A DNA stretch of 64,000 nucleotides, from the NCBI GenBank assembly GCA_051530055.1, contig CM121341.1, forward strand, positions 14,238,784-14,302,783. The letters run 5' to 3'. This document shows, piece after piece, positions 1 through 64,000 of this stretch (position 1 is the first letter of the stretch; every line of letters begins with the position of its first letter). Under the pieces are notes generated by a model that worked only from the letters and a program-made list of their open reading frames with translations, had not been told where the DNA came from and made no database searches. Position numbers and translations under genes: made by a program. The stretch is from Neoechinorhynchus agilis. Taxonomy: Eukaryota > Animalia > Acanthocephala.

Positions 1-794
1 TAATCGACCGTGCAGGTGGGGCGTATCGTCTTTAGAATGACTGCGGGTAAGAAGGCTTTCTACATTTGAGTGACCACCATTCATATGTTTAGTTTGGTCC
101 CGTGAGAGTTGTAACATGCGGTTGTGCTCACTTTTCGATTTTCCAAACAAACGTTGCTCTTCTTTCACCGCTTGTTGAAATATCTTGGAATCGTGAGATG
201 AAGATTGACTAAAAGGATTCGCGCGGTCGTATCTTGTGTGGTCAATCGAATGCTGACGATCATATCTACTTGGACCATAGTGCCCCGGTAGCTCCTCCCT
301 CGAATAACCGGACATTTGAAACTTGTTTTGCTTATCCTTATGCGGATTTATTTGTCGTAAATAATCCATAGCTATTCGGCTTTTTTCTTCACTTCTACGA
401 TCATAATGTGAAGTAGGTTCACCTTGTCTTAAAATCCCAGGTCGACCAAATGAATGAAGTCTATCTTGGCCATCGTTGCTTAAATTAACTCTATTGATAA
501 TTAAAAATTCGATTTATAATGATTTCTTAAGCTTACTCCTTAGGTTCATTTCTTGACAAAAAATTTCGCTCTTTCGGTTGCGCGAACGTTCGAGGTCTAT
601 ATTTATCAGATAATTTAATTTCTAGCACTTTACCATATCTCAAACGTTTCGTTTGTGAACCTATAGCGTCGATAAGTTGATTCCTTATAGAAAGTAACAC
701 AATAAAACTTACCTCCATCATTTTGTTCAAACCTCGGAGGATTATGACATGAGGAAACTATCAATATTAGGGCAAGTATCGCAAGGTTAAGCAT
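1..794 (-). CDS. Secreted protein of unknown function, multi-exon, 3' end outside the window
   Basis: Starts MLNLAILALILIVSSC (signal peptide). Joining GT-AG introns (gtaagt..ctatag, gtaaag..atatag, gtaagc..atagag, gtgaac..gaatag) gives one frame that stays open for about 370 nt to position 1. Confidence 0.6.
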
Positions 795-1563
795 TTCTGG
801 GGTGTTTGTCTGAGCAATCAAAATTTTAAAGTTGTTACTGTTCCTAACCTTCTATATATTAAGGGCGACAGATTGATTTGACGTAAAAGTGTAGTAGGAG
901 GCAAAAGATTGAAACTTCAAGAAGGAACTATGAGGAGTGCCACGAGTAATGGTTTTAGTGATTTACGATTTTATTACCACAGGCGACACTTAAGTCTTTA
1001 TGCTTTAAACCTCTCGTGTCGATTTCAGAATATCAAGATCAATTCAAATATAAGCTAAATGATTGGAAGCTCTGAAATATTTTTTAATAGATACGAGGTA
1101 CAAAATTGATTTTCATACTTATTTCAGGGCTTATTTAACAGTAGAAAAATTGCAACTCCTCGAATTAGTTTGTTACAGTACTTGGTAACCTAAATTCTAT
1201 TACTTTAAACTCTTGGAACATGGTCGAATATTTCTACATACGACAAACAATGCACTGGTAAACAATATAAATAATTTGTTCGAAATTCTTTGCGGAATAC
1301 CAATGCTTCATAATTTCATTAGAACTTATATTTAAATCAACCTGATTAAATGATCACCTTTTTACATGTAGCTTAGATTCGATAACCATTGAAGACTTTG
1401 AATGTTCCAATTAATGTACGTTTATTTTATCTTATATAATATAAACACGTTTTATTAATTAAGAAGAACGATCCATACACTTGCTAGCATCTATCTTTGC
1501 TGAAGGTGTCTGGATGTCGGATGTTGAGGCAGGGAGGTCTGGATGTCAGATGTTGAGGCAGGA

Positions 1564-1826
1564 CCGCGGATTATTTTCCTCTGGCATACAGCTCGCCTAC
1601 CTGGGCAGGAAAGCTATTGAATTACTTAAACTCTTAACCATACGGTTATGAGTTTTATGCATCCTTCCGGATCTTCAAATACGTCCCGAGGAGACGGGAC
1701 TCATCATCTGAAGATACGGAAGGATGTACAAAACTCATAACCTTATGGTTTATGGTCTAAGCGATTCAATCACGTTTCTTACCCAGATCGGTGGGTTGTG
1801 TGCTCCAGAAAAATTATTAGCCGTGG
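1564..1826. mobile_element. Foldback/MITE-like hairpin with ~120-bp imperfect arms
   Basis: Left arm ...aaccatacggttatgagttttatgcatccttccggatcttca is the imperfect reverse complement of the right arm tgaagatacggaaggatgtacaaaactcataaccttatggtt...; short spacer. A ~30-bp tandem duplication lies just upstream (~1508-1563). Confidence 0.8.
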
Positions 1827-2196
1827 AAGGGATGCTTACTTCACCACTTCAGATCTAGTCGATTAGATTTATTTACAACCTTGATAACGGCACAAGATTG
1901 TGCTGAAATATTGGAATCAATAAATTCTTTTAACTTTTAAGCCAGGTACAAGCATGAACAAGTCAATCTTCAAGCGCAGGTAAAAAGCAAAACGGGAAAA
2001 ATTTATCCACTGTCAGAAGTGTTAATTAATTTTCGAACCTCGTCTAGTTAATTATCATTGCGTTTTTAATAATCTAAATAGCACTTCTAATCATATACCC
2101 CTCATATATCGACATATTTACTCTCAGTTCGAATGGCTGGATCACCGTAGCTCATCTGTCTTAGTTGCATAAAACAAAACAACGTTATTTAAACTG

Positions 2197-2957
2197 TCAT
2201 TTAATCAATTTGCGTTCATCAACTACGCTTAAACTCTGATAGGTGTTTTCGTTAGGTGCGTGAGCTGTCACAATATCAATTCCATTAACGCCATACTCCA
2301 CATGAATACCATCGAATCCGAGATCATCTAAGAGTTTGAGATATTCATAGACATCAACATAAGGAAAAACCGAATATAGACTTTTAATGTTATTCGAAAT
2401 ATTCATTCCAGCCACCCACCTTCCAGACGGTTTAAGTACCCTTCGAAGCTCCTTCATTGCACTTCTCGAATCGTTGCACCAAAACGGGTAATACATTGGA
2501 TGTATGATCATATCAATCCAATGGTCAGGTAGACATATTGGACCAATTAATTGATCAAGAATCACGAGCCTTCCTTCTGATAATCTCGCTATTTTCCTTT
2601 CTGCGCGATTCATTCTACATGAAACCCGATCCATTGTGAAAACGACGCCGGTGTCTTTTCTTTGAAGTAATTTTTTTAAGCCATCTCCATTTCCGATCCC
2701 AATGAAAAATATTTTTGAATTCGGCGCAATTGAGATAGCAGCGATTAAGCTTAGCTCATAGGGCGAGATGAATTTTTGTATTAATTTCTAAATATAGAAA
2801 TTAGTAATATATCGACAGGTGTACTTACCCTAGCGACGTAGTCCGATATCTTTCCGGATGGTTCGTAGAAGCTTTCTTTTATAAAACGTCCGATCCGGGG
2901 AACTTGAAACAAGCAAACAATGGGACTTAAACGGACGTTTAAAACAAACCACGGCAT
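2197..2957 (-). CDS. Class I SAM-dependent methyltransferase (type 11-like), 2 exons
   Basis: 41-nt GT-AG intron (gtaagtac...tatttag) joins YVAR|KLIQ. Motif I-like IFFIGIGNGDG, post-I TMD, and YPFWCND..AMKELRRVLKPSGR typical of Methyltransf_11 proteins. Confidence 0.75.
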
Positions 2958-3224
2958 CAAGTCCAAAGGTTTCAATTTTACACTTAAAATTTGAATACAT
3001 TTAAATCTCCTGACAAAATGCTAATGTAGGAAGCTTTTAGATTGCGAAATACTATATGTTTATCTGTGTTCGGAAAACGTTCTCCGTGCTAACTTTATCT
3101 TCAAAATTAAATATGATTTTTAGTGAGCGACAAACTTGTTTACTGGAAAATAAATGCCCCGGGACCACAATCCAGCAGTGGGAATCCTTGCGAAGATAAA
3201 GCGAGCGATATTAACTTTCTATAT

Positions 3225-3620
3225 TGGTAGAATATGCGGTTCTTCACTCCCTCCCCTCGACGCCCACCTCCACTCCATTTTCTCCAAAAGCGCCCTCCGT
3301 CTTCTTCAATCCCCTCCACAATTTTCTTCCCTCATCTCTAAATACTCTTCCCTCGTAAACACCAACCCTTTTCACCCCCCCCTCGCCCGTACCACCCTCT
3401 ACGAAAAATCTTTCCTTAATAACCGGAGGACAAGGAAAGACTCCCAATCGGTCATCTCCTGTACAAAGCCTCCGATCCCACATCAACACCCCTTCAAAAA
3501 ACAGTCCCACCTCCCTTGCCTTCAACATTCGTCATTCATACACCGTTTAGCAAAGATAGATGCTGACAAGTGCGTGGATCTTGAATTTTTTACATAAATA
3601 AAACGTGTTTATATATAATA
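3225..3620 (+). mobile_element. 3' fragment of a CR1/L2-like LINE
   Basis: Nearly identical to 58340-58530 (tctttccttaataaccggag.acaaggaaagactcccaatcggtcatctcctgtacaaagcc); degenerate RT C-terminal peptide HLLYKASDP... Confidence 0.6.
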
Positions 3621-4159
3621 AAGTGCCTACTTTCTAATATTTAACATGCTTTTCAGGGGTTCATCTTTAAACCTTTTAACAATTTATCCATACTTTAAAG
3701 CAAATCTGAAATAGACGTGGTAAACGACAGATATCCGATCGTTGCATGGACTTAAAATCTTTGATGAAATCATAAGCTTTTAAAGACGTGAACATAATAC
3801 GGAATTAGCTGAACGAAATTTCTAACAACATTAAGCGATCATTTCAAGAAGACTCCTCAGACGAAAGAACCAAGTAAAAAATGCGGAGGATATCTAAAAC
3901 TGTTGCTGATGTTAATGAAGATTCTAAGCTTCTTTGATTGGCTTTGTGTGATCATTAATCGTACCAAGTGAGTCTCAGGATGAGTAGTGCAACTGAAAGC
4001 GCTTTGTTCCACTCTCGGAGGTAGAAACTTCAATAAATTTTAACTTTAGACATCTTACAATATTGCACCGTCACTATTTAAATACTAGTCTTTGTCACAT
4101 AAGAATTTGCTGTTTTCTGGCGTAAACTTGCAAACAACCTTGATAAAGGCACAAGATTG

Positions 4160-5722
4160 TGCCCAAATATAGGATGTACAACAGGGAGATCCACTCGGCC
4201 CCATAGGCTTCTCCGTCGCAGTAAATGATCTTGCCCATTCAATGGTTTCTTCTTTCAACGCTTGGTACTTGGACGATGCCACACTCGGTGGCGATACATG
4301 TGTTGTTTTGAGCAACCTTCAAAGGATCGTGAATGAAGCGGACCGCTTGGGAATAGAAATAAATCCCCAAAAATGCGAACTTCTCGTCCTGAACGCAACT
4401 GAAAACCAGTGCTCTCAAATCTCTAGCGATTTTGAATCAGTTGCTCCTGGTCTACGTTTGATCACGCTTGACCAGCTCACACTCCTCGGGAGCTGCGTTC
4501 TTGCTGAGAATTTTGCGAAGGACCTGCGCGCACAAATCCCGAAAATGGAGTTGCTCTACGGCCGAACTTCTGAGCTTTCGGCACATAAGGTCTCTTCTTG
4601 ATCAAGAATTGCCTCTATATGCCGAAATTGCTTCATAAGCTAAGAGCAGCTCCATGTTTCGGAGAAGACAAATTGTTAGGAGAGCTCGACGGGGTAATTC
4701 GTAAGCAGCTGGAACATATATTGAATGTCAAATTTTCTGACACAGGTTGGCGACAGGCTACTTCTGCCACGGCTTATGGTGGTTTGGGAGTTCACACCAC
4801 TTCAGACGTCGCTTTACCTGCCTTCCTCTCCTCTTGCCGGGCAAGTAAAGTCTATGTCGATGCCATTTTAGGCACATCAGTGAAGGATTTGATCTTTGCC
4901 ACGGGATTATCTCAATGGCATCAATTGACAGGCATCAACCAGCTCCCCGCAAATGAATGCAAACAGTCGTCTTGGGACATTCCTCTTGTTCAGAAGATTC
5001 ACAACTCTTTCAAAGATCTTCTGGATGAGGTGTCTCAGGTCCGGCTGGTAGCCTGTTCCACGAAGGAGTCGGGAGCGTGGCTGAATCCTCTCCCTGTAGG
5101 GAAACTTGGAAATCGCCTTGCTGAATCAGTCGTCAGGATCGCAGTATCCTTGAGATTAGGTCTACCGATTTGCATCCCGCATCGCAGCCGCTGCGGCACT
5201 ATAGTGGACGCTTCGGGGAGACACGGTCTCATATGCAAGAAGTCAGCGGGACGATTTCCAAGGCATGCTGAAATCAATGCCATTCTGAGTAGGACTCTAA
5301 AAACGCTTTCCCTTCCAAACATTCTAGAACCCACTAATCTTTGTAGATTAGATGGAAGACGCCCTGATGGCGTGACCGTATTTCTTTGGCGGGAGAGAAA
5401 ATATTTGTTGTGGGATGCAACGTGTGTGGACACGTTGGCAAACTCCAACATCAGCAACTCGAAAAAAGGTCCAGGAGGAGCGACGACGGCTGCAGAGGAT
5501 CGGAAATGCTCAAAATACAGGGAGCTAACAAGAAATTACCATTTTGTCCCCTTCGGTGTGGAAACGTATGGGGCCTTGGGAGGGTCGGCACTAGCCCTCT
5601 TGAAGGACTTGGGGAAACGAATTTACGCAGCGACTGGAGAGCCAAGATCGACGTCGTTCATGGCGCTGCAGCGGGGCAATGCAGCTAGCATTTTGGCCAG
5701 CGCCGATGAATGGGAGCGTTGA
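4160..5722 (+). mobile_element. 5'-truncated CRE-type non-LTR retrotransposon (RT + zinc knuckle + restriction-like endonuclease), frameshifted
   Basis: WYLDDATLGG RT motif, RCGTIVDASGRHGLIC knuckle, RPDG..WDATCVD..RKCSKY..FVPFGVETYG endonuclease, terminal LQRGNAASI. Confidence 0.9.
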
Positions 5723-5879
5723 TGAAACTATAGATTATGTATGTTTGCTTAAAAAAAACTCTTTCAAAGTTTAAAAAAAAATTCTACAGCAGAAAATATT
5801 TTTTTGAAGACGAATACTATTTTTTTAATCATAACATAATGAAGTACAAAACGTGCAATCACCACCGTCCGCAAAATTG

Positions 5880-5950
5880 GAGCTTCTCTCCTTCCTCGGC
5901 TATCGCTATCACGCTAGCAGCGTTGCCTCGTTGTACTGCAAGCGAGATAT
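5880..5950 (-). mobile_element. Extreme 3' fragment of another CRE-type element, tail-to-tail with the previous one
   Basis: Minus strand encodes ISLAVQRGNAASVIA, the conserved C-terminal motif of this family. Confidence 0.7.
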
Positions 5951-5979
5951 TTTGTCTTTGTTACGTAAGAAATTAGACT

Positions 5980-7640
5980 TATGAACATTTGGGTCCTCAT
6001 AAACACGTGGTTCTTGGTTTTTGAGTAGGTTACGGGTTCGGTCGGATGGGATTATCCGTTCGGGTGGGGATTGGTGCTTATTGTTTGCAGGAGAGTTTGT
6101 GAGGTTGGTCTTTCCTCAGGTTCATTTAGGATGATGGTATTCGAGAAGATTCTGAATTATGGAAAAATGAGGGGAGGTTGATGGACGATGAAATGAATTG
6201 TTATTACAAGTGTTGTGCTCATGTGAGAAGGGGCGATATGTGGTGAAAATTGTGTTGGTGGGGTTGAGATGCGTTTCGTTTGTTTTATGAAAATAGTATC
6301 AAGGCATTCGGTGAGAGGGGAAAGTCAGTTATGCAAATTTTAGATGCTCTTTTGTGAAGAATTTAAAGACGACGGATTTGAGATTTCGATAGATAGCAAA
6401 AGACGCGATAATCGTAGGTGAGGGAGGGTAAAATAAAGCAGAAGTAAAATTCGTAGAGATCATGTGAGGGGATTCCTAAATGACGGAGGCGTTTGAGGAG
6501 ATAAATTTTAAAGGTGTTGAGCTTGAGGGAGAGAGTGATGCGCGAATCTCATTTCAGGTTTGATTGAAATTGGAGACCTAGAATTCGTAGGGAGGCTACT
6601 CGTAGGATGTCATTTAGAAGCTCGAGGAGGATGTTTTTGGTTTGCGGGAGAATGAGGGGATCATTTCAAAGCATTTAGAGAAATTCAGGTGGAGTTTATG
6701 ATTGGTGCAGAAATCTTTTATGTGTGTGATTCTGTTGGAGGTTAAGATGAAGGGAGGTGGGCGGTGATTGGATGATGAGAATGAGATCTTCTGCGTATAA
6801 GAAACGTTTTGAGTGAGAGGAGAGGCTTGAGGTTGTTTAGGAAAATATTAAAGAGAAGTCGTGACAGCACAGCACCTTGAGGTACGGTTTTTGTGAACGG
6901 CAGTGAATGTATTGTTTGCGATTGCGAAGATAAGATTCAAACAGCGGATCTGAAACAAGTTGAGACAAAATCTTAGCAGGCCCGCAGAAATAGTGAGGAT
7001 GTCCTTTTTTTTTAACAAGGATAACTTTGGCAGTTTTCAGGCATTAGGTGTAGATGTCATATAAAATGCTGAGGTTTATTATGTGGGTAAGAGGGTTGAT
7101 GAGTTCGGGGATGATGTAGCGAAGAGCCCAGTTTGGGATTTTGGATTGAGAGGACGAATTTCAAGGTAATTTCTTGAGATGCTGTAGTACTTCGTATGAC
7201 GAAACTAAGGGGAGTATCGGCGTGGAAGATTGTGTGGTATCTGATTTGGAACAGTGATTGTAAATTGAGTCAGGGCAGAAACAATTTAATAAAATTGTAG
7301 ATGTTATGGCCCCGTTTTTCAAAGACTGGTAAGCGAGGTGATTTTTGACGCTGAGGTGGGGTGGAGGGAGTAATAAGGGCAGAAGAGTGGTCAGAGCTCC
7401 CGCGGGGAGGTAGTTTATGGGCGGATGAGTAAATGTTGATATTTGTGAACACTTTGTCGAGCTGAGCGTCAAGACGAGTTGGAAAGTCTAGTTGACTCAG
7501 CTCGGAAAAGGGTGAAAGAGGAAACAGTTTATTGAAGTCCCCTGCAATTAAGAAATGGTGTGATTTTGTGAAGTTTATAAGCTCCATCATGAAATCATGG
7601 AAGGAAGAGTACCCGAGAGGGGTGCTTGAATTGCTGCTAA
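5980..7640 (-). mobile_element. Degenerate CR1/L2-like LINE (APE + RT)
   Basis: APE C-terminus IAGDFN..FPTRLDAQLDKVFTN..PPRGSSDH (7270-7590); RT VPQGAVLSRLLFNIFLN..FLYAEDL near 6770-6900; strong C/T strand skew. A ~35-bp piece recurs at ~27205-27240. Confidence 0.8.
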
Positions 7641-8290
7641 GGGGGGTATGTCGCTACATTCTTTAAGTAGTTATAATACTCAGGATTTAAATTTATTAAT
7701 TTACTATCGATATTTCACATCGCTTAATTCCAACATATTCAAAGTTTATCGTCTAAAACACAAACATTGTAGGGTTCTACTGTATCTAATTATTGATTAT
7801 TCGCGGCGGTACAGTATTATGTCGTTTTTCCGAATTAATTCGGGCCGGGCATAACCGAAAACCCGTTATGATGTGTTATTAATATTGTTTCTATAAGGTT
7901 TTTTCTAGTCGAGAAATCGTAGCACTTTTTTTATCTAAAGTGTTAAATCGAGGATCGAAGCTTTTTCTTAATTTTATACGTAGCCTTAACCTCGGTACAC
8001 GATCCCTTCTGACTTCGCTTTCCCCAAACATTGATGATATGTTTTTGTTGGAGACATAGTGATCACAATCCTGGATAGAAATTATTTTAATGACATATCA
8101 CGAGAAGGAACATACCGAAGGATTTTCTCCCGATGATATGCTTTTATATTTACAACGCGATCCCTTCGATCGTTAGGTAAGTAATTCACTTAGCTGATTG
8201 TTACCGTGGCAAACCGACTGTCGTTATGCAAAATAGAGGGCGAAGTATTTGTACGCAGTTCAGAAAGCAGCTACGTACACTTTGTTGGAG

Positions 8291-9011
8291 ATGAGTCAAA
8301 GGATTTTTCTTATATTACTTCTTGCTACAATCTTACTTAAAGAATGCGTCCCGAGTGTTACTGAAAAGGTAATCCGATCCCAAAGGGTCTAATCACTGCG
8401 CGTAGTACTGACTTCGTTCAATAGAGATTATATTTTATCTTTTAAATAGATGTACCTACTTGTTTTCCACTTCGAGAATAAGATTTCGCTACGATTTATC
8501 TACAATATTGCGCTAAACGAAGAAATTCGTATTTGTTATGAGCACGGATGTACGATTCCGAGATTTCTACATAATTATCTAGATGACCGTATCACAAGAC
8601 GATCACGAAGCTCTTAATCGGAAATTGAGTGAAATTGTCAGCGATTCCAGCAAGGACATCAACAATGAAGCAAAGGGTCTATGGGAACATTACAAAAAAG
8701 TCTTCGGTCAGTATTTCTGGAAAACACAACGGATTCTACATATTTATCCTTGTAGGAAAGTTGGAGTACTCTGCAAAAGAAGAAGCGGAGCGATTTAGTC
8801 TATTTACAAAGAAACTTCTGGGTATTGTTGATGAGCATCAGAAAAAACATAATTTGAAAGAGGGTGTAGTTAAAACCCTCGGTCTTGATAAAATGGCTGA
8901 TTGGGTAAGCACTGCATTTCCTAGGAATTTATAATGTTAATTTTTTCCAACTAGACCGAAGACGAGATAAAGAAGTTCAAGGAGTCACTTTCTGAAAAGA
9001 AAAGCCACTAA
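8291..9011 (+). CDS. Secreted stand-alone I29 (cathepsin propeptide-like) inhibitor protein, 4 exons
   Basis: Signal peptide MSQRIFLILLLATILL. GT-AG introns 8369-8582, 8707-8755, 8905-8954. Spliced product LWEHYKKVFGKLEYSAKEEAERFSLFTKKL..TLGLDKMADWTEDEIKKF matches the I29 ERFNIN/GNFD pattern and stops with no protease domain. Confidence 0.8.
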
Positions 9012-9699
9012 ACCCAAATAATGAAGTAGTTTCGAGTTATTTAGAATTAAATACAGACTTATCTTTTGTGGGTTGGGCACTTGGCGCAAGTAATCGACGG
9101 GGTGCTAAAACCTAACGATATATCGCTTTAACGAAACATCCGGATTAAATGTACCAATAGACTGAGCATTTAACATACACGAACTGAACCGTCCCTTCCT
9201 ATGGACGAAGTTTAAAAGCAAAAAAATAGTTTTAGCAGTGCACCGAAAATGTTGTCTTAATTAGTTTTCAAAGAAAATATTTACTTGTAAAGATATTGTC
9301 TATAGTTTGTTTTGATGATGGTGGGATGCACAAAAGTAATTCAATTATACTAAACATTTCGTCCTATTAGGGTCTTAATTGATTTTATGCGCTCCCGAGA
9401 ACCATATCTGTGGGGCTATGTGCAAACGAAAATCATCAGCCGCTGGAAAGGCTCCACTTAAGCACAGGATAATAGTAACCGGCTAGCTAAACTTAAAGAT
9501 AAAAAATTGAATTCCTTTTATTCATCTCGCCCTCATAAAAACAAAATATTTACTGCAGCTTTTGTTACTTTTCAAGAACCATCGAAAAAAGTAAATATTT
9601 TTTGTGTCGATATATTCACTAAAATTTGTTATTTCGGTATTCTGCCAGTCGATGTTTGGGCCGTGTGGTGTGTGCGTTCATAATGCGCACTGTATGTCA

Positions 9700-9930
9700 A
9701 GGGTTCAACACAACCGGTTTCTGGGTTCCACTAGGGTGCGAGGCTGCTGGAAGAGGCTGGGTCAGGTTTTGAGATCGCCCATAGGCCCCAAATTGGGTTG
9801 GCCCTGTCCCTTCGAGTGCGGCTGAGCGCCTCAGATGTGTGTAAGCTAGCCGAATGGCTCCCAATGGAATGGAAAAAAGATGACGTCGTAAGACTCGAAA
9901 ACTGTGAGGCTATGAGATAAATAAATAAGT
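9700..9930 (+). mobile_element. Possible 3' remnant of an RTE-like LINE
   Basis: Degenerate peptides WKRLGQVLR and KLAEWLPMEWKK resemble RTE ORF ends; followed by a (taaa)n tail. Weak. Confidence 0.3.
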
Positions 9931-10976
9931 CGATTTTTTGTTTGCACTTGAAATGTCGAATAAAACGCATGAGTCGGGTGAGGTTCGAATAAAACGTATC
10001 ATATCTGGAGAAGGCGAAAACAAAAAATTTAAGTATTTCTTGGGTTTATTCTCCCTTCAGAGCCCGCGAAAGGTTTTAGGATTTTTTATCGGTTCATAAC
10101 AGTTTTATTTTTGTCACCTCGAGCGTTTAGCAATATTTAGCGAAAATTTCCGTGTATAATATTGGCGTTCCAATTCGTTTATTTTGGTGAAAACATCGCA
10201 TTTTAGGAATGTTGTGTGCGTAGATTAATGGGAATCAAAAGCGCAATCAGAAGAAATGCTACGATTTTCGCTCTGGTTGCGTCCGGTAAATGATACAACC
10301 ACCACATTGCTGTTTTAGATTCCATTGTGATTTGTTCATTGTCCAGAATGCAGAATCCAGTAGGAGCTTTTGAAAGAAAAATGAGGAAGAGCAAAGAAGA
10401 TATTAGGCCAACAGTAAAACCACAAATTTTGTACATATTTTCTCTCGATTTGGAATCCTTATGCAGCCAACCTCTAAAACCGAGTGAGAATGAGGGATTT
10501 CAAAAGTTGACAAAGATTATTTTAGTTCTTGGCATAATAAATTTGCTAAAATATGAGAAAGTAATGTCTACTACCACGCGGTTAAGACAATGTTATCTCG
10601 CGAGCCTCGCGGAATTCCTAATTTTTACACATAATAATGCTGACAATTTTTAAGGCTTAAAAAATAGGTTGAGGATTAACGACCTGCTGTTTAATAGCAT
10701 CCGTTTATTATGGCTTCAAATTTGGAATGCGGTTTGCATTTCCTTGTTCGCTTCTGCGATTCACAAGATGGTTACGCTTCAGCAGCATCCATTTGATGAT
10801 TCCGACAGTGCCACCCGAACCGGCCGTTTAGTTTATTTGATAGTTGGAATTTGTATCTATGGGAAATGCCTTTCGAAGTCGCCCCATATCTCACACCATA
10901 TTTACCTTCCTTTCGCTTTCTCGGGGAAATATCGTCTTTTATTGTTCGTCAGTACCCGCGTCCACAATCCCGAATA

Positions 10977-13298
10977 ATGGAGCGCCTCCTGTTGTTGATA
11001 TGGCTGCTGCTGCATCATTTCATTCCAGCAGATTGTGCCAGTTTAGCAGTCCATTGCGGAAATAGTCACCAAAGAACGGCTACTACGAAATGTCCATGTA
11101 AAGCGGAGTGCCCCGAATCGACACCTCGTTGTAATGATTTGTGCATCGGTCCGATTAAATGTAGTAGTGACAACCAATCTTATTCAGTTCCGAACAAACC
11201 CAGCAATTTGAGCGAAAATTGCACGGATCGGTGTTTTTTTAAAGAATGCCAACCCAATGATCTAATCGTGGACAATCGCATTGATAATCAAACGTCGAGC
11301 ATTCCCTCTCAAGTAAGATGTAGTCGCATGAGTGAATCAAATCTGTTGTGCAATCGAACTAAATTTCCCAACGACAACAACAGCTCCTTTGTAGTCCGCA
11401 ATCACCTCCAAGTTCCTATGATTGTCCTTAACCTATCAACCAACATCGAAAACCCAAAGGCCAGATTAGCTATTGTTAATGTGTTCAAAGGGATACTTGT
11501 GCAGGCTTTTAAGCAAAATCAAATTAAATTGGAGGTGATAAATGTGACGTCCATGAATGATTGCGTTCAAGTCCTTTTTCCTCTTCCCAAAAATGGATCG
11601 ATTTCAGATGCACTCAAAATTGTCAAAAGTATCGATAGCTTACCGGAAGGTCTCCGATTGGCGACTGCAAGCGCACTTGTTCAAAAATCTCAATTTCGAT
11701 CGAAGGACAATGAAGATGGCCTCGTTATTCGTGCTCCCGTGTTTTTGCTTGTTTTGCTCATGTTGGTATTTATGATCCTATCAATTGTAACCATAATTCG
11801 ACGCACTCAACCAATTGCTAACAATTCAAAATTCGACAAAAAGGAAAACCAAAATGCGTCCAATCTGCAAAGTCAAAGAAGAAAAATTTACTTAATGTTA
11901 ACGTCTAAAACGTTCTCAGATTATGATAAGTCGATTCAGTTGAGTCGAATATTGGAATGTCCCCAAGAAAATCCCGATTGGAGAGTTGTTTTAAATGTGT
12001 TATCATCCTTGGACGATTCCACTTCAGAAAGTGCTCTGCATTTAGCCGTCCGACTTGGCTTATTCAACTGTACTTCCTATCTATTATCCAAGTATTCTGT
12101 GCTGGCTAAATGCCTCGATTCAGGTGGTCGAACAATAATCCACACGGTTGTTCGATCCAAGTGTCCTGCGATGTTGCAAGTGATACTCAATCACAGGCTC
12201 GAACATGTCGACCTCGATTCATCAGACAATGAAGGGCGAACTCCTTTACAATTGTGCGTCCTTTTAAACATGGTGTCCATGGGCCGAATGTTGTTATGCA
12301 GAGGAGTCATTGTTGATTTGGTCACTAGGAGTTTATGTGGGATGGAAAGATCCGTTTCGGCCTTGCACTTAGCAGCTGAGATGAATGCTGTCGAGGAAAT
12401 GAAGCTTCTTCTAAGCTTCGCGGCGAACGTGAACGTCCCCAATGACCGAGAAGAGACACCATTGATATTTGCGATTCAGCGCGACAACTACTCCGCCGCT
12501 CAACTCTTGATTTCTCGAGGTGCTATGTTGAACATAACAACTTCAATGAACGAAACACCAATTTCTTTAGCACTTAAGAGAAGTCATAGTATGCTCAGTC
12601 TTGTTTCATGTGCTCTCTTCGCTGAACAATTCGTTCGGCAAGCCAAAGAAGAAAGGATTAATGCTCGAAAACGATCAAGGCAGTCACAAGAAGCAAAACG
12701 ATCAAATATACCATTGAAGGGAGATGTATACAACGAGTCAAACTGCATTGATCCCGCCAGATATTCATTCGATCCGCCCATGACAAAGTACGCCAATCGA
12801 TTTCCTACTCCTCAGTATGCTCCAATATGTCCACCTAGAAATCAAATCATGTACGAATCTGCATACTGCAACAAATCGAACGGATCTTCTCAGGATAGTC
12901 TGTATGCACCGGCAAGGACAACGAACAACGGCGGTCTATCTTCGCCCGAACAATTTGTTCCAATATTTCAAGAAATGGATGTTCACTCGGCGAAGGAAAA
13001 CTATAATTACGGCAACGAATCAGCTTCATTTAGTCAAATCTCAACAAGTTCTCCGTTGCCTTCGTACCTCTCTATCCCAATGATGGAAAACGATCAGCAT
13101 TTTTATCAACAACCCGTCAATCCAACGATGTATGAAGACTCGCACAATCAACCACAATCGCATCCAAGTTCATTCATACTGCCAAGTGAACCAATGCAAT
13201 TGTATATACCGAACCAAAGGAGGTATTCGCCTTCTGAAGGATATGCTACTATGATATTAACCCCGTCTGCCGTACAATATCCAAATTTATTTCAATAA
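10977..13298 (+). CDS. Notch: Intronless Notch-like receptor lacking EGF repeats (Cys-rich/LNR-like ectodomain, TM, ankyrin repeats, PEST-like tail)
   Basis: Signal peptide MERLLLLIWLLL; Cys clusters; TM PVFLLVLLMLVFMILSIVTII followed by RR. Ankyrin SALHLAAEMN..LLLSFAANVNVPNDREETPLIFA closely parallels Notch ANK5-6 (SALHWAAAVN..NNREETPLFLA). C-terminal ILTPS resembles the Notch degron FLTPS. Confidence 0.8.
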   Translation: MERLLLLIWLLLHHFIPADCASLAVHCGNSHQRTATTKCPCKAECPESTPRCNDLCIGPIKCSSDNQSYSVPNKPSNLSENCTDRCFFKECQPNDLIVDNRIDNQTSSIPSQVRCSRMSESNLLCNRTKFPNDNNSSFVVRNHLQVPMIVLNLSTNIENPKARLAIVNVFKGILVQAFKQNQIKLEVINVTSMNDCVQVLFPLPKNGSISDALKIVKSIDSLPEGLRLATASALVQKSQFRSKDNEDGLVIRAPVFLLVLLMLVFMILSIVTIIRRTQPIANNSKFDKKENQNASNLQSQRRKIYLMLTSKTFSDYDKSIQLSRILECPQENPDWRVVLNVLSSLDDSTSESALHLAVRLGLFNCTSYLLSKYSVLAKCLDSGGRTIIHTVVRSKCPAMLQVILNHRLEHVDLDSSDNEGRTPLQLCVLLNMVSMGRMLLCRGVIVDLVTRSLCGMERSVSALHLAAEMNAVEEMKLLLSFAANVNVPNDREETPLIFAIQRDNYSAAQLLISRGAMLNITTSMNETPISLALKRSHSMLSLVSCALFAEQFVRQAKEERINARKRSRQSQEAKRSNIPLKGDVYNESNCIDPARYSFDPPMTKYANRFPTPQYAPICPPRNQIMYESAYCNKSNGSSQDSLYAPARTTNNGGLSSPEQFVPIFQEMDVHSAKENYNYGNESASFSQISTSSPLPSYLSIPMMENDQHFYQQPVNPTMYEDSHNQPQSHPSSFILPSEPMQLYIPNQRRYSPSEGYATMILTPSAVQYPNLFQ

Positions 13299-13499
13299 CT
13301 TGCCCTTGTGCTTGAGCTTTAATAGTGTGTTGATTTGAGTCTCCATCAATATCAAAGTACATATGATTCCATGTAAATGCAAATAACAAAATGATTTAGT
13401 CAGCATAGCGGCTATTATGGCGAATAACTCGATAGTGTTGATTTTACTGAATGTTCTTATTTAAGCAATATACGCGATTCAAACCGATTTTATTTTTGA

Positions 13500-14430
13500 T
13501 TAATGTTTCGGAGTTTTACTCTCTCTTCATGGTCCAGCAAAACAATCTACAAATGTAATCAAAACAAGGTTAGTGAGGAAGTCAATTCGTTCCGTTTGTT
13601 GACAAGCAGTCTTACTTTTCACCTCTTTCGAGATACAATGCTTCCGCAAGTGAAAGTTCCAATGATTCCCTCGCTTGTTACTTCACGGCAGTCGAAAGCC
13701 TTACTCTTTGATCTAGGTGGAACCCTGGGTGGTGTTTGGCCCATGGAAGCCGCGTTTGGATTTAACTCGCTATGTAAGTGTTCACAAATACATCCGTTTT
13801 CCCAATGTAGACGACCTGGATATGTTCCTGTGTGAATTGAACATATTTAGTATCGTAGACGATATTGTCCCTCGTGCAAAGTGGCTTTTGTGAGACGTTG
13901 GACCCTGGACATTGTCACCCGCATGCTTGCACATGAGGCACGAAATCAAGCACTGTGACGCTTTCTTGTGATGTGCTTTTTTCGTTAGGATTCGGTGTAA
14001 TGTTGAAGCGCTCCTGTGAACCAATCGAACCTCCAGTCCTGTCTCTTAAAAAAGCATCCTGATGTCGCTCGTGAATTCTTCGCGAACGAATGGGATCATG
14101 AGGATCGGTAACGATTCGCTACTCTTTTCCCTATTCCTTGGGGGCCCGACGACCGATTCTGCTCGGCGTTGAAGCCTCTCAATTTCCCCATACCCATAGC
14201 AATTTTGAGCGAGCATTCTGTTGAAAACTCCAACAGCGGTCCTTACAGCTACCATTTAATGCCGACGATACTACCACATTTGAATGGTACCGTAAGCTTT
14301 GCAACTGCTGCCAACGTGAGACGTGTAATGGTGATGAAACAAAGGAACGAGTTAACTTCCTCACGGACCTTGTTCTGACTACCTTTTTAGATTGTTTTGA
14401 AAGATCCTGAAGAGAGCGTTATACTCTGAA
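13500..14430 (-). mobile_element. Degenerate Penelope-like element (Cys linker + GIY-YIG)
   Basis: Minus strand LCTRDNIVY...VVYIGKT (GIY-YIG), upstream CLMCKH and LPILMIPFVREEF thumb-like segment; stops and frameshifts. Confidence 0.7.
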
Positions 14431-14561
14431 ATATTTGCCAGAAATAAATTTGGTTTCAATCGTTTACATTGTTTAAATAAGGACATTCGAAAAGACTAAC
14501 ATGCGGTTGAGAAAACAGTCAAAAATCCACTAACTGACCATAATGAAGATTAGTTGTTTCT

Positions 14562-17500
14562 AAAAAAAATTTATTCGTCAAAGGCAAACCATGGATCGAC
14601 CGCTGTCGCTGAATAACCAAAGCAACATTCCATAGTTAAGTATCCGTTTTTTTATTTGAGGTCACAATCCGATCGACTGCATGGATTTGTTGGCCTTATC
14701 TGCTGAGGAAATCCACTCGAAGGGTAGTCTCGACAGGATTTTCAAGAATACACAGCGGAATTTTAGGCGTTGTTCTGGAGGCCTTCCTCTGGAATAAAAA
14801 ACTAGGCCTGAAATAGCCCAAGAGCACCATATTACTTTGCATATCTTGGCGCTAAGCCCAATACGAGCGGCACGTCTCGCCTTAACTCTGGCTGGCTTTA
14901 AAAGTTTTTTCATCTTGTGTATATCGGAAGCGGGCGAGAGGTTATTAGTGAAAGTATAACCTAAAATATCACGCTTCTTATAAGCAGGGTCGAAATCTAA
15001 CCCAAAAAATCGTTGATATAATCCCGGATGTGCTTCTTACCCACTCGAGATTTAGATTTGATTAAAAATTTCGTCTTCTTTTGATTCAAAGAGAGACCCA
15101 TTTGAGGTAGGTGGGATTTTAAAAAGTTCAGCACGGCAGCCAGTTTCGCACGTGCTCTCAAATAATTTAACTCTTTGATAACTACAGTAAGGTCATCGGC
15201 GTACATAGTGACGCTACGACAAATCGTGCAATTTTTAATCATAAATTGAGTTGCCAAGCAAAAAAGTATGGATCATCTTCAAAGAAAAATCGTTTACATT
15301 TCAGGATGTTGTTCACCCTAGCAATTATATTAAAAGGAAAACAAAAAAATCTTAAAATATTCACCATAAAAGCAATGTCAATATTATCAAAAGCTTTAGA
15401 AATATCGAAAGAGATAAGAATGTTCGTTGACTTGGGGTGACTAAAAACGTTATCTATTATTTGAGCAATTGCAGTATGAACAGATTTCCCTGGGAGGAAA
15501 CCATGACAGCGCTCATCAATAAGGTGATGTTTAAAAGAAAAATCCATTATAATTTTGGCCAGAACTCGCTCGTATATGGAAACAAACGAATTCTGAATGG
15601 AGATAGGTCTCACATCACTAGGTGAAAAAACAGCCCTACCTTTTTTCTTACAGAGAAATATTCTATTCGCTATGTTTATCTGAGACCATTCATCAGGGGA
15701 TGCTGCCAACATGTGCGCACCTAAGGAAGTGATATTTGATTGAGAACGTTGGTGGCCTTGAAACAGGGGGAAGAACCATTGTTCGATGTAAGATTTCTTG
15801 AACCCCACCAAATGATAAAATCATTCCGGCATAAATCAAAACGACGAGGCTTAATTTGAATAAAATTATTGAAGACCGGGACATTACTTGCTCCATTACA
15901 ATGTTCAATGCAAAGAGCGCTAATAACATTGTCCCACCCCGAGGTTTTAATCCAACTCGCTGCGGCCCTTTTCCACGGACAGAATCTTTTTGGTGCAACG
16001 ACATGCCACCAAGGAGAGGAATAATGCATAAAATGGTTAATTCGCTTACTGTCGCAAGCTATTTGAAATCGAGTTCTACAGGGCCAGTATAAAGAGGACC
16101 AAAACTTAATCGACTCCCGATCATCGATTGCCTTGGCCATAAAAAGTTGTCTGCCATACAGGGAAAGTACTTTTGGTTTCTGCATTTTCGACCCGATACT
16201 TCTCGTGACCGTTGTTAAAATCGAGTCATTAGTTGTGACCACAAATTCATTTAAGTCCTTTAGCTGATCAAAAGCGCCAAAAGTGAAAGCCAAATTTATG
16301 GCAGCGTTAAAGATGTTGATATTAAGTGCACTAAACTTAAATCTACGGCTCAACAGAATATTTCGTCCCAAATCCGACACTAAGATATCGTATCCAGCAA
16401 TACGGAAAATTGATGATTGAGAAACCAGTTTGGGTTTAACGAATGAGTTAATTCGAGCAAGACACAAATCTAGAAAAGAATGAGACCTGCCGTCGGTAAA
16501 CGTGGGGTCCACAGGGACAATAAGGTCGTGGGTCTCATTTGTGAGAAGGGTCGTTGAAATCTCCGAAGCAAAAGTCAATTCCGGATGCTAAAACATTTTT
16601 TATAAGATCTTTATTATGAGTGAGGTGTATTTTCCCAGGTTTAATATAGAAATTACCTAAGAGCAATTTCCTCCCCAAGAAAAGTATTGAAAATAAAGCG
16701 TAAGACAAATCTGGGGAAGTAAACTCGGAAATTAGGGTTGGTTGGAGGCAAGTTTTAAAAATGGATAATAAACCTTGAGAGTAGTTTAAAGGGGGTTTTG
16801 TACAAAATAAAGAATATTCACTAGATAAAATAGTAAAATCATTCGGGAGGTTATTAAGAGAGTACAGCGACTTAGTTTCTTGGACAAAAGTAATATCACT
16901 TCTCAGTGCTTCAGACAAAAGGCCAGGAATACCCAGAAGCCCGCCTGCGTTCCACTGCGCAATTCTCAATTCCATTGAGACCTACCCTTGATGAGATTTT
17001 GGACCCCGTCAGCACATACCTGGGTTTGTTCGCTTATGATGTTGCTCACGAACTCCTCGGCCTTGTACATATCCACATCGTCTACACCGTTGCTACTTGA
17101 AACCAGTGCTCGCCTGCGTTTGCAGGGTGCTGGAGCTACCCCGGTCGCGATCTGAATATCTTTGAATTTTGTCGAGAGAGTTTCGATGAGACGGTTTAAC
17201 TGGGCAGACAATCTCCTCTCAAGACCCTGAATGGCCGCGGTTATTCGTAGATCGACCATGTCGAGGATTTTAGCGGCGAAATCAGCAAACTTCTTTTCCA
17301 AGGTGTCATCATAAGTCGTTCGTAGATTATTAACATCTTTGGATGTGCTCAGTTGTTGCCTTGGGTATGTTTTTATGGTTGTATTGGTTGTTGCAGATCC
17401 TCTTATGGGTTTGTCCTTTGTCGTATTCCAACTATTCTGGGCAACTCGAGTGTCGGATGAATTATTTCCCTTGGATCCAAGCAGTCTCGCCCACACAAAA

Positions 17501-18318
17501 TATTCCTTAAATGCTTCACAATTCTTCGAGAACGCACAATGTCCATCTCGATCGCAGTTTGAGCAGTGCCTTTTGTTTTTGTCACATTTGGTACTGTTGT
17601 GGTCTTGGCCACAAAAAGCGCATCGCGTGACCTTGGACGGGCACCTCTGCTCCCAATGTCCCCAACATTGACACCCACTGCACCGAGGAAAGTAATAGTC
17701 GTCGCAACGCGAAATCTCGTTTGAAGTAAATTTAACCTCCATGGATTGGAAGAAGGATCGCTCAGTGCAAAGTGCGTCCCTCCGTTCGACCGCAGCTTTT
17801 ACAATAGCTTTGGGAATATACTTCCCCGTTCTTGATGACTTCAGGAAAAAGAGCAACTTGACTCCGAATTTTTCCTCGAACGCTATCTTATCTGCATCAT
17901 CAATATCTGGAGAGAGCCCAGAAACGATAAAGGTTGATTTATAACTTGTGTTCGAAATTGTCACACCTGCAAGGTTGCAGTTTTTCTTGATGAAAGCCAG
18001 ATAAGCCTTCATAAAATCCGCTGCTATAAACCTGATTTTCAATATTCCTCCGAAATAGCTGATAGATGAAATGCGATGGATATCATCCTTAAACGATTTG
18101 AGCCACGGAGCCAGATAACGTCTGTGTAGCTCTTCTCTGGGTTGTATTGGATTTGCTTCGATTCTTATCGTATTGGGCCATCTTTTTGAAGGCACCTCCA
18201 CGAAGTGCATACTGTTTTGATCGCTGAGAAGTTGACTCCGAATGTCCGGACGCACGGGAATTCTCAGAACATTGGGTGGCGTTCGCACCGCAACAGCTTG
18301 TTGCGCACACATTTGACG
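14562..18318 (-). mobile_element. LINE A: apparently full-length I/Jockey-superfamily element (ORF1 with 3 zinc knuckles; ORF2 APE-RT frameshifted)
   Basis: Intact 448-aa ORF1 (CSGCQCWGHWEQRC, CAFCGQDHNSTKC, CSNCDRDGHC); APE IAQWNAGG..FVQETK..GDFND; RT VRPISI..HGFLPGKS..FDISKAFD and MYADD. Flanked by tagttgtttct at 14551-14561 and 18319-18329. Confidence 0.92.
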
Positions 18319-18499
18319 TAGTTGTTTCTATAAAAAAATTTTATTCGCAAAGGACCATGTGAGACGTAGTTGTTTCTTGTTCATTGACCTATGTATGTAG
18401 TGTTCACAGGTTATCGATTTTTATGCATGTTTTTTAAACGAAGCACAAATCGCTACGTTAAGTTCAAGTGAACGTTCTTGAAAAGTATTTACAATAAAC

Positions 18500-21480
18500 G
18501 TTATGACCTACAACCTACCGAGAATTCCGAAAAGACCTCATCGAAACATTGACCACCAATTCCCACCCGACCGAACAACGTCCGCCGCACGCTCGCTGGC
18601 GAGGGGCGGCCCAGTCTCCAATGCAAATCGGTCAAATGCAATGTTTGTCTTCGTGACTTCAAACCCATTCTCAGTTGTCTCGTCCGCTCCCACGGTCAAC
18701 ATGGGTCGCATTGCCCTGGATCCAGAAAACCGCCAACTCAGCCTGTCTCTCCGTCTTCATCTAATCTATCCAATCCAACCGAACTCACAACTGTGGTCAC
18801 AGACACGAATGGCCCACCTCCAGCACTTATCGAGATGCTTTCACACGGTACCCGAATGACTAGACGAATCCCGCGAGACGCTAGGTCCTCCGTAGCCTCC
18901 AAATTAGCATGCCTGATCGAGTGCATCATACGTGATCCGACCGTACCATCTGACTGGTTCAACCTCCTCGCGTTTCCGAAAGCCGTCTCACGTGTTCCCA
19001 CACAAACATCTGAAGCCAACGAGAATCAATCGCTTAGCCAAGAGATTCGCAACAGGTCCGACGCATGGCAGAGCCATAGCCGTAATGCTCCTCACAACTC
19101 GGAATCTCAACCCCTGCCTGAACTGCTCCGAGAAGCTGGAGGACGGCGATCAGAGGGGTGCCGTTCGACTTGTAAGCGGAACGGACCGCCTACTCGCGCC
19201 GAACAAGGACATCCTCGACTCCTTAAAATTGAAGCACCCTCCACGCATCACAGAGCCCGACCGCGACCCCCTCATACCCATTACAGTCTCCGCTGTCACT
19301 TCCGCTCTGAAATCGTTTCCGCCATCGTCAGCTGGAGGGCATGATGGTTTGAGCCCTCGACACTTACGGGATTTGACCTGCTTCTCTTCTGGAGATCAAG
19401 GTACGTGATTGCTGAACGCAATCACCGAGCTCACACGCGTAATAATTCGCAGTCCCGTACCTCCTCCAGTCGCTCGTCTACTCTGCGGTACCAAGCTGAT
19501 CGCTTTCACAAAAAGGTGGAGGAGTTCGTCCCATTGCCATGGGTTGCACCTTCCGTCGATTGGCATCCAAAGTCACATGTCAGTTCGCCACCGATCGATT
19601 GATCGATCAACTCTTGCCGGTTCAATTAGGAGTCGGAGTTCCTGCTGGAGCCGAGGCGGCCGTACATGCAGTGCGAGCGCATAGTCGGAATGGTATCCAT
19701 AAGGGAACGGCTATGGTCATGCTTGACATGGAGAACGCCTTCAATTCAATATGCCGCACCGAGATGACGGAGGTTGTCCACCAGCACTTACCAGAAATCT
19801 ACCAGTACGTGTCCTTGTGTTACGACCAGTTCAGCATGCTGCTCTTCGGCGAGTTCCAGGTCGAATCAGCAGAGGGTGTTCAACTAGGTGATCCTCTAGG
19901 TCCTCTGCTGTTCGCATTGACGATCAATCATCTTGCCCACAGCTCTTCGTCAGAGTTATCGATCTGGTGCCTTGATGACTGTTGCATCAGAGGGGATCGA
20001 CCAGCTCATCCGCGACATCAAAAACATCTCCGAAATGGGTGCCGATATCGGACTATTCCTGAGAACGGACAAATGCGAAATAATTTCGAACGACCAAGAG
20101 GATGCATCGAGACTGCTCACCGTAATCTCCGGAGCAAAGACAACTGCAATCGACTCGGCTGACATTCTCGGGTCTCCAATCGGTAACCTGTCCAACCTGG
20201 AAACGCTAATCTCAAAAGCCATCGATCAATTGCGGCTCACTGCCTCCAGGCTCTTGCACATCGCGCGACACGACCCTCTGTTCACACTAGGACGATGTCT
20301 GTCGCTACCGAAAATTGCGTACCTTCTAAGGACTTCTCCATGCTTCAAGTAAGTGCTCAAAAGGGATGTCGACAACTGCGTTCGATCAACCCTGTCAAAT
20401 CCTTAACCTACGACTGTCTGACACAGCATGGAAACAGGCGATCTTTCCCATTCGATTCGGCGGTCTTGGCATCCAGAGTGCCACCGAAGTAGCAATTCCT
20501 GCCTTTTCGTCATCGATTTCGGTCTCTTCAGACCTGGTGCTGGGAATCATCCCACCACACACTCGACTAGTCGCATCCACCACCTGAACTGATTGAAGCG
20601 CACGCTCAATGGACATCAGTGTTCGGGCAGGTCGTTCCAACGGAAACAAACTCCCAAAAACGTTAAACTGCCTCGCTCCACACTGCGTCCTATCAGCAGC
20701 TTCTCAACTCATGCTCATCTCCCACCGATAGAGCTCGTCTCCTGGCAGTCTCAGCTACACACTCCAGAGACTTCTTGAAGGCTTTCCCGCTCACGGCTCT
20801 TGGTACGAGGCTGGATGACCAAGCCATCACCGTCGCTGTGGTACTTCAGTTGGCATCAATTTATCAGGCTCATATATGTCGGTGGGGTGAGACAGTTAAC
20901 AGGTCCAGAACTCACGGCCTTGATTGCAAGCGTTCAAATGCTCGCCACGCACGGCACTCAGCAGTCACCCGCATAATCAAGGTAGCCCTCTCAACGGCCG
21001 GTTTTCTCGCTCGATTCGAACCAGTCGGACTTTCCCGCAACTACGGTAAACGCCCTAATGGAGCGACTCTCCTCCCATGGTGCTCCGGGAAAATACTGGT
21101 TTGGGATTTTACCTGCCCCAGCACGCTCGCTGCATCCCACTTACGGGATACCACCTCAAAAGCGAGAGCAGCCGCCAGCTTCAGCGAGGAAAAGAAGCGG
21201 CATAAGTACTCCTCGCTCGATGGGCATCAATATGTATTCATCCCGATTGAGGTGGAATCGCTGGGATGCCTCGGGAAAGAAGCCGATTATTTCCTTTCCC
21301 GACTGAGAAAGATGCTGAAATATGTCACCGGCGATATGCGCTCCAGCAGCTTCCTGCTGCAGCGAATCCGCGAGGCGATCCAACGCGGCAATGCAGCGGC
21401 CATCAAGGAAGCTGCCGAACAATCATAACGTATGAGTAATGCGGATTTCATATGACTGCGAAATAAAATTCTGTGACTGG
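18500..21480 (+). mobile_element. Long CRE-type RT-REL retrotransposon, multiply frameshifted, head-to-head with LINE A
   Basis: RIPRDARSSVA, SAGGHDGLSPRHL, QLGVGVPAGAEAAVHA, LDMENAFNS, QLGDPLGPLLF, WCLDD, endonuclease LVWDFTC..IPIEVESLG, terminal IQRGNAAAI. Confidence 0.92.
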
Positions 21481-21655
21481 AATTCCAGCTAAGAATATAA
21501 AAATAAGTGTTTTTCAACCTATGAGTTTGGCCTAACGTTTTGATTGCTGAAGGTTTCTAAATTTACGATCTACACTTAAGGTCATTTCACACTTCTGCGT
21601 TTTCAAGATTCGAATGTTGAAGGTTCACCTTTGAACTTTTGGAAATGTGTGAACC

Positions 21656-22149
21656 ATGAAGGCCCAATTTCATTTACCTCTTTTGACTCTGTTCACTTGT
21701 CTATTCTGTGAATATATTTCGGGTCGAGACACAGGGTTTCCAGACTTGTTAAAAGTATTGAGTTTTCACATTTTTCCAACACTTGATGCAGAAGCTACCG
21801 GTCGATTTCACAGTTCTGCTGGCTATTTTGGCTCTTTTAGTTGGGTGAGTATCTTTATTTGATAACATGGAAGCATTCAACCTATCCTAGAGCCGGAACC
21901 GGTCTATGTCTGGTGTACGTGCTCCGACGAAAAAAGAGTGCAAATTGTGTAGAAGGTCGCGAAGCTCATCTTCAAATGGGAAATGTAAGAGCTTCACCGC
22001 TCGGATCGCCTCATCATTTCTATCGACCTTATCACGGAGAAGAGGGTGAGATGCAGAATGAACCTCGTCGTAGTCTTGAGGACAAGAGTAACGATGACAG
22101 TCTCCCATCGTATGAGACCGCAAGGCATAACAATAATTTAAAAGTCTGA
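21656..22149 (+). CDS. Small type I membrane protein with LPSY (PY-like) motif, 3 exons
   Basis: Signal peptide; short GT-AG introns (gtattg..gatgcag, gtgagt..tcctag) give TM FTVLLAILALLVGAGTGLCLVYVL followed by RRKK and cytoplasmic SLPSYETA. Confidence 0.65.
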
Positions 22150-22707
22150 TTTAATAACTGCTGATTAAAGAAAATCAAACTTGTTAAGTCCTGATTATTT
22201 CTATTTCTGGGACAGCTATTAAATTGCGAATAGAAGCATCAAAGAAATTACGTTTTTAACTTTTTCTATTTGACTATGTCGAAAGTTAGAGACAGTAATC
22301 TTAATTGTGGTGGGTATTGCTTTTAAAATGACTAAATGTAATGAAATACCATCGAGATACTGCAGTTTGTCTCGCACCAGAACCATAAAAGGAATACGAA
22401 TTGTGGTGAAAGTACTCTCAGGCATGACATATGTTGTTTATTTGAACTATGTCAATTCTAATGCGATTATCTCGAAGGATTTTCTATCGTTTATAAAATA
22501 ATAGAATGTTGATGTTCGGTTTCAATATCTTTTAGTCTGTCAAATATGCCCTTGAATAAAAAAGGAGCAAATTGGTATTTTACCTCGAAGGCCAGTTTTA
22601 TCCTTTTAAAGTCCTGGTTAGCCGCTCGGTGCATCGCATTTATAAATAAACACATTTTTTAATTTTAACATTCTTCAATTATACACACACATTCATATAT
22701 TTTAATT

Positions 22708-23802
22708 CGAGTTTGGCGATGTTTTTTCCCCGGATTATTGTTGGTGTTGATCATTTATTTTAAAATATTTCGTAAGCATTTTGCTTACCCCTTGAGTTAT
22801 ATCTACAAATTAAGCTAAAGTTAAAATTGGACTATAGGCCTGGATCCGCAGGTTCGCCAAGCGCCATGTCGATGTACCATGAACCTAACTTACCTTGGGG
22901 ACCCCCGGTATGGATCAGTCACCAGCCAATGTAACACAAACATCCACAGTACCTTCGTACTTCGAACGAGCCAAACAAATAACGTCAAGAGTGAGCACAC
23001 TCAATCAAGAATATCGCAACATAACACAAGTGCTTAAATCAAGAGGATATCCATGGTCGATAATCAAGCGAGGCAAGCAACGAATCAACCGTCCAAAACG
23101 AGTAAAAGAAACCAAGACAGCCGGACCCAAGATGTATGCATCTCTTAAGATCGTGAGCGATACGGCAAGTAAGAAGCTAAATGATCCGAAGAAAAATATT
23201 CGAACCTAAGAATCTTGTACAACAAAGGTCCAACTATCACAGGATTACTCAAGAAGAAGAGGAGTAGAGAATGCACAAAGGAGGGTATATAAAATCCCAT
23301 GCACGGAATGTGATCCTATCTATGTGGGACAAACGATGCAAGGATTGTCCAAAAGAATAGCACAACACAAACAGGCGCGCAGGAGGTTTGATGGTTCCTC
23401 AGCGATTTCCAATCGACAGGAGAAGGAAAAACACCGTATGGACTTCGGGCGAGCATCAATAATACAGGCTGAGGCTAATTTACGAAGGAGATTGGTAATG
23501 GAGGCAATATACATCACAGGGAATGTAACCATGGAGGGTAACAAAGCGAATCATACGCTAGTACTTTCCGAAAATTCTTGACAAAATAAAACCAAAACGT
23601 TAGATCACCGTAGCTTGTACGTAGGTGATTCACCCCATACACGGCACTTGGCGAACCCGCGCATCCACGCCTATAGTCCAATTTTGACTTTAGCTTAATT
23701 TGTAGGCATAACTGAAGAGGTAAGCAAAAAACTTACGATATATTTTAAAATAAATGATCAACAGCAACAACAATCCGGGGGAAAAGCATCGCCAAAAATT
23801 CT
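22708..23802. mobile_element. ~160-bp inverted repeats enclosing a Penelope 3' fragment
   Basis: 22708-22868 is the imperfect reverse complement of 23640-23802 (tttggcgatg..ccggatt..gatcatttattttaaaat..aaattaagctaaag..ggactatagg..ttcgccaag). Confidence 0.85.
22870..23640 (+). mobile_element. Penelope-like fragment (RT thumb + GIY-YIG endonuclease)
   Basis: EYRNITQVLKSRGYP; VYKIPCTECDPIYVGQTMQGLSKRIAQH; LVMEAIYI. Confidence 0.85.
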
Positions 23803-24740
23803 CTATGATATATTTTAATATTTATAAAATAAACGCTGAAACCCGAAAAGTATCTTGCGTCATCATCAATCCTGCTTTTGGCTACGAAGGTTATAATTAG
23901 TTTTGTTGAATATAGCATTTCTATGATAAACATGGACTTACTGGCAAGCTTGAAAAACTATTGACGGAATCCAAGCTTAAATACGATTGAAAACATTGGA
24001 GCTATATGCAATGTCGATTCATTTAACGAAATAGCTCAAAATACGGAGTTAGAAATGAGTTGTATTATGGACATTTCGTTTGCATGATCTCTACAGATAA
24101 GGAAGGCGAGTAGACACTCGCTAAGGACGTAAATCGCATGAAATCATCGATAAAGCAAATTGGTAAGGAATTTGGAGGTGAAAATAACGAAGATTAATAC
24201 TTTTAGGTACTCGCCCATCGATAAGAGATGAAGGTAAATGGTTTATATAATATTGATCGGTACAACGTTATATTCGTGTTTAAACAAGACTTATAACCAT
24301 CGATAATTTTTCAATTTGTGAAAAAGGTTTTCAATCCGATAAAAACCAATTTTCATTTTTGACTAAAAATTAAGTAGTGTCAAGCGAAATCTGCTTCAAA
24401 TGAAAAATCCCATTGTTTATAGTCATACTAATGTTTGTGAAAGTCAACTTCAACAATTTCACGGGTCTTTTCTTCTGATCAATAACCCATGGTGTAAACT
24501 AAAAAATTTTGCGGCCATTACGAATATCATAAAGAATTTAGGAATATACCGAACAAATCTGTGAGCGAATCTAAAGTCGAATAAGCATTCCTCGCATGTT
24601 ACATATTGGAATGGTCATACACTGCTGAAAAAAAATGCCACGGTGTTTTCTTATCTTGATCAACATTGAAGAATGTCACTTTTGTTATACTAAACGATTA
24701 TTCTGTTTTGTGATAATAGCGATCCCCTGTAAACCATTCG

Positions 24741-25464
24741 TCAACTCCATACGTCGTCAATGAGCAATCCACTCTTCCACACATGCAAAGTGACCTTAAA
24801 TCGTCCGTTATCCTGAACAACGTTCTTAACGAGAACGCGCCTTGAATGCCGTTTCGTGCATTGGTCGCCAGTATTGATCGATTTATCCGACAGAACATCG
24901 ATTGTATCACCTTCTGATATCTTCGTGGAGGTCGTATCAAAAATACAACGTCGTTCGAAATACCTTCCTTGCTTTATTCAGTAATCGCTCACTGTTTATA
25001 CGAACATCCCCATTCAAGAAAGCATTTTCAAAAGCTCTAGAAAAATGGCACATTTTTAAGGACAGAGAAGTACCGACCGTCTTGATGTTCCAAATGCAAT
25101 GCTGGCAACACTGTCAATCCTAAGTGACTTAACAATCTTTTCTACCTGCTTGCACCCTAAAAATACATCATAGTTCAATACGTTCATCCAACTCGAAAAT
25201 ACCCGAATTGAGAGCTTCAGTTGACATTTCAGTTTCTTCGTAATCTGAACGCGGATTTCCATCAGGAGAAAATAATGAAAATCATCGGTTTTCGTCAAAA
25301 TCAACATCATCTTCTAAATCGTTATTATTTGTTTGCCTCCTTCGGTAGGAAATTGAACGGGTTTGAGCGAGGGATAAGTCTGCTTTATTCAGCGCATGAT
25401 CATCCATTCTTATATTGTTTCGGTACAATACACCCAGACGTCGAATCAAAGCGAACGTAAACAT
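24741..25464 (-). CDS. MTRES1: MTRES1/C6orf203-like mitochondrial S4-domain RNA-binding protein; in-frame TGA at 25282-25284
   Basis: Three GT-AG introns give LRIDSVASIAFGTSRRAFENAFLNGDVRINSERLLNKARKISEGDTIDVL...FKVTLHVWKS, collinear with the MTRES1 S4-like domain. Basic N-terminal targeting-like peptide and an acidic tract precede it. Confidence 0.75.
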
Positions 25465-25799
25465 CTTTGAATGACTGAATAGGTATTAGATTTCATTTCC
25501 TGTTTCTAATTGAACGCATGGGTAAACTTAATAAGCTGAACAAATCTCAAATTTACAACATTCATGACTCTTCCAACAAAAGATACTTTTCTACAGCGAT
25601 GCTTGAATATTTATGAAATAAATCATGTGATGATAACCCCCAGGATATCTTTTTAGGACATTTGGAAAAACTTACAAGAAATGACTAACGAGGTGAGGCT
25701 TCCTTGCTAAATATTTCATATCTAAAAAATATCTTTTCGATATAATCATCACAATCACAATTCAACCACTTTTGGGAATAAAAAGTTATTTAAAGTTTA

Positions 25800-25872
25800 T
25801 GCAGCGAATCAGCGCGGCGATCCAACGCGGCAATGCCACGGCCATCAAGGAAGCTGCCATACAATCATGACG
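25800..25872 (+). mobile_element. ~70-bp 3' tip of the CRE family seen at 18.5-21.5 kb
   Basis: gcagcgaatc..gcgatccaacgcggcaatgc..ggccatcaaggaagctgcc..acaatcat matches 21358-21428. Confidence 0.8.
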
Positions 25873-26249
25873 ACAGTTGCAGAATTGGACGAAAAGCAGG
25901 AATTTGTGGACGAAAAGAATGAATGTTATTCTTCTGAAATATTTCGGATTTAAAGTTTTTAACCATTCTGAAGACAAATTTAATAGGTTTGATGCGGAGA
26001 AAACTTTTAGATTAAACTTAGCGATTTTTCTTTTAACTGCAAGTCTTCAAAAATCACTAATTTCGCTAATAGAAAATGAAGCGATTAACGCACTAAATTT
26101 TCAAGAATACACAACGACATAGTTTACGTGACAAAGAAAACGAAAAAAGAACTGACAAAACATAGTTCAAAACCCGATCACATAGGCTTCATCTTCACGT
26201 ACCGTTAAAAGATAGAATTTTCCATACGGAAATCTGAAGCATCCGAACA

Positions 26250-26640
26250 CACTGAGGAAGAGATCAGACGGCGAAAGCTCGGAAATAAAGAGTTCCTTTT
26301 TTCTTTCCATTTAAAAACAATAAGTGACCAATCATGCGGCTGGAAAATCGAAAATTAAGATCAGCAAAGCGGAATATCGGGGTCTCGACAAGCGACCTAA
26401 AGAACAATAACAAGTCTATACTTGGCCGACTAAAAATCTTCGACGCACGATAGGTGAACATCGAAGCGCTGTTGAACAAGAAAATGGACCAAAGCTCTGC
26501 AGTGGTGAGTCACTCGACATCAAATTACCAGATTGATTTTGACAAAGTCAACGTATTGCAGCACCTGAAGAAGTTCGATGAGACGAACGAAATATTGAGA
26601 TCAATAAGTCAATATCTGTTATACTTATCACGAAAGAACA
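26250..26640 (+). mobile_element. Degenerate Penelope GIY-YIG fragment
   Basis: LRRTIGEHRSAV..SAVVSHSTSNYQIDFDKVNVL typical of the Penelope endonuclease C-terminal half. Confidence 0.6.
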
Positions 26641-27574
26641 CATATATATAAATGAACAACTTTAAAATATATCTAACCACCCGAATGTAGTGCTCAATAA
26701 AAGAGTTTTGAACCTACGACTTAATGATACACTTTGAAATCGTCACCTGAATCACAACCGCATGTAACGCATTATCATGTTCGAGCTCGTTAAAAACGGA
26801 TCTTTGCTGTGAATAGACACGGAAGGCTGTAGATTTTGGCGGCGGTGTCGTCTTTGGCATAGTTGCGCGAATGTAAGTGTGTTCATGCCAAGTTATCGTT
26901 TGGTTGGTGCGATGGTCTATATGGTTGCGAATTTGGTATTAAGTCAATAAATAACATTTACGCTAGTCTAACATTGAGCATTTGGAATTCTATTTTGCCG
27001 ATAAACACTCGCAACAATACTAACCGGTAAACACTCGCCACTAGATCTCAATTCAATGTAGAAGGCTTGTCCGTGAATCAACAGAAAAAAATCAGAGTTT
27101 TTGTTTATTTGCGAAAATCAACAATTAAGACGAATAATTTGCCACTTTTCATCGGCGGGGGAACCATCAGTTCCTTTAAACAGAGCAAAACAGCCGTAAT
27201 CCCAATTCATTTCATCGTCCATCAACCTCCCCTCGACTATCATCAACCGAAATGAAAAGGAGGAAAAACCCAGCCTTACAAACACGCGAATATTCATATC
27301 AACAACCGCATTCATTGAACAAATCAGAAATCGAGTGTTTATAAGGACCCAAAGGTACATTGGTCATATTCTTTTTGGATTAAGAAATAAACGTGTTATT
27401 ATCAAATTGCGCGCACTTATTTGTTTGTGTTTATGGTGTTCATCAGGAAAAGGCGTCGATGGCGGCAGAAACGGCTTTGTATTATGCATTGAACGTTTTC
27501 AAACAACTCCCAACGATAATCGAAATTGACTGGAAACAAGTGAACTTTGATTCTTAGCTACAAGCAAATTAAGT

Positions 27575-27790
27575 TTCTAATGATGACATTGATCCGCCAA
27601 CAGCCTTAATTCGGTTACATAATCCGTCACCGACTCGGTATTCGTTTGTCGACGGGTCATCAAGCGGTACCGCGCCGCAATCACATTAGTTGCTTTGCAA
27701 TATGACTTTTTTAAAACTCCTTTAGCATCTTGATAAGTTCTACATGTTTTGATTTGAGCATAGACCTATGGACCTACACAATTGATAAGG
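27575..27790 (-). mobile_element. Gypsy-type LTR retrotransposon gag fragment
   Basis: TYQDAKGVLKKSYCKATNVIAARYRLMTRRQTNTESVTDYVTELRLLADQC matches the retrotransposon gag pattern (Q...ESV.DY..ELR.LA..C). Confidence 0.75.
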
Positions 27791-27899
27791 CGGACCAATT
27801 TCCCTTTATCGTCTAGCTCGAAATCCTGTATGTAATTTTCGAATGTTGCGAGCCAATGCTCAAAGATTTCGGCTGAGTGGCAATCACTTGGTATCGTAT

Positions 27900-29100
27900 T
27901 AGCCTATCTGGTTTCAGCAAAGCACCATTGACTTTATGAATTGTTGTATCGAGAGTGTCGTCGTCACATTCGCCATCACACAGACATATACATGGTCAAT
28001 TATGAGAAGGGCATAAAGAACGATATAAGAGGATTAAAACACTTGTGGATATATGTTGATGATGTTTGCATGGTATTCAACAATGATCCAAGTGATTTAG
28101 AGGTTGAAAGTATACTTAACGCTAAAAATCCGTCGATCCAGTGGACAATTGAGCGAGAGAAAAACAATCGAATATCTTTTCTGACGTGGAAATAGTGAAA
28201 CATGTGGATAGAATCGAAACAAAGGTATACAGAAAACCCAACATAAACTGGCACACAAGTAAATGGGCATCACATTCTCCAGTGAGATACAAGATAGCAG
28301 CATCGGATGCCTTATTCAGGAAAGCTATGGGAATATGCTCCGAGGAGAAGGGACAGAGGCAAGAAATTGATTCAATAACATCAATGCTCAGAGAGGAGGG
28401 ATATCCGAATTCGGCAATTAAAAGGTCCTTAATGAAGACGAGGATGAGTTTTCAGCGAGAGAAGAATGAGACGAACACTACATCGAAAAAAACCCGAAAC
28501 CCACCGCCAATCAGAAAATATTCTTAGAATCAAAATTCATCAATGAAGCAATCTTATAAGAAGATGCACGACCCATTCGGTGTCAATATATTCTAAAGCA
28601 GCAATGAAGTTGGCGGGTATATTCAAAAAGAAACCAAAACAAGAGGATAAAAGTATAATATATAAAGTACCATGCAGACAATGCGGAAAATATTGTGTTG
28701 GACAAACAAGCCAAGGACTAAAAAAGCGCATTGACCAGCATAAATATTGTGTGCGCAGAGCAGATGCGTCATCCGCCATAGTAATCATGTTGTAAAAACG
28801 AATCATGAGATCGGATTTGAGGATGCTCATCAGACCATGATCGAGAGTGACTGGAAAAGGAGGGTAATCAAAGAGGCGGTAATGATAAACAACAACTGTA
28901 TGGAGGGGGATACCCAAAGCTGGAAGCTGAAGATTCCATACAAACTAAGACCTGCTCGGGGGGTGGGTGACAGATCACCCGCGGGCCAAAAAACCCCGAG
29001 CACCCGAGTTCTGCCCAAGCTACACTCACCATGTACTATTCTAGATACCTGAGGAGGTCTGCATACACACGAAATTTCGTACAAATAAATCAGTCATCGG
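27900..29100 (+). mobile_element. Penelope-like element 3' half (RT, thumb, GIY-YIG), disrupted
   Basis: WIYVDDVC RT motif, WTIEREKNNRISFL, VYRKP, IIYKVPCRQCGKYCVGQTSQGLKKRIDQH; stops and frameshifts. Confidence 0.88.
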
Positions 29101-30505
29101 GGAGGTTAATAAGGTTGCAACTATCAATAAATTGAATTCCCCCCTCCGATTGAAATCAAAGACACAATACAACTGCAACTCAATCGTCCCAAAGGAATTT
29201 CTCTCGATTATTTTGTTAAATGTGTTCTTTATTTTGCTGATAATCGATTAACCCTCATAGTTAACGAACCAAAGGATTCCAAATGGCATAAGAACTCCAT
29301 AACGAATCTAGGTTCGGCGTTAATTTTAAAACATATAGGGCGTCAGCTTCTGTGTTTCCTTTGCTTACAACATTTGAATACGATCCAACAATCTGTAAAA
29401 AAATTTACTCTTATTGTGTAATGCCGGAAATTTTTTTTCACTTCAACACAGAATAAATGTGACCGACCAGCCAGACTTAAAAAGAAATTTTGAAATCAAT
29501 GCTAATGTGGAAATTCAACGGTATCAGGGAGCGTATTGTCACCCAAGGATGCTTTCTCTTAATTTTTTGTTTTGTCTGATTTTCTAGACGAATTTGCAAT
29601 TTGTTCGATGAAGGACAGCAGGTACAAAACATTTACTGCTCGACCGTAATAGAAATGTTGCTTCGATTGAAAAAAATTAAAAGGGCTTAAAAAGAAGATC
29701 CTCCAGGGTGGTAAACATTAGAGGGTGGTAAACATAATCCCGGTTAAAGATTCCTTTATTATTATGACGCAAGCACAGTAAAACGTCGATTATAAGAATT
29801 AATTACGACCGGACACCATTTGGATAAGAGATTTTTCGGATAACCGAAAACCCAATGTGATGTGTTCTTAACATGCAGGGAAAGTATAAAAATAAAATTG
29901 GCGTGGAATTACATAATTTTAGCTTCTTTGTTGAAAATAAAGTGGAACACCGTTTATCCGAATTAATTGAGACCGAACAGCATTCAAATACGCGATTTAT
30001 CGGATACCCGAAAACCCAATGATGTGTATCCAGTTTTGAAAACTAGACTACATTAAAGTTTTTAACATGAGGTGAAAGTGGTTTAGTAAAACAAAATTGA
30101 TGTAGAATTTCAAAATTTTAGCTTTATTGTCTAGAAAGCATTTTGCGGTAAGAAAGCTCAATTATGTAAAGTTCATGTAGTTGAGAAAAATATATCCGGA
30201 TAATTGACGTTCGGATAATCGATTTTTCACTGTATTTAATAAATAACCCCTACAAATTTGATCCTCTTCGATAACTGGTCGTAATTGAGTGCACTTGATT
30301 TGTAACTTACTTCGAGAAATTTATTCTTATGTTTGTCATTTCTTTTTTGGACTAGTACGACAATTATCGGTTGTAAGAATGGATAATTGAATCCTAAAAT
30401 TGCAGCGAACCTAAGTAACACTTCTATTTGTTTAATATTATTCACAAATATTCTCGAGTGGCGCCGAATTTTTGTTTTTATCGTCGTAATTAATTATTAT
30501 ATTTT

Positions 30506-31135
30506 ATGCAAGACAGTGCTTTACGTGTGAGCATGACCTCTATTCTCTGTTGCCACTTCAAGGGACGAAAATTAACCTCTCACAACCGCAAAAGTTCTCT
30601 TGTGTCTGTGGAATTTCATTTACAAAAAGGAACTCAGTGCTGCTATGATAAATTAAAACTTGGAATGGCAACAAGGACGTGTTTTCTCAAACCGCTTGAT
30701 AATAATCAGTTGATCGGTCTTGCACTTACAAAGTCCACGGACACAGAAGGTGTTGAAATCGCCGGTATTGGTCATTGTCTCGTTACAGGATATTCCCCAG
30801 GAATCGGAGATAAGATTTTAAGTGTCAACAACATTAATGTACAATCATTTGGAGTCCTGTGTGTCCTTAGAGTGATACTATCTGAAACAAAGAAAGGAGA
30901 TATAAAGCTAGTGACCGCTAGACCAAAACGACAAACTCGGGCTTATAGAAGAAGCTATACTACGAGATACTCAAGAGCGAGTGAATTGTCGATAATGTCA
31001 AATGAAGTGCAACAGCAAGTTAATCAACGGCATCTTACTGTGCACTTAAGCCCCAAAGGTATTCCTACAAGTATAGAATTTGGACTAAAGAAAATTTCTG
31101 AACCTACATTCGTCAATGCAATTCTCAAGATTTGA
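30506..31135 (+). CDS. PDZ-domain protein (likely start MATRT at 30665)
   Basis: IGLAL..GVEIAGI..PGIGDKILSVNNINV..GDIKLV fits the PDZ fold pattern. Confidence 0.6.
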   Translation: MQDSALRVSMTSILCCHFKGRKLTSHNRKSSLVSVEFHLQKGTQCCYDKLKLGMATRTCFLKPLDNNQLIGLALTKSTDTEGVEIAGIGHCLVTGYSPGIGDKILSVNNINVQSFGVLCVLRVILSETKKGDIKLVTARPKRQTRAYRRSYTTRYSRASELSIMSNEVQQQVNQRHLTVHLSPKGIPTSIEFGLKKISEPTFVNAILKI

Positions 31136-31963
31136 CGTCTGAATTGTTGCTCTTGTAACGCATTGGCTAAGTACTTTTTGCTGACGTTCGAAATAGGGTT
31201 GAACGATCTGCTTTCACATATTCTGTAGTTTGGCCAAAATAGAGTAATATAGACTTTTTGGTTTCAAAAGTTGCTTGTCTCATCTGTAACCTTACACCGA
31301 AATCGAAAAGAAATTTCAGCTTAGCGTTTGAAAATACTTCTAATTTTCTTCATTGTTCAACTTAAAGGTTAAAGGTACTAATTTAGCGTACAAAATTTGA
31401 CAAGGTTTCTTTTCATGAAAATGGTAGTCATGTTCATTCGACTAAATGGGGTATTCCAATCATCTTGTTCCTTTTGTAGCGAACTTATAAAATTCGTTTA
31501 GATTTCTTAATCCAGTCAAGCGTCCAAAAACGTAATATTCACATGGACGCTTTTGGAAAATGGGAAGAAGTTTCCCTACAACCTGATAGACATAGTCAAA
31601 TCAGCAGTTACCTTAGACAAAGTCGTCTTTCGAGTGGGATTAAAATTTCTAGAAGATGAAAGTATCGCTGGAATGATAAGAGTAAGACAATAATATCAAA
31701 TTATACATTCTATATTTTTTGTCTCTTATGAAATAAAAAGAGCGATAAAACGGAAAATCATTTTTCGGTTGATTTTTGTAGGGAATTATCGAGTAGAAAA
31801 AAGAGTTAATGTCATATTATCAATTTATATCAACTGTGATGGACGATCTCATTTAGTTTACGAAAATACTATTCAAGTATTTGAATTTTAAACTTTGCGC
31901 CTACTCAGAATGCTCGCGTTGAACTCCAATAAGTTCTAGATGCTTGGGTTTATATTAAAAAAA

Positions 31964-34147
31964 TTTAATATAGAGATGGAAATTATCTGATATCAATGAA
32001 ATTGATGACGCCGCTGCCTTTATTGTTGAATGAATCTTCCTGCATTCCGATTTTCTTTCCTCATCAATCTCTCGCTGAACATAACGGTCATAGCAGTGCC
32101 TTTTCCTTGGCTCCATTGGCGTTCGTTGTTGAGGATCCGTATGGTCAACAGAATGTCTCCTCGTTTACGACTGCTGTTTTTTTCCTATCAGGTTGCTCGG
32201 ACCGTCTGGATAAAACATTGCTACTGTTGTCGACGTCGCGGATCGGACTGCGGTGCTTATATTTTGAACCCAATATTTGTAAAAAATCAACAATGGTCGG
32301 ATATTTGTTGCAAATAAAAATATTTATCCGTTTACGGTGACTTTTGTTGTCCCTGCGTTCAAGAACCGCTTGGTACTGGCATAAAACCTCGAACTACCTT
32401 GAATTTCATAAAGTCAAAAGGATGCATTGTATTTTTGCACCTATGAAATCGATCTTGACAGAAAGTGTCTTTTTTATATAAAAACGTAAGGATGATACCA
32501 CGGGTTGCAAGTATTAAAAAAATGCAAAGCAGTCAAAACGGGAATGATGTTTCTGTATTTATTACAATTGCTTACTCTAGAACGGTTCATTTGTGATGAC
32601 GGCAATTTATGATCGCTTTTAGACTTCAAATCGTTTTTAAACTATGCCATAGATACTAAATTCTGCTCCCATATCAATAAAGGTATTAAAGATATCGCGA
32701 TTCATAAAGCGCTCACCGTATCGATATCGATCACACTGCATAGTGTCAACATGGACGTATACCTCCATTAGCAAAGTGAAGCCGTACCTAAAAAATTGCT
32801 AGTGTTTTGGAACGATAGTTCTTATCCGTATACAAGATCATAAATGTTCTCGTCGAATATGACGACTTAATTTCTCTAGCTGATCAATGTTTTCGCAAAT
32901 TCCAATAGTTTGTATCAATTTATTGGTAAATTACTATTGCATCAGCCTGTATTTTCAAACGCTTTCTATCTCGTTTAAACGAATACATTTATTCATCTAT
33001 ATTGGTAACAATCGATATTGACATTCAACTCTAAGTTATTTTATCTGTTATTTATTTTGCTCAGTCCTTAGACCCCAATTTAAAGGATCGCAGCATTTTA
33101 CGCATGCAATTTACACTTTCATGTACATTGCTAAAATGTAGAAAATAGCTTATCATAACAGATACGCTTTCATTTTTCAAAATTTCTAAAATAATTTTTT
33201 TACAGTTATATTGTGCAAAAATATTTCCAAGTTGTTAGTTATTCTAATGCATTTTAAGTCCAGAAGTCAATAATAAGCTTTTATTTGCTACAAAAATGAG
33301 CAAGCAGCCAATAAAAGCAAGCCTCGACAGAACTTTTTGTACGATGATTCGATGACCTTAGCGATTTTTTTTGACAGATGTAGCGATGAATCGGTTGGAT
33401 TATTTTCGCTTATAAAAATACGCAGTAAATGAAAAAACCAGTATCTCCAAATCACTTTCATCATTACTAAAATCTTGTTGATTCAATTACAAAAATACCT
33501 TTTGGTTTTGTCGGAATTCTAGTAAATTGTTTCTATTGGATAATCTTTACATATCTTTGCTTCGGATGCCATCGTCCTCTATCTCGAACGACAGATCCGA
33601 AGAGCAACTTTACAGAATCGCGATTTTGTTGTTTTCGCGGCACAAACATCATCTTCCGGAAAACAAACACCCTTCACATACAATAAAGACATAAACCCAA
33701 AATTTATTAAGACTATTTTAAATCTTCAAAGGTTCAATCAGGAGAGAAAATCCGTAAAATAGATTTTACAAGATAGCTCTCCGGCGTATGATTTTTCTTT
33801 ATATATTGAAGTAGACCAGGAAAGCAGCCAAGATCGCGTTGACTCATAACGAACTCGGCTACTTTATCTTCACTCACTCCTTTGATTTGAACAAGAAGTC
33901 GAGCAACGGCTTCTCGTACGCTGATTCCGCCATCACGATTTATGATAGCGCGTTTTGCGTATTTTTCGTTAAAATTGTCGAGAGGAATTCGTTCCATCGA
34001 TAAATTAAAATGTTTATTCAAATATCTGGTCATTTCAGTAATTTATCGAGCTGTATCCGTGGGATTTCGGCAATATACTATTTGGAATCCATCCAGGACT
34101 AATGCATTCACGCAAGCCTGTTCAATTGTGGGTTTTTTAAATCCGTC
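31964..34147. repeat. Recent segmental duplication of the RBBP6-MUS81 region with two internal deletions
   Basis: 31964-32020 matches 41144-41200; 32020-32262 matches one RBBP6 repeat unit; 32263-34147 is near-identical to 44430-46317. Confidence 0.9.
33734..34147 (-). pseudogene. MUS81: 5'-truncated MUS81 copy (C-terminal part only)
   Basis: Near-identical to 45904-46317; lacks the GDF and ERK catalytic motifs; breaks into a dispersed repeat at 34148. Confidence 0.85.
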
Positions 34148-34689
34148 GACGAAATATTTGAAAATGATTTTTCAGCATTGTAAAATGTAAAAGTGGGTTT
34201 AGATGGTATCAGTTCTGGGCAATGCCGAAAAATGTGAACTCGAGAATCTCGTGTGATCGATTAATTTTGTAATTATTGGTTTCTGAAAAAGCTACAAAAT
34301 AAGTGATTTTACGTGTATTGAAAACCGAGCCCCAGTAAGAACAACATTATCGCTTATTTGTGTGTGATCCGATACACTGGGTCCGAACACGATGATTTCT
34401 CATAAGATTTATGTGAAAATCATCGAGCGGTGATTTTAGCAACCGAAAAGCGTTTAGAACGCGCGTCCAAGAAAATTACAAAAAGGACGCGAAAATATGA
34501 CCGTGTTTTATTATATTGAGTTTTTATTTACTACGTTGGAATGTAAAACATCAGTGTTTTCAAATGGGCTTCTAAACTAAAGCTAAACACGCAAGCCGAA
34601 TACATGAACGCTTTTTAAGATATCAAGTTTTATTTTCTGTGTTAGAATGTAAAACATCAGTGTTTTCAAACGCGCGTCTACATTAAAGT
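34148..34689. repeat. Dispersed repeat family R with ~120-bp tandem subunits
   Basis: aatgccga.aaatgt.aactcgagaat..tgtgatcgattaat also at ~39520 and ~48400; subunit gttggaatgtaaaacatcagtgttttcaaa..cgcgtcta repeated. Confidence 0.8.
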
Positions 34690-37600
34690 TATTATTATTA
34701 AACTCACGCCTCATACAAACACACAAATCAGTTCCCTAATTCTTTAGTTTATGCGTCCCAGCATGTCCAGGGTCCAAGACAACTGTGAATTGAAGGACGA
34801 TCTCTTAAATCCCTCACAGCAGCCTCGAGTACCCTTTCTTATTATCTATTAATAATTATCATTTTCTTATCCTGAGCCTGTAAAAGAAAGAAGAGCGTAA
34901 AGAAATCACTTACCTCTTTCTTGTTTAATAGATTAGTGGAATTACTAGGTAAAAAACTAGAAGAGTTACTGTAAAATATTATATGAATTGAAGAGTTATA
35001 TTTAAAATATTTATAGATAGAATTAAGATTAGAGAAAAAAAGGATTTTAGACAAAAAAATTCTTGTTAAAAAGGAAAAAGAAGAGTTCCGTATCTATATT
35101 ATTTCTAAGGAGAATATTACTAAGCTTATTCAGCAAGGTACGATAAAATGAAAGCCTATTTTCAGGGGACCGGCCTCGTGCGAAAAAGCAAATGGAACCT
35201 CCTAAAAAGATTTTTAAAACTTTAAAGATAAAAAGAGAAGGGATGGAGAGCTTTTTTGCTCTTTTGATCACGATAATTGTTTTTGCCAAGTCTTTTAAGG
35301 GACGAGTTAATAAAAATTCTATGATTCTTACAAGGGAAGTCTACATCTAAAATCCTGGAATGTGATCTAAAGTAGACATTAGGGAAATATAAATTAGATG
35401 TTAATTCATTAATTAGAAGCTCCCTCGAGACCAAGGTTTTAGTTAGTGGAATAAAGAAAGTTTTGTTACTATTTACGACCAGGTTGGCTTTCCTAAGTTC
35501 CGAAGACAAAGAATTCATAAAATTAGCTATATTATTAGTTAGGATTGAAGATGTTCTAGCTTTACAAAATAGAAATATATCATCCGCATAAACTAGCGGA
35601 TATATGGAAGAAGATTTCTTTAATTTTTTAAAAATATATATGAGGGCAATTAAGAATAAGATGAGCGGGAGGGGCGAGCCTTGAGAAACGCCATACCTAG
35701 AGAAAAATTTAGTGTGAGAAGGGTTCACCTCATAGTAAAATGACTTAGATTCCATAAGATAGTTGGTTTTGTAGATAAGATTTAGAGGAACCTTAAGATT
35801 AACTAAGGCCTGATAAAGGAAAGAGCGACCCAAGACGTCAAAAGCCTTATTAATATCCAACTGAATGAGAAGTTTTTGTAAATTAATAGCTTTATTCATA
35901 GAATTAAGAGAGAACAAAAGCGAAGTAACACCTTTACCCGAAATAAAACCATGAAAAGAGTCAGGTATAAGATTTCTAGAAACTAAAAAGTCATACAGCT
36001 TCCCGTTCACCGCTCTTTCTAAGCAAGAGACGATTGGGTTCTGTATGGATATGACTATAATGTGGGAAGCGTTAAAAATACGTCTTTTCGTCTTGGAAAT
36101 AAAAAATTTCTTAACAATATTAACGTTAAGGAGATCATTAAAATCAATTTTCGATAGACGAAGCCTATTAAAAAATCAATTGAACATCATAAGAAATAGA
36201 AGCAAAATTATTGGGTGAAGTGCAACTTATACTATAAGCCTTAGAGGGGTAGCTACCACTTCAAAATTCCATGAGAAAGACTTTTTATTATAGATAGGAA
36301 GTGGAGGAGAAGAACATGCACTAAAAGTATGCGCCATCAAAATAGACTCGATTACTGTAGGATAAGATATAGAGCCAATCCAGTTGGATGCGTTTGCCTT
36401 CCAACAAACTGGTCTCCTGTTCAAAATACAGGACCAAGAATCCTTACCAAAAGGCTTAAGAGAGATCAGCTTCTTTTTGTCCAAAGAAACTTGATGATAA
36501 AACTTAGCCGTGTAAAATTTTTTCATAAAGAAGTTTTTAAGAGGAGAGTTATTATACAAATCAGCTATAACAGTTTTTTTATAAAACATGTTGGCTTCAT
36601 GACAGACAGGGGGTCGCTTGATCATAGACTTGATAATTAAATTTTTATGTACAAAAGTCAGATAAGGAGATAGAAGTATGTGAGTTCATAAAAGATAAGA
36701 GATCATTATTAAATTTCGATAAGCTTTGAGGATTAAAAACAAAAGTGTCCTTAAGAGAAATGCCATTAGATTTAAAAAGAATGAAGTCATGCCCTAACAA
36801 TCTCTGTGACTGAAGTTGGGAAGCAGGATAGAATAGAATTGGAATTGACTTTTTAATAATTGCTCCATCCAAGAAGGTATGTCTATTGGATTTAACATTA
36901 TGAAATGAAGAATATTTAGGGAGCAAAAAATTGTGAAACTTAAAAAGGGCCTAAAAGCATTTAAAAATTACTATTGAAATCGCCGACAATAAAGTCGGGA
37001 TTCCAGCAACGGAGGATATGTATAAAAGATTTAGTAAAATTTCCAACATGTCTGGGTTGAATATACAAGTTGCAAATGATAAGAGTAGGAGAGAAAAAGG
37101 ATGAGGTACCATAAAAGGGATTCTTAAAAGAAAGAATTTGCATTGCAAAAGAGATATTTTTAGTTTGAAAGAGAAGTTTAGAAGAGTGAAATTTAAGAAT
37201 AAATGTTTGGAGTCCTCCAGAGAAGCTAATATGCTGATTGGTTGATGAGGAGCAAGGGAGAAGAATATGAAAATCATAATTATCGAAAAGAAACAATTTA
37301 GAAAAGCCGGTTTCTTGAAAACATAACATATCAAATATACAAGGAGTAAGAAAAACGGGAAGACGCGAAACCCTAGATGCATTATATGTAATGAAAGAGA
37401 AAGGAAAGTCCTTTAGAATTGAAACTAGTCATTAATTAAATTTAGGACGTTTGGAATCAATAAATTCCAAGTTACGTGAAGATGGGGAAATATTCCTTTT
37501 AGAATGTTCACAGTCAATCCAGTTTTTTAGAGAGTTAGGTTAGGTAATATAGACGAAGAGTTAGAGGAAGGGTCCGATACAGAACAATTATCAAGTTTGT

Positions 37601-38730
37601 AAAGAATCCAAGTAAGGATGTCCTTAAGCAAGGAGACTTCTTTACCGGTACCAAGTGGAGAATTAGAGAGGGAAGATACTAAACTATCAAAAAAGATTTT
37701 TCCGGAGGTTTAATGGGAAGCTTAGAGTTGTAACCATTATAGGAAGATTGAGTCTTCAACTCCTTAGAGGAAAAGCCGTCCGGAGAGAGAGGAGTTTGAT
37801 GAGGATAGATTTCTCTATTATTTTTATTATAGTAGACCCGCTGCTTCGATGATAAGGAATCGTAAAAGTATTTTTGCGCGAACTTGCAAGAACGCGCAAA
37901 GGCCGGATGACTCTTGCCATAGCTTGCACAAGTGGCAGAATCAGAGTGAGAGCAGGATGATTTGTGGTGAGGACCTGCACAAAAGATGCATCTGGGGGAA
38001 ATACACAGTCCGATTCGTGGTGCCTCCATCTAGAACACCTCTGACAGATTATAAAATTATAGTCTTATATCGGTCGAATGTGACCCAGTATGAAAAGAAG
38101 CCCCTGCCGGAGTTAGCCAAACTCTCGGCGACATTGATAGTGGCTGAACATAGGATGGCGTAGGCGGAAGTGGCATTGGGTCTAAATAAATATTTGACCA
38201 GTCTAATTCCTAACTCATCCTCAATTTTTGCGAAAGTCAGCAGTATCCAAGTCTTGAGGAGGATTAGGTCAATAGACTGTATGCTTAAATCCCCCAACAT
38301 CTTAGAAAAGAGGTCTTTGCCTGTCACGTCGAACAATACAAATAGAATGTGAAATTTAGTCACCGAGAACCTCTTAATCAGAAAATTCATCGACTTCTCT
38401 CGACCACTAGGCTGTAGGTACTTCTCGTAGTAATTACGCGAAAAATACGAGGGGGATTTAATACCCATGGCTTCCTTGTGAATTTTAATAACAAAGTCTT
38501 CTTTTCTAACCGGACGCTTAAACTTTGATGCGTCAATAGAATGTTCCATCTGATCCCCTTGGGAAACGTGTGCACAATCACTCAAAACCTCACAATCATT
38601 CAGGGAGGATAGTAGGTACAAACCTTAAACTGGACATGTCCGAATTAAAGTTGATCTGTTGATTGAAAGGAGCGCAATTTGCATCGACGAAACAGTGCTC
38701 ATTCCCTAACTCTTTTGCTGTTTTTCGATG
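34690..38730 (-). mobile_element. LINE B: full-length degenerate I/Jockey-superfamily element with 10-bp TSD and (TAA)n tail
   Basis: TSD acattaaagt at 34680-34689 and 38731-38740; tail tattattatta on + strand. ORF1 knuckle CIFCAGPHHKSSC; APE CFQET/GDFN; RT LDINKAFD, VSQGSPL, VYADD. Confidence 0.9.
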
Positions 38731-40070
38731 ACATTAAAGTGAAGCATGCAAGCCGAATGCATGAAGGGTTTTTAAAATATAGAGTTTTCATTTTCTATGT
38801 TGGAATATAAAATATCAGTGTTTTCGAACGCGTTACTAAATTGAGTTGTAAAATGAAAACTGAAAATGCTAACGGTTTTTAAAATATCAAGCTTCGATTT
38901 CCTGTTTTGGAATGTAAAACATCTTGATTTTCAATAAATTAAATAAGAACGTGCTAACCGAATTTCAGTAAAGGTTTTTCAAATATCAAGTTTTGATTTT
39001 CGGTGTTGGAATGTAAAACAACAGTTTTTACAAACGCGCGTCTAAATTGAAATGAGGCATGCAAACCGAATGCTTGAACTGCTTTTCAAATATCATATTT
39101 TTATGTTCTTTTTTTTAATGTTAAATATCAGTGTTTTAAAAAGAGCGTCTAAATTGATTTGAAATTCAAAAAGCGAACAGAATAATGCGTTTTAAAATGT
39201 CGATTTTTATCCTATTTAGAAATTTAAAACATCATTTTTTTTAGAAATGCGCGTCTAAATTAAAGTTAAAAGAGCGAACACATGAAATTATTTCCAAATG
39301 TTTAGTTATCTTTATTAAATCACAACAAATTTATTAATCTTGAAGTCTCCTTTGTGTTACATTCAAAGATGCGTATTTTGAACGTTAGTTTAAAAAAATC
39401 TTTTAATAAGGAAGCTTATATATACACTCCTACTGTTAGCGTTGCGAAATATTTGAAAATGATTTTTCAGCTTGGCAAAATATAAAAAAGACCTGAAATG
39501 GCAACGTTTGTGTGCAATGCCGATAAATGTCAACTCGAGAATCGTGTGTGATCGATTAATGTTACAATTATTGATTCTCAATGGCGAATTGTAGCACACT
39601 CGAGTTTTATTGAAATCAACCTTGCGAATTTTCAAGGCCTCAGCCTCGTCGATACGGTCCGCGCACCCGAGTCAAGACTACCAACTTAGGTACCCCCACT
39701 TCATCCATTTTAGATGCTTGAAAAGGAGGCGGAGGCCTTGAAAATTCGCGAGGTTGATTTCAATAAAACTCCAGTGTGTTACAATTCGCCATTGAGAATA
39801 CACATCCATTCGAAGGAACAATTGGATAGAAGTATTTATTGCTGAAAAAGTAACAAAATTAATTATTTTACATATTGTGAATTCCGAGTCACACCAAGGA
39901 ATACATTATAAAACATTTTCATGTGATGCGGTAAATTGGGTCGGGGCGTTATAATTCCTTATAGGATTTATGTGAAAACCGAGCAGCTTTGAATTTTGTC
40001 AACCGAAAAGCACGTTTGCAGACATTATTTTCAATCTTTTTCAGATATCAGCACATTTATAAATCTTTAC
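38731..40070. repeat. Family R continued: about five ~120-bp subunits then a ~0.5-kb unit interrupted by a MITE
   Basis: Repeated tttt.aaatatca.gtttt..ttt..gt.ttggaatgtaaaaca; similarity to 34148-34689 and 48045-48600. Confidence 0.8.
39574..39799. mobile_element. MITE with ~70-bp terminal inverted repeats
   Basis: attctcaatggcgaattgtagcacact..gaaatcaaccttgcgaattttcaaggcctc versus gaggccttgaaaattcgcgaggttgatttc..gtgtgttacaattcgccattgagaat; absent from the other R copies. Confidence 0.9.
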
Positions 40071-41173
40071 GTGTGTCGGCGTGCTATTTTCACCGATTGT
40101 AATTGTTTGAATAGGTTTTACTGTTTTATGAAACTCCATAAACGTTTCGCATTGTTTCAACTCAGGATTCACTGCCCGTGGAAGGATCATTCTTTTACGG
40201 AAGCTGCTAGAATTTCCTTCATTTAATGCGTAACCACTCACTTTGATAGTTTTGCTTTTATCCCCGCGAAGACGTTTTTGAACTCGAAGCTCCGCGAAAA
40301 ATTTACCTTTGCGACTGACGCTTTACAAAGCGACTCCCGAAAAATCACATACGTTTTCTCTTCAACTTGTGCTCGATGGAGGATTATTTTGTTTGGTTAT
40401 TTTCATCGATTTTAATTTTGGCGAACGAGCTGTTATTTTTTTCAAAACGAGATATTCGCCTAATCCACTTTTATCAGAGTTTTTTTCATTCAGATGATTT
40501 CCTTTAAACATTGAGACTTGTGCTAGCGGATAGTTATGGCAAAAGTTTTGAAACTCTAAACTTGAGAGAATCATCTGCTCTCTGATCGACTGACAGCGTA
40601 GCCAAACTGTGCCAATATGGAAAATGAATGACAATCCAGCAGAATGCTGTAATTATCACTCGATCCGACTTTAATCGCATGCTATCAAGATATGGAGGGT
40701 ATCCTCGACAAGAGAATTCCCGGAATCGTAGACTTAACTGCATGCAATTAAAGCAGCGCAACAGATATGGCGTAGCCCAGATCAGGGACAAGTCCTTGAT
40801 GAAGAACCAAAAGGCTAACAAAAAGTGATGATTCCAAACGCCACACGCTGACCTTCGGGCTTCCAGGCCGAACTTAGAGCAAGCCTTCGTCCTCGAAACA
40901 TTGAAGAGATAAGCAAAAGTCTACATAGCTAATGTACGGGATAAAGGCTAAAGCAAGAATTTTATTGACATTTTTCTTTTGATATTTACAAATCTTAGAT
41001 TAAGATAATTGGTATACAAGGCAAGGGGATCTCATATAGTTTACGAAAATACTCTTCAATTACATGAACTTTAGAATATGCTCGCGATGATCTTCGAATT
41101 AATATTAACCCAAAAAAGTTTTCATTGAGTTTATATTGTAATTTTTTAATACAAGGATGGAAATTATTTGATA

Positions 41174-44100
41174 TCAATAAAATTGATGACGCCGGTGCTT
41201 GTGGCGAAAGTCATCAAAATTTCGTCTCAAAGGCTTTGTGTTGTCCTTAAATTTGTTCCTGCAGTCATTTTGTCGATGGATATCATGGTCATCGCAGTGC
41301 CTTTTCCTCAGCTCCATTGGCGTTCGCTGTTCAGGATCCGTATGGTCCACAGAACGTCTCCTCGTTTCTGACTGTTGTTTTTTCTTATCAGGTTGCTCGG
41401 ACCGTCTTGTGGATGGAGAAATATAGCCACTTGCGTCCACGCGGCGGATCGGAGTGGGGTGCTTTATTGTTGAACGAATATTCTGGCGTTGGTATTTCCT
41501 TTCCTCAGCAGTCTCTGGATGAATATCACTGTCATCGCAGTGCCTCTTCCTCGGCTCCATTGGCGTCTGCTGTTCGGGATCCGTGCGGTCCACAGAACGT
41601 TTGATCGTCTCCGACTGCTGTTTTTTCTTATCAGGTTGCTCGGACCCTCTTCTGGATCGAGAAACATCGCCAGAGACGTTGACGCCTGGGATAGGACTGC
41701 AGAGCTTGATTGTTGAACGAATCTTCCTGCATTCCGATTTTCTTTCCTCATCAATCTCTCGCTGAGCATCACGATCATCGCAGTGCCTTTTCCGCGGCTC
41801 CATTGGCGTTTGCTTTTGATGATGCCTACGGTCCAAATGATTTGTCGTTTCTGACTGCTGTTTTTTCTTATCAGGTTGCTCGGAGCGTCTTCTGGAATAA
41901 ACATTAGTACTATTGTCGAAGTCGCGGATCGGAGTTGGGTGCTTTATTGTTGAACGAATCTTCCTGCATTCCGATTTTCTTTCCTCATCAATCTCTCGCT
42001 GAGCATCACGATCATCGCAGTGCCTTTTCCGCGGCTCCATTGGCGTTTGCTTTTGATGATGCCTACGGTCCAAATGATTTGTCGTTTCTGACTGCTGTTT
42101 TTTCTTATCAGGTTGCTCGGAGCGTCTTCTGGAATAAACATTAGTACTGTTGTCGAAGTCGCGGATCGGAGTTGGGTGCTTTATTGTTGAACGAATCTTG
42201 CTGCATTCCGATTTTATTTCCTCATTAATCACTCGCTGGATATCGCGGTCATCGCAGTGCCTTTTCCTTGGCTCCATTGGCGTTCGCTGTCGGGATACCT
42301 TGTGATTCACAGAACGTCTCCTAGTTTCTATCTGCTGTATTTTATTACCCAGCTGCTTGGACCATTTTCTTGATGGAGAAATATCGCCACTGTCGTCTAC
42401 GCTATGATTCGGACTATGGTGCTTTATTATTGGACGATTCTCTTGGCGTTTGGATTTCCGTTCCTTGCCAGTCTCTCGCTGAGCATCATTCTCATTTTGC
42501 GCTCCTGATTGTACAGTTGAACCAGGATCATTTTTATCACTCAGGAGGCTTACCAGGCCCTGCGATTCAGACTCTATGGCCTTCTTATTACTTTGTATTG
42601 CTCGGCTACTGGATAGCAAAACTTCCTCTATCAAATCGACGCTTGTGTTGGTGCCATCATGTTCTCTTCGTGGACGCTTCCGGTCGCGTTCAGATTCTTC
42701 ACGATTTGGTTTTCGTTGTCTGCCTTGTGGTCCACATTCCGTGTCTTTTGTGTATCTGGACGAATACTCTTGCTTTTCAGATTCACATTCCTCCAATGGA
42801 CTGAGATCAAACCGAAATCTTCGTCGCCACGTACTGTTTAAGTAATTGTTTCTTTTCTTAAATCTTCCAAACCTCCGTCGACATCGCATTGGATATTGTG
42901 TTGGTGGATAAGACCCTGATTCGTGAGCTTCATTTACTTTGCAGTTGACCGCAACGGTAGCAGCAACCAATACTTCATGCTCTTCATCAGTCAGTTGCTG
43001 GTTTTTCGCCAGAAAGTCATCGATGAATTTTTCCACATCTTCTATCGTAGGGCGAAATTCTACGGGATTTTCAATTTTTGTTGTTTCTTTAGGCGACGTG
43101 ACTTTTTTAACCGGACCATTCCACGTTGCATCGATCCATTCCTGTTCTAGTTGCCGATAATGATCGACAATATCACAGGCAGCATCGTTCCTAACGGTAT
43201 CTGCCACTTCTTTGTCCTTTGCCTTACAGGACGGGCAATAACCGAACTCTATTAAATGCTTTACAAGGCAAATTCGACAGTAAGTCGCACCGCAACAATT
43301 CATCATTGTTGGCTCCTCAATTAAATTCCAGCACATTTCACATCTGAGCTCATTTAGCTTCTCAGGACGCTCATCTTCATCATCCGGATCTCGGTCTTGT
43401 TTTCGTTTTGTCGGGTGGAACACTGCTTCCGCAGCAGTTCTTGTAATCGCATAAGTTCCTCGCGGTGTTAAATAGCAGCCAGGAACGTATTCGGTGAGTT
43501 CTATAAGTTCACTTCTCGGAATTCCCGTAGCCATCTTCACTTGAGTTATTGGAGGAAGGCTCGTGTTTGGGATTTTCGTTTCCGGAAAGTTGGACAGAAT
43601 CATTGGACAAAGGTGTTTAAAGTGTCCCGGGCGATTACATCGATTGCAGATATATGAACCGCGTGGCACCGCCGATGGGTATCCTTGATCTCCTTCGGAA
43701 ACCTGATACTGAATGCGTAACCTGAAATTTGCTGTGGCTTTTAGAATATCTTGATTTCCAGGCTGAGCAGCCAAACTGTTTGGGTTGATGGGTTCAGGTT
43801 TTTTGATTGGATATCTTGTTGCACAAACTACTCGGTCCCCAAAGTCGTGTTTATCTAATGCAGTTGTCCAGAATTTAGTGCCAGCCTGAGCATCAAGATG
43901 CTTTTTGTATTCTTCACTCATTTTGTTGTTGTTTATATCCATTGGTTCGATGACCCACATTGGTTCGTTGACCTTCTGCTGCTTTCGTTGTAAAATTCGG
44001 ACCAACAAGCTGTCTTTTTTTGCCGGTCGACGAGTGATTTTTACTTTGGAACCAGCCTTAAGAGATTCCTTGTGTGAAACATAAGTGTATTCCTTCTCAG

Positions 44101-44260
44101 TATCAGTTACGATAAATTCAATGTCCGTTGCAAACTGGGTTAAGCTCCTCTTGATTAAGACGCGTCTTTTGAATTCATGAAGATTAATCTCTTCGCCGTC
44201 GAATGGAATCGTGTCATAATCTTGGTCTTCGAGAAATTTGAAGCTAATTATAGAAGTCAT
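41174..44260 (-). CDS. RBBP6: Intronless RBBP6/Mpe1-like protein (DWNN, zinc knuckle, RING) with C-terminal 79-aa tandem repeats
   Basis: DWNN-like ISFKF..YDTIPFDGEEINLHEFKRRV..VKITRRP; knuckle YICNRCNRPGHFKHLCP; RING CEMC..CCGATYCRIC..CPSC; 1028-aa open frame. Confidence 0.88.
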   Translation of the reverse strand: MTSIISFKFLEDQDYDTIPFDGEEINLHEFKRRVLIKRSLTQFATDIEFIVTDTEKEYTYVSHKESLKAGSKVKITRRPAKKDSLLVRILQRKQQKVNEPMWVIEPMDINNNKMSEEYKKHLDAQAGTKFWTTALDKHDFGDRVVCATRYPIKKPEPINPNSLAAQPGNQDILKATANFRLRIQYQVSEGDQGYPSAVPRGSYICNRCNRPGHFKHLCPMILSNFPETKIPNTSLPPITQVKMATGIPRSELIELTEYVPGCYLTPRGTYAITRTAAEAVFHPTKRKQDRDPDDEDERPEKLNELRCEMCWNLIEEPTMMNCCGATYCRICLVKHLIEFGYCPSCKAKDKEVADTVRNDAACDIVDHYRQLEQEWIDATWNGPVKKVTSPKETTKIENPVEFRPTIEDVEKFIDDFLAKNQQLTDEEHEVLVAATVAVNCKVNEAHESGSYPPTQYPMRCRRRFGRFKKRNNYLNSTWRRRFRFDLSPLEECESEKQEYSSRYTKDTECGPQGRQRKPNREESERDRKRPRREHDGTNTSVDLIEEVLLSSSRAIQSNKKAIESESQGLVSLLSDKNDPGSTVQSGAQNENDAQRETGKERKSKRQENRPIIKHHSPNHSVDDSGDISPSRKWSKQLGNKIQQIETRRRSVNHKVSRQRTPMEPRKRHCDDRDIQRVINEEIKSECSKIRSTIKHPTPIRDFDNSTNVYSRRRSEQPDKKKQQSETTNHLDRRHHQKQTPMEPRKRHCDDRDAQREIDEERKSECRKIRSTIKHPTPIRDFDNSTNVYSRRRSEQPDKKKQQSETTNHLDRRHHQKQTPMEPRKRHCDDRDAQREIDEERKSECRKIRSTIKLCSPIPGVNVSGDVSRSRRGSEQPDKKKQQSETIKRSVDRTDPEQQTPMEPRKRHCDDSDIHPETAEERKYQRQNIRSTIKHPTPIRRVDASGYISPSTRRSEQPDKKKQQSETRRRSVDHTDPEQRTPMELRKRHCDDHDIHRQNDCRNKFKDNTKPLRRNFDDFRHKHRRHQFY
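41240..42400 (-). repeat. Coding tandem repeat, 237-bp/79-aa unit, about 5 copies
   Basis: TPMEPRKRHCDD...RRSEQPDKKKQQSET recurs; matching positions 41710 and 41947 are 237 bp apart. Confidence 0.92.
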
Positions 44261-45903
44261 CTGAATATGCGAACTTCGAATTTTGGGAGTTTTTATGAAA
44301 GCAAACGGATTATGCCCACGAAAGGTTTACAAGTAATGGACTACACGAGTTTTCAACAAATGAAAACGAGAGCTATCGATATTTATAGAATGTGGTGCGG
44401 CAAGATTTATATTTACCGAATTCGATGACTATATTTTGAACCCAATATTTGTAAAATATCCACAATGGTCGGATATTTGTTGCAAATACAAATATTTATC
44501 CGTTTACGGTGGCTTTTGTTGTCCCTGCGTTCAAGAACCGCTTAGCACTGGCATAAAACCTCGAACTACCTTGAATTTCATAAAGTCAAAAGGATGCATT
44601 GTATTTTTGCACCTATGAAATCGATCTTGACAGAAAGTGTCTTTTTTATATAAAAACGTAAGGATGATACCACGGGTTGCAAGTATTAAAAAAATGCAAA
44701 GCAGTCAAAACGGGAATGATGTTTCTGTATTTATTACAATTGCTTACTCTAGAACGGTTCATTTGTGATGACGGCAATTTATGATCGCTTTTAGACTTCA
44801 AATCGTTTTTAAACTATGCCATAGATACTAAATTCTGCTCCCATATCAATAAAGGTATTAGGATATCGCGATTCATAAAGCGCTCACCGTATAGATTTCG
44901 ATCACAATGTGTGGTGTCAACATGGACGTGTACCTCCATTAGTAAAGTGAAGCCGTACCTAAAAAATTGCTAGTGTTTTGGAACGATAGCTCTTATCCGT
45001 ATACAAGATCATAAATGTTCTCGTCGAATATGACGACTTAATTTCTCTAGCTGATCAATGTTTTGGAAAATTCCAATAGTTTGTATCAATTTATTGGTAA
45101 ATTACTATTGCATCAGCCTGTATTTTCAAACGCTTTCTATCTCGTTTAAACGAATACATTTATTCATCTATATTGGTAACAATCGATATTGACAATCAAC
45201 TCTAAGTTATTTTATCTGTTATTTATTTTGCTCAGTCCTTAGACCCCAATTTAAAGGATCGCAGCATTTTACGCATGCAATTTACACTTTCATGTACATT
45301 GCTAAAATGTAGAAAATAGCTTATCATAACAGATACGCTTTCGTTTTTCAAAATTTCTAAAATAATTTTTTTACAGTTATATTGTGCAAAAATATTTCCA
45401 AGTTGTTAGTTATTCTAATGCATTTTAAGTCCAGAAGTCAATAATAAGCTTTTATTTGCTACAAAAATGAGCAAGCAGCCAATAAAAGCAAGCCTCGACA
45501 GAACTTTTTGTACGATGATTCGATAACCTTAGCGATTTTTTTGACAGATGTAGCGATGAATCGGTTGGATTATTTGCGCTTATAAAAATACGCAGTAAAT
45601 GAAAAAACCAGTATCTCCAAATCACTTTCATCATTACTAAAATCTTGTTGATTCAATTACAAAAATACTTTTTGGTTTTGTCGGAATTCTAGTAAATTGT
45701 TTCTATTGGATAATCTTTACATATCTTTGCTTCGGATGCCATCGTCCTCTATCTCGAACGATAGATCCGAAGAGCAACTTTACAGAATCGCGATTTTGTT
45801 GTTTTCGCGGCACAAACATCATCTTCCGGAAAACAAACATCCTTGACGTACAATAAAGACATAAACCCAAAATTTATTAAGACTACTTAAAATCCTCAAA
45901 GGT

Positions 45904-47257
45904 TCAATCAGAAGAGAAAATCCGTCTAATAGATTTTACAAGATTGCTCTCCGGCGTATGATTTTTCTTTATATATTGAAGTAGACCAGGAAAGCAGCCA
46001 AGATCGCGTTGACTCATAACGAACTCGGCTACTTTATCTTCACTCACTCCTTTGATTTGAACAAGAAATCGAGCGACGGCTTCTCGTACGCTGATTCCGC
46101 CATCACGATTTATGATAGCGCGTTTTGCGTATTTTTCGTTAAAATTGTCGAGAGGAATTCGTTCCATCGATAAATTAAAATGTTTATTCAAATATCTGGT
46201 CATTTCAGTAAGGTATCGAGCTGTATCCGTGGGATTTCGGCAATATACTATTTGGAATCCATCCAGGACTAATGCATTCACGCAAGCCTGTTCAATTGTG
46301 GATTTTTTAAATCCGTCAGCTTTATTCGATGGTATTTCGATTAACACTACGACATTACATTTTTTTGTCTGATCATGAAGCTTCATAAGACGCGTTTTTT
46401 GCTGTTGAAATCTTCCATCGATTATCGACGCTACAAGATCACGCGAAGATTTTCGTTCGATCACATAAGACATCAATAGAGAATTAGTTTTATGATGACA
46501 AAATGCGAAATCCCCCAGCGATAAACGATCACGTCTATAAGGACATTTTAATTTGTCTATTCAAAGAATCAGGAACTGCCAACCGGAGTTCGAGATCCTA
46601 TCGATAATTCACTAAAAAGGCTTTTGGATCGTTCTGCTTTGTCTACTGAAAGTACAACTTCTTCGAAGATTAACTTTTCGTCGTTTTGAGTTCTCTTTAC
46701 GCTTTTTTTTAATGATTTTGTGAGCGAGGCCGTTTTTGATGCCACTTGAACGATTGACGACTCCTTTTGTTTGATATTTCCAATCGCACGTTCCAAATGC
46801 CGACAAATTCCATCGCCAAAGCCCTTCAAAATGCGACACTCATTAACATTTTGAAGCGGAAGTGGATATCGCTTAAGGATCAACAAATGTACTATTAAAA
46901 GATTTATGTTCATCATACAAACGAGGGTTTGACTACAGAAACAAAGTCATCATTATGATAAAGAGCTCGTGCTAGAAACCCTCAACGAATTGCACCCAAG
47001 AAAAAGGATTTAACTCAATTAAAAAGATTACAAAGAGCATAAAGCCGTGAGAACATTTGCTGAAATCTCAGCGAATCCAATGCCATTGAATAGGTCTTGG
47101 CTTTGTTCACTCGACCCAAAGATCTTCGTGAGTTCATACGATATTTCCTGATCACTGAATTTAGATATTTCACGATTTGAGCGTTTAAAGGCTTCTCAAG
47201 CGAATGTCGTCTTCGTCGCCATTGCCTCGAAGGTGTACATTGAACCAATCGATTCAT
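45904..47257 (-). CDS. MUS81: Compact MUS81 structure-specific endonuclease with two atypical interruptions (46873-47066 and ~46557-46603)
   Basis: N-terminal HhH KTYSMALDSL/RYPLPLQNVNECRILKGFGDGICRHLE; nuclease domain VLSVD..LSLGDF..VIERKSSRDLVASIIDGRFQQQKTRL. Confidence 0.9.
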
Positions 47258-47426
47258 TGTCGATATTCTCAAAATGTCGATTAATCCAATTTGTGCAATC
47301 GAATAAAATCAGATTACGGAAGAATATCGAGAATCAGCAAAGATTTTAAAGGATGAATCAAGTGATTTTATGATTCAAAAGCAAAATTAATCGAAAATAA
47401 AGGTTTCATTTTTCTCTAAAGGTTCA

Positions 47427-47700
47427 ATATGCCTCCTCTGGGATGCCACTTGTGTCGATACACTCGCGGCCAGCAATCTCAAGTTCTCGGTGATTCAAGC
47501 TGGAGGTGCAGCGAGCGCTGCGGAAGGACGAAAAACGGCGAAATACCTCGATTTAGACAGGGCTCACCTGTTTGTGTCTTTTTGGGGTCGAGACCTACGG
47601 ATCTCTTGGTAGCGCATCTCTTCAACTCCTGAGGGATCTGAAGCGACGCCTTCAGGTTATAACCGGTGAAGCTTCAAAATATTAGCATCGCCGTTTGAGA
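47427..47700 (+). mobile_element. CRE-type endonuclease fragment
   Basis: LLWDATCVDTLAASN..AAEGRKTAKY..FVSFGVETYGSLG, homologous to the 3' part of the 4160-5722 element. Confidence 0.85.
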
Positions 47701-47840
47701 GGCGACACTGAAAGCATTCGGGCGAAAGTTGAAGACGAGGATGGCGAATAATTATGTTATATCTTCAAAATAAAACTCCAGCATAATATCGCAAGTAAAC
47801 AAAGAAAAGGTTTCATTTAAAAAATATATTAATAGAGATT

Positions 47841-48005
47841 TGTTGTTATTTAGGTCGCTTGTCGATACCCGAGAGGGATCATTAAAGATGAATATATTTC
47901 GACTGATTGAACCAGTCATTAGCAATTCAAATACTTGTAAGTTTTGAAACAGGATTCGTCTTGAACGATCCCTCTTGGTATCGACAAGCGACCTAAATAA
48001 CAACA
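47841..48005. mobile_element. Hairpin element with ~40-bp inverted repeats
   Basis: tgttgttatttaggtcgcttgtcgatacccgagagggatc versus gatccctcttggtatcgacaagcgacctaaataacaaca; the arm motif also occurs at ~26385. Confidence 0.8.
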
Positions 48006-48044
48006 TATCCAACCACCCGAATGCAATCCTCAACATAATGTAGG

Positions 48045-48600
48045 TTTGTTGGATTATATCATCGATTATTTGTGTGTTGCGATAAACTGGGTCCGAATTA
48101 ATTGATTCCTTATCAGATTTAAGCGAAGATCAGGCAGCGGTGATTTTAGCAACCCAAAAACATATTCGCACATATTATCTTCTATCTTTTTAAAATCCCA
48201 GCACATTTATAAATCTTGAAGTGAGACTTCTTTATGTTACATTCAAAGATATGTCTTTTGAACGTTCCTCTCGAAAGACATCGCTAAATAAGGAAGCTTC
48301 AATATACACGATACTGCTTTGAGCGCTGCGAAATATTAAAAAAATATTTTCTAGCTTCATAAAATATAAAAATGCTTTAAAATTGCAGCATTTGTGCGCA
48401 ATGCCGATAAATGTCAACTCGAGAATAGTGTGTGATCGATTAATGTTGCAATTATTGGTTTCTGAAAATGTTACAAAATAAATGATTTTACATATATTGA
48501 AAACCGAGTCACATCAAAGAATCTAGCATCGATTATTTGTGTGTGATCTGATAAACTGAGTTCGACATCTCTGATTCCTTAAAAGATTTATGTAAAAATT
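48045..48600. repeat. Third copy of repeat family R (slightly more than one unit)
   Basis: gattatttgtgtgt..gataaactg.gt at ~48065 and ~48535; body matches 39330-39570 and 34200-34450. Confidence 0.8.
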
Positions 48601-48658
48601 TGGCTTTCTAACAAAAGTTATTATTATTCGTTTTGTTTGTAGATTGAATTATTCATGT

Positions 48659-48800
48659 TTGTTTATGGCGGAAAAGCCGAAGGAATTTATTAGATCGGAT
48701 ATTTCGGCCGAATGAAGCACTTAAACAACGTTGATAAAGGCACGAGATTGTGCAGAAATATCGGATTTAAGAAATCCCTTCAATTTTCCGCCATAAACAA
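48659..48800. mobile_element. MITE with ~45-bp terminal inverted repeats
   Basis: ttgtttatggcggaaaa..gaaggaattt..gatatttc versus gaaatatc..aaatcccttcaattttccgccataaacaa. Its core ttgataa.ggcac.agattgtgc recurs at ~1880 and ~4140. Confidence 0.8.
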
Positions 48801-49239
48801 GCATTATTATTTTTTTTAACACGTTATGGGTTATGTCGAGAATTCAAATGCTTATTTTAAAGACCAATTGATAATAAATCCATATTCAGCAGCGGCTCTT
48901 TTTTTCCTCCATATTCATTCTTCGAGGTGCGCGGTGATCGTAAATGACAACTGATTGTGATCTCGGGCGGGGAACATAAAGTGATATCGCTTTTCAAATT
49001 CAAGACTACCAATGCTTTTTAGGGCCAGCCCAGTGGATGCTAATAGTCAACTGAATACAAGAATAAATATCATCAAGGAAGTTACAGTCGAAATCCAAGA
49101 ATTATGCAATATTTAGACAACTTTTAGAAATTAAAAATGCTAAACATCCTGTCAAAAATTCCCTTTTCACCCGCAATTAAACTGAAGCGTATATTTTATA
49201 AGTCCAGTATTTACTTTCTCGAATATTGTTTGGCGTCCT

Positions 49240-51911
49240 CTACTCCATCATTTCCATTACATTTCCAAAATCCGAGTAGAATTTCTAAAAAGCATCTCGA
49301 TAAAACACAAAAGCATTTCAGCTCCATACCTTTAAGTACTCTTCCATTTGCTTTATGGCTGTCAAAGTGCTAGTTTCTCGTATTGAACCGTTTGCAAGGA
49401 TCGGAATGCCGATATCAAATCCATTCATTCCAAGATTTAGGCCAAAGGCTGTACCAACGCTAGTAAAAAGAATTTTCCAATTCCTGCACAGAAAATTCTA
49501 ATCATTAAATAAGGTCATTTTAATTCACGTTTAAAAATATATAAGAAAACCTGTATCTTGAGGCTGTTTCGAGTAGCGACCATGTTTGCTATTAGGGCTG
49601 AAAAGGAGTTTGTTATGAAATTAACTCGGTTTGCATATAGAATCACAGGACCGGCATTTAATCTAGGCATATGATTAACTTCGTAATATGATCTAAAGGG
49701 GACATTAGAATGTTGAAAAGCAATAGTAGTTTTTCTCACGGATAGTTTGGGTTAGCTGCAAGTGCTCCACTGACACATGCAAAACACGATCTCGAAATGG
49801 ATGCTGCGAAATTGTTGTCGTTGTAACCAACGATGCGACTAAATAGCCGTTTTATGAAACGCGATCCAGCACCATAGGAAGCTTGGCTCGTATTCTATTT
49901 GTAATATTCGTGTGAATCATAATGTTTATGGAGGGACTATTCTGTCGGTTGTCAAAATCTACAAGCCGATCGCAAAACTTTTTATTTTGAAGATGCTATA
50001 CATCGAAGCCCCTTGAAAGAAATTAATATAAAATAATTATTAAACCCTTCCATTTTTATGAATACAAAATTAGTTATCTTTTCTGTCGGAAATTCGCCGG
50101 AAATGTTGAATTTAACATGCGAAGATAATAAGCTGTAAAATTGGATAGACAAGATGGATGTCAATAAACTCTAATAATTAACACATTTATCAGGGGACTA
50201 AACAAACAAGTTTTGCGTTTACAGAGTCAACATTACGTTCGATAGAGATCAATCTTTGCCTACCTCTGTTGCCTCTACAAGAACAACAGCTTGAATCATG
50301 CCGTGATCTTTTCGTTCAGTATTTATCAGACTCTAATAGAAATTCCGGTACAAAATCTTTGACTATATTAAAGTGCAGGACAAACCTGAATCATCGAGTA
50401 AGCCGTAGCAATACTTTCCATTCTCGATCCAGACACGAAATCCGTCGACCACGATTTATATGGGTTACGATCAACTAGGTTTAGATCGAAATCCACGATA
50501 TCTTCAGCTTTACTTTGGCACATTGATGCCAGAATATCTTTTATCCCGGTAGACTTTAATGGTTGAGTTTCTTTTACGACATCCTTAGGTTTGTTGAAGT
50601 TAAGAACATCGTCGAGATACCCAATCAATTGGCCATCATTTCCGATGAAAAACCAATCCTTCTCGGTCTCTTTTTTTGAATGACGTGGCGTTTCAAGTTT
50701 TTGATTTTCTTTATCAACGATCTTCTAATTTAGAACTCAATTGGGAAAGTGCTCGAGAAACAAACCTTATCAACTGCATCTTTTTTTCCATAGATTGGAA
50801 TGCTATAATTTTATAATGAATTATTCCTCCATGGAGCTTCCAAAAACTCACAGTTCGGTTTCGCCGTTGAATTTAAATTCGTCATTAACGGTGCGGTCGA
50901 AATGAATGGCGAGACTTGGGATTTTCGCCATGGGCATATCTTTATAAATTAAATTGGTCTGGATCTTTGTTCGACCATCAAGCATTGATTTTCTAACAAA
51001 TACACGACCGGCAATCGTCAAATCGCGATCGAACCAAGTGTGAAGATTTGGTGTACCGTAGATTGCGATTCCAAGCCGAGAGAAATTCGTTGATCCTCCT
51101 CGATCACTGATGGGTTTTAACTGTAGTCATAAAAATTATGGATTATGTCATTTGGACCTTTGATTATTTAAGAAAAATGAGCAACTATAACAAAACTTCA
51201 TCTCTATTTATTACGAACTCCTGTAGAGTCGATTACTTAAATTTAGCCTATTAAACGAAAAAGTTTCTCGGTAATTTCAAAGAGTACATTTAATCTATTT
51301 TGGGCAAAATATGAGTTCAATTAACTTTCTTCATTACCATTTCTATTTTATAATCATGCCTAAAAATTTCCTTTTATAGTCTTCTTCGTTGTCTTGTATT
51401 GAGTTTGGTGAAACCGATTAGCTATAATTACTTTATCCCGTTCTTTTTCGGAGTAAGCTTAGTATTTAGGAATGCTTTAAGAAAGAGGCGAACTATGGGC
51501 ATTTTTAAATTTACTGAATAGCAAAACGAACGCAGTCCATGAAGTTAGAAAATTAGCGCATAACTCACAATTAATCCTGGGGCGTCGATTTGACCACAAG
51601 TCAAAGCCATTCCATTTCCAGGCGCATAATTTCGACCAATGTTAAACGCATAAAGGCCACTCAACTTCTTAACATAATACTGAACGAAAAGCGCTTAGTT
51701 TCAACTCAAATCTTCCATGTACCTTACAGATTTTCCATTTTCGATATTCCACGATTCGGAAAGTTTGAGCTCTTGAAATCCAGCATCAGCAAGACGTTTA
51801 ATGCATTCGTCAAGCACTGAAATTCACTGGGTTTAATGCTCGACCTGACTTAATCTTACAATGATATTGAGTTGGGCAAGCCGATGAAAAATTGATAAAG
51901 TCGTCGCCCAT
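49240..51911 (-). CDS. DNPEP: Aspartyl aminopeptidase (M18/DNPEP) homologue with metal ligands substituted; about 10 GT-AG introns
   Basis: TWFDRDLTIAGRV, IPSLAIHF, NHMPRLNAGPVI, FDIGIPILANGSIRE are collinear with DNPEP end to end; introns mostly 41-56 nt plus two of ~350-440 nt. Confidence 0.88.
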
Positions 51912-52584
51912 TTTTAGGGATTGATTTATAGTACGACAGAAGGAAAAGCTTGCTTAAAGAGATAAAGTAGCTTTAAGGCATCTCACATGACTAGTTTTTA
52001 ACAAGATGTATTCATGAATGAGATCATCGCTGGCTTGACTAACGCTCACTTGCAAATTACAAAAAGAGTTTTAGAGGCGAGACTTTGTCAAAACAAGTGA
52101 TGCAGGATGCTAACTAAAGTCAAATACGTCTTGTAGAAAAGCGGTTTTTCCACATTATAGGGAATTTTTTAATATTTAATTTAAACAAATCTCACAAATT
52201 CTCACGAAAAGCAATTTTACAGCCTTTGTTTTCGAGCTCCTTGTCGCATTAATATCGACGGCGCGGGTATTTCTGAAGCTCGTTTGCAAAATCGATAAAT
52301 TTCCATAGAATTTGTGTGTTGTTAAAGGACGTAAAAATTTGCTGTAAAATCCTGTCTTGTATTTTCGGCTTACATGCCAAAGACAAAACGAACATTAAGT
52401 GCGCAAATTAAAATATTTCCAGCGAGCAGTGCAACATTCTACGTGGCACTAAGATTGGAGAGCTATTTGATAGAAGCTTCTTTTTTCGCAACATTTAAAG
52501 GTTATAAATTGCAATTTTCAACGAGCCAATGGTAGCTTATAAAATCGGAACATGAAGCAAAATACTCTGAACATGGATGTTTAT

Positions 52585-54220
52585 TCAATTATGCGGACCC
52601 CTTTCTCGGTACAAAGGCGACCTCGACCTTTTCCGTCTCCTTGAGTCATTCTCCCTGCGTGAACGTCGCTTTTCGGAACCTGAATATGCATGAGCCATTC
52701 TTCGAAGTTCAGTTGGAATGCATTGTGAGCATTTGTGCAAAAGATCGATCATATCCGCTGCTAAGCGCTTATCTCTCCAAGTAAAGAACGTATACGTAAC
52801 ACCGTCGGCATGAACTCCCTGAAGACGTCCCGTCCTTCCAATTCGATGAACGTATCCTTCTATTGTATTAGGAAAGTCGTAATTAATAATAAATTGTATA
52901 TCAGGAACGTCTAACCCTCGAGCCGCTATATCCGTAGCGATCATAAGTGCTCCGTTTTTTCGTAAGCGGAATTCGCTAAGGACTTCAGTACGACTTTCCT
53001 GTCGCTTTCCACCGTGAAGTGAAACGAGAAGATGTGAACGTGGAAGGGCACGCCGAAGAGTACTCATTGAATGTTCAACCACGTCTTTTGTTCGACAAAA
53101 AACTAAAGTCTTCGCTAACGGAACCATTCTAACAATATCCTTTACAGTTTCCTCAAGTAGTCTCATCTTTTCTTCTTCTCTACAAATCATTACAACTTGT
53201 TTGATTGTAAGATTAAGAGCGTTAAGCGACGTTCGATTATGATCAATATCGGCTACTCCTACAGAAGCTAATACAATATCTTCTCCGCCGAAATCGGCAG
53301 CCAAACGTCGAACACTGGAGGGCCAAGTTGCACTGAGCATTGCCAATTGTTTAAGAAAAACAAGTGGATTTCATTTAGAAAAAAGGATAAAATCTTTTCG
53401 AAATTGAAATAAACGCTCATTTACAAATGAAAGCCACTTGTTCCATCTATCCTGACGGACACAACTAAGCACTCGTCTAGTTTGTCTTTCAAAACCCATA
53501 TCAAGAATTTTATCGGCTTCATCAAGCACAACCATAGACACTCTGAAGAGGGTTGTAAAATGTTCATCAAGGAGATCAATAAGTCGTCCAGGAGTAGCGA
53601 CGTAAATATGAGCGCCTTCACCGATTTTTCGAGCTTGTTCCATCTTGGATTCTCCTCCAATCAACACGACGATCTTCATATTCATAGCATCACAGTAAGG
53701 TCGAGCGATTTCTGTGATTTGAAGAGCAAGTTCTCGTGTTGGGACGAGCACGAGACCTATTGGGCCGTCGTCAGGCATCAAAGGAGGCTGATGGCTTACA
53801 TGGACCAAAAGTGGAATCATAAAGGCTAACGTCTTTCCGCTTCCCGTAATCGCAATTCCTACATAGTTACTGCCGGATAATAAAACGGGCCACGTTATTG
53901 ATTGAATCGGCGACGGATTTGTGAAGTTGGATGACGAAAACAAATGGATGATTGATTCTTCAAAGAACACAATGGAGATTGCGCACCAATGTAGTTTCAC
54001 TTACCAGGCAAAAACTGACACTCGGAGAAAGTCAAAAGTGGCGAAATATTAGACACGTTGTTGATCAAATTAATATTCTTCTCTCGCAAATATTTGTCCA
54101 CTTCATCCTACGGGCGCGCGTCCCCTGAACCTGTGATGCGAATTGAGGACCTACCTTGGATCTGTCCGAAGTTATTCGACTGACCTCGTAACACGATTTA
54201 ACAATATCAGGATGACTCAT
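52585..54220 (-). CDS. DDX5: DDX5/DBP2-like DEAD-box RNA helicase; two 47-nt GT-AG introns plus a 96-nt non-GT-AG interruption (53351-53446)
   Basis: Q motif PSPIQ, TGSGKT, PTRELA, ATPGRL, LDEAD, SATWP, ATDIAARGLD, YVHRIGRTGR; HQPPLMPDDGPIGLVL is DDX5/17-like. Introns 54108-54154 and 53958-54004. Confidence 0.9.
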
Positions 54221-54956
54221 TCGAATAGCGAAATGAACTCTGATTCACAACAATTAACAATGTCTTTAATAATGTAGCAAACTAAGAGAGAAATCAATCC
54301 AAGTGCGCGAGGGAGAAAAGGACATTTAAAGAACCTGAAGAAGTCCGACGAAACTGACGAAATGTTGAGATGGATAAAACAGTCGATATTTTTATGATCA
54401 CCAAAGCACGCATAAATACCGAAATAGAATCAGAGCAAAGAATGGACCATTAACATTCCCTCAATTATACATAAATGCACAGACACACACATTGAAATAA
54501 AATTATTGAATTGAACGCAGTCGGACAAAAAGATTTAAAATCATCCATTCTTTTGTACTAGAACCGCGCTTAAAAATGCTCAACCTTGAAATGTGCGGTT
54601 GCAACCCGAAAGAATTTTTAGAAGAACACTACCGTTCGTCTATAATCTTCTTGCACCATCATTGTCTACCTTGTGGAAAGACTTCGAGAATGATCGCGGT
54701 AAGTATTTGCGGTGGATTTCATCTCTCGTTTATGCCGGTGTGTACGTAACTGATTTGATCGGGGTTATTCTAAAAGTTGTTTAAGTTAATGGTCGGTGTG
54801 GCATAACCAAATTTTATTGGAGAACAAAAAGTAGCCATGTACCACCTCCGAGTTTCGCCACTTGATTTTTCTTAAATTTCGTGGTACCACGAAAATATGC
54901 TTCTATTTAATGACGCTTGCGTACTTTGTGTACGTATTTGACTCTTTTGAAATATT

Positions 54957-55109
54957 AATATTGAATGGTGATGAACATAATCCCGGTTAAAGATTCTTTT
55001 ATTATTAAGAAACACTTGCAAGTTTTTATGCTGGGTTTCCCCTTTCGAAATATTCTATAATAATGAAAGAATCTTTAACCGGGGATTATGTGCACCACCA
55101 TTCAATATT
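54957..55109. mobile_element. MITE with ~50-bp terminal inverted repeats bounded by TA
   Basis: ta|ttgaatggtgatgaacataatcccggttaaagattctttt versus gaaagaatctttaaccggggattatgtgcaccaccattcaa|ta; a solo arm occurs at ~29730-29765. Confidence 0.85.
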
Positions 55110-55387
55110 TACCATTCCGGAGAATCTTCTTAATATGACTCTTGAAATATCATGGAATTCTAATTGTGGTGAGTTTACATAGTAGAAAGCTTCTAATGAT
55201 ATTGTGAAATACTACTTGATTTCCAGCCGCATGAGTGTTCACGTTTTTCAAAAAACAAAACCTGAACAATTCTAATAATCTTGTTAAATATCGATGACGA
55301 TAACCGTCAATAACGCGTGTAGGGATTCTTCCGGAGAGTATTCACTTTCGATGCGTTCGCGCCCAAAAATTGCCCTGTGGATTTTAG

Positions 55388-56101
55388 ATGTCATCTCGTG
55401 GCGATGATAGATCACATAGACGTGGCGGGGGTGGTTTTGAAGAGCGCAATCGGAGTGCTACGTTGTTTGTTCGCAATGTCACCGAGCGGGACAGATACGA
55501 GGACATAAAGAAATTGTTTGAACGATATGGAACAGTTGTTGACGTCACTATTCCTTTGGATTACTACAGTCGTATCCCGAAAGGATTTTGTTTCGTGGAA
55601 TATGAGGATCCGCGAGATGCGGAGGATGCTTTCTACCACATGGACAAACTTCGATTGAATGGGCGTGATTTGGAGATTGAGTTCGCCAGAGGCGAGCGAA
55701 AGACACCAGCCGACATGCGTAGTCGGGATCGCGGCGGTGACCGAAGGTACGAGTACGGGGGAGGTGGGCGTGGAAGGAGACGATCGCGTAGTAGCAGTGA
55801 GGATCGGCGACGTCGACGTCGATCGAATAGTAAAGGTCGCCGACGGCGGCCCTCGTTTTCTCGAAGCAGAAGTCCGGTTGAAAGAAAGCGAAGTTTTTCT
55901 GGAGGTAGACGAGGACACAGTAGTGAGCGATCCCGATCTCCAGTTGCGAAACGATATAGCCCGGTTTCAAGAAAACAGCAACACGACCGTGTATCCCCTA
56001 TCGCTGACAATGGCGGTGGCGGTGGATCAGTCATCAGATCTAGCAGAGTGGATAAAGATCGCGGATATAGGGATGTCAGGTCAACAAGTACTGATCGTTG
56101 A
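55388..56101 (+). CDS. SRSF10: Intronless SRSF10/12-like SR splicing factor (RRM + RS domain)
   Basis: TLFVRNV..DVTIPLDYYSRIPKGFCFVEYEDPRDAEDA..EFARGERKTPADM parallels SRSF10; RS-rich tail. Confidence 0.92.
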   Translation: MSSRGDDRSHRRGGGGFEERNRSATLFVRNVTERDRYEDIKKLFERYGTVVDVTIPLDYYSRIPKGFCFVEYEDPRDAEDAFYHMDKLRLNGRDLEIEFARGERKTPADMRSRDRGGDRRYEYGGGGRGRRRSRSSSEDRRRRRRSNSKGRRRRPSFSRSRSPVERKRSFSGGRRGHSSERSRSPVAKRYSPVSRKQQHDRVSPIADNGGGGGSVIRSSRVDKDRGYRDVRSTSTDR

Positions 56102-57329
56102 TCTCCGAGAGAGCGCAAATCCAATAGTCGTTCGCAATAAAGACACAAAAAGTAAGTCTAATCATTTTGATGATTTCATGTTAAGCGTGCGTACGTACAT
56201 GTGAAGGGGCGTATTTTTCCTTGATGGACTATACACCAAACAATCCAGAGCAATCGTTTTTGAAGGAACAAAGTGTGGAAGCTCATTAGTCAATGTAGGG
56301 AACTTAGGACGATGTGGGATTCCCACATCGTGCTAAGTTTCTGCTGTTTCTATCAGCAAGCAAACAGAAATCAGCGATCAACGCGCATACTCAAAGTGAT
56401 TTAATCCAAGTTTCAATTGCCAAGCAATCTTTGAAATCGTTCCAATAATCTCGAATGTAGTCAAACAATTCGAGAAAAATTGTCACTACAAGTAGTTTGG
56501 TGCGAATTTCAGTTTTATTGAATCATACACATACGCACACAATATTCTATCAATCAAGCCGTAAATCCAGTCGCTTTTTGTTCAGCCAAGCAATCAACCT
56601 TATTCCAAATTCAAGGATTACAGGCCCAAGCAATATTCAACTTAGACATGGCGCAAAATTCCCATCGGCAATTTTTTTGTTTTTCTTTCGGTTTGTACTA
56701 AAACGATCATATTTGCGGATATTCTCAAGGAGGTTTAAAGTCACACGCGTCAGAATTTTTAAATAATGTTTTTCGTCCTTTTCGTAACACAGTGCTTTTT
56801 ATTCGATTTTCCATAATTACAATGTTTTGACTTGGAAGTATGTGATTTAGAATCGCATTTGGGCGGGCGAGCAGTAATTAAAGTCGTTTGGAAACATAAT
56901 CTCACTTCGAATTTGGTGGCCTAACTGGGGTTTCAAAAAAACTTATCGAACCTACTAATAAATCAGCTTAATATTATAATCAGGTTTTTTACGGATTTCG
57001 ATCCTCTGTTAAAGGTGAGCTGAATTTTTGAACGATTTTACAACTCACTATACGAAATGTTGAGCATCGCTGAATCCTTAGTGTTGCTTTAACAATAATG
57101 CAGTTGAATGATTCTGTAAAATAAAGAATGATTAGAATCCCAATGCTTTCTTTCTTCATGATCGGGTTTTTTTTGGGAAGTGATTTAGACAGTGTTTACT
57201 CAAAAGGACTGATCAGTAATTGTGAGCAGCAGCTTCCCTTTTTTGTGATTTAGACAAGTTTAATGTATGGGGTACTTTTGCATTCTGCTACTCACCATCT
57301 TTGCCAAAATGTTGGAATCAATAAATTCT

Positions 57330-58560
57330 TTCCCCGACATTCATTCTACTATTCCTCCCCCATCAACAGTTATGCACATTCTATCCAAAAATCGCTTTAA
57401 GCCGAGAGCGCGTCTCCTCCAAGTAACTTTTATTTAATCATTCGTAGCCTCCCTCTTTCTTAACAGGAGATAAAAACTCCTTCTCAACTTTCTTTACATA
57501 TCTATCCACATAAGAACTCACCACAATATCTTTCCACCGTCACTCCAAACTGAACCCAGATCTCATCTTCACAATGTAACCCGTCACTTTTAGCAAAAAC
57601 TCACGAGCATCTCCATCCCAAAAATCGAAGACTAAGTGACTTCCCAGTTTCTTTGGTTACGTGCAACTCCATCGGCGGCCGAATAACCACAAAGGTCAAT
57701 CTCCCAGCCTTTCTACATTAAATACTCTCTTTTCCCGAATTAAGTAAATAATTATCTCTCTGCCCCTACTCATAATCACCATAAATCGGCCCATCCAACC
57801 GTAGCTGATCCATGCAAAGTCCCAACCCTAAACTCATTTCTATCATTACCATTCACTCATCCTAACTCCAATTTTCGAGTAGCCTCCGGACTTTTACTTT
57901 GGGATAATCAATCGTTCTTTGTCGGCATCCCGTAACGATTCCTCCCTTAACCCACTACCCGCAACGAACAATGCAACACAAATCTCCCTTACCTCCGCCC
58001 CCGATTTCCCGAAATCCAAAATTCCCTTCCCCACCGTTTTCTTCTCCAATACTCGTAGCCTCCTTCCTAAGCTAGATGAAGTTTCACTAATTTCATCTAC
58101 CACAAAAGCCGACGTAGTCATATCAAAATTATATTAGTGAAAATCTATCATATGCTATCTTCAAAATTCACAATAATGAGAAGGAGTTAATGTTAGTTGG
58201 AAATGTTAATGTACGTCCGAAGTTCATACGTAAAAAAGATACGAAGGACATTATTAGTAACCTTCTAAGTTTAGGCAATATCGTTTTATTTGGCGATTCC
58301 CCCTCGCTCGTACCACTCTACCAAAAATCTTTCCTCCCCCAAGCGCAATCTTTCCTTAATAACCGGAGAACAAGGAAAGACTCCCAATCGGTCATCTCCT
58401 GTACAAAGCCTCCGATCGCACATTAAGACCCCTTCAAAGACAAGTCCCACCTCCCTTGCCTTCAAAATCTGTCATTCAGACATCTTCAGCAAAGATAGAT
58501 GCTGGCAAGTGTGTGGATCGTGCATTTCTTACATTAATTAATAGAACGTGTTGTGTTTTT
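57330..58560 (+). mobile_element. Degenerate, internally deleted CR1/L2-like LINE
   Basis: APE start FFSNTRSLLPKLDEVSLI (~58040); 3' part shared with 3225-3620; C/T skew. Confidence 0.65.
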
Positions 58561-58599
58561 AACTCCCACCCAACCCACATTTCACAGGGTATCAAGTAA

Positions 58600-59000
58600 T
58601 GTTAATTCTTGGTTGGATGGATGCTATGCTCCTTCCAACAGACAGGAAAGCATTACGGTTGTGAAACAGTGTGCCTTATAGGAAGTATGCTATCACGATA
58701 TCATAACCTGGTATTTATCCAACGACAAGTTCCTCAGCTCCTGTTTGAGGGGTCTCAGATAAAAAAAATCCCCCCAACAGTTGACATCTGCAATCAATAC
58801 TCATGGATACTTAGTTTATCCAATCAAACGATGGCCTTTCATCCTCAATATCAAATCAAACCCGATAGTGCCTAAACAAGTAATTTATAATCACAGCGTT
58901 GCACCCTGGGCACTTTCGTTTCAAAACGACGGTATTAAACGAATCGATCGTGTTACATATTTCGGATGAATCTTAAGTCTATTTGAATTAATAATGCTTG
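58600..59000 (+). mobile_element. Degenerate LINE RT C-terminal fragment
   Basis: VDICNQYS..QTMAFHP and IKRIDRVTYFG resemble post-YADD RT motifs. Confidence 0.45.
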
Positions 59001-59049
59001 GCTAGCCAGTCTAAAAGACTTCGCAAGCTCCAATCTTCCGCGTGATGTC

Positions 59050-59450
59050 TACTCAGTTAAATCGGTCACTCAAAAAGTACAATTCCTTGCGAATCGACTG
59101 CAAGCAAATTTAAATTGTGACGAAAAAGCGGAATTTGAAAAGCTTTTCAACGTCAAAATTAAGTTTTTTCTCAATTCACGCAGATCAGGCAAGCCGATCT
59201 CGTTAGCCATGGTCGAGGGCTCTAGACAAGTTAGGGATGAATTATGCGAAAACACGTACAGTGCTTTCAACTGCTTTGAAATACGTTTCACAAAAAATCT
59301 AGCAGTCATCAGGATGACTATATTTTTCCACAGTGCAATATTTGTCATGGCTGGGGCCATTGGGCTCAACAATGTAGCTCGAACACTCCTAAATGTCGTT
59401 TCTGCGCGGAGACAGAACACTCCTCTCAGAATTGTCCAAACAAATCAATT
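59050..59450 (-). mobile_element. 3' fragment of a LINE ORF2
   Basis: MANEIGLPDLRELRKNL resembles the (E)xGLPxL motif after the RT domain. Confidence 0.4.
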
Positions 59451-59569
59451 AAATGTTGTGCAAACTGCGGAGGTCAACATTCGGTTTTCTATAAATGCTG
59501 TTCGGCCTTCAAAGACTATTGGTCTTGGGCTCAAAAAGGACAATTCAATAATAGCTCACGCTCTCGATT

Positions 59570-62546
59570 TATGCGTGAACCAATGGTCTCGGGGATTCCT
59601 GCTTCCAATTCTATGCATCCGGTATCTTCTCTTTTAGTGGACTCTACCTCAAGAAGTTCGGGCATTAATGTATCTCAAAGTACGGTCTCATCGCAGCTAA
59701 TAACGATGGAACATCTAGAATGTCGTCTGGAGGAGGTCTGTAACAAGCTACTGACGGTTATGCAAGCACGTTTTACCGAAGCTATCACTACTTTTGAGAA
59801 GAAGATGTGTACCCTCATCTGCAATCTCCCAGATATAATCTCTTCCAGCTTTCAATTTCCAAGAGATTTGAAACAAAAGAGACTCAATTCGTCCGATACG
59901 AACCCTCGATCGGCCAAAAAATCCAATATAACCTCCAATGTGACTCGATCTGATAGTGATGATTCAATAATGGAATTGGATGAAACTGATTCTGACTTCG
60001 TCACTGCAATCATCAACGCTCAAACCGCGCTTATTAATAATGGAACTGCGGCTCTTATTCCAGATGCAGCCACCAGAAAACTCTGATAGCTTAAAGGCTC
60101 AGGTAATGGTTTGGGATTTTCGGGTGTCACAGTGGAACTGTGGTGGGGCGACCAACCATAACAGGCTAGCTCGTTTCTTATCATGGGTATCAATCATTTT
60201 GCTACAGGAAACGAAAAGTATTTTTACACTGGATCAACTTTATAGCTATCTACCTCAATCGAACGTCTCAACGTTCACCTCTTTTATCACTACTCCTTTA
60301 AGTCCCGCCTCACAGGGTCTTATTTCAATTTTTCACTCTTCGCTTAATCCTCTCTATTGTCTTCCTGTATTTCACCTCAAATGTCGTATTCCATTTTCAA
60401 AATCCTTGTAAATAAGAAATTTCTCACCTTTATCAATTTATACATTAAACCTGGTTTTACCCACCGGGCATACATTGAAAGCAGAATCAAATGGCTTCTC
60501 AGAGCCAATATTGACATCATAGTGGGAGACTTCAATGATCCATCTTTAAAATGGTCTAAGGCCAATGTCAACGCAGTTCAACCTTTTTACTCTTTAACCT
60601 ATCCCTCTACTGCCTCTTTTCATAATCTCGCTTATAATACGCATTCGTTCTTAAATCTGATCATTTATAAGAGACACCTCAATTTCTTGATTCAATTCGA
60701 TCGTCAGGTGTCTCTTTTCGACCTGTTAGGGCATGATATCCTAATTTGGTCCTTTGGTCCTAACTCTACACTACGAAAAACCTACCACATATCCCCACTC
60801 AACGTTGCCTTTTTCCGCCTAGTTAGTCAAAATCTTATCTCTCTAGTATTTAATCAAAATAAGCCCTTTATCTCGTACCTTTCGTTAATAATGCTCTTAA
60901 CGAGTTAGCTAATATTTTTCTATTTCGTACGGTGAGGACCTTCTCTCGACCTTATGAAAGTCGCTCTCTATGCTTTCTTGGACGCCAACTCTTTTTGGCA
61001 TCCCTCTCATCAAATCATTAACCAGTCATTTCTGGGCTGCTCACTGTCGACAGCAGTTACATCAGAGAACTAATTTACTTGCCGTCTTGAAACCTTATTT
61101 CTCGAGCTGGTGGCACACTCTTCAAAAGAAGAGCAATCTTGCTTGGAAATCTAAAATAACAGGCTGGCTTAAGGTTTCGTCGTTTGAGGATATATTAAAT
61201 TCTATTTTTGAATTTCACTCTTCGGGTTCCCTCAAAGATATCCCTCCAACAATAATTTTTCGGAAAAAATCGCAAACAGAGTGGATTTGACCCTGGATGA
61301 TATTCTTGAGGTCTGGTCAAATAATCCAAAATTGGCGTCTTCGAATTCCAGTTCTGGTACCAAAATTTTTAATTTACTAGCCCATGATAATATCGTTCAC
61401 TTGATCGGAATGATACTAAGCTGCTCTCCTTACGCTTGGCGAGAGATTAATGTCTCACGGCGTATTTTCATTATCAAAAATAAGAAAAAATCAATTTCAC
61501 AGCCAAAGGATCTGCGCCCCATTTCCCTACAGAATCCTTTTGTCACAATTTACGAGAGAGCTCTGGCGCGTCGTTTATTTTCATTTATATCAGAGCACAA
61601 CTGTATATCGGCCAATTGCCATGGATTTCAAAAAGGAAAATCAGTACACTCCGCGCTTACTAGTATCTATGATAGTTTTAGGAACTCCATTCTGCCTATG
61701 AAAGCCTTTCTGGCAGTGTAAATTTCACAGGCCTTCGACAAGATTTCTCTCCCTTTTATAATTCGAATACTTAAAATTTTTTAGTGTTCCACATAATTTG
61801 ATCTCCAGAATTTATAATATCCTTTTTAAAAAATCTTTCTATTACGAAGATGATATCTCAAAAACTATTTTTTATCCGATCAACTGTGTACCTCAAGGGT
61901 CTCCGCTTTCCCAAATTCTCTTCTTACTGGCTTCGCAATATATAGTTAAAAACTTCAAAATTCGTGCGCAAATAAACTGTTACGCAGATGATTTAACCTC
62001 CAATATTTCTGCTCACATCGCTGCAAAACTTAAACTTTTGATTAAACAATGTTTTGATTATCTAAATGAAATTTTACCACGTATTAGTTTATCTTTAAAT
62101 CTATCAAAATCCTTATGCATCTTTAAAGTTTGTTCTTCCAAAATTCGAGAATACCTTAAATTATTCTTTAACAATTTAGTGAATCCCTCGAATAATTCAA
62201 AAATGGACAATGCGCCCTTGAAATTACGCGTTCTAGGGCACACCTTTAATGTCAACCTTTCACCTTATTACAGATATCAATAAAATGAAAAAGCTTCTTA
62301 AAGTAGGCAATAAAGTGGCTAGACGAGCCATGGAACTAGGCTTAAATGCCTCCCAAGCTCAAGCCACATGGAAAACCTGGGGTATTCCCAGCCAAATTTT
62401 CTTCTCAAGGGATCGTCGCCTTTGTTCAGTCGTTTTTCAAACACCTGGAGTCTGCCGTTTCCCTGGGCCGGAGAGCTGAAGACTGCTCCAATCGCTTAAA
62501 GCGCTGGTTGTCTATATGATTCTTATGATGAATAAATCTTGTTTTG
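59570..62546 (+). mobile_element. LINE C: 5'-truncated relative of LINE A (ORF1 C-terminus, APE, RT), frameshifted
   Basis: ORF1 tail similar to LINE A; VSQWNCGG..LLQETK..VGDFND; LRPISL..HGFQKGKS; VPQGSPLS..CYADD; ends gaataaa followed by a T-rich run. Confidence 0.88.
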
Positions 62547-62587
62547 TATAACTCGGTGTGATTCATCAGTCAAGATGGTAGAGCAAA

Positions 62588-63215
62588 ATGGTTACAACAA
62601 GGGCGCGGAAAGTTGTTTTCTTGAGCGAGAGCGTGGTTTTAAACACTGTAAATAAAACAGCCAATTGGAATGCTTTTTTGACAGATCAGAATCCCACAAA
62701 GAGTGATGATTTGGGCGAAGATGAGGATCATTTAGGGACTCCTTCGCTGCTGATGGCAACAGTTTGCGGTCCTAGATGCAAAGGTACTAGACCCATGAAA
62801 TGTCAGTTTCACTCGATCCAGCATGTTCAAATCTTTATTGATAAATTGGTAATTCAGTCAGAAGACTAATATTATTGATCATGATTCCGATGATACTGAA
62901 ATAAAGGCCATTTTTACCAATTTAGGAAGAGGGTTTGATCAAATGTTTCCAGCGGCGAGGGTAACAGTGAACAAAGCTAAAATTCAACCGAAGATGATCG
63001 CTTTCATTGATCTAGGATTCGAGTTTATTTTTTTGAGAAAACCCGTGAACGCAAAAATGATTTCCGATTTTATCATTCGCACCTCCGCCGAGCGAGGCTT
63101 ACAGGAGAAGGTGGCGATTAGACCTTATCAATGTGTCATCATGTCACCTTTTTGTCTCGTCGACGGAACATACTCAATGACGAGAAGTGTGGAATCCACA
63201 CGACAACAATATTAG
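62588..63215 (+). CDS. Possible uncharacterised protein-coding gene (two adjacent open frames)
   Basis: Open frame from ~62860 to 63215 (KTNIIDHD..PKMIAFIDLGFEF..) preceded by a 93-codon ORF; no recognisable domain and splice pattern unresolved. Confidence 0.3.
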
Positions 63216-64000
63216 AAACAATAAACAATAGTCGTTTCGAACAAATGTCATCAGTAAAACGATTTCCGGTTGATTTTACCTTCAACGCACACACACGCAA
63301 CGGTCGGGAGCGGATGTACCCGTTAAAAGTATGTGTGTATGTGACATCTCGGCTTCTTTTTTCAATAACATGAAAAACAAAAAATGAAGCTATTTTAATA
63401 GCCGCTATCCACCTTTTTTGAACAATAATGTATTTTAAACTTAGGTTTTGTAGTCGTTCGCCCAATGAACCTTTATTGGAAGCGAACGCTTATTTTGATC
63501 AATTGTATCATCTTTTTAATCGTTTTTTGTCATTCAGACCTGAATTCATAAAAGTTGAATTCCTTACTTTTTAGAACGCGGTTTTTAACAAACGGAATTT
63601 CTAAATTTACAACTGTTCGTTTTCCAATGCAAAAAAGTACAAGCGTGAAAAAAAGTTTTGTCTTTTAAGGTGTACTGCGATTAGTAGCCTTCACGTAAGT
63701 GATTCAAATTAATATGTGTTATAATAATGCGTTTTATTTTTTCCCTGGGTCATTGTGAACATTCAAACCGAATTATAGGCTCTATGAATGTGACTGTTGA
63801 TTTCACGACCCCGCGCGATCTGGGGAAAGTTGAAGGAAATTAGCTTGCACAAGGGGTCCGCTGTAGCTTCTATTCAATGAATGTTTTGTCGTTCCTTACA
63901 AAGTTGCCCAGCATATTTCTTGCCCGTATTGCTTTGGAAATGAAAAGAATAAGAACTAATTTTATTGTCGAAGCTTTTTAAAGATATTATGGCAATGGAT

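Follow-up and report, generated by a model that had tools for sequence, protein, structure and literature searches.

AT-AA is the commonest non-canonical pair of termini among the minor introns of animals and plants. In the tunicate Fritillaria borealis, non-canonical introns are derived from transposons (Henriet et al. 2019; PMC13326754; review PMC11282704) and are removed by the major spliceosome (PMC13326754; PMC11282704). Their ends are mainly AG-AC and AG-AT, and YAY triplets precede the 5' site and are also present at the 3' end. The nonconventional introns of euglenids carry a CAG at positions +4 to +6, which pairs with a CTG at positions -8 to -6, and have no polypyrimidine tract. They are excised as circles by a machinery that is not known (PMC11282704; PMC12501133). 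Here, two inserts in conserved genes of the acanthocephalan Neoechinorhynchus agilis are compared with these systems. On balance, it is probable that they are introns of a small class with AT-AA ends clamped by a hairpin, a class which probably arose from palindromic insertions.

The window, i.e. the whole stretch of 64 kb that was analysed, belongs to CM121341.1; adding 14,238,783 to a window coordinate gives the chromosome coordinate. The features are compiled in Table 1. The host gene of the first insert encodes a DDX5/DBP2-like RNA helicase with intact motifs throughout (Q and I-VI). The original prediction had described a 96-nt stem-loop insert between motifs II (DEAD) and III (SAT), an in-frame TGA within it, and two normal 47-nt introns in the same gene; all of these items are present in the sequence. 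Intron 1 agrees in position and phase with the first intron found in the homologue from Lottia gigantea. The second insert interrupts the neighbouring gene for MUS81. Public RNA-seq data of N. agilis are deposited as PRJNA1223661 (74 libraries), a Trinity transcriptome is available at Zenodo (10.5281/zenodo.17199078), and the genomic Illumina and ONT reads belong to the project JBMGUZ01.

Table 1. Position and sequence context of the helicase and MUS81 features.
Feature	Window position	Strand	Position on CM121341.1	Description
Helicase exon 1	54155-54220	-		
Helicase intron 1	54108-54154	-		GT-AG, 47 nt
Helicase exon 2	54005-54107	-		
Helicase intron 2	53958-54004	-		GT-AG, 47 nt
Helicase exon 3	53447-53957	-		Q motif, motifs I, Ia, Ib, II (DEAD), up to ...VRQD+AG
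Helicase insert, proposed AT-AA intron	53351-53446	-	14,292,134-14,292,229	96 nt, ATGGAACAAGTGG...CCACTTGTTTTTCTTAA
Favoured register of helicase insert				exon ...GATAG / ATGGAAC...TTTCTTAA / ACAATTG exon
5' arm of helicase hairpin	53420-53442	-		AACAAGTGGCTTTCATTTGTAAA
3' arm of helicase hairpin	53359-53381	-		TTTCTAAATGAAATCCACTTGTT, then pyrimidine run and CTTAA at the 3' junction
In-frame TGA inside helicase insert	53371-53373	-		
Helicase exon 4	52585-53350	-		motif III (SAT), motifs IV-VI, RS-rich tail, stop
Predicted helicase junction, AT-AA register				...CAGGATAG joined to ACAATTGG; also written ...GTCCGTCAGGATAG/ACAATTGGCAATGCTC
Predicted helicase junction, other register				...CAGGAT joined to AAACAATTG; also written CAGGAT/AAACAATTGG
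MUS81 AT-AA insert	46873-47066	-	14,285,656-14,285,849	194 nt, ctgAG/ATTTCAG...GATCCTTAA/gcgata
Predicted MUS81 junction after 194-nt removal				...GATTCGCTGAG joined to GCGATATCCACTT
Possible third non-canonical junction, MUS81	46557-46597	-		41-nt removal between ATAG direct repeats; ambiguous

Both genes are broken by the deposited annotation. The helicase is represented by two genes of 251 aa each, which are split exactly at the insert: the in-frame TGA is the stop codon of the 'DEAD' model, and the 'Helicase_C' model starts with the Met of AMLSAT (53340). The deposited MUS81 model lacks the N-terminal exon. The annotation pipeline was BRAKER2, which to our knowledge models canonical introns only; the helicase was split and MUS81 was truncated because the inserts could not be modelled. 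Taken literally, the annotation implies two products: a DEAD half that is truncated at the TGA, and a separate C-terminal half. Each half is indeed an open reading frame and was called with RNA-seq support. However, the cut falls within the first RecA-like domain; the second polypeptide, whose synthesis would need internal initiation 31 nt past the stop, would carry motif III as well as the final 20 positions of the Pfam DEAD profile. Moreover, all 120 homologues are continuous at the cut, without any split or insertion. We therefore consider two separate products very improbable. Introns are nowhere mentioned in the genome paper of N. agilis.

Removal of the 96 nt leads to ...VRQD(R/K)QLAMLSATWP. 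The spacing between DEAD and SAT amounts to 27 residues in the ungapped alignment of all 120 DDX5-like homologues and likewise in the spliced product, which agrees with the collinearity to DDX5 claimed previously. The spliced helicase matches positions 1-166 of the 167 positions of Pfam DEAD with 152-154 bits; the annotated half matches positions 1-146 with 134 bits. At the level of the sequence, removal is thus both necessary and sufficient for a collinear product, and the earlier view that the helicase depends on it is supported indirectly. A search of a large protein database did not find the junction-spanning helicase product. A protein search with one 90-aa exon of DNPEP gave a single, uninformative match.

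No GT-AG or GC-AG pair was found at the helicase insert that keeps SAT in frame. A conventional intron would have to be either the only GT-AG option (AA/GTGGCT...CTCAG/T), giving ...VRQDRWN-NATWP, or a 102-nt AT-AC intron (G/ATAGAT...TTAAAC/AA), giving ...VRQ-E-LAMLSATWP. Both maintain an open frame with terminal dinucleotides of known kinds, but they shorten the invariant spacer of 27 residues to 24 and 25, respectively. With NAT in place of SAT, the GT-AG variant reaches only 135.6 bits on Pfam DEAD, a loss of 18 bits; the AT-AC variant reaches 148.4 bits, a loss of 5 bits. In addition, the 5' ends of both are unlike U1 and U11 sites, and the MUS81 junction has no analogous solution. An assignment to the U2-type GT-AG/GC-AG introns was therefore rejected, and a conventional intron of either kind is quite improbable.

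The boundaries AG/AT...AA/A proposed originally correspond to the register favoured here. Splicing in the AT-AA register yields an Arg at the helicase junction, which is the residue of 115 of the 120 homologues; the other five contain a Lys. Shifting the cut by one base in the 3' direction results in the same mRNA, whereas the registers AG-TT, GA-TA and TA-CT generate DKQL instead of DRQL. The Pfam score does not discriminate between Arg and Lys at this position. An ancestral intron at this site was also considered. In the Lottia homologue, an intron (phase 0, VR/PDRQ) lies 8 nt further upstream, which is not the same site; this homologue contains nine introns in about 1500 nt, and the probability of such proximity by chance was estimated to be roughly 10%. 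The only intron of a tick helicase homologue is at another site.

The removal of any exon insertion on paper restores collinearity, which by itself would therefore be compatible with both an intron and a young disruptive insertion. According to the latter explanation, a recent foldback or MITE-like element has created a null allele or a very young pseudogene allele, possibly polymorphic, and no removal occurs at the RNA level. Several observations fit: the sequenced DNA, whose assembly carries the insert, came from pooled whole worms, and the deposited models show two genes at the helicase locus. Furthermore, the insert is flanked by a TA/TA direct repeat, which would be compatible with a Tc1/mariner- or MITE-type target duplication, and loss of the element plus one TA restores an intact DKQL product. 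On the other hand, the Lys of this product is the minority residue, and the two arms of the element have diverged at 3 of 23 positions, yet the 1446 nt of coding sequence are free of defects.

The arms of the helicase hairpin comprise 23 nt, are 87% complementary and lie 38 nt apart; the 17 of 18 matches reported originally hold for the inner 18-mer. In the predicted fold, the helix reaches outward to the exon-terminal AG. The 5' junction is enclosed by a continuous helix, and the 3' junction follows 3 nt after the end of this helix. The 121-nt region of the insert has a folding energy of -28.9 kcal/mol (z -2.9), which was matched by 1 of 200 shuffled sequences. Inverted repeats of comparable quality (18-nt arm, at most one mismatch, loop of at most 120) occur seven times in the window and in none of 30 first-order Markov simulations; the helicase stem is not a product of chance. 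For the end-to-end duplex, values of -23.0 kcal/mol (z -4.85) and -27.2 (z -6.2) were obtained for the helicase insert and the 194-nt MUS81 insert, respectively, and none of 300 shuffles was as good in either case. Nearby canonical introns do not have this strong end pairing: for the 12 canonical GT-AG introns of the window, z ranges from +1.1 to -1.9.

The remaining six strong palindromes of the window are all intergenic, and canonical introns also contain MITE-like inverted repeats; both observations speak for a gene-disrupting insertion. However, these palindromes differ in kind, being 166-226 nt long and near-perfect with arms of 30-74 nt, and no further copy of the helicase insert was found in the 64-kb window. 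When hairpins were scanned blindly for cases in which excision would join long ORFs, hairpins within continuous ORFs swamped the result, and a motif scan for AGAT...CTTAA plus a stem was not specific. A weak match to a cathepsin propeptide (8629-8934) was considered as a further interrupted gene and rejected, as no peptidase domain follows downstream.

The 194-nt insert of MUS81 divides the N-terminal HhH domain. It has an inner 11-bp stem, and both exon ends take part in an outer 13-bp helix. The spliced product aligns without gaps to a 12-residue stretch of human MUS81 and scores 47 bits with Pfam HHH_8, compared to 35, 35 and 25 bits for the canonical alternatives. In the same register, nine junction bases are common to the helicase and the MUS81 insert (AG/AT and CTTAA/), for which we estimate a chance probability of about 1e-4 to 1e-5; in both, the exon-terminal AG is paired with the CU of CUUAA. 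Of the registers common to the two inserts, only AT...AA leads to an Arg, in agreement with the helicase homologues and with human MUS81. No other sequence similarity was found between the two inserts. The identical ends of unrelated inserts look like a processing signal and not like transposon termini from a single family. At the MUS81 junction, pairing between the exons was considered as a sign of selection but did not differ significantly from a synonymous-codon null (P = 0.09). The possible third junction in MUS81 allows the registers GA-AG, AG-AT or TA-AA, has a 20-nt GT-AG alternative and forms a weak hairpin. All cases thus come from one 64-kb window, and of these two are clear and one is ambiguous.

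These findings speak against gene disruption in two ways. The window would have to contain two to three such inserts in two of about seven conserved genes, and the unrelated MUS81 insert would have to share junction bases and geometry with the helicase insert, although a target-site repeat of at most 1 nt is possible there. A disrupting insertion is the main alternative, but we regard it as rather doubtful. The MUS81 insert is equally relevant for the original prediction, which had assigned the helicase insert to a class of hairpin-bridged non-GT-AG inserts and had proposed that the helicase gates its own hairpin intron, in analogy to DBP2. The class gains a second, unrelated member with the same junction motif and pairing; the feedback loop found no support. 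Since MUS81 is not a helicase but has a like insert, a genome-wide intron type is favoured over a dedicated autoregulatory device.

Removal at the DNA level, in which a TA-bounded element would be excised somatically in a programmed manner similar to the IESs of ciliates, would be compatible with the TA...TA repeats around the helicase insert and the 41-nt segment of MUS81. It is, however, in conflict with the 194-nt insert, which has no TA at its 5' junction, and with the assembly, which still carries the helicase insert although whole worms were sequenced. We also know of no programmed DNA elimination in acanthocephalans, and consider this mechanism extremely improbable.

In the mechanism that we favour, the 96 nt would leave the pre-mRNA as a non-canonical intron, and a DDX5/DBP2-family helicase of 481 aa would result. 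Removal would presumably be carried out by the spliceosome, at ends that read A-U...A-A instead of G-U...A-G (exon ...AG / AUGGAA...polypyrimidine run...CUUAA / exon). The imperfect stem of 23 bp, together with the pairing of the exonic AG with CU, would keep the two junctions only a few nucleotides apart, and the stem presumably makes up for the poor splice signals. A point against this reading is that the 5' ends ATGGAA (helicase) and ATTTCA (MUS81) fit neither the U1 nor the U11 consensus. The 3' end of the helicase insert is canonical-like, with TTCTAAAT 25 nt upstream, followed by CTTGTTTTTCTT and AA; most canonical introns of the window end with (T/A)TAG. The intron probably originated from the insertion of a small palindromic foldback or MITE-like element into an exon, which would have been tolerated since it could be spliced; palindromes of this kind are presumably numerous in the genome.

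A variant of this mechanism assigns a role to RNA editing. The hairpin would be a substrate for an adenosine deaminase, and editing of the first and last intron adenosine would convert AU...AA to IU...AI, which the spliceosome would read as GU...AG; splicing of helicase and MUS81 would then be licensed by editing of dsRNA. Creation of splice sites by A-to-I editing is known from the ADAR2 pre-mRNA, where AA is converted to AI, and from exons derived from Alu hairpins. The inserts resemble these cases in the dsRNA context around an A at a position where a G of the splice site belongs. In the known cases, however, editing concerns a single site and goes with regulated alternative splicing, whereas here both terminal nucleotides would be edited for constitutive removal. 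In the predicted fold of the MUS81 insert, an internal loop places the first A opposite a C, while the last A is paired and has a G as its 3' neighbour; both contexts are editing-friendly. In the helicase insert, the first A is predicted to be paired with a U. ADARs disfavour a G as 5' neighbour, which is what precedes the first A here. A literature search for ADAR in rotifers or acanthocephalans yielded nothing usable. We consider editing-dependent splicing quite improbable.

Other processing systems were compared as well. A bulge-helix-bulge consists of two 3-nt bulges around a 4-bp helix, and IRE1-type introns have CNG/NNGN loops at both junctions. Neither type applies, because the junction contexts are not CNG/NNGN and the fold geometry differs. 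A mirtron was rejected in view of the ends, which are not GT-AG, and since no Rfam match exists in the window; scans of the 64 kb with Rfam and for tRNAs gave no matches.

Among the described intron classes, the U12-type shares the AT-AA termini, and its first/last pair A...A is compatible with spliceosomal catalysis; by analogy, AT-AA splicing is chemically possible. The U12-type 5' site RTATCCTT does not agree with ATGGAACA (helicase) or ATTTCAGC (MUS81) beyond A at +1 and T at +2. CTTAA is similar to the core of the U12 branch site TCCTTAAC, but the latter is located about 10-26 nt upstream of the 3' end, whereas the ends of TTTCTTAA and ATCCTTAA coincide exactly with the junction that homology demands. 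Fritillaria likewise contains non-GT-AG introns at lineage-specific positions of a compact animal genome, with terminal inverted repeats and a presumed MITE-like origin, and conventional annotation fails there as well. The 23-nt arms of the helicase insert correspond to such repeats, and a MITE origin may be assumed here too. Differences are the phylum, the ends AT-AA (or AG-TT), and the flanking triplets, which are GAT/CTT and not YAY; placing Fritillaria-type termini on the helicase insert (AG to AAC or AAT) would remove 100 or 103 nt and break the frame. Furthermore, the great majority of introns are non-canonical in Fritillaria, whereas 13 of the 15-16 introns seen here are GT-AG.

Euglenid introns (PMC11282704; PMC12501133) are similar in their non-canonical borders, in the end pairing that joins the junctions, which is also found in the helicase insert, and in their probable MITE origin. 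However, euglenids are protists and not animals, and the euglenid signature is absent: positions +4 to +6 are GAA (helicase) and TCA (MUS81), and a 3' pyrimidine run is present. Introners or invasive intronic elements of Micromonas, Amoebophrya and Polarella (PMC7789003, PMC11282704) are short insertions with terminal inverted repeats that have turned into introns, some with non-canonical borders. They form multicopy families with recognisable target-site duplications, whereas the inserts described here are mutually unrelated and single-copy in the window.

If our interpretation is correct, standard pipelines split or truncate genes of this kind, as seen in this window for the helicase (two genes) and MUS81 (loss of the N-terminal domain), and the gene counts and unusually low reported BUSCO scores of the acanthocephalan group may partly be affected. 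In that case, the inserts would demonstrate that exon insertions can be neutralised by turning into introns, and they would offer a natural system for studying how the spliceosome handles a changed first and last nucleotide when the junctions are held together by a stem. Acanthocephalans would then join Fritillaria, euglenids and some dinoflagellates in tolerating hairpin-bridged non-GT-AG introns, here with the ends A...A and in a parasite with a genome of 46 Mb.

Joining the four exons of the DDX5/DBP2-like helicase gene without the 96-nt hairpin insert between the DEAD and SAT motifs gives a reading frame of 1446 nt that encodes 481 aa, with all helicase motifs intact. The closest database relatives are DDX5/DBP2 proteins (41–45% identity). 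In the DEAD...SAT stretch, 120 of 120 homologues align with zero gaps to this predicted product, and their DEAD-to-SAT spacing is, as in the product, exactly 27 residues. Reading into the insert, the frame is open up to a TGA at 53373–53371; retention adds 32 codons plus a stop. Over the joined junction, Pfam DEAD covers profile positions 1–166 of 167 (152–154 bits), compared with only 1–146 in the annotated half. The insert therefore cuts the first RecA-like domain and leaves motif III on the wrong side. Judged by these alignments, the insert must come out if the product is to be collinear. In the protein database searched, no product spanning the junction was found.

A conventional alternative intron is unlikely: no GT-AG or GC-AG pair keeping SAT in frame was found at the insert. 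A GT-AG option that converts SAT to NAT (135.6 bits for Pfam DEAD, 24-residue spacer) and a 102-nt AT-AC option (148.4 bits, 25-residue spacer) were rejected. The deposited annotation has two separate helicase genes of 251 aa each; a true split gene is unlikely, as is excision of the insert at the DNA level. The insert arms (53359–53381 and 53420–53442) are 23 nt long, 87% complementary and separated by a 38-nt loop, and the region has a predicted fold of -28.9 kcal/mol (z -2.9). The window has seven inverted repeats this strong, whereas each of 30 Markov simulations had zero; chance therefore does not account for them. The coordinates, stem, TGA and 47-nt introns of the original prediction were rechecked in the sequence, and its factual statements on the insert were all borne out.

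Neoechinorhynchus agilis is an eoacanthocephalan. Its 46.2-Mb hybrid assembly was made from pooled worms and annotated by BRAKER2 with RNA-seq input; the word "intron" is absent from the main text of the genome paper (PMC12690905). Chromosome CM121341.1 of GCA_051530055.1 comprises 19.4 Mb. A protein search identified the neighbouring aspartyl aminopeptidase as ACOME3_003377. In the window, 13 canonical GT-AG introns were identified, namely two in the helicase gene, ten in the aminopeptidase gene (eight of 41–53 nt, plus 369 and 448 nt) and one of 41 nt in a methyltransferase gene. Introns here are thus, as a rule, conventionally spliced.

Features of the helicase and MUS81 genes and of their surroundings (window coordinates)
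Feature	Position	Strand	Remarks
Helicase exon 1	54220-54155	-	
Helicase intron 1	between exons 1 and 2	-	47 nt, GT-AG
Helicase exon 2	54107-54005	-	
Helicase intron 2	between exons 2 and 3	-	47 nt, GT-AG
Helicase exon 3	53957-53447	-	
Helicase insert	53446-53351	-	96 nt
Helicase exon 4	53350-52585	-	
"DEAD" gene call	54220-53371	-	stop is TGA inside hairpin
"Helicase_C" gene call	53340-52585	-	start is Met of AMLSAT
MUS81 exon	47257-47067	-	translation, homology
MUS81 insert	47066-46873	-	194 nt, splits N-terminal helix-hairpin-helix domain
MUS81 exon	46872-46598	-	translation, homology
Third MUS81 junction	46597-46557	-	41 nt between ATAG repeats
MUS81 exon	46556-45904	-	translation, homology
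Deposited MUS81 call	46950-45904	-	212-aa fragment
Aminopeptidase intron	49895-50263	-	369 nt, GT-AG; MITE-like inverted repeat inside (49971-50217)
Strong palindrome	1607-1779		intergenic
Strong palindrome	39574-39799		intergenic
Strong palindrome	47837-48009		intergenic
Strong palindrome	48647-48812		intergenic
Strong palindrome	54940-55126		intergenic
Strong palindrome	56301-56339		intergenic
Non-LTR retrotransposon copy	4242-5722	+	degraded
Non-LTR retrotransposon copy	15239-18312	-	degraded
Non-LTR retrotransposon copy	18503-21428	+	degraded
Non-LTR retrotransposon copy	35222-38621	-	degraded
Non-LTR retrotransposon copy	59209-62283	+	degraded
RBBP6-like gene	41174-44260	-	single exon, 1028 aa, DWNN domain, internal tandem repeats (41256-42288)

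By translation and homology, MUS81 is a 372-aa protein. This model, which includes the N-terminal helix-hairpin-helix domain, requires two non-canonical removals, of 194 and 41 nt. Without the 194 nt, the product can be aligned to human MUS81 with no gap, and Pfam HHH_8 scores 47 bits; the domain is broken by the rejected GT-AG/GC-AG solutions, whose scores are 35, 35 and 25 bits. At the 41-nt junction the hairpin is weak and the register ambiguous. No credible canonical solution was found there, the sole GT-AG choice being 20 nt long (76 vs 80 bits). A segmental duplication of 1.9 kb (32258–34147 vs 44430–46317, 97.8% identity) comprises the RBBP6-MUS81 intergenic region and the final 414 nt of MUS81; its copy carries a 99-aa gene call (33734–34033, minus strand) corresponding to a C-terminal MUS81 fragment. 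Positions 32018–32269 are also similar to internal repeats of the RBBP6-like gene, whose paralogue ACOME3_003634, elsewhere on CM121341.1, shows 64% identity across the first 387 residues.

The junctions of the helicase insert (gatAG/ATGGAAC...TTTCTTAA/acaatt) and of the 194-nt MUS81 insert (ctgAG/ATTTCAG...GATCCTTAA/gcgata) have nine identical bases in the same register; no further similarity between the two inserts was found. Each predicted fold has the exon-terminal AG paired with the CU of CUUAA, which places the 3' junction 4 nt past the nucleotide that pairs with the last exon base. For each intron or insert, a duplex energy was computed between a 34-nt segment around its 5' junction and one around its 3' junction. 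The helicase insert gave -23.0 kcal/mol (z -4.85) and the MUS81 insert -27.2 kcal/mol (z -6.2), compared to z values of +1.1 to -1.9 for 12 of the canonical introns in the window. Exon-exon pairing at the MUS81 junction, with the amino-acid sequence held fixed, was not significant (P = 0.09); it is the inserts, together with the junction bases, that carry the end-pairing signal.

The two inserts share three registers (terminal dinucleotides): AT-AA, AG-TT and GA-TA. AT-AA yields an Arg at the helicase junction, where 115 of 120 homologues have Arg and five Lys, and an Arg at the MUS81 junction, matching human MUS81; Pfam scores do not discriminate between Arg and Lys at the former. This register reads like a canonical site with A for both terminal Gs, having AG at the exon end and U at +2. 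Its 3' end is a pyrimidine run followed by ...TTAA, and local canonical introns mostly finish with (T/A)TAG. Among the non-canonical terminus pairs of minor introns, AT-AA ranks first. The inserts are not U12-type introns, because their 5' ends mismatch the consensus and CTTAA adjoins the junction. Both contain ATCCTTTTT at a nearly equal distance from the 5' end (positions 59–67 in the helicase and 58–66 in the MUS81 insert), which may be chance in T-rich sequence, since overall similarity does not exceed that of shuffled controls.

The main rival explanation is a young insertion that disrupts the gene and may be polymorphic among the pooled worms. In its favour, deleting any exon insertion on paper restores collinearity, and the helicase insert is flanked by TA...TA. 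Against it, junction signals and geometry are identical in two unrelated inserts, no target duplication is seen at the 194-nt MUS81 insert, the coding sequence is without defect although the stem is no longer perfect, and two to three such inserts occur in two of about seven conserved genes within 64 kb. Indirect evidence supports the original prediction of a non-GT-AG intron that is bridged by a hairpin and belongs to a class. The accompanying idea of a feedback loop, in which the hairpin intron gates the helicase that it interrupts, found no support, and is disfavoured because MUS81 has the same kind of insert.

The six other strong palindromes in the window (39–226 nt), most of them near-perfect foldbacks, look like foldback or MITE-type elements. 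Five are foldbacks of 166–226 nt that have arms of up to 74 nt and, as whole elements, fold at -66 to -140 kcal/mol; the sixth is a 39-nt hairpin immediately downstream of the RRM gene. Together with the MITE-like repeat in the aminopeptidase intron, they indicate that palindromic insertions are common in this genome, and the helicase and MUS81 inserts may be decayed palindromic insertions that landed in exons. Degraded copies of non-LTR retrotransposons, which match Pfam RVT_1 and endonuclease-RT and have frameshifted, overlapping ORFs, make up much of the gene-poor parts of the window. The Lottia gigantea homologue (KB199905.1, 2552–2926) has a canonical phase 0 intron at VR/PDRQ, 8 nt upstream of the insert site, whereas helicase intron 1 shares position and phase with the first Lottia intron. 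The best reading is therefore that the insert is specific to the lineage. At none of the remaining eight Lottia intron positions does the N. agilis helicase gene have a counterpart, and the tick homologue was uninformative on insert ancestry.

Full-text literature searches for non-canonical introns in acanthocephalans or rotifers yielded no report. Ends held by inverted repeats and non-GT-AG borders are also features of the transposon-derived introns of Fritillaria borealis, of euglenid nonconventional introns and of introner-like elements in Amoebophrya and other protists. In contrast to the N. agilis inserts, the Fritillaria introns have AG-AC/AT borders with a YAY signature, euglenid introns have CAG/CTG at fixed offsets, and introner-like elements form multicopy families, a signature that the inserts lack in the 64-kb window. 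If confirmed at the RNA level, the N. agilis inserts would represent a variant of hairpin-bridged non-GT-AG introns not reported before.
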